Of a DNA stretch of 60,564 bases, positions 1-60,564 are shown piece by piece (within the stretch, counting starts at the first letter, position 1; each line of letters starts with the position of its first letter). This stretch comes from an uncultured Mollicutes bacterium (GTDB taxonomy: Bacteria; Bacillota_I; Bacilli_A; Acholeplasmatales; Anaeroplasmataceae): contig CAMELE010000010.1 of assembly GCA_945923475.1 (NCBI GenBank), forward strand, positions 1 to 60,564. The letters are read 5' to 3'. Both the position numbers and the translations under genes were made by a program. The notes under the pieces are model-generated. The model was given only the letters and a program-made list of their open reading frames with translations. It had not been told where the DNA came from and did no database searches.

Positions 1-398
1 TACAAACGGTAAATGCCAATAGTAATGTAGTATTTACTAATACCGCTGTTCCAGGTAGTTGCGCCATGGTTCATCGTGAAGGTAGCGGATTAGTAACTTT
101 ACGAGGTATAACTAATCAATGTAGAGCTAGATTTAAGGTTACTTTTGGAGCTAATGTAGCTCTTCCAACTGGCGAAACTGTAGCTCCTATTTCTTTGGCA
201 ATAGCTATTAATGGGGAGCCTGTTGCAGAAACTACAATGATTTCAACTCCAACTGCAGTAGAATAGTTTAATAGTATTTCTCGTGCTCTATTTTTAAATG
301 TTCCACGTGGATGTTGCCAATAGATAAGTGTTGAAAATACCAGTGCTTCTTCTGTTAGTGTTGAAAATGCCAGTCTTATTATAGAGAGGGTGGCGTGA
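1..398 (+). CDS. 3' part of a BclA-C (C1q/TNF-like) C-terminal domain protein, probably a collagen-like or tail-fibre protein
   Basis: Frame is open from the window start. Tail ...FKVTFGANVALPTGETVAPISLAIAINGEPVAETT...VENTSASSVSVENASL resembles the BclA C-terminal domain. Two in-frame TAG at 264-266 and 333-335. True stop is TGATAA at 396-401. Confidence 0.45.
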
Positions 399-401
399 TA
401 A

Positions 402-848
402 ATGAAGAAATTATGTGAAATTAAAGATACTTTAATTAATTTAGTGGAATAGCAAATGACTAATCCTCAATGCGTTGATACCCATGAAATGGGTGAAGTA
501 ATTGATATGATTAAGGATTTAGCTGAAACTTGTTATTATGTATCAATAGTAGAAGCAATGGAAGATAAGGAAGACCATGAGGAAAGTAGCCGCCAAACTG
601 ATACTATGTATTATGGTATCGGAGCTATGAATGATGATAATAAAAAAATGGGCCATAGCCCAATGAAGCGTAAATCCTACATTGAAAGTAAGGAACTTCA
701 TATGGACTAGGCCCAATAGATGAGAGAGTTAGAAGATTATGCCCAAGTCCTAACTTCTGATCTTTTAGAAATGATTCAGGATGCTACTCCTGAAGAAAAA
801 CAATTATTACAAAGAAAGATAGCTACATTAGCTACAAAAATTGTATAA
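402..848 (+). CDS. hypothetical acidic protein with three in-frame TAG
   Basis: ATG at 402 after GAGAGGG. ORF track shows 456..710. Frame continues through TAG codons at 450, 708 and 717 to TAA at 846. Confidence 0.45.
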
Positions 849-860
849 GAATAATAAATA

Positions 861-893
861 AAGGGAAGCAATTGCTTCCCTTTATTTTTTTTT
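861..893. terminator. bidirectional rho-independent terminator
   Basis: Perfect palindrome GGGAAGCAATTGCTTCCC flanked by A-run and T-run (aaagggaagcaattgcttcccttttttttt). Sits between convergent genes. Confidence 0.6.
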
Positions 894-1329
894 ATTCTTG
901 TACGTCATGGACAGGTAATTGGACAGCCCGTTCATAATAAGTTTTTGCTTGACCATTTCCACCCAAGCCAGCATAAACTTTATAAAATTCAACTAATTGT
1001 TCATATTCAGTATTTGTCATAAATCCTTGCTGAATATAGGCTTTACACAATTGAGTTAATCTAAAGCGATAAGAAGATAAAATTAAATCCATATGTTTAT
1101 TAGTATCATTATTGCTTTCTAATACATACTTTCGTAGTTCTTCAATTTCTTGACGAATTGGTTCAATATGAGTTTCAATTGTGTTATCTAAACTACTGTT
1201 TTCTTTTTCTTCAATTAGTTTTTTATAAGTTTTCATTTTGCTATAAAGATATTTACAGAAGGCTAAGGCACCTGCAGAAATTAATCCAAAAACAATTTCA
1301 AGCAAATGTGTTGTAATAAATTCTAACAT
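892..1329 (-). CDS. membrane-anchored hypothetical protein (N-terminal TM helix plus coiled coil)
   Basis: 145-aa ORF. Hydrophobic N-terminus LLEIVFGLISAGALAF. RBS GGGAGG upstream. Confidence 0.5.
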   Translation of the reverse strand: MLEFITTHLLEIVFGLISAGALAFCKYLYSKMKTYKKLIEEKENSSLDNTIETHIEPIRQEIEELRKYVLESNNDTNKHMDLILSSYRFRLTQLCKAYIQQGFMTNTEYEQLVEFYKVYAGLGGNGQAKTYYERAVQLPVHDVQE

Positions 1330-1390
1330 TTATATAATCCTCCCGACATAATTTTGTCGCTCTTTCTCATTATAAATAAAAGAAAGAATT

Positions 1391-1424
1391 ATATAATTAT
1401 ATAAAATTGACCGTCATTCCCAAT
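1391..1424 (-). promoter_or_regulatory. possible sigma70-like promoter
   Basis: Minus strand reads TTGGGA-N16-TATAAT (with a second TATAAT) upstream of the 892..1329 gene. Confidence 0.3.
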
Positions 1425-1437
1425 TTAATTCATCCTA

Positions 1438-1920
1438 CTATGATTTAAAATATGCAGTGTATAAACATATAGCATCACAAACATCATCATTTGCATCAAT
1501 ACCATACGTATCTTTTACATATTTTATATCAAGAGGTTTAAGGTTTTCACGTTTAATACCACGGCCTGTTTTAATTCCTAAATTTTTTCGCCATTCACTA
1601 GCTTGCATAAATTCTATGCTTTTGGAATTTATATTATTATTTACGCTATGAGCACCAAGAACTATAGACCCTTGAAGCCACATAAGTAATCGAGCTGTAT
1701 CTGAATAACCATAGGCTTCTGGATGAACATCTTCAGCGATTAATTTTTCTATATTATATTGTTTTACTAATTCTATAATTCCACTTTGTATCTTTTGGAT
1801 ACGACTTATATTATTAGAAGAAGAAGCAGTAAGTAAACCATAAGTAATTAATTTACCTTTATCATCTGATATAGCATATCCAGTAGATTTAGTGGATAAG
1901 TCTAAAAATAAAAAATTCAT
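1438..1920 (-). CDS. ruvC: RuvC-like Holliday junction resolvase (phage/Lactococcus type)
   Basis: MNFLFLDLSTKSTGYAI... and C-terminal DDVCDAICL motifs. RBS GGAGGAG. Confidence 0.8.
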   Translation of the reverse strand: MNFLFLDLSTKSTGYAISDDKGKLITYGLLTASSSNNISRIQKIQSGIIELVKQYNIEKLIAEDVHPEAYGYSDTARLLMWLQGSIVLGAHSVNNNINSKSIEFMQASEWRKNLGIKTGRGIKRENLKPLDIKYVKDTYGIDANDDVCDAICLYTAYFKS

Positions 1921-1962
1921 ATAAATCTCCTCCTATTATAGAAGGAGATTATTATTTATTGA

Positions 1963-2511
1963 TTAATTATTAGCGTCCTTACTTGTTGAACCAAACCCAC
2001 CAATTCTTGTACCTTCAGCCTTATCATCATCTGTAATAAGGTAATTTCTAATAACACCTTGACCGATAATATCTCCTTTGGCAATTTTAATATTAAAAGG
2101 AGAAAGATTAATTAATTGAAAATAAATATGTCCTTCATTATCAGGATTATTATAATAATCAGCATCAATAATGCCAACTCCATTAGCAAGGATAATCCAA
2201 TGCTTTAAAGGTAAAGAAGAACGGACAGATAATTCAAGGAATTGACCATCTTCCATATGGCATTTCATTCCAGTAGGAACAAGTGTAGGCTTTAGTTTAA
2301 GATCTTTAGTAATTTTAGCCATGTCATTTAACGAAATAATATTATTAGTAGCTACCCCATTTTTAAAAGCCTCTATAATATGTGTATATGAAGGAATTAC
2401 GACATCTTCAGCAGATGCAAAATCATAGCCTGCACTATATTTCGTTTTTCGTTCTGGCATTGGCAAATCACAATCTATATATTTATTTACCTTTTCAAAA
2501 TAAATACTCAT
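1963..2511 (-). CDS. dut: dUTP diphosphatase (dUTPase)
   Basis: Trimeric dUTPase motifs SAGYD, RSS, GIIDADYY and C-terminal RIGGFGSTSK. Confidence 0.9.
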   Translation of the reverse strand: MSIYFEKVNKYIDCDLPMPERKTKYSAGYDFASAEDVVIPSYTHIIEAFKNGVATNNIISLNDMAKITKDLKLKPTLVPTGMKCHMEDGQFLELSVRSSLPLKHWIILANGVGIIDADYYNNPDNEGHIYFQLINLSPFNIKIAKGDIIGQGVIRNYLITDDDKAEGTRIGGFGSTSKDANN

Positions 2512-2514
2512 TAG

Positions 2515-2784
2515 TTAATTAGTCTCCCCATCAAAATTAGTTCTGTTTGTATAACAAGGTGAAATATGGTCAGTAGGTTCTTTTTCATCATTGAATTTTT
2601 TCACAAGGGTTACTTGATACCATTCATCAATAATCTCACCCTTCTATTTACGCTCTTTCTTTGTAGAAGAATATTTAGCTAAATCATATTCTTTATCCTA
2701 TTTGGCTTTATTAATAAGTTCAGCCGCTTCTTTTTCTGTATCTACTCTATATACTTCAGTAGTATTAATTAAATATTCAAACAT
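2515..2784 (-). CDS. hypothetical protein (89 aa, two in-frame TAG)
   Basis: ATG after GGAGAAAAT. Frame is open through two TAG. TAA stop abuts the dut start. Confidence 0.4.
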
Positions 2785-2795
2785 ATTTTCTCCTA

Positions 2796-3056
2796 TTAAT
2801 TTACATAAACTTTAATATTATTATTACTATATTTAGTAATTAAAGAATTTTCGATAGTTTCTTTAAGCCCTTCACCATAAGTCTAATTGCCATAAAGATG
2901 GATATCACTATCTTTATATTGCTCTGATAATTTGGTTAAAGTATCGCTAAGATTATCAAGGCGGCAAGTGCAAACTATACTGGGCTTTTTATCATTTGGG
3001 CCTTGGTAATAAATAATTTGCGTTGTATTAAATAAATCAAAATAAGTAAATAACAT
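2796..3056 (-). CDS. hypothetical protein (86 aa, one in-frame TAG)
   Basis: ATG after GGGAGATAATT. Ends in TAATAG. Confidence 0.4.
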
Positions 3057-3058
3057 AA

Positions 3059-3574
3059 TTATCTCCCTATAACTGGAACAATACCAGCATCATAATTAAA
3101 TAAATGATAACAATTAGTTTCATCATTATTTGTAATCCAAATTTCAACTGCCCCAGAGCCACTATCATTAATATCTTTAATTTGACCTAAATTCTTAATA
3201 ATATCATAAACAGCTGAAGTCATATTAAGATAAGGATTATCATTACTTAAGCTATTGGTTTCAAATACTGTATAATAATTTAATTCATTACATAAAAGCA
3301 TAAAATATTTATTATTACTTTCTTGAACATAATTATCAATAATTTCTAATTTTTTATCTACTTCTTCTGGAGTAAGTTCTTTCATTTGGCCAATTACGCA
3401 TTTATTTAATTCATAATTGCTCATTTTAAAATCAACAGTATCAGTCAGAACACTCCATTCAGTACCAGACCAAACATAATTATGAGTATCAGTTGTATTA
3501 TAAAATACATCTCCTACTTGTGGTTCTTTCTATACTGCTTCTTCTAAATTAGCAATTTTTCCTCTATATCTCAT
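3059..3574 (-). CDS. hypothetical protein (171 aa, one in-frame TAG)
   Basis: ORF 3059..3424 extends 150 nt upstream through one TAG to ATG at 3574. ATGA overlap with the nrdG stop. Confidence 0.5.
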
Positions 3575-4062
3575 TTATTAATCTCCTTTAAATTTATGAT
3601 ACTTTGATTTTTACTACCTCTCATTGATAGTGTAATATCTCTTTGAGACTGAATATATGGACCATCAATTAATACATCAGCTTTTTTAAGAATCTCTTGA
3701 AGCTTACCATTAGTAGTTTGCTTAATTAAATCATCATAATAATATCCAGTCCAAACATAAATTTTAGTATTAGGAAGCTTTTCTTTAATTGTATTAATAA
3801 GAAGTAGAGTAAGTAATTGATTTTGTTCACATAATGGTTCGCCACCCATTATACAAAAATCTCTATGAATACCGTTGGCTTGAAGTGCTTGAAATATTTC
3901 TTCAAAAGTCTCATTAGTAAATTCTTTACCTTTTTCAAAATCCCAAGTTTCAGGATTATGACATCCAAAACAATGATGCGGACAGCCTTGAGTGAAAAAA
4001 GAAACACATACTCCAGGAGCCGCGGCAATATCATTTTTTATAATTCCTGCATATCTCATCAT
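3571..4062 (-). CDS. nrdG: anaerobic ribonucleotide reductase activating protein (radical SAM)
   Basis: CPHHCFGCHNPETW is the CxxxCxxC radical-SAM motif typical of NrdG. 163 aa. Confidence 0.9.
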   Translation of the reverse strand: MMRYAGIIKNDIAAAPGVCVSFFTQGCPHHCFGCHNPETWDFEKGKEFTNETFEEIFQALQANGIHRDFCIMGGEPLCEQNQLLTLLLINTIKEKLPNTKIYVWTGYYYDDLIKQTTNGKLQEILKKADVLIDGPYIQSQRDITLSMRGSKNQSIINLKEINK

Positions 4063-4736
4063 ATATACTTAATTTCCTCCACTTCTAAATCTAAATCATC
4101 AACATCATCTTCATCATCAGTTTCAATATAATAAGCAGAACACTAACAATTAGTATGGTAAGGAGGAAGAGGAACATCTTCTCCTGCAGGGTATTCTCCA
4201 TTCCATTCACCGCATAAATCATCGCAAGTTCCTGTTTCAATTACAAGTATTGAAGCTACAGGTTTTATTTTCATTTTCATTAAATGAGTAAATAAATATC
4301 TACCTTCATTATTTAACAAGCGAGAATACATATTAGCACCAAAGCTTTTTAAGCTCTCTGGAAAATCACCAGATAATCTTTTTTCTTCTAAATCATCTAA
4401 ATATTTAGTAATTCGCTCATCTAATGTTTTTCCATCTTCTTGAAAGGTTAAATCTGTTATATTTTTTAAATTAAAAGGAGCTACTGTTTTATAAATCTTT
4501 CCTAACTATATATTAATTTCAGAATAAAGATTTTCTAAAGCCTTATAAAATAAATTGATTAGAATATCTCGATGTTCCTTCGTATTAATTTTTTCATCAT
4601 TAACTATCCAAGAAAATATTATTTTTATAATTACCTCTAATTCCGAATCAATTTTTTTATTTAATACTTCAGTGGCTTTTTCTAATTTATCTTTTATTTT
4701 ATAATGCTTTTTTAAAGGTCTTTTAGAATAATTCAT
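4059..4736 (-). CDS. hypothetical protein with acidic C-terminus (225 aa, two in-frame TAG)
   Basis: ORFs 4506..4760 and 4143..4331 are in one frame, joined by TAG at about 4506 and 4143. RBS GGAGG sits 7 nt before ATG at 4736. TGA overlaps the nrdG ATG. Confidence 0.5.
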
Positions 4737-5080
4737 TCCATAACCTCCCAAGAGCAACAATATAAACTACAATAAGGAATAATTATTGTTTTTAATATTT
4801 CCTCATTATTATAATTTTTAGATATTTTTATTTTATAAAATCTATAACCTCTGGTATTCTAAGTTATAGGTAACCATATCCATCGCTCATTATTTTCTTG
4901 CCATTCTATACGAGTTTTTGATATTCTGATTGGTATAATATTATTTTTATCTAAATAATTGTAAACTTCTTGCGAATTATCAGTTATATAAGCACATATC
5001 ACTATCTAATTAGAACAAGGATACTTTCTTCCTTGTTTCTAATTAAAATAGTTTGCTAAATCATAAATTGAATGTATCAT
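4733..5080 (-). CDS. hypothetical protein (115 aa, three in-frame TAG)
   Basis: ATG at 5080 forms an ATGA overlap with the nrdD stop. Frame is open to TGA at 4733. Confidence 0.35.
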
Positions 5081-7362
5081 TCCATCTACCCCGTATGTTT
5101 TACTCGTGCTTCTACTTCTTTTTGTTTTCCATAGTTAAAAGCAGTTTTATAATTTCCAGTTAAATAACCGGTTACACGACGCAACTATTGAATATGAGTA
5201 CTACCGCATTCAGGGCATTTATTATTAAATTCATCACAATATCCGCAGTCAAGGCAAGTATCATTAGGTACATTTACCGCAAAATAAGGGATATCTTTAT
5301 CCATAGCATAATTAACAATTTGTTCAAGAGCATCAATATTATGCTTTACTGTAGAATCTAATTCTACATATGTAATACATCCAGCAGAAGAATAACCTGT
5401 CAACTGACTTTCAATATCAATTTTGTCAAAGGGAGAAATTTTCTTCCATACGGGAACATGAATACTATTAGTGAAAAATTCTTTATCAGAAACATTAGGT
5501 ATGATGCCATATTTTTCTTTGAATTTTTGCATTGCCGTATAACATAAATTTTCAGCTGGTGTATAATATACTCCAAAATTGAGTTTATATTCTTCTTTAA
5601 ATTCAGCACAACGTTGTTTAAATAATCCTTCAATCTTCTTAGCTAATTCCATACCTTCTTTGGTAGTATGGTCTTTACCAATAAGAATTTGAAGAGTTTC
5701 AGCTAAACCAATCTATCCTATAGCTAATGTACCATGTTTAAGTGCACTTCTAATTCCTTCTTCTGGAATATATCCTGCCATTAAATTATTTTCATACATA
5801 AACTTTGCAGATTTCGGATCTTGTGAGCAAATCCAATCAAAACGTTCCATTAATTGAATTCTTGCTTCGTTAATCTTTTGATCAAGATTATAAAGAAATC
5901 TATCAATTAAAATTGCATTATCATCGAAAGAATGATGATTTTTTACATCTTTTTCAAAATTAATTTTACATTCCATAGCAATAGTTGGAAGAATGATAGT
6001 TACTGGGCAAATATTACCACGACCATCTTTTAGCTGGCCGAAACCATTAATATCATATCCATTGGCTGTTCTACATCCCATTGTAGAAAAATAGGTACGA
6101 GGATCGTTGATGTCATATCCTGCGTTTCCAGACCAATCTACATTAGCATAATTTGGATACAATCTTGTGGCAGTTGAACGTAATGCGAGTTTAAATAAAT
6201 CGTAATTTGGGTCTCCTTCTTCACGATTAACGCCTTTCATGCATTGGAAAATTCCGCAAGGGAAAATAGAAGTTTTATGTAATTTGCCAATACCTTCAAT
6301 AGATACATCCAAAAGTGCTTTAGTAATCATTCTTCCTTCTGGAAGAGTACAAGTACCATAATTAATAGAGGTAAATGGCAACTAATTTCCTGAACGAGAT
6401 TGTAAAGTATTAAGATTATGATACATACCTTCTACTGCTTGATGGACTTCTTTAATAGTCATATCCATAGCATATTGATATACTTTATTAAAATCTCCAG
6501 CATCATCTATTTCATTTAGATAAGCTGAATAGTCATTAATTGGGATATCTATAATTTTTTTATATGTATCACTATCTTCTAAATAGTTATTTAAATTCCA
6601 ATTACAATTGCATAAGTATTTCATACCATCACGGTAATGCTTATAGAAAGATTTACGAACATAAGGAACCATAGTCCAATCAAGATGAGTGGCACTAACG
6701 CCGCCAAATTGAGAAAGACTTTGAATTTGGAAAATAACAGCTACTAATTGGAAAGCTGTATTTACTGAACCTGCTGGACGTACATCTGTCTGACGTGTGT
6801 TAAATCCATTAGCAAGCAAATCATCAAAAGGAATGCTTAAGCAATTATGAGAACCAACATAATAAGCATCAAGATCATGAGTATAAATCATATTCTCTAA
6901 ATGATTTTTGCGAGTCATAGGAGATACAATATAATCTAAAGCCAATTGTTTAGTTACAACGCTACTGGCTTCACCAATACGGCCGCCGAATGATGCTTCA
7001 TCTACATTCGCATTTTGATTTTTAATATCTTTACCATCTAATTTTTTTCTAATAGCTTGAATGAAATCATCTTTTTTCTATCGAGCTACTTCTTTTTTAT
7101 ATCTATATCTAATATAGGCACGAGCAACATCACGTCGTTCTGACTACATTAAGTAATCTTCAATTATATCTTGAATATCCTCTACTTCAATACTACCATC
7201 TGGACATTTATTTATCCAAGATTCAATATCATTGGCAATATCAATAGCTGTATCGTTTTCATATAACTATCCATCAACTTCTATAAATGCTTTGTTAATA
7301 GCATTAATTATTTTATTTTTATCAAATAATACAACTGTACCATCACGTTTAATTATATACAT
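5077..7362 (-). CDS. nrdD: anaerobic ribonucleoside-triphosphate reductase (class III RNR), about 761 aa, with seven in-frame TAG
   Basis: N-terminal ATP cone (MYIIKRDGTVVLFDKNKIINAINKAF) starts at 7362 after GGAGG. ORFs 6382..6945, 5713..6381 and 5185..5652 lie in one frame. The TAG at 6382-6384 is directly followed by the next codon, and a further TAG lies at 5713. The C-terminus carries Zn-ribbon cysteines and the glycyl-radical motif RRVTGYLTG. Confidence 0.85.
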
Positions 7363-7375
7363 TTTTTAACCTCCG

Positions 7376-7419
7376 CACTAAATATAGTATAAATTTTTAA
7401 ACTTATACTATATTTAGTG
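7376..7419. repeat. perfect 17-bp AT-rich inverted repeat (hairpin) in the nrdD leader
   Basis: CACTAAATATAGTATAA(N10)TTATACTATATTTAGTG, immediately upstream of the nrdD RBS. Confidence 0.5.
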
Positions 7420-7461
7420 TTTGTTATTAGTTAATTATCTATTTTGGCTTAAAATTTAGTA

Positions 7462-8025
7462 CTAAAACCAATCATAATTTGTAATTATATCACAGCATTT
7501 TAATCTGTCTCTTTCCGTTTCATTAAATAAAATTTGCATATTATTAAAATTTATATTTTTAAAATCTTCTTCATCAGCAGAATAACGTCTAATAATTTCT
7601 TTTATATCAGGATATTCTTCTCTATTTAATTGACGAAGGAGGCGCTGTTTATCAGAAGCATGAATATAATATATCCGTAAATCAATTTCTTGAAATTTAA
7701 TTAAAGCTCTAATTCCCGAAGGATTAAAAATACCTATATTAATTTTATCATCCTCTAAACAACTAATAGCAGTCCCATACCACCAGTTATTAAATTGAAC
7801 ATATTCAAGCATTTGATTATTATTTATCATTTGTTTGAATTTTTCTTCAGATATGAAATGATATTCTTTACCTTCAGTCTCTCCCTCACGCATTGGACGA
7901 GTTGTGTAAGAAACAATTATATTCATAGGTAATTCATAAGCTTTTACTACATCTTTTAAAATAGTATCTTTGCCCGAGCCGGCCTTACCTATAAGCGCCA
8001 CTAATTGATATTTTTTATTCTTCAT
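7462..8025 (-). CDS. guanylate kinase-like nucleoside monophosphate kinase
   Basis: P-loop GKAGSGKDT and TTRPMREGE (TTRxxRxGE guanylate-kinase signature). Confidence 0.7.
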   Translation of the reverse strand: MKNKKYQLVALIGKAGSGKDTILKDVVKAYELPMNIIVSYTTRPMREGETEGKEYHFISEEKFKQMINNNQMLEYVQFNNWWYGTAISCLEDDKINIGIFNPSGIRALIKFQEIDLRIYYIHASDKQRLLRQLNREEYPDIKEIIRRYSADEEDFKNINFNNMQILFNETERDRLKCCDIITNYDWF

Positions 8026-8384
8026 TTATCAAGATTCCTTAATTTTTCTATTTTATATTGTTCAACATTAGTATTATAACAAATTGAATCTTTAAAATTA
8101 AACCCTTTAAAACTAGCTAACCGAATTTTAGAAATATAAGTCAAAAAATTAAAAGAATTATTTTTTGCCATTCTATATTCATAAAGATCTAAATATACAT
8201 CTAATAACAAAGGAATATCTAGATCTTCACATAATTTAATTATATTTTTAAAATCCATTGGGTTTATAGATTTTCCGCAGTCTTTGCAAATAAATAATCT
8301 TGGCTTACGCCATTCATTTTTAGTAAATATAAAATCTTTAATATTTTTTATCTAATTACAATATGCACATTTTTTATCATTCAT
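8022..8384 (-). CDS. zinc-ribbon protein (120 aa, one in-frame TAG)
   Basis: CAYC...CKDCG Cys pairs. ORF 8022..8258 extends through one TAG to ATG at 8384. ATGA overlap with the downstream kinase. Confidence 0.45.
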
Positions 8385-11300
8385 CTTCAGCTTCTCCCTA
8401 AAAACGATTATTCCTTAAAATTAAGTTCCCATCAGGTTGAATTTCATCAATATGATAAAGTTGATGGCCCGCAGTTGAGGCATACTTTTTAGCAATGAAA
8501 TCATCACCTGAACGAATACCCTGAACTACAATCATATTGCCGCGATTAAACCAAGATTTTTCAATAATTTTTTTAGTTCCATCAGGTTGTTTTTGAGAAA
8601 TTTGTTTATCGAATAACGTAAAATATTCTTTCCTAAATTTTACATTTACTACTCCTGTTGGAGTAAGAATTGTTACGATACTTTTATTTTTATTTTTAGC
8701 AATACAAGTACCGCATAATTTAGATAAATAATAAATATTTATTGTTTTTCCGGCTTTAACAAAACTTCTCTCTACTACTGGGTCTTCAGGTAAACTGTAA
8801 AAATCAGCAAACCCATATTTACTTTGATTCACTTTAGCTAATTCATGTTCATGGTAATAGAAACACAATACTTCCATTTCCCAAGCTGAATAATTTACTT
8901 TAGGACAATATTTTTTCCAATCCTCTTTAAATATAATTTCATTTAACTTATTTAATATTTCTTCTTTATTATCAGCAATTTGTTTACGATAAACATCCAT
9001 CCAACCTTGATAGACTTTATCATTCCAATCTTTAATATTTAAATAAAAATTAGAATCTTTATTCTGAATTAAATCATCTTTATCAATTTTTTGCAAGAAA
9101 TTAATAGCTCTATCATCTAATTTATAATTAATTTTATCATATTTACAAATTTGTTTTAAATAACGAGTAAATTCATAAATATGTAAAGCTTGCTGCCGTT
9201 CAGGAGTATCAGCAGGAAGAAGATTAAATTTCATTAAAGTAGCTAAATTTTGAAGATTAAGATTTTTCTTTTTATCACAAGTTTCCCAAATATACCAAAC
9301 CATACAAAGTTTTCTTTCCATCATATGGTCAAATGCTCCACCCTTAATAAGGGAAATCATTGCTTGCTTATTAGGATTAACTTTATTCAAGAAATCTCTT
9401 GGAGATTTATAGGGTCTATTTTCAATAATAGTTTTAACTACATCATCACCAACATTTAGCATACCTTTTAAACCAAACAGAATTTGATTATTTTCAACAT
9501 CAGGAATAAAACTAAATTCTGATTTATTAATATCAGCAAGGCTTACTTGAATACCAGCCTTACGAATGTCTCCAATAGCTTTAGCAATCTTTCCATAGTC
9601 AGTAGAATTAGTTTTTCTTATCTTAGATTTTCTATCAGGTAAATCTTCAAAAGTAACTCCATTAGCTAAATCGTCAGCTTCTGGGTCATAAATATCTACA
9701 ATTTCTTCTTCGCTATTATCTTCTAGACTTCCGCTATTAACAATCAAACAAGCACAATTCCAATAGATAGGATTATAATGAATAACAAAATAAATCATTT
9801 GAATAGCTACGAAACTATAAGGTAAACTATGATTTAATGAAAACGCATATCCTAATTGCGGTGCTACTGCTGTTTCCCAAAAATATTCTGCATCATTTTT
9901 ATTATCAAAACGACTAAATACTTGTTCTTTTAATTGAGGAATTTTAGCCATTTGTTTTTTAGCAACAACTTTACGGGCGGAATTTGCTTCACCCAATGTA
10001 AAATGTGCTATATCCATAAGGATTTCCATCATTTGTTCTTGTAAAGGACAACAACCATAATATTTATCACAATGTTTATGAAATTTATCAATAAGTTCTT
10101 GTGGCAAATGATGTTGTTTCATTTCTTTATCAAATGCTTGGATACCTTGATGTTGAATACGATAAAATCTATCTTGCTGTGATTCTTTGCCCTTTTCAGA
10201 CATAAGACGCATCATAGCATTAGCCGCGGTCATTTCCATAGGATTTTGCGGTTTTAATTTTTTAGCGATAGCTAATCCTACACCAGTAGAGAACTGGAAA
10301 CAGTCTAATACATCACCAGCGGCAAGATGATCCCAAATCTTTTGGTCTGTTGTATCTATTACTTCTGGATGAATATATTGATTATAAAAATCTCTTAAAG
10401 ATAAATTAGGAATTTCTTTTGCTTTTAATAGTAATTCATAACAAGTAATAATTTTGTCAGAAGCTTCAGTGACAAGGAAATCATATTTCGTATCACCTGC
10501 TGCTTCAGCTTGATGCAAATCCCAACAAGTAATTAAACTACCACTAGGTGTTCTCATAAATGCTGCTGTATCATATGGATCATCGCCATAAAGAATAACA
10601 CCAGAAGCATGAGAAGAACGTTTATTAACGATGCCACCAATATAAATAATTATATCAAGAAGTCCTGGATATTCATTTACTTTATTAATAAATGCTTTAA
10701 CAGGTTTTCTATCTTTTTCTTCATTGCCATAAATAACATCATTAATTTCCCATAAAAATCCACGCTCTTGTGGAATAAGAGAAGACATATATTGAGCTTC
10801 ATCTACATCAATACCATTTGGATATTTATCAGATCTATATCCTCTACAAGCAGTAAGAATGGCAGATTTAGTAGTTTCAGTACCAAAAGTAGCAACCTGA
10901 ATTAAACCTAATTCTCCACGCTCTTTACGAATAGCTTCAAAAATCGCTGGTCGTTTTGAAGGAGCCAAATCAATATCAATATCAGGTAGTTCGGCTCTCT
11001 CTTTATTCAAAAATCGCCAATATGGTAAACCCCATCGAATTGGATCCAATTGAGTTATTCCTAATAGATAGTTAGATAAGAAACCTGTGGCTGAACCACG
11101 TCCTGGACCTACAATAGAACCACAATCCCAAAACAAGTCAATATAATGTTTAAAAGTATTAAAATAGGCAAAAAGGCAATCATCTAATTTTTCGCCAATA
11201 TCTTTTATAATATCTGCTTCAATTTCAAGACGATTTAAATAAATATCTAATTTATCATCTAAAATGCTTTTGTTATATATTTTTTCTAATAAAGACATAT

Positions 11301-12375
11301 AACATTCATTAACCCAATATCTTTCTTGCGGGTTATCACTCATTAATAAGCTACATAAGATAGGATATTTTTCTGTGCGTTCAAACCAACCAGCTAATGA
11401 TTGAGGATAATCAGTTACTTCTACTTTTGGAATTATTTGTTTTCTTTCAAGAGAAAAATCTTCAATCTTATTTTGAATTTCTAAAGTATTATTTAAAATT
11501 TCTTTAGCTATTTCTTCTGGCTGCTCTTCTATGTCTAAATATATAAAACAAGGAGTAATTAATTCAAAGACTTCATCATAAGTCATTAAATGAGCAAATT
11601 CATAAAACTTATCAACTTCTCGTTCTCCATCTTTTGAATTAAGATAAGCTTTATGAATTGGTCTATCTTCTTTTGTTAAATAATGACTATCAGTAGCAAC
11701 TTCTACTTTAATTCCATAACTGCGACCAATCTTATAAATCATATGATTTACAAGTTTTTGATCTGCCGCTGTTGATGGAGCAATCTCTAAATAAAAATCT
11801 TCACCAAATAAGTCTTGACAAAAAGTAAGAAAAGTATCTATTTGTTTTAAAGTTTGATATAATTCATAGTTATTTTCTTGTTCTCTATACTCTACAGCCT
11901 TTAAAAGGCTAGTGCCTAATTCTCCGCCAATACATGCAGTAGTAGCAATTAAATGCCCCTTGTATTTTTCTACTATTGGCTTTAATTCACTCTTTAGAAG
12001 TGGAACACGTTCCATCTTTCTATCAATATATAAATTTTGCCAAGCAATTGAACTTAATTCTTTTAATGCTCGATACCCTATAGCATCTTTAGCAATTAAA
12101 ATAAAATGGTAATATTTTTGTCCTGTGCTTCTATCATCAGTTAAATAAATTTCATTGCCTAATGCTATTTTAAAATTTGGATATTTTTCTTTGATTTTTT
12201 TAGCATATTGATTTACTGTCATATGAGCAGAAAGACTTTCGTGATCTGTGATAGCAATTCCCGAAAGTCCTAACTCAATAGCTTTATCAATTAAAGTTTC
12301 TGGTTTATTTATACAATCCAGTAAACGGAGGTTCGAATACATTGTATGATTATGGCAACCAAAATAAGTATTCAA
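8377..12375 (-). CDS. dnaE: DNA polymerase III alpha subunit (DnaE-type, PHP domain)
   Basis: 1325-aa ORF with PHP motif (GCHNHTMYS...ITDHESL) and a DnaE-like polymerase core. TTG start 7 nt after GGAGGT. One near-C-terminal TAG is read through to TGA at 8377. Confidence 0.9.
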
Positions 12376-12394
12376 TTCCCTACCTCCTTAATTT

Positions 12395-12445
12395 ATTATT
12401 ATTTTCTATATATATTATATCATATAATTTTATCAAAAGCAATTT
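12395..12445 (-). promoter_or_regulatory. sigma70-like promoter upstream of dnaE
   Basis: Minus strand reads TTGCTT-N17-TATAAT-ATATAG. Confidence 0.4.
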
Positions 12446-12642
12446 TAAAAATCATCTATTTCATTAGCTATTCTATTTATAATGCCAACTAAGTCAATTA
12501 GATTTTGTTTAAAAGTTAATAAATTATTTTTTAATTTTTGATTTTCATTGCATAAATAATTAATTTGATTTTGATTTTGCTGCTGTTGCTTATCTAATTC
12601 AATACCTAATTGATTAAGCAAATTTTGTATTTCCATTATCAT
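12445..12642 (-). CDS. small coiled-coil hypothetical protein
   Basis: 65-aa ORF with Q/N-rich heptads. Confidence 0.4.
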   Translation of the reverse strand: MIMEIQNLLNQLGIELDKQQQQNQNQINYLCNENQKLKNNLLTFKQNLIDLVGIINRIANEIDDF

Positions 12643-13235
12643 ATAATCTCCAAATGATAATTATTTTTTTCATTTAAACAATCTAAAAGAGTATAAAATA
12701 AACTATGATAATAAGGTGGAACCCATTCTGGAGATAAACAAATAAAATATTTATCATAAGAATTAGCAAATTTAAATTCTTTAAAGGGTATTTTATTATA
12801 TTTAAAATTTACTTCAAAGTTAGGGTCGCAAGAATTATCATTGTGAACCCAAGTATAATCTTTTAATTTATTCTAATCATAAAAATATTTAACCCAATCA
12901 GCACAAGTACATTCTTCTAATTTTTTATCCTTATCTTTAATATCATAAAAGATATCATGATGATGGTCAATATTTGTAATATTTAAATCATTATCATATT
13001 GTAAATACTCTTTTATCTTATCATGTCCATAAGCAATGTATATAGAAGAGTTCTAGTCAATTACTTTTAACAAATACCTTAAAATAGATGAATAAATACT
13101 TAAATCGGCTGGAGTTGTTGCAAGATTAGGCAAATTTTTTAATAAATCATCCCATCGGATTCCAGGAACCATATTATTATATAAATTGATACTTGGTGCC
13201 ATAATAATATCAAAATCTATACTTAATACATTCAT
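12639..13235 (-). CDS. hypothetical protein (198 aa, two in-frame TAG), possibly a metal-dependent hydrolase
   Basis: ORF 13053..13235 continues through TAG at about 13053 and 12873 to TGA at 12639. Contains GHD and NIDHHHD. RBS AAGGA. Confidence 0.45.
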
Positions 13236-13298
13236 ATGTTATTTCCTTATAACTACTAATTTTTCACTGGCTCTTGTAATACCAGTATATAAATATTT

Positions 13299-14357
13299 CT
13301 AATGTTCTAATGTATCAAAAGGATGTGGTTCTTCGATCAATAACACTTTATCCCATTCACTACCTTGGGCTTTCCAAACAGTTATTGCATAAGCATAAGC
13401 AAAATAATAAGGAGCTTCTAATGCATCGGAATTTCTAGCAAAACTATTCATTCTAAATGCTTGTTTATTATCAAAGGCTGGAGTACCTGTAATTAAAGCA
13501 TCATAATCAATAGGGATAGATTCAAATCTTCCATTAGGTATATCCATTCCTGTAAACATATATTGAAGTTGTTTATTATAAATAAAACTTGGATAATTAT
13601 ATGGAATAATTTGATAATTAGTAATTGTTCCAATACATCCATTAGTTAAAGGCCATAAGCCATCAGTAGATGTAAAATCCCAATGATTAGTTAATCCTAT
13701 AATTTTATCTCCTATTTCTGGAGTAGCTCCTCGTCCTTGTCGCTCTCGAACTTTATTATTAATTTCAATACGTCTTTTATTAGAAGCACATAAAGTCTGA
13801 TCTGCCCAATCATACATTTCTGGGATTAATTCGTAGGGTTTTAAAATCTAAACCTATTCTTTAGCAACTGGAAATTGCCCTAAAGGCTTGCCTTCTCGTA
13901 CCCACATAGATAATCTAATAATTTCACTATCTTGTGCTTGTCGCATAATTTCATCTAAAAAAATATGCGGTTTATCCAAAACGTGATTATTTTCATTTGT
14001 GTCTACTGGTGGAAGCTAAAATGGATCACCACAAGCAATTACATATTTATTATGTGAAAGAAGTAAATCCCACATCGTTTTAGGCAACATTGATATTTCA
14101 TCTACAATGATTACTTTATATGGAATAGGCCATCTTTTTTTTAAATAAAAAGTGCCATTGGGTCTTGGCTTAGCTTCATATAATAACTTGTGTGCTGTTG
14201 TTGCATTAGGACATCCTTTTGTTTGAAGAACAGTTGCTGCTTTACCAGTATAAGCTATATATGCTACATCAGTTTCAGGATTTAAATTCAATGATTGAAC
14301 TATAAATTTTACTAATGTAGATTTGCCAGTTCCAGTTAAGCGTAGCCAGCAATACAA
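13299..14357 (-). CDS. SF1 Dda/RecD-like DNA helicase with internal in-frame TAG
   Basis: ORF 14016..14357 carries Walker A (GTGKST), IIVDEISM and GDPF. ORF 13299..13817 carries motif VI (AITVWKAQGSEWD). The frame joins through the TAG-containing segment 13818-14015. Start is uncertain (TTG at 14357 inside a hairpin). Confidence 0.7.
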
Positions 14358-14417
14358 GTATAAGGTTCATGGTTCTTGTATCTGGCTACAGCAATTTTCA
14401 ATCCAGCATTCTATTTA

Positions 14418-14831
14418 TCAGTTAGTATCAATAGGATTTACTTCTCCTTTCCATATAAATTCATCATTTTCAAAGACTAACTTCATTGGTTTTTCTTGAG
14501 TTGTTGGAATAATATAAACACAATCTTCATCAAATGGCATTTTTAATCTGCTATCACCATTTTCATCAAAAATTTCTAAATCATATTTTCGATTTGAGCT
14601 TTCGGTTTCTACGCCTGCTCTTGGCCGGAGCATAGCCATTCTCTTATTGCCTTTGCCGCCCCTTATTTCATAGGTATCACAAAGACCTGTTTTATTAAAT
14701 TCATTAAGTTTAGCTGTTAAATTATTAATAGCCTTTCCAGCTTCTTCAGCCGAAATACCAAAACTGCCCCAAGAAGTAGCCACTTTATTTATAAGTTTAT
14801 TAAATTCATCTTCATTGAACGAAGTATTCAT
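14418..14831 (-). CDS. hypothetical protein
   Basis: 137-aa ORF. Confidence 0.45.
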   Translation of the reverse strand: MNTSFNEDEFNKLINKVATSWGSFGISAEEAGKAINNLTAKLNEFNKTGLCDTYEIRGGKGNKRMAMLRPRAGVETESSNRKYDLEIFDENGDSRLKMPFDEDCVYIIPTTQEKPMKLVFENDEFIWKGEVNPIDTN

Positions 14832-15540
14832 AGGCTATTGTTGCATATTGTTGTCTAACATAATTTGATTGTGGTAATCCTCTTTCATAACATTTCATAA
14901 AAGCTAAAGCAGCTTCTTGCTCATTTTCCAATTCTAAAAATTTTTCAAAATTAAAATTATTTGAATAACAAAAACCAAACATATCAATTTGATATTTAAT
15001 ATCATCACGAAGAAAATCCATTTGACCCTTTAGATCTGCACCCCATACTTTATCAGTAAATACTTGATTCCATTGGCATAATCCATAAAATCCATTACCA
15101 TAAATAGTAGTTTGCAAATCCAAAGTTCCGCCGCCAACCTCAGCCATCATATTGCCTAAAATTCCAGCACATACATAATCATTCCAGCCAAGGCTTTTCA
15201 TATATTCCCAAATAAGAGTAGCATCTTTGTATTCAAGTTTATCTAGTTCTTTATTAATTTTATCTAATTGATTTTGATAAAATCTAATAATTTCATTATA
15301 AAAATACCATTGTCCTTTAAGGTTCATAATTACATCACTGTCATTTGTATAACCAGCCAGTCTAGCATTATCTGCATTATTATGAATTTCTTCTCTTTTA
15401 ACAGTATATTCTTCAATTAAATTGATAAGTTCCCAATAATTATTAGTTTCTTTTAAAGGAATATATTCAACAGTTATTGCATTTACATTAATAGTTAAAA
15501 TTAAAAGAATGCTAATAACTATAATAATTTTTGTTTTCAT
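14812..15540 (-). CDS. secreted protein with a possible lysozyme-like (phage tail lysozyme) domain
   Basis: Signal peptide MKTKIIIVISILLILTINVNA. GILGNMMAEVGGG...GLCQW resembles lysozyme-like folds. Confidence 0.4.
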   Translation of the reverse strand: MKTKIIIVISILLILTINVNAITVEYIPLKETNNYWELINLIEEYTVKREEIHNNADNARLAGYTNDSDVIMNLKGQWYFYNEIIRFYQNQLDKINKELDKLEYKDATLIWEYMKSLGWNDYVCAGILGNMMAEVGGGTLDLQTTIYGNGFYGLCQWNQVFTDKVWGADLKGQMDFLRDDIKYQIDMFGFCYSNNFNFEKFLELENEQEAALAFMKCYERGLPQSNYVRQQYATIAYEYFVQ

Positions 15541-15557
15541 AATTTTCTCTCTATCTA

Positions 15558-17300
15558 TTAAAAATAATATTTTACATTTTTAGTAATATGATAATCAGTA
15601 ATAAAAATTTCTGGATTAGTTTTTCCTAAAAATTCATTTATTTTACAAGTGCCTATGATATCAATAATAATGCATCCTGTATCACTATATAAATTATTAT
15701 ATTCTTCTTGATTAACATTAAATTTAATTAAATCTAAATCATTTGGCAATTTAATTTTTAATGTTCCAGTAGCCTCTTTAGGATAATAAATTACATTATT
15801 ATTTGTAAGTTTTAAATTTTTAATAACTATATATGGCTCTTTGAAATTCTATCCCCATAAAGGTTCAAATTCTGGTATTTCTAATATAGTATTTATATCA
15901 ATATTATTACTATCAAAAATATAATCAGCTAAATAAACTGGCTAACCATCATAACCATACAATTTACTGTTTGTATCTGTTATAAATTTTCTTATATTAT
16001 TATCAGCAATTTTCGCTCCAAAAGCTCCTTGATGGCCTTCTGCAAATTCAAAATACCCAGTAGAATTAAGATAAGCCTTAAAGTCTTTTATAGGCTCAAA
16101 GAACTCATAACCACGACCTGATCCTTCCCAATATTTAATTCCATTTTCAATTACTTCATTAAGTATAAGAGTTGGTTTCTAAAATCTATTTGCAAATTCA
16201 TTTGCAATTAATCCAGTTAAATTTTTATTTACCTCATACTTTTTCTCCAACTAAACAACTAAAATCTAATCATTTAATAGACCTTGTTCTTCAATTAATT
16301 TTTCAATTATTTCAACGTTAGTATCACGAATTTTAGTCTATCGTGTTTTTACATTGCCACTTATTCGGCATGCTTGTTCTACAATAGTTTCTGCCTATCC
16401 TTTACATCCTCTTTTGGTTGATGGAATTAAATCGTAAGCAAGAAAATCTAACATGCTCTAAAATACAACTTGTCGTTCATCAGTTTCTCCAACACGTGTG
16501 ACCGCATTAATAAGTGGAGCAATATAGAAAGCAACACCCATAGGAGTTAAAGTTTCTTTTAACTTAAATTTATTTTTTTCCATCATACCTTTAATATAAG
16601 GATTTTGAGGATTTTTTAAACCTTGATTGATAAAATAACGAGTTTCATAAGGTCTACTATCCACCATATCTCCGATTAATCCAAGAGCCACTAAATCTAA
16701 ATATTTATTTGAGTAATTAGTATTAATAATTTCATCAATAGCATTACAAAATTTATATACTATAGCAACGCCTGATAATGCTTTATTAGGATAATTATCT
16801 AATTGATTATTAATTGTACAAGCATAAGGAGATATTTTATCTGCTTCATGATGGTCTAAAATTAATATATCAATACCCTTATCATAAAGTGCCTTGTGCT
16901 CATTATACTAATTACTTCCAGCATCTGGAATTATTACTAACTTAGTATCTTCTGGAATAGTATCTAAAATAATACCATGAGTTTTTTGAGTATGAACTCT
17001 ATAATAAACATTATTAGATACATAATAAGGAAATAAATTATATAAATAATTAATTAATAATGCCGAGGATGTATAGCCATCACAATCAGCATCTACCTAA
17101 ATAAAAATTTTATTATTCTATTTAATATGTTTTAATAATAATTTAATTCCCTATTCCATGTTATCCAATAACTTATTAGGATATACATCGGATTGCGTGG
17201 GATTAAGAAAATGCTAAATATCTTCAGTCTTAATCCCACGATTATTCATTATTGTTTCTAATGGAGTTTTTTGTGTATTATTAATTAATTTATAATTCAT
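15558..17300 (-). CDS. recJ: RecJ-like DHH-family ssDNA exonuclease (580 aa) with more than ten in-frame TAG
   Basis: DHH motifs VDADCDGYTSSALL and LDHHEAD, DHHA1 motif AEGHQGAFG. The frame is continuous from ATG at 17300 (after GGAG) through ORFs 16458..16691 and 15558..15749. Length is 1743 nt (581 codons). Interruptions are TAG only. Confidence 0.75.
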
Positions 17301-17311
17301 ATACTTACTCC

Positions 17312-18415
17312 TTATATAATTATTCGTTCTTTATATAATTTAAGAAATAATTCCGGCCCTTCATCAGTTGGACTATCTTTATAATTAGTAAGCATATTTT
17401 TATCAAAAATAAAAGATATATTAAAGTAATTTCCATACTTAGCTTTTATTTTTAATAAGTTATTTTTTAAATGATAAAATTCTTCATCACCTATTTTTTG
17501 AAATTGTCTATCAAAAGCAATAATAATATCTTTTGCACCAACCTGCTCTAACAATTTCATTTGCTGTGCTGATACACTACTACCGCAACAAGCTACTGTT
17601 ATATCATTCTCAAAACCAAAATAACTTTGATATTGTAGAGTAGATTTTTCACCTTCAAATATTATTGCTTTCCCTGTTCTATTTATATTTGCTTTACTAT
17701 TATTTAAATTATATAAATTCATACCAAGAGGATGAGAATAAAGAACCTTATTAATTTTTAATGGCCTATATTTACCATATAATAATGCTTCTTCTTTTCC
17801 TAATACTCTTCCCCTTAAACCTATAAAATCTCCATTTATATTAAAATGAGGAATTGTAATTGCATCGCCGCCAGGGTAATAACCAATTATGGCTTGGTCT
17901 ATTGCCTCTTGGCTTATTCCTTCTTTTAACCACGGGGTTAATTTTACATTATAATTAAATCTACTTAAAATTTGGCTATCATAAATTTTTAATTCAACTT
18001 TAGAGTTTAAATTTTCTTCTATATTATTTTTATCATAATTAGCTAAAATTTTCCAATCTTCTAATCCTAAATTTTCAGCATCTTCTTCAACTGAGCCAGC
18101 AATCCCAAAATAATTAGCTACCCAACGAACTGCATCATTTAAATCATATTCTTTATTAGATTGGATATAAGCCACTTTAATTACTAATTCAAATATATCA
18201 AATATATCATCACAGCCAGTATAGCATTTAAATAATTGACTATTTGAATAATAATAAAGTTTTTTACTTCCTACTCCTGGTTCATTATGGCAAATAGTTT
18301 CAGAAAGGATACCAAATTCACTATATTCAGGATTGCCTCCCCAAATATTTAGTAATTCAAAAATATTATCTAAAGTTAAACTATTTTTTATTTCTGTTTT
18401 ATCATAGTTAATCAT
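17312..18415 (-). CDS. dnaG: DnaG-like DNA primase (zinc finger plus TOPRIM)
   Basis: CHNEPGVGSKKLYYYSNSQLFKCYTGC zinc finger. TOPRIM EGEKS...DRQ. Confidence 0.8.
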   Translation of the reverse strand: MINYDKTEIKNSLTLDNIFELLNIWGGNPEYSEFGILSETICHNEPGVGSKKLYYYSNSQLFKCYTGCDDIFDIFELVIKVAYIQSNKEYDLNDAVRWVANYFGIAGSVEEDAENLGLEDWKILANYDKNNIEENLNSKVELKIYDSQILSRFNYNVKLTPWLKEGISQEAIDQAIIGYYPGGDAITIPHFNINGDFIGLRGRVLGKEEALLYGKYRPLKINKVLYSHPLGMNLYNLNNSKANINRTGKAIIFEGEKSTLQYQSYFGFENDITVACCGSSVSAQQMKLLEQVGAKDIIIAFDRQFQKIGDEEFYHLKNNLLKIKAKYGNYFNISFIFDKNMLTNYKDSPTDEGPELFLKLYKERIII

Positions 18416-18434
18416 TATTAACTTAATAAAATTA

Positions 18435-18617
18435 TTAGAATGTAATTACATTGACACAAGTGCCTTTAACACCAAATTCTTCATTAACCACCTAAATAAG
18501 ATATTCTTTTGGATGCTTCTTGGCAAATTCGCCCTTTGCAGTCTTTAAATACATTGCTGCCATTTCTTTTGGCATTTTATATTCAATAGTTCCATTCATA
18601 ATATTTTTTTCAAACAT
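18435..18617 (-). CDS. small hypothetical protein (60 aa, one TAG)
   Basis: ATG after GGAGATTAAATT. Double stop TAATAA. Confidence 0.35.
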
Positions 18618-18634
18618 AATTTAATCTCCTTATT

Positions 18635-20167
18635 TTAAAATGCACTATCTTCAGCGATTCTAATTTTTACATTTTCCATATCTACTAATTCATAACTCCA
18701 ATCAGTACAAAAAATTGGAATAATGCGGCAACAGCCTAAATCAGCTTTACACCATAAATAAATACCTTTATATTTTCCTCGACGATTTTTATATACTGAT
18801 AATTTTATTGTTGGACGTTCAAACGTATTTGTTTCAAGTATTTTCTCTAAAGATTGATAATCATTATCACGAGCTTGAAGAAGAAGCATACCTACATCAA
18901 TTTTATCAGCAATTGCTTTTGATCCACGTAAAACATTCTGATCTGGCGTTTCACTATACTGGTAATCAGCATTTAATTGAGTAGCAGACATAATAAAAAT
19001 ACCATATTGATTACAAATATCTTTCAAACGAGTAGAAAGCATAAAAAGAATATTATCTTCTCTTAATTTTACACCGCCACTACGTTTGCTTATTTCTTCA
19101 AGAATCTTCATACTTGTATGAATATAGTCATGAAATACATACTTAATACCATGGTCTCTTATATTTTTCTTAATAACATTTTCTACATCACGCAAAGAAA
19201 AATCTGGCATTTCTACAACAAATAAATTAGCCTTACGAAGATATTGTGCAGCTTCTCTTACTCGTGCTAATTCATCACCAACATATTTACCATTTAAAAT
19301 ATGGTCTTCATTTACATTAGATAAAAATGCCAACATCATAGTTTGAATTTCATCTTTAGTCTGCTCAGTAGAAATAAATAAAACAGGTTCTCCTCCACCG
19401 CCAGACTTAATCCATCCAATTCCTTCTTGATAATACTTTTCACAAGAAAGATAACAAGCATCAGCAATCATGCTACGAGATTTACCTACGCCAGTTGCTG
19501 CCGAACGTAAATAAAATTTATTTAATCTTGCTCCACGAGTAACTGTATTAATTAATGGACCAAACAATGGAGCACCAACTTCAGGGTGTTCCAAAAGATC
19601 ATCAATTAATTCATCAATATCATTACCAGCCTGATAAGCATCATTTTCCATTTCGGCCACATATTTATATTTAATTTCTTCAATCTTATCATCAATACGT
19701 TGAGCAATTTTTTCTAATGAAGCATTATCTAACCATTCTTCTTGAAGCTGTCGTTTTTTAGTATCTAAAATATTGTCAGGATCGTAAATATCGCTTACAT
19801 CAAAACCATATCTATCATACGCTCTAAGTAATGACATTTTTTTTAGACGACCATAATAATAATCGAATGTTGTATTATCGCTATGTAAACTAGCTTCTTG
19901 AAGCCATTTATTCCCTTTTTGTGCTTCATAAATGGCTTGATATTTTGGTCTAGTACTTAAAAAATCTCCAATTGCGTCTAAAGTGATACTTTCTGCGCCT
20001 AATTCATGTAGTTTATATATTGATCCATATACTATCTTATGAAAATCATTATCAAAATCATCTTCAGTAATAATATATTTGTCAGTATAATCTAATAATT
20101 TAGGATTGTTATATACACAACCAATTGTCTAAATAATGGCTGTTGTATCAATATATTTTGAAGCCAT
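18635..20167 (-). CDS. dnaB: DnaB-like replicative helicase (510 aa, two in-frame TAG in the N-terminal domain)
   Basis: C-terminal RecA fold with Walker A SAATGVGKS (ORF 18635..19837). The N-terminal domain is in frame upstream through two TAG to ATG at 20167 after GGAGG. Length is 1533 nt. Confidence 0.85.
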
Positions 20168-20559
20168 TAATCCTCCTTATCATCCAAAAAGGAAAACAGA
20201 TGTTTTTTATGAGGTTTAGGCTTAGGCCGAGGTATTATTATTTCTGTTTCTTTTGGAATATAATTCTCAACTGTTTTATCTGTATTTTTTTGTTGAGCCA
20301 ACCAAATAGCATAATAATAATTAAATGCTTGCTTATAAACCCAAGGCACTATACCAATACCATCATTTGATTTCTCTACTGGATTTTGTTTTACTTCATA
20401 AAAATAAACTAATGATTTTAAAATTCCACTGTAAGTAAAATTATATTCTTTAATATAATTTTTAATTTGTTTTTGAATACGAGGATCTACATAATCAGTA
20501 TGAAATAATTTATTAATATACTATTCTAATTTCATTTTATCTAAATCTTCTTTATTCAT
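20167..20559 (-). CDS. hypothetical protein upstream of dnaB (possible replication initiation or helicase-loader role)
   Basis: ORF 20167..20349 extends through TAG. ATG at 20559. The frame stays open further upstream (zinc-ribbon-like CLYCGK...HPEC) without a canonical start. Confidence 0.35.
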
Positions 20560-20699
20560 TACTTCTTCTTTACGTTCTGCACATTCAGGATGTGCATAAC
20601 GTTTAGAACTAACCTATACAAATGGCTATTTATCTCTATCAAAAGTTTTCCCACAATATAAACATTTTACGTTATGTGCTATTGGTTCTCACCACCAAA

Positions 20700-20745
20700 T
20701 ATTATAATTTCTATATATATTATACTAAAAAATAGATAAAAAATC
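20700..20745 (-). promoter_or_regulatory. sigma70-like promoter
   Basis: Minus strand reads TTGATT-N17-TATAAT-ATATATAG. Confidence 0.45.
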
Positions 20746-20772
20746 AACCCAGAGTTTCCTCTGGGTTAATAA

Positions 20773-21750
20773 TTACTTATTTACAAGTTCGTCCTTAATA
20801 TCATCAATAATAAGGCTTACAAATTCAGCTTGGTCAAGAGTAGTTTCTGAAATTTTCTTGCCCTTACCAAGGTATTTTTCAACAATCTTAGTAATACGAG
20901 GAGCATAATATTCAGAATTCTTACCCATTAACTCCCCAGCAATCTGCTGGAATTCAGCCATAAGTGCTTCATAATCATAAGTTTTTACTTCGGGAGCTTG
21001 AAGTTTTTCATCAGTAATAAACTTATTATCAGTCATAGCAGCTTCTTTATCAATCGCACGATTCATAGCATCAATAAGATCTTGATAACTAAAAGGAATA
21101 ACAGGATCGATATATTTAAAACGGCTCTTGCAATCAATAGTATCGTCGGGAGAGCGAAGAATAAACTTACGCTCGTTATTCTCAACTTGAATATAAGCCA
21201 TAATATCAACCATATTTTTAATGATTTCATTATAAGCCGTAGAACAAGAAGGAACAATCTGTGAATACTCTGTGCCATCTTTACGCTTAAAGGTCTTATC
21301 TTTAGCATGAGAAATGAATACAACAGAATAACCTTCCATTACAATAGAACGCCAAGTTTCTTCCCATTCCTTTTTGACCTTGGCCCAGCCGTTTTTAGCC
21401 CAACCACCATCACCAATATTTTCAATATCAAGTTGATTACATACATATTTTTCACAAAGAGAACTCGCAAGATCTACTGTATCAACAATAATACTCTTAA
21501 ATGCTGCCTTTACTTCGGCTTTACGAAGTTCTCTTGCAACTTGCTTTACGTCTGCCCAACTGGTAATATCCTGAACAATAATACCCGGAATAGTATTATA
21601 GCCTTTTTCTGTCGCCAGAAGAAGAGGACTTGGCATCTATGAACCGAGCGTAGTCTTACCTGCACCACTTGGGCCATAAATATAAACAAGATAACCGCTC
21701 AAATCACGGCTAACCTTATGGGGTTGAAGAGCTAACAAATTAATAGCCAT
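20773..21750 (-). CDS. Sak4-like AAA_24 ATPase (phage recombination mediator), one in-frame TAG
   Basis: ORF 20773..21636 extends through a TAG to ATG at 21750, adding the Walker A GPSGAGKTT. RBS GGAGAAAA. Confidence 0.65.
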
Positions 21751-21865
21751 TATTTAATTTTCTCCTTTTTCTCTAAATTAAATTGTTCAAAATATTCATT
21801 TATAAATTTTTCTATTTCTTTATAATTTATTAAGTCATCATATAATATATTTATTTTAGCTCGAT

Positions 21866-21887
21866 GACCTCTAATGAGGTCATCATT
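21866..21887. repeat. perfect 9-bp inverted repeat GATGACCTC-TAAT-GAGGTCATC
   Basis: Palindrome between the SSB-like gene stop and the Sak4 gene. Possible operator or weak terminator. Confidence 0.4.
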
Positions 21888-21900
21888 ATTTGGCTATTTA

Positions 21901-22848
21901 TTAGAAGTTAAATCCTGCATTTCCGTTAGAAGCTGTAGCCTGCTTTGTGCTACCGCTATTCTTAGTAGCAAGATATTCATCTCTACGCTGCTTAATAGTA
22001 GCAAGATAAGTTTCACGTTCAGCAATTGCCTTAGTAAGTTCCTCAGAAGTATAAGTATCTTCCATATCAAATACGAAAGGCTCTTTCTGAGAACCGGTAA
22101 TTACATAATCTTTATAAGTATTCTTAAATTCTTGAACTTCAGCATCACCCCAAGAACTTTCCTTAGTGACCTTTCTTACGACAGTTCTAGAAACCTGTTT
22201 GCCCCAAACTTCAGTAAGGACAGGATTCTTTTCAGAAGCTTCAAGGCCTTCAAAATAATTCATACCACTTTCATTAAGAACAGTATAAGAAACAGGAAGA
22301 AGAGCTTTACGGAAATCAAAAGCATAACCACTAATAGTTACCTTTTCAGGAGTTTCCTTTTCAGGGTTAGCTTCAGTACGAACAGCTTTAGTAATAAGCA
22401 TTGTAGTCTTAAACTTACAACGTTCAATTTCCTTTTCATTAAATGGTTCATTCACCATAACATGAACAAATCCACCCTCATTACGTTTAATACTTACAAG
22501 CTCTTCCTTACCATCGCGTTCAGTATAAAACTCATTAAGACCAACAGTAGAATCAACACGAATACGAGTTGCATTTTCAACTCCATCGCCCATTACTGTA
22601 TTATACTCACCATCAATAATCTTACGAAGAGTAGTAAATGTAGCATTGGTTTTGCCCTTAGCCGTAGTTTCAGTCACATAAGTGAAATGAACCTACAGTA
22701 CATTTGTCAAAGCATCATCAGTAACAATACTAATAGTACCACTAATAAAAGGAGTACCAGGATTCTTTGAATTAGGACCGCTTTCCTTCATTTCCAGATT
22801 ATGCTCATATAGATAACCTTCAATATGTGTTTCATTAACAAATTTCAT
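21901..22848 (-). CDS. putative ssDNA-binding or annealing protein (315 aa, one TAG)
   Basis: ORF 21901..22677 extends through TAG to ATG at 22848. Sits between the Sak4-like ATPase and a regulator. Ends in ...NAGFNF (aromatic tail like phage SSBs). Assignment is by context only. Confidence 0.3.
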
Positions 22849-22867
22849 TTAATATTTTTCTCCTTAA

Positions 22868-23230
22868 TTATTCTTCAATTGTAATTTCTTTTCCTTTATT
22901 AGTAATAGCATAAACAACTGGATTATCATTCAATTTTTCTACAAATCCATCATTTACCAATTTACGCATTCCGCCAGAAACACTACGAGAACTAATACCA
23001 AGTTCATCAGCTACTTCACGTGCCTTCCATGCTTCTTTTTCTGGATGCTCTTGGAGACAAAACAAAAGACGTTTTCCATTTTCAGTAAATAAAGGATTTT
23101 TAATTTCATCATCATTACTATTTTTAAGGTAATTCCAATAGAATTCAACATCTTCATTCATTTCTACTGGATATTTACAATTTTTAATCAAGTCATTTAC
23201 AAAATCAATAAACGCTTGTTTTCTATTCAT
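22868..23230 (-). CDS. winged-helix (MarR-like) DNA-binding protein
   Basis: AREVADELGISSRSVSGGMRKLVNDGFVEK is a wHTH. Confidence 0.45.
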   Translation of the reverse strand: MNRKQAFIDFVNDLIKNCKYPVEMNEDVEFYWNYLKNSNDDEIKNPLFTENGKRLLFCLQEHPEKEAWKAREVADELGISSRSVSGGMRKLVNDGFVEKLNDNPVVYAITNKGKEITIEE

Positions 23231-23239
23231 TTTTAATTA

Positions 23240-23290
23240 ATCTCACTTTCTACTCTTTTATATAAATATTATATCATATTTTATATAAAT
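23240..23290 (-). promoter_or_regulatory. sigma70-like promoter
   Basis: Minus strand reads TTGAAA-N17-TATAAT. Confidence 0.45.
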
Positions 23291-23301
23291 TTTCAAAGTA
23301 A

Positions 23302-23946
23302 TTAATTAATCAATAACTCTTGTGCGTAAGGGAGTTCTTCAATCCACTTACAGAATTCACGCCATTCAGGGAGACGATGATTTTTACGTTGTTTATAAAT
23401 ATTCCTTAAGCAACGATAATTTGTTGTCATACGTGCCGTTAAAGTAAATCCAGCAGGATTAGAATAAAGAATTTCAAGGTATAACTTTTTCAATAATTCA
23501 GATATTCTTGTTGCCTCAGCTGGCTTATTTTCTTTAATGTATTTTTCTTTTAATGCTACTTGAGTATTATAATAATCAACTTTTTCTTTCATAATCTTGA
23601 TAATTCTATCATCAACATATTCATTATATGCTTCATCAAGATTAAATTTAGTAATTCTATGCATTGTAGATTGAGAACTTACAAATTCTAAAAATCTATA
23701 ACGCTCTGCTTCAACCCACATTTTATTAGAACAAGTTAAATCAAAATTAACTCGAATACCAGTTAAAAACTGCCCATGGGCTTGATTATCTTTTACGCAA
23801 GCATTAATAAGAGTATTACAACGTTTAAAATCATTTTCATTTAAATCTCTATCCTATTGGCTTTCAATATCTACTGACATAGGATAGCCAGCAGCAATAA
23901 TTGATTTACCTAAATCATAAATACATACATTACTTACAATATTCAT
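23302..23946 (-). CDS. divergent ThyX-like (flavin-dependent thymidylate synthase fold) protein, one TAG
   Basis: The segment AHGQFLTGIRVNFDLT...AERYRFLEFVSSQS parallels ThyX GHE.PFEH..F.F...R..RHR.ASY.E.S, but His of the RHR motif is replaced (RYR). C-terminal H...EW helix is also ThyX-like. ATG at 23946 after GGAGG. Confidence 0.4.
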
Positions 23947-24227
23947 TAGTTTTCATCCTCCGATAAAGAGTAACCAATTACATTTCCTAAACATTTAACA
24001 AGTAATTCAATTTCATCAATTAAAAACTTCTGACTATAACCGCGTCCTTTGTAGCAATTAACAAAATCAGCATAAGACATAAAATTTAAATCTTTAAATC
24101 CATATCTTAATGCTTTATCCTACATCATAGCAGGGTTGGAACATACAATAGTTGCTCCTGTGTCTTTAGCAATCAAAAATAATCTACCTGTTTTACCAGA
24201 GCCACGCTTATCAATAACTCTATACAT
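23946..24227 (-). CDS. small hypothetical protein with a P-loop-like GSGKTG (93 aa, one TAG)
   Basis: ATG after GGAGAATAAA. TAA overlaps the downstream ATG. Confidence 0.35.
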
Positions 24228-24237
24228 TTTATTCTCC

Positions 24238-25236
24238 TTATTTAATACTATAACCAAATTCTTTTGCTTGATAAAATTCCTACCAATAATCTTCTCGACT
24301 ATCTAAAAGAGATTTATCACATTCTTCAAGAATTTCAAAAGTAAATTGTTCCGGTCCTAATTCATACATAGCCGGATAAAGTTTATTACGAGTTGGTGCT
24401 TCTGCTCCAACTCCACGCTTTATATGTTGTTTCCAACGATCAGCAATATTAACTGCCTAACCTATATAGCATTTTTGATTTTCTATATTGGTAATTTTAT
24501 AAATACCAGTATGGATACCTTGACCAATTACTCGACCAATTAAATCAGTATAAGATTTTTCATAATAAACTTTCCAAATAACTTTATTAATTGGTTCAGC
24601 ACTTCTTAAATAAGGAATAATTGAACGAAGTTTTTTAATTTCTTCAATATCAATTTCACTTAAATTAAGTTTATAAAACTATTCTTTTTGTTTTACTTCT
24701 TCGGCACGTTTATTAGCTTCAACAATAGCATTTTGTTTTGCTTTTGCTTCTACTAATTCCTGAGATATTTTATTTAATTCTTCCTATTTTTGAATAATTA
24801 AATTAGTATATTCTTTTGTGCTTTCTTCAATAGCTTTTAGATACTCTTGTTGATAATTATCTTCTGCCTATTGGTATTTCTATGCCATCTATTCAGCAGA
24901 CTAAGCGAATTTTTCAGAAGCTAATTCATTAGCTTTTTGGCAATACATTTCCGCATTTAAACTTGCTTGCTAATAATTATCATCAAGAATTTTCTTTTTA
25001 TCTTTTAAAAAATCTATTTCTTTTATTAATGAATTATAATCATTATTTAAATTAGAGATTTTTTCATTTAACTAATTTTGAATTTGAAGAAGTCTTTGAC
25101 TTTCTTCAATAATTTTTGCGTTTTCTTCTCTTGTTTGAGTATCTAATTCAATTGTGGCTTTTAATTTATTACGCAGGCCTAAATATAAAAGACCAGCACC
25201 AAGAAGAAAACATATTACGCAATAAATTATAGTCAT
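24238..25236 (-). CDS. TM plus long coiled coil plus C-terminal GIY-YIG/T5orf172-like nuclease domain protein (DUF4041-like architecture), about 8 in-frame TAG
   Basis: N-terminal TM helix IIYCVICFLLGAGLLYLGL and Q/E/K-rich coiled coil. C-terminal GIYKITNIENQKCYIG-TAG-AVNIADRWKQH is a GIY-YIG motif. Length is 999 nt (333 codons). Confidence 0.55.
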
Positions 25237-25237
25237 A

Positions 25238-25275
25238 TCTAAAAAGAAAAAGGGCAAATTACTTTGCCCTTTTAA
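25238..25275 (-). terminator. rho-independent terminator
   Basis: Hairpin AAGGGCAAAGTAATTTGCCCTT followed by TTTTTCTTTTT on the minus strand. Confidence 0.55.
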
Positions 25276-25288
25276 ATTTTATATTAAA

Positions 25289-25555
25289 TTACTCAGCGTC
25301 TTCTGCGTCAAGGTCAAGAACAAGACCAGCATCAGTAAGAGAGAGGAACTTTACAGCCTTATGAGTGCCGTCATCAAGTTCAACCTCAGCGGGAGTACGA
25401 ACGCCAAAACCCTTGCGCTGAATAGCAGAAGTAAAGATGCCATCAACAGTACGCTTCTCAAGACCGAGAGCCTCAGCAACATCAGCAGCGGTGACCTATT
25501 CACCATTAACACTCTTTAGATAACTAAAAACTTTCTTAGTATTTTCCTTCATCAT
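25289..25555 (-). CDS. GC-richer small DNA-binding-like protein (88 aa, one TAG)
   Basis: MMKENTKKVFSYLKSVNGE-TAG-VTAADVAEALGLEKRTVDG... is HTH-like. About 47% GC against about 30% surroundings. Has its own consensus promoter and terminator. Confidence 0.45.
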
Positions 25556-25629
25556 AATAAATAATAATCTCCTTAAATATTTTTTTTTATTTTTATTGTT
25601 TTTTTCTTTTTTAAGCATTTAGCTTATGT

Positions 25630-25665
25630 AAATATTCTACTAAAAAATTTTTTTAAAATCAAGAA
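25630..25665 (-). promoter_or_regulatory. sigma70 promoter
   Basis: Minus strand reads TTGATT-N17-TAGAAT, upstream of the 25289..25555 gene. Confidence 0.4.
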
Positions 25666-25850
25666 TTTTTTAGAATATCCTAAATAAGTTCATCCATAAG
25701 CATAATATCTTCCAAACTATCTACATGGCCTGAAAGTTTCATAATTTCATCTTTTGCTTGCTGAACTTGCTTCGGGTCTTCATTACGCTAAACTATCTAT
25801 TCTAATTTAGCAATTTTATTAGCTAAATTTTTTAGCTCTTTTCTTTTCAT
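25659..25850 (-). CDS. small hypothetical protein (63 aa, three TAG)
   Basis: ATG at 25850. Frame is open through three TAG to TGA. Confidence 0.3.
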
Positions 25851-25864
25851 ATAGAAAAATTTTT

Positions 25865-25905
25865 CTTCCTTATTTACGAATATATTATATTATTTTTTTT
25901 GAACT
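25865..25905 (-). promoter_or_regulatory. consensus sigma70 promoter
   Basis: Minus strand reads TTGACA-N17-TATAAT. Confidence 0.5.
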
Positions 25906-25908
25906 TTG

Positions 25909-27117
25909 TCAAAATATTGTATTCAATAAACAATCCTGTGGATTTTTATCATCACGAAATCCTTTAAAGAAAGCATGACGTAATGTATATTCCTTACTGT
26001 CTTTTTCCATACATTGTAAAGAAACTACTCTATTAAGATACTTTTCAGGATGTTTTGCAAAATCATCACGTAATTCATCAGTTAATCCTGAAGAAACTGT
26101 TCCAATTTCTACAATTTCACCATTGTCATTATAAGCTCCAATATGAATTGCAGTTTTCCATCCATAAAAATATCCTTTAGTAACTGGTGTATAATATCTT
26201 TCATTATCATTTACTAATTGAGATCCACAATTTGTATTGCTACGATTTTGAGTATATTTATAATAATAATTACCACTTAATAATTGAGGATTAACCCAAC
26301 CAGCAAAACAATGATCTTCTTCAAAACAATCATAAAAACTTGGTTCTTTTACTTCCCAATATTGCCAACTCTGGATTTCTTTACCTTCATATTCTTTAGT
26401 CGCATCATCAAAACCAATAAGAATTGCATCAAGATAATCAATTTTTTTAATTTTAATAGACGACCAAGCTGGTCTTTTATCAGGAGCATATTGAGCTGTT
26501 TTTAATTTAAGAACAACACCTTCTTCTCCGTCTTTAAGAGCTTGGGCAGTAAAATCATAAATATCTTCATATACTGCTTCAGCTAATTCCATAAAAGAAT
26601 ATTGACTAAAATTAAATTTTTCCCAAATTTTTCGTAAAATCTTATAACGAGTTAATGCACCATAAGATTGTAAATCTATGCCATTATATTTAATTACATC
26701 GTGTAAATAAAAATGAACTGGATTATCTTTTTGGCGATTAATAGCTTCATCAGCTAAACAACCCATTACTCGTGTTACATCTTTAGACGTTTTACCTGGA
26801 TAATAAATTTCACCAATTAATATTGTTCCTTTTGGAACAACTTGCAAAGCTTCTTTAATATGAGGAACATTTGCTAATTTTTCAGTAAGAATACCAGTAT
26901 TTTTACTGACATTCCTACTGAAAAGATACATATGATTATTAGTTTTTTCAAACTCATACCAATATCCATCTTTTTTTAATTCAGCAAAATAATTCCCATT
27001 AATGCACATTTCTGGAAACATATTTTCTTTTCCATCAGGAAGTTTCCAAATTTTCATCGCTTGAATACACTCGGCTTCAGGAGCATATTTATCAATAAGT
27101 TCTTGAGAGAAAGACAT
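25909..27117 (-). CDS. lig: ATP-dependent DNA ligase
   Basis: Adenylation motif I AELKKDG (KxDG) and nucleotidyltransferase/OB architecture. 402 aa, no TAG. Confidence 0.8.
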   Translation of the reverse strand: MSFSQELIDKYAPEAECIQAMKIWKLPDGKENMFPEMCINGNYFAELKKDGYWYEFEKTNNHMYLFSRNVSKNTGILTEKLANVPHIKEALQVVPKGTILIGEIYYPGKTSKDVTRVMGCLADEAINRQKDNPVHFYLHDVIKYNGIDLQSYGALTRYKILRKIWEKFNFSQYSFMELAEAVYEDIYDFTAQALKDGEEGVVLKLKTAQYAPDKRPAWSSIKIKKIDYLDAILIGFDDATKEYEGKEIQSWQYWEVKEPSFYDCFEEDHCFAGWVNPQLLSGNYYYKYTQNRSNTNCGSQLVNDNERYYTPVTKGYFYGWKTAIHIGAYNDNGEIVEIGTVSSGLTDELRDDFAKHPEKYLNRVVSLQCMEKDSKEYTLRHAFFKGFRDDKNPQDCLLNTIF

Positions 27118-27124
27118 AATTTAT

Positions 27125-27170
27125 GTACCTTTCTTTATTTATATTATATTAAAAAATTTTTTGAAATGCA
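27125..27170 (-). promoter_or_regulatory. consensus sigma70 promoter
   Basis: Minus strand reads TTGCAT-N17-TATAAT upstream of the ligase. Confidence 0.5.
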
Positions 27171-27172
27171 AA

Positions 27173-29506
27173 TCAAATTTTTGTAATTGATTTTACTCTA
27201 CTATTCTTAATTACTGATGAACCAACAGCATATTTAGAACCCAATGTAATATCTTTAGCAGAAATACAAATATTATGCTTATCGCCACCGATAAATAAAT
27301 TATCTGAATCATTAATTAAAGAGCCACCAATGATAGGGCCAGTCATTTTATCTACTTTATATAGATTAATACCGCGGCCGCTACGTTTTTGAGCAGGCAA
27401 TTCACTTAATTTAACTTTCTTAGCAAATCCATTTTGAGTAAATAATCCTAAGTAATCATTATTATCTCTTAATGGCAAGACACAGACAATTTCATCATCT
27501 ACTAAGTTAATGCCTTTTACGCCACTACTATTTCGAGAAGTAGATCCAATTTCATTACTATTAAATCTAATTGCATAACCATTCTTTGTAAGAATAATTA
27601 ATTGTTCATCTTTAATCAGAGAAACATTAGCTAATGCATCATTCTCTCTAATAATAACAGCAGACATACCAGTTTTCTTTTTTGTTTTAATATATTCTTC
27701 AAGAGTAGTCTTTTTAATTAAACCATTCTTAGAGGCAAATAAAACAAATTCGGCATTTGTATCTCTATAAATAGAATACATTGTAGTAACTTTTTCGCCA
27801 GGTTCCATTGTAATCAATGCTGAAATAGGAGTTCCTGTACTTGCATTTGTTCCTACTGGGATATCATTTACTAATAGGCGATACATTTGTCCTTTATTAG
27901 TAAATAGCATAAGATTATCAATAGCATTAGTTCTTAATACACAATAAGTAATATCTTCTTGTGATTTTATTCCTTTACCATTTTTCTTTTGGGTTTTAAA
28001 ACTGGCAATAGGAATACGTTTAATGGTTCCGCCTTCAGTCATTATGACTACACATTTTTCAGGTTCTACATTAATAATTTCTTTTTCAGCTTTTTCTTCT
28101 ACAATTTGTGTTAATTCAGTCCTACGATCATCGCCATATTTATCAACTAAATTTTTAAGGCGAGAACGCAATTCAGGAATAGGATTTTCACAAATGGCTT
28201 TGAGTTTAATAATTAATGCTTCAAGTTCAGCTTTTTCTTTTTCTAAATCCATTTTATCCAATTTAGATAATTTAGATAATTTCATATCAAGAATTGCCTG
28301 TGCTTGAATATCAGTAAATCCCCAAGAAATTAATGTTTGTTTCGCTGCACTAGGTGATTCAGATTGTTTAATCATTGCAATAATTTTATCAATCATATCT
28401 AATGCTTTTAAAAGCCCTACAATAATATGTAATCTATTTTCAGCTTTATTAATATCAAATTTACATTCTCTAATAATACAATTAGAATTAAAATCAATAT
28501 AAAGTTTGATACAATCTTTAAGATTTAATTCTGTAGGAGTTTTATTCACAAGAGCTACTTGATTATAAGAAAATGTTGTTTGAAGATTAGTTTTAGCAAA
28601 TAATTTACTTAAAACTGATTTAATAGGAGCATTTTTTTCACATTCAATAACAAGACGGAAACCTTGCTTTCTATTACTTTCATTACGAATATCTTCAATT
28701 CCAGTAATATCCCCAGCATCACATAACTCACCAATTTGAGTCATTAAATCTTCAGTAGTAATTCCATAAGGCATTTCAGTAAATACAATATTATTATTTT
28801 CAAATTTATATTTGCCTCTAATTTTTACAGAACCGTGACCTGATTTCATAATCGCTGGAATATCATTTTTATTAATAACTATACCACCTGTAGGAAAATC
28901 AGGGCCAGGAAGAGTTGGTTCTTTACCATCCATATAATCATAAATGGCTTGAGCAACTTCTTTTAAATTATGAGGTGCCCAAGAACAAGCCATTGCAACG
29001 CCAATACCAGAATTTGGATTACATAATAAATTAGGAAAAATAGAAGGTAACTCAACAGGCTCTTGCTTAGTTTCTGAATAATTAGGAATAAAATCAACGC
29101 TATTCTTTTTAATAGAAGATAGCATTCCTTCTTCAGTAATTTTAGCTAAACGAGCTTCTGTATAACGTTGAGCCGCGGGAGGATCGCCACCAATATTACC
29201 ATTTGCACCGTGGAAATCAATTAATGGATAACGCATAACCCAATTCTGGCTTAATCTAATAAGAGCACCATAAATAGAACTATCTCCATGAGGATGCCAA
29301 TCAGCCATTACATTACCAACAATATTAGCACATTTTACATGAGGTTTGTCATTTTTAAAACCACAATCATATGCTCCATATAGTATTCTTTTTGCTACTG
29401 GTTTTAATCCATCAGTAGCATTTGGAATAGCTCTATCAGTATTAACTGCTACGGCATATTCAATAAAATTAGTGCCTAATTCATGTAATACATCGTTATT
29501 CAGCAT
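27173..29506 (-). CDS. type IIA topoisomerase A subunit (GyrA/ParC-like; T4 gp52 analogue)
   Basis: DGLKPVAKRILYGA and active-site AAQRYTEARL. Start at internal ATG (MLNNDV...), 9 nt after AAGGAGG. No TAG. Confidence 0.85.
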   Translation of the reverse strand: MLNNDVLHELGTNFIEYAVAVNTDRAIPNATDGLKPVAKRILYGAYDCGFKNDKPHVKCANIVGNVMADWHPHGDSSIYGALIRLSQNWVMRYPLIDFHGANGNIGGDPPAAQRYTEARLAKITEEGMLSSIKKNSVDFIPNYSETKQEPVELPSIFPNLLCNPNSGIGVAMACSWAPHNLKEVAQAIYDYMDGKEPTLPGPDFPTGGIVINKNDIPAIMKSGHGSVKIRGKYKFENNNIVFTEMPYGITTEDLMTQIGELCDAGDITGIEDIRNESNRKQGFRLVIECEKNAPIKSVLSKLFAKTNLQTTFSYNQVALVNKTPTELNLKDCIKLYIDFNSNCIIRECKFDINKAENRLHIIVGLLKALDMIDKIIAMIKQSESPSAAKQTLISWGFTDIQAQAILDMKLSKLSKLDKMDLEKEKAELEALIIKLKAICENPIPELRSRLKNLVDKYGDDRRTELTQIVEEKAEKEIINVEPEKCVVIMTEGGTIKRIPIASFKTQKKNGKGIKSQEDITYCVLRTNAIDNLMLFTNKGQMYRLLVNDIPVGTNASTGTPISALITMEPGEKVTTMYSIYRDTNAEFVLFASKNGLIKKTTLEEYIKTKKKTGMSAVIIRENDALANVSLIKDEQLIILTKNGYAIRFNSNEIGSTSRNSSGVKGINLVDDEIVCVLPLRDNNDYLGLFTQNGFAKKVKLSELPAQKRSGRGINLYKVDKMTGPIIGGSLINDSDNLFIGGDKHNICISAKDITLGSKYAVGSSVIKNSRVKSITKI

Positions 29507-29714
29507 TGTAAGTTGCCTCCTTTGAATGTTCTTTAATATAGGCTTTTCTGGCATTAACTCCTTGGCCCATTAAATCTTCAAACAATTTATCAGTAGCTTC
29601 TACATCTTCTACAGTAATTTGCTTAATAATACGATTTTCTGGATCAGTTAAAGTTTCTTCTGTTTCATCAACATCCATTTCGCCTACGCAATCATCCAAT
29701 ATCACTATTGGCAC
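29496..29714 (-). CDS. small acidic hypothetical protein
   Basis: 72-aa ORF. Its stop overlaps the topo A start. Confidence 0.35.
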   Translation of the reverse strand: MPIVILDDCVGEMDVDETEETLTDPENRIIKQITVEDVEATDKLFEDLMGQGVNARKAYIKEHSKEATYNAE

Positions 29715-29827
29715 TGACTATTTCTTCACTCAGGCTTACGTATTAACTGCCTTCATTGTGCTCACCTTTTTGAAATGCGTATCAATAGCATTTCTACTCC
29801 CTAACAACAGGGATAGTCGATACAGGT

Positions 29828-30517
29828 TTAAACTATGATATTTTTCCAATTCTAATAAGTCCATACATTCGTAAATGAACCATATGTTATTTTATTAGAA
29901 TAGTCCTTATAAACTTCTCTTATATTTTCACCATTTTTACGACGTAATCTAATTTGATATACATCATTTTCATTTAAGCGAGAACGACCATTTTTACTAC
30001 CATTATTTGATGTATTATGTTTATGAAAATTTTTATTTTCTTCAGTAAATACTTCTGGCATAACATTTTTCCACGTTTCACCATTCCATATTTTATGAAA
30101 ACCTGATTCTCCAATTAAATCTTTATAATCTTCATAAACTTTATTTTTTCGTTCGTGATTATTATAACGAGAACGAATATTGATAACATCTTGTTTAGTT
30201 AATTTATGACTAGGATGACACTCTTCAGCATTAAACTATCCTCCAGGAGTCATATTATATTGGTCAGGATAAGTATTATAATATTTAATATAATACTATT
30301 CTCGTTCATTTAGTTGATTTATCTTACATTCTTCTAATACTTCAAATGTAAAATTTTCTAACCCAAATTCTTGGATAGCCTAATATAATTGTTTATTAGT
30401 TTCTTTATTCCAATTATATTGACTCTTATGTTCTTTAAATCGTTCTTCAATTTGAGTACTCTATCCAATATAAGAAAAATTGTTTATCTTATTTGTAATT
30501 TTATATATACCTATCAT
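29828..30517 (-). CDS. GIY-YIG homing endonuclease (free-standing, about 5 in-frame TAG)
   Basis: MIGIYKITNKINNFSYIG-TAG-STQIEERFKEH is the GIY...YIG motif. ORF 29852..30061 is its C-terminus. Length is 690 nt (230 codons). Inserted between the topo A and topo B genes. Confidence 0.75.
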
Positions 30518-30709
30518 TATAATTACCTCACTTAATTAGTAAGATAATATCATAGTTTCTTCCCACGAGATTATCTTCATTTATATTTAAATTTTATCCA
30601 TTTCAAGATTTCCTGAAATGTCCAAATTTTGAAGACTGCCTCGTTAGCCTATTACAATTAATAGACCCCACTGATAAGTGGAAAAGTGAGTAAGGGCCAG
30701 ACTTACTTC

Positions 30710-32419
30710 TTACCCTTTCATACGATTGACAGTATACTTTTTATCAGGATTTTCTTTACGAAATGTTTCAAGAGCTTCATCATTTTTAAGATATTTATAT
30801 TTTTTACCAATAGTAATTTTATAAAGGGGTGGTACACCAGCATATACATATCCATCTTTAATTAACTCAGGACAGAAATTCCAAATAAAAGTATAAAATA
30901 GATTTTTAATATGAGCACCATCAACGTCTGCATCACTCATAATAATAATTTTACCATATCGTAAATCTTCTGGATGATATGTAATTTTCATATTTTTAGG
31001 ATCAATAGTTAAGCCAAATGCTTGAATCATAGTCATAATTTCTGCATTTTTTTGAATTTTATCAAGGCTTGCTTTTTGAGTATTAAGAATTTTACCTCGA
31101 ACAGGTAAAACTGCTTGAAATTCATTATTACGAGCATCTTTTAAATTGCCGCTAGCACTATCGCCCTCAGTGATATAAATTTCACATTGATTACGTTTTT
31201 TACTATAACAATCAGCTAATTTACTATCGAATTTTAAAGCTTTTTGTTTTTTCTCATTTTGATTACGAACAGTTTCTCTGGCTTTTCTTGCAGCTTCTCT
31301 TGCACGACGTGCATTTAAAGCTTTATCAGCAATAATTTTAATTGATTTTTCATTAAGTTCAAGCCATTGTCTAATACTTTCAGTAATCCAAGGAGTAAAT
31401 GGAGACATATCTAATTTTACAATTCTACTCTTTGTTTGAGCATCATAACTTACTCCAGGAGTAGTAAGATTAAATACAAGATATAACCCTTCTTGACAGT
31501 CATCGCCCGATAAATTTTCTTCTTTTTCTTTTAACCATTTCTTTTCACGGAAGAACTTATTTAATTCACGAGTAAGGATAGTTTTAATTAAGGTAATATG
31601 CGGGCCACTATCAGTAAGTCCAGTATTTACATAAGGAACAATAGTAGATGAATAACTATCAGTATAAGTTAATTCAAAATCTAATTTATTTTTTCCTTCA
31701 TCTTTTTTAATAACTAATCTATTATCAATAATTTCAGTATTTTTAACTGCATCATTTACTAAATCAGTTAACCCGTTAGCTGAATAATATTCTTCACCAT
31801 TAAGAAGAATTTTTAAGCCAGGGCATAAACATACAAGAACTTTAAATAACTGTTTAATAGTATTTAAATTAACTTCTGTATGAGTAAAAAATTCTTCACT
31901 AGGCTGCCATTGAACTAAGGTTCCTGAAGGATTGTCTTTATTATTCCAATCTCCACATTCACGCTTAACAAATTCGCCTTCTTTAAACCAGATATGCTCA
32001 TATTTTCCGCCTCGATGAGTGATTACTTCAAGCCAATGAGACAAATATGTAGCTAACTTACTACCAATACCATTAAGACCAAGGGCTGTTCCTTCGTATA
32101 CACCGTCATCATCATATTTACCAGATGTATTCAATACTCCAAATGATGCTTCAAGAATAGTCTTACCATCTTCTCGCATTGCATTTGGAATAAAACCTTG
32201 TCCATTATCTTCAACAATAATTACATTATCTTTATTAATATCAACTTTAATAGTATCGCCATGGCCTGCTTTAAATTCATCAATCGCATTTGATACAATT
32301 TCAATAAGTAATTGAGTAGAATACTCAGTTGAGCCACAGTATACACCTGGTCTAAGACGAGTAAACTCTAATGGAGTCAATGATTGTATACTATCTTCTG
32401 TATATACTTTATTACCCAT
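30710..32419 (-). CDS. type IIA topoisomerase B subunit (GyrB-like: GHKL ATPase plus TOPRIM)
   Basis: GHKL ATP-binding motifs (GLNGIGSK), TOPRIM EGDSA, DxD. Confidence 0.85.
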   Translation of the reverse strand: MGNKVYTEDSIQSLTPLEFTRLRPGVYCGSTEYSTQLLIEIVSNAIDEFKAGHGDTIKVDINKDNVIIVEDNGQGFIPNAMREDGKTILEASFGVLNTSGKYDDDGVYEGTALGLNGIGSKLATYLSHWLEVITHRGGKYEHIWFKEGEFVKRECGDWNNKDNPSGTLVQWQPSEEFFTHTEVNLNTIKQLFKVLVCLCPGLKILLNGEEYYSANGLTDLVNDAVKNTEIIDNRLVIKKDEGKNKLDFELTYTDSYSSTIVPYVNTGLTDSGPHITLIKTILTRELNKFFREKKWLKEKEENLSGDDCQEGLYLVFNLTTPGVSYDAQTKSRIVKLDMSPFTPWITESIRQWLELNEKSIKIIADKALNARRAREAARKARETVRNQNEKKQKALKFDSKLADCYSKKRNQCEIYITEGDSASGNLKDARNNEFQAVLPVRGKILNTQKASLDKIQKNAEIMTMIQAFGLTIDPKNMKITYHPEDLRYGKIIIMSDADVDGAHIKNLFYTFIWNFCPELIKDGYVYAGVPPLYKITIGKKYKYLKNDEALETFRKENPDKKYTVNRMKG

Positions 32420-32909
32420 TCATATCTACTCCTTTTTTTAAATTAATCGGATCAGTTTTACCAGTAGCAATCATATCGGCCAATTCATTGCCTTTAATAC
32501 CAGAATGTCCTGCTACTTTGCGTAAATCAATTCTATATCCCTTTTTAACTAAATTATAGTATGCCTGAATTAAATCAAGATTTTCAGGAATTTTTTTATC
32601 GCTTTTACGCCATCCATTATTTGCCCATCCATACATCCATTTAGTAAATGTTTGATGTACATAAGAACTATCTGTATATACAATAGGAATAGATCTAGGA
32701 TCATTACCATATTGTATCATAGCATAGAGGACAGCTTTTAATTCTTGAATATTATTTGTAGTATTAGTTTCCCAATGACCATAAGCATCAATTAACTTAC
32801 CATTGTCATCACAGACTACTACTCCATATCCACCCTTGCTATTAGTTTTACCATTTTGGCTACAAGCTCCATCAGTATAAATAATCATAGAGAAGGTCCT
32901 TTCTGCCAA
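32412..32909 (-). CDS. rnhA: ribonuclease H (RNase HI)
   Basis: IYTDGACSQNG...YTDSSY and C-terminal GNELAD catalytic motifs. Confidence 0.85.
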   Translation of the reverse strand: MAERTFSMIIYTDGACSQNGKTNSKGGYGVVVCDDNGKLIDAYGHWETNTTNNIQELKAVLYAMIQYGNDPRSIPIVYTDSSYVHQTFTKWMYGWANNGWRKSDKKIPENLDLIQAYYNLVKKGYRIDLRKVAGHSGIKGNELADMIATGKTDPINLKKGVDMNG

Positions 32910-33475
32910 TCATGAGGATGCTCAGTGCGATACTGCTGAACTAATTGCTTATAAGTTCCATTCAAAAACTCTTCATTAATAATTGCTTTTGGATTAGTAT
33001 GATATTTTTTAAGAAAAATAAACACTACATCTACAAATTCTTTAACTACAGGATGCATAAGAACATGTTTACGCTTTTCAAGCCACCATTCATATTCTTT
33101 TGTATAAGTAAATTTAGAACCCATATAAGCTCGGGCTGCTCCAAGAAAATCACAAATCATTTCTACACAATCTTCATAAGGCATAAGAATTGCATTAGGG
33201 TGTCCATCACCAATATTGTCAATCCAGTATTCCCAATGGTGTGTATTACGACCTTTATGATGCTGCCAAGCTTTACTGTATCCATTTTCATCTTTGCAGT
33301 TATCTATTGGACTTCTATTGCCAGTCCAATGCTTACAACTCTCTTTAAATTCAATATTTGAAAATTTGGATAAGTCATGTTTAATTCCTCTCCAAGGAAT
33401 TCCAGCCATTCTACAATATCTATTAACCCATTTCTTATGAGTTAAGACAGTCTTCAAATGGTTGAAGTAATTCAT
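32885..33475 (-). CDS. hypothetical His/Trp-rich protein
   Basis: 197-aa ORF (KAWQHHKGRNTHHWEYW). Real start is the ATG at 33475. Confidence 0.45.
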   Translation of the reverse strand: MNYFNHLKTVLTHKKWVNRYCRMAGIPWRGIKHDLSKFSNIEFKESCKHWTGNRSPIDNCKDENGYSKAWQHHKGRNTHHWEYWIDNIGDGHPNAILMPYEDCVEMICDFLGAARAYMGSKFTYTKEYEWWLEKRKHVLMHPVVKEFVDVVFIFLKKYHTNPKAIINEEFLNGTYKQLVQQYRTEHPHDWQKGPSL

Positions 33476-33668
33476 CAAATTCAGTCCTTTCTTTTAAGAT
33501 ATCAATACCATCTATAAATAAGTTATGAATAATTATAATTTTATTATCAGGAAATTCTTTTTGTATATTTCTATAAATAGATAATGTTTCATCAACTGGA
33601 ACATCTTTATTTATATATACTAAAATTTTATCCTATTTATTTAATACTTTACAATCTATATCTTTCAT
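33435..33668 (-). CDS. small hypothetical protein (77 aa, one TAG); overlaps the next gene by about 40 nt
   Basis: ATG at 33668, about 10 nt after the -10 element of a strong promoter. Confidence 0.25.
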
Positions 33669-33674
33669 AATTAA

Positions 33675-33704
33675 TATTTTACCATAATTTTTCCTTAAAG
33701 TCAA
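33675..33704 (-). promoter_or_regulatory. consensus sigma70 promoter with extended -10
   Basis: Minus strand reads TTGACT-N17(…TGG)-TAAAAT. Confidence 0.5.
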
Positions 33705-33815
33705 TGAATGTATCTTGACCTTGATTTTCTTAAAATTTTTTTGTATTCTAAATATAGAAAATATCTATATTCTTTCTTATATATATTATATAATATTTTA
33801 TTAAAAAAATAAATA

Positions 33816-33850
33816 AAAAAATAAATGGAGGATTTCTCCTCCATTTATAT
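33816..33850 (-). terminator. rho-independent terminator
   Basis: Perfect 10-bp stem AAATGGAGGA/TCCTCCATTT, then a T-rich tract on the minus strand. Confidence 0.6.

Positions 33851-60564: not shown

What the first reader, a model, noticed from the sequence alone, without database searches (positions are those of the whole stretch)
5077..7362. TAG (amber) is read as a sense codon, most likely Gln (genetic code 15)
Every gene that looks broken in the ORF track is interrupted only by TAG, never TAA or TGA. Frames stay open for kilobases across the TAGs, and conserved motifs span them.
- **nrdD:** ATP cone, catalytic core, Zn ribbon and the glycyl-radical motif (RRVTGYLTG) are collinear across 7 TAG, including a TAG directly abutting the next codon at 6382.
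- **PhoH:** the DEAQN box is encoded ...SEA-TAG-NMD... at 36247, which identifies the amino acid as Gln.
- **Amidase_2:** the terminal H...CPG motif of the endolysin continues after a TAG at about 35007.
- **RecJ:** DHH and DHHA1 motifs are spread over more than 10 TAG.
- **DnaB and Dda-like helicase:** N- and C-terminal halves join across TAG.

Genes end in TAA or TGA, frequently as ATGA overlaps or double stops such as TGATAA, so TGA is a genuine stop. About 45 genes in the window need TAG readthrough.
Basis: partly seen in the sequence, partly recalled or inferred. Interest (0 to 1): 0.85.

Follow-up and report, generated by a model that had tools for sequence, protein, structure and literature searches.

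The report
Phage reads TAG as glutamine
This is part of a large gut-type phage genome that reads the stop codon TAG as glutamine, a known phage habit, but here the suppressor tRNA is an odd one that a standard tRNA finder misses.

Summary
The nrdD gene (5077-7362, minus strand) has 7 in-frame TAG codons and no TAA or TGA. It aligns end to end with solved NrdD structures. In all, 34 of 65 minus-strand ORFs carry 105 in-frame TAGs. Coding density is 66% under code 11, 88% with TAG as sense and 68% with TGA as sense.

Codon comparison with 50 related IMG/VR loci shows TAG exchanging mainly with CAA and CAG. Gln beats Lys by 57 log-likelihood units, and the same method called 56 of 56 control codons correctly. 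The TAG in PhoH sits on the Q of DEAQN.

The window has one at 58672-58746(-): anticodon CTA, a non-canonical D loop and T loop, missed by ARAGORN but found by Rfam at 37.9 bits. Two close relatives carry unrelated canonical CTA tRNAs at the same junction.

TAG use is gene-specific. Replisome genes almost lack it (2 of 142 Gln-type codons). RecJ, homing endonucleases, a holin-like ORF and two large unknown ORFs are rich in it.

This is a new member of the known class of code-15 recoded phages. The unusual suppressor tRNA is the only new element.

The parts
5077..7362 (-). nrdD (anaerobic ribonucleotide reductase), 761 aa, with 7 in-frame TAG codons starting at 7267, 7144, 7078, 6382, 5713, 5185 and 5086. 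It ends in TGA as an ATGA overlap.
   Evidence: PDB 8p23 E 2e-127 over residues 3-759. Pfam NRDD 2-562/562, ATP-cone and Gly_radical. Site 6382 faces CAA 16 / CAG 12 in relatives; site 5713 faces CAA 14 / CAG 14. dN/dS 0.04.
58672..58746 (-). Non-canonical amber-suppressor tRNA with anticodon CTA. It has a U1.C72 mismatch, G73 and an encoded CCA. The D loop is AGCAGCAA (no GG) and the T loop is GGCAGCA (no TTC).
   Evidence: Rfam tRNA 37.9 bits (gathering score 29), E 9e-6. Cloverleaf MFE fold. Missed by ARAGORN. The L053 variant has 3 compensatory double changes. It is syntenic with the canonical CTA tRNAs of L048 and L049.
15558..17300 (-). RecJ-like exonuclease, 580 aa, 13 TAG. This is the most TAG-rich gene (13 of 24 Gln-type codons).
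   Evidence: Pfam DHH and RecJ_OB. Binomial P 2.6e-5. TAG share 0.44 across recoded relatives. dN/dS 0.07.
36019..37275 (-). PIN-PhoH protein, 5 TAG. The TAG at 36247-36249 stands for the Q of the DEAQN box.
   Evidence: Pfam PhoH and PIN_4. Alignment to PDB 3b85: iseaXnmd against ldeaQntt.
34674..35966 (-). CHAP + Amidase_2 endolysin, 2 TAG (35007 and 34899).
   Evidence: Pfam Amidase_2 over residues 202-336, spanning the TAG at residue 320, plus CHAP.
34195..34653 (-). Small membrane protein immediately downstream of the endolysin gene (holin-like, inferred from hydrophobic segments and position). TAG makes up 4 of its 7 Gln-type codons.
   Evidence: P 0.017. No PHROG match.
13239..14366 (-). 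SF1 (Dda/RecD-like) helicase, 4 TAG. The start codon is uncertain.
   Evidence: Pfam AAA_30, AAA_19 and UvrD_C_2. Site 14016 faces CAG 28 / CAA 1 in relatives.
24238..25236 (-). ORF with a C-terminal GIY-YIG homing-endonuclease domain, 10 TAG.
   Evidence: PHROG homing-endonuclease families.
29828..30517 (-). GIY-YIG endonuclease-like ORF with 5 TAG, lying between the TAG-free gyrB-like and gyrA-like genes.
   Evidence: Site 30461 faces CAA 20 in relatives.
54525..58014 (-). Two large ORFs of unknown function (293 aa and 863 aa) with 3 and 11 TAG, just downstream of the tRNA cluster.
   Evidence: TAG share 0.36-0.46 in L048-L050. No PHROG match.
8377..12342 (-). DNA polymerase III alpha-like gene, 1321 aa, with a single TAG 7 codons before the stop. 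It serves as the TAG-poor reference gene.
   Evidence: tblastn finds about 38% identity to SPbeta and Enterococcus phage polymerases. TAG is 5 of 672 Gln-type codons across recoded relatives.
17312..20167 (-). Primase (0 TAG), a 60-aa ORF at 18435-18617 (1 TAG) and DnaB-like helicase (1 TAG at codon 13).
   Evidence: PHROG DNA primase; Pfam DnaB_C.
25909..32419 (-). ATP-dependent ligase, gyrA-like and gyrB-like topoisomerase genes, all TAG-free. The GIY-YIG ORF listed above is inserted between the two topoisomerase genes.
   Evidence: Pfam; 0 TAG among 52 Gln-type codons.
60450..60524 (-). Ordinary phage tRNA-Gln(TTG) in the same tRNA cluster.
   Evidence: ARAGORN; Rfam 65.4 bits.

Best explanation
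**What it is.** The window is about 60 kb of a 110-200 kb tailed-phage genome with low GC, probably infecting Firmicutes. It uses genetic code 15: TAG is translated as glutamine, and TAA and TGA terminate.

**How it works.** Decoding is done by a phage-encoded amber-suppressor tRNA with anticodon CUA. In this lineage that is most likely the non-canonical tRNA at 58672-58746(-), presumably charged with Gln by host enzymes.

**Which genes use TAG.** The replisome genes (polymerase, primase, DnaB, ligase, topoisomerase subunits, RNase H) are almost free of TAG. They can therefore be made by the unmodified host machinery. nrdD, recJ, phoH, helicases, homing endonucleases, the lysis genes and two large ORFs next to the tRNA cluster need the suppressor. 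Their full-length synthesis therefore depends on the suppressor tRNA being expressed.

**Shown:**
- TAG is a sense codon.
- It is equivalent to Gln.
- A CTA-anticodon tRNA gene is present.
- TAG use is biased by gene, and the bias is conserved across the clade.

**Inferred:**
- This particular tRNA is the active suppressor and is charged with Gln.
- The bias serves temporal control of expression.
- The host uses the standard code.
For: **TAG is a sense codon.**
- Conserved proteins align full length across TAG.
- Coding density is 66% under code 11 and 88% under code 15.
- dN/dS is 0.02-0.21 for nearly all TAG-bearing genes, against a relative from the contig that carries the same odd tRNA.

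**TAG means Gln.**
- Log-likelihood is -168 for Gln against -225 for Lys and -232 for Glu, with 56 of 56 controls correct.
- In pairs at 80% identity or more, TAG faces CAA 46 times and CAG 12 times.
- The PhoH TAG sits on the Q of DEAQN.

**A suppressor tRNA is present.**
- Rfam tRNA 37.9 bits with anticodon CTA, and a cloverleaf fold.
- Three compensatory pairs in the L053 variant.
- Exact synteny with the canonical tRNA(CTA) of L048 and L049.
- All three suppressor types have a mismatched 1:72 pair and G73. These are features of tRNA-Gln identity in E. coli (my own knowledge, not tested here).

**TAG use is gene-specific.**
- Heterogeneity chi-square P 4e-14.
- Replisome genes have 2 of 142 Gln-type codons as TAG (P 3.5e-9); RecJ has 13 of 24.
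- The same bias holds in relatives: polymerase 5 of 672, RecJ 131 of 298.

**It matches published work.** The pattern matches the model and data of Borges et al. (bioRxiv 10.1101/2021.08.26.457843) and the proteomic proof of code 15 in crAss-like phages (PMC9523058, abstract).
Against: - No protein or RNA data exist for this phage, so both termination at TAG and partial readthrough remain untested.
- The tRNA lacks the D-loop GG and T-loop TTC that almost all bacterial elongator tRNAs have. It scores only 37.9 bits, and its fold energy is not exceptional (z -1.5). It could be inactive.
- Only about a third of the genome is in the window, so another suppressor may lie elsewhere.
- The early/late split is imperfect. 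DnaB has a conserved TAG at codon 13. nrdD and recJ, often early or middle genes, are TAG-rich. No structural module is in the window to compare.
- At some sites, distant homologues have Lys or aromatic residues.
Confidence: 0.9

Rival explanations
1. The TAG-interrupted genes are pseudogenes or true truncations in a decaying prophage or defective element.
For: Under code 11 many genes are fragmented, and coding density is 66%.
Against: - Only TAG interrupts genes; TAA and TGA never do.
- TAG positions are conserved or exchange with CAA/CAG in relatives.
- dN/dS is 0.04-0.16 in sequence downstream of TAGs.
- There are no frameshifts in 761-aa and 580-aa alignments.
- A CTA tRNA is present.
Confidence: 0.01
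2. TAG is a sense codon for an amino acid other than Gln, such as Lys, Glu, Tyr, Trp or pyrrolysine. ARAGORN labels the CTA tRNAs of relatives 'tRNA-Pyl'.
For: - In the alignment with PDB 8p23, several NrdD TAG sites face K, F or G.
- Lys and Glu are the second and third most frequent partners, at 12% each.
- ARAGORN gives the label Pyl.
Against: - The log-likelihood gap is 57 units or more in favour of Gln, with 56 of 56 controls correct.
- The NrdD site that faces F or Y in PDB homologues faces CAA 14 / CAG 14 within the clade.
- The PhoH TAG sits on the Q of DEAQN.
- ARAGORN's 'Pyl' label only names the anticodon.
- No pyl genes were seen among the window proteins scanned. That scan was not exhaustive.
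Confidence: 0.04
3. Recoding is real, but the odd tRNA at 58672-58746 is a degenerate relic or a tRNA-like element with another role. TAG would then be decoded by a different suppressor encoded outside the window.
For: - It lacks the conserved D-loop and T-loop nucleotides, has a modest Rfam score and an unexceptional fold z-score.
- Other recoded phages carry two or three suppressor genes (PMC10607447).
- Only about a third of the genome is visible.
Against: - Three compensatory double substitutions keep the cloverleaf in L053, while the anticodon loop, CCA and both odd loops are invariant.
- It occupies exactly the slot of the canonical suppressors in sister genomes.
- The two canonical types were not found, by exact anticodon-arm search, in the contigs that carry the odd type.
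- TAG density is unchanged in that lineage: 0.162 in L017 against 0.168 in L003.
Confidence: 0.3

Closest known systems
Code-15 (TAG to Gln) recoded gut phages: crAss-like, Lak and the Garnet, Amethyst, Agate and Topaz clades (Ivanova et al. 2014 from my own knowledge; Borges et al. bioRxiv 10.1101/2021.08.26.457843; Peters et al. PMC9523058)
   Same: - In-frame TAG in conserved genes, aligning with Gln.
- A phage-encoded CTA suppressor tRNA.
- Low GC content.
- TAG rarely used as a terminator in standard-code relatives (8 of 216).
- Replication machinery largely in standard code, with lysis genes and homing endonucleases biased towards the recoded codon.
- Standard-code and recoded genomes intermixed within one clade.
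   Different: - No clade assignment is possible, because no terminase lies in the window.
- nrdD and recJ are heavily recoded here.
- The suppressor in this lineage is non-canonical and escapes ARAGORN.
- No RF2 or aminoacyl-tRNA synthetase was seen among the 36 larger window proteins scanned.
Phassvirus group (phAss-1, OQ749652; Babkin et al. 2023, PMC10607447)
   Same: - Gut phages of about 135 kb that use TAG for Gln in 41 ORFs (28% of the total).
- They carry tRNA-SUP-CTA genes and no dedicated synthetase.
- They are distantly related to Enterococcus phage EF1. EF1 is among the best cultured-phage matches to the polymerase here, at about 39%.
- Recoding is patchy across the wider group.
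   Different: - No nucleotide-level match to any INPHARED phage over the first 25 kb of the window (1-25000).
- The polymerase is only about 38-39% identical to the EF1-type enzyme.
- Relatives here have 105-201 kb contigs.
- Membership was not tested directly against phAss-1.
E. coli supE-type amber suppressor (tRNA-Gln with CUA anticodon; my own knowledge)
   Same: CUA anticodon with U35, A37, G73, G10 and a weak or absent 1:72 pair.
   Different: The window tRNA is not derived from the phage's own tRNA-Gln (52% identity). It has non-canonical D and T loops.

Membership tests
Genetic code 15 recoded phage | In-frame TAG, but no TAA or TGA, inside homology-supported domains | tested here: met
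   NrdD, PhoH, RecJ, endolysin, SF1 helicase and radical SAM protein
Genetic code 15 recoded phage | TAG columns correspond to Gln in homologues | tested here: met
   Log-likelihood Gln -168 against Lys -225, with 56 of 56 control codons correct; the Q of DEAQN
Genetic code 15 recoded phage | Coding density rises specifically when TAG is read as sense | tested here: met
   66% rises to 88% for TAG; TGA as sense gives 68%
Genetic code 15 recoded phage | Phage-encoded suppressor tRNA with anticodon CUA | tested here: met
   Window 58672-58746(-), Rfam 37.9 bits; canonical versions in L048 and L049. Activity was not tested.
Genetic code 15 recoded phage | Subset of genes (early or replication) compatible with the standard code, with lysis or late genes recoded | tested here: inconclusive
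   Replisome genes have 2 of 142 Gln-type codons as TAG, and the holin-like and endolysin genes are recoded. However, nrdD and recJ are also recoded, no structural module is in the window, and expression timing is unknown.
Genetic code 15 recoded phage | Gln found at TAG positions in peptides | not testable with these tools
   Needs proteomics
Genetic code 15 recoded phage | Accessory code-change genes (RF2, GlnRS); optional, present in a minority of genomes | tested here: not met
   None among 36 window proteins scanned against Pfam or PHROGs. Smaller ORFs and the rest of the genome were not examined.
Canonical bacterial-type elongator tRNA | Cloverleaf with 7/4/5/5-bp stems, U33 and a 7-nt anticodon loop | tested here: met
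Canonical bacterial-type elongator tRNA | G18-G19 in the D loop and T54-Psi55-C56 (GTTCRANNC) in the T loop | tested here: not met
   D loop AGCAGCAA and T loop GGCAGCA; ARAGORN fails to call it
Pyrrolysine system | TAG columns Lys-like or unique, with pylTSBCD genes present | tested here: not met
   Gln is strongly preferred over Lys. No pyl genes among the scanned proteins.
Phassvirus (Babkin 2023) | Nucleotide-level similarity and synteny with phAss-1 | tested here: not met
   No megablast match of window 1-25000 to any INPHARED phage. I assume, but did not verify, that OQ749652 is in that collection.

The most novel reading that the evidence does not exclude
The amber suppressor of this lineage is a structurally non-canonical tRNA. 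It has no D-loop GG or T-loop TTC, and it has a U1.C72 mismatch. It has replaced a canonical suppressor at the same genomic slot and is invisible to a standard tRNA finder (ARAGORN misses every copy tested here).

Such tRNAs could account for part of the roughly 60% of TAG-recoded phage genomes in which no suppressor tRNA has been detected (Borges et al.). The slot behaves like a swappable cassette: three unrelated CTA tRNAs occur there in genomes whose flanking DNA is about 87-93% identical, and one of them lies next to a GIY-YIG-like ORF.
Probability: 0.5. Interest if true: 0.6.

Novelty: new member of a known kind. Interest (0 to 1): 0.4.

Why it matters
- **Annotation.** Under table 11 this genome and its relatives are mis-called: about a quarter of the coding sequence is lost and half the genes are split.
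- **Biology.** It adds a Firmicutes-type large-phage lineage to the recoded phages. Standard-code and recoded genomes are intermixed in this clade, and the gene-specific TAG bias is conserved. Both fit the published idea that recoding gates expression of part of the phage programme.
- **The useful new point.** It gives a concrete non-canonical suppressor tRNA, with compensatory changes supporting its fold. Borges et al. suggested such tRNAs as one reason suppressors are not detected in many recoded phages; this one makes the idea testable. It could also interest people who engineer orthogonal tRNAs.

Tried and rejected
- **Nucleotide search.** Megablast of window 1-25000 against INPHARED phages found no match.
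- **Source lookup.** An exact-sequence lookup of the polymerase, to find the source contig, found nothing on record.
- **Mis-spaced pattern.** My first degenerate search for the odd tRNA used the wrong spacing (15 N instead of 14) and returned nothing, wasting one scan. The corrected pattern found only 3 viral contigs and 1 metagenome contig. The covariation evidence therefore rests on three distinct sequences.
- **tRNAs near the polymerase.** ARAGORN found no tRNA in the 37 polymerase-centred loci scanned.
- **Large unknown ORFs.** PHROGs gave no function for the 863-aa and 293-aa TAG-rich ORFs or for the holin-like ORF. I do not call them tail fibres or a holin as fact.
- **Near-terminal TAGs as former stops.** I considered that the TAGs near the ends of NrdD, the polymerase and the 7456-8025 ORF were ancestral stop codons. 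I rejected this for NrdD and the polymerase because relatives have sense codons there.
- **Pseudogenes.** Rejected on the dN/dS values.
- **Literature.** A search for non-canonical phage suppressor tRNAs found nothing specific.
Full report
**1. The observation**

The window is 60,564 bases with 30.5% GC, and almost all genes lie on the minus strand behind GGAGG-type ribosome-binding sites. I read TAG as X and TAA/TGA as stops. Under that reading the ORF at 5077-7362(-) gives a 761-aa protein with 7 in-frame TAGs, starting at 7267, 7144, 7078, 6382, 5713, 5185 and 5086.

- It aligns over residues 3-759 with the solved NrdD 8p23 (E 2e-127) and with two other NrdD structures.
- It covers Pfam NRDD 2-562 of 562, plus the ATP-cone and Gly_radical domains.
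- The glycyl-radical motif LRRVTGYLTG directly follows the TAG at 5185.

The other examples also hold.

- PhoH has 5 TAGs. The one at 36247-36249 aligns with the Q of LDEAQN in PDB 3b85.
- The CHAP + Amidase_2 endolysin has a TAG at 35007 inside the amidase match.
- RecJ has 13 TAGs between DHH and RecJ_OB.
- The SF1 helicase has 4 TAGs and the radical-SAM protein has 6.

Two details in the finding are off. DnaB has a single TAG at codon 13, so it is not split into halves. I count 34 of 65 minus-strand ORFs with TAG (105 TAGs), not about 45. Genes end in TAA (48) or TGA (17), with 11 ATGA overlaps and 11 tandem stops.

**2. More than chance, and not decay**

A simple non-overlapping gene call covers 66% of the window under code 11. 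It covers 88% with TAG as sense, 68% with TGA as sense and 79% with TAA as sense, the last with more genes falling on the wrong strand.

I compared the window with a 97.7%-polymerase-identity relative (L017 and L050, which come from one contig). TAG-bearing genes there are under strong purifying selection: dN/dS is 0.04 for NrdD, 0.07 for RecJ and 0.16 for the 863-aa ORF. This rules out pseudogenes.

**3. Which amino acid**

The polymerase gene retrieved 47 related IMG/VR loci, from contigs of roughly 5 to 200 kb, at 36-98% identity. A second query retrieved three loci around the tRNA cluster. I aligned code-15 ORFs of the window to ORFs of these loci.

- 84 window TAG sites have aligned partners, and 68 of them face a sense codon in at least one relative.
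- Site-weighted, the partners are Gln 36%, Lys 12% and Glu 12%.
- An empirical likelihood built from the same alignments gives Gln -168, Lys -225 and Glu -232. The same procedure names the right amino acid for 56 of 56 control sense codons.
- In pairs at 80% identity or more, TAG faces TAG 204 times, CAA 46 times and CAG 12 times.
- In reverse, 17% of window CAA sites and 15% of CAG sites face a TAG in some relative, against 5% or less for any other codon.
- The NrdD site at 5713 faces F or Y in distant PDB homologues but CAA 14 / CAG 14 within the clade.

TAG therefore means Gln.

**4. The decoder**

ARAGORN found only tRNA-Gly, tRNA-Leu and tRNA-Gln(TTG) in the window. In the close relatives L048 and L049 it finds a tRNA with anticodon CTA between tRNA-Tyr and tRNA-Leu. 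The window aligns through that spot but carries a different sequence there.

Rfam's tRNA model matches the window sequence at 58675-58746(-) with 37.9 bits (gathering score 29, E 9e-6). With the encoded CCA the gene spans 58672-58746. It folds as a cloverleaf. Its features are:

- anticodon loop CUCUAAA;
- a U1.C72 mismatch and G73;
- D loop AGCAGCAA, which lacks GG;
- T loop GGCAGCA, which lacks TTC.

The same gene occurs in three IMG/VR contigs and one ENA contig. ARAGORN misses every copy. One variant, L053, differs by three compensatory double changes: 6:67 G:C to C:G, 7:66 A:U to G:C, and 28:42 C:G to U:A. The loops and the 1:72 mismatch stay fixed. With only three distinct sequences this is suggestive rather than strong.

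The three suppressor types at this slot share 56-59% identity, no more than unrelated tRNAs do. L049 has a GIY-YIG-like ORF inserted right after its suppressor. Exact anticodon-arm searches did not find the two canonical types in the contigs that carry the odd one. TAG density is the same in both kinds of genome.

All three types have an unpaired 1:72 position and G73, which are tRNA-Gln identity features in E. coli. That rests on my own knowledge and was not tested.

**5. Which genes use TAG**

TAG makes up 16.4% of Gln-type codons overall, but the share is very uneven between genes (chi-square P 4e-14).

| Gene set | TAG / Gln-type codons |
|---|---|
| Polymerase, primase, DnaB, ligase, GyrA-like, GyrB-like, RNase H | 2 / 142 (P 3.5e-9) |
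| RecJ | 13 / 24 |
| GIY-YIG ORF at 24238-25236 | 10 / 28 |
| GIY-YIG ORF at 29828-30517 | 5 / 13 |
| Holin-like ORF | 4 / 7 |
| 863-aa ORF | 11 / 34 |

The bias is conserved in recoded relatives: polymerase 5 of 672 and RecJ 131 of 298.

A second TAG-free set has higher GC and uses CAG for Gln, so it looks recently acquired. It comprises the flotillin, major-vault-protein-like, DUF2828/DUF7788 and N6-methylase genes.

Within the clade, genomes with at least 74% polymerase identity are recoded. Many at 53-68% have no in-frame TAG, while a few others in the 54-66% range do. Standard-code relatives use TAG as a terminator in only 8 of 216 orthologues.

**6. Comparison with what is known**

All of this matches the published picture of stop-codon recoding in gut phages. 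That picture includes TAG read as Gln, suppressor tRNAs, standard-code replication genes, recoded lysis genes and homing endonucleases, patchy recoding within clades, and prior loss of the codon as a terminator (Borges et al.). There is proteomic proof of code 15 in crAss-like phages (PMC9523058, abstract). A further TAG-to-Gln group distantly related to Enterococcus phage EF1 has been described (PMC10607447).

The window shows no nucleotide match to cultured or deposited phages. Its polymerase is about 38% identical to those of SPbeta and Enterococcus phages.

[quoted passage not shown] The tRNA found here is a concrete candidate of that sort.

**7. Verdict**

This is a new member of a known kind. 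The non-canonical, cassette-like suppressor tRNA is the part worth following up.

Noticed in passing
window 59607-60193 (-) and 58360-58472 (-): A full-length ROOL RNA (321 bits) and a RAGATH-33 RNA (139.6 bits) lie inside the tRNA cluster, flanking the suppressor tRNA region. The same pair is present in L054.
   Followed up: partly
window 60359-60445 (-): A tRNA-Tyr(GTA)-like gene next to tRNA-Gln. It has C instead of U at position 33 and a compensated anticodon stem. ARAGORN misses it here but calls its homologues in L048, L049 and L054.
   Followed up: partly
window 40674-42080, 45932-48415, 48997-50535, 51209-52525 (-): A set of TAG-free genes with higher GC (36-42%) that use CAG for Gln: SPFH/flotillin, a major-vault-protein-like protein (MVP_shoulder + Vault_3), DUF2828/DUF7788 and an N6 DNA methylase. 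They look recently acquired. An MVP-like gene in a phage is unusual.
   Followed up: partly
window 53354-54415 (-): A secreted protein with two SLH (S-layer homology) domains and no TAG. It hints at a Gram-positive host with an S-layer.
   Followed up: no
window 38161-38961 and 38965-40314 (-): A protein with a very Cys-rich N-terminal region lies directly downstream of a radical-SAM enzyme that has a Cys-rich C-terminal region. This may be a peptide and maturase pair. Both genes carry TAGs.
   Followed up: no
L049 6525-7577: In this relative a different canonical tRNA(CTA) is followed by an insert of about 1 kb holding a GIY-YIG-like ORF (6810-7577). That suggests homing-endonuclease-associated swapping of the suppressor cassette.
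   Followed up: partly
L054 3795-3932: The tRNA-Gln(TTG) homologue in this metagenome contig carries an insertion of about 66 nt relative to the window copy. Rfam still matches the whole model across it.
   Followed up: no
window 29828-30517 (-): A GIY-YIG endonuclease-like ORF with 5 TAGs is inserted between the TAG-free gyrB-like and gyrA-like genes. This parallels the recoded intron endonuclease reported in Agate phages.
   Followed up: partly
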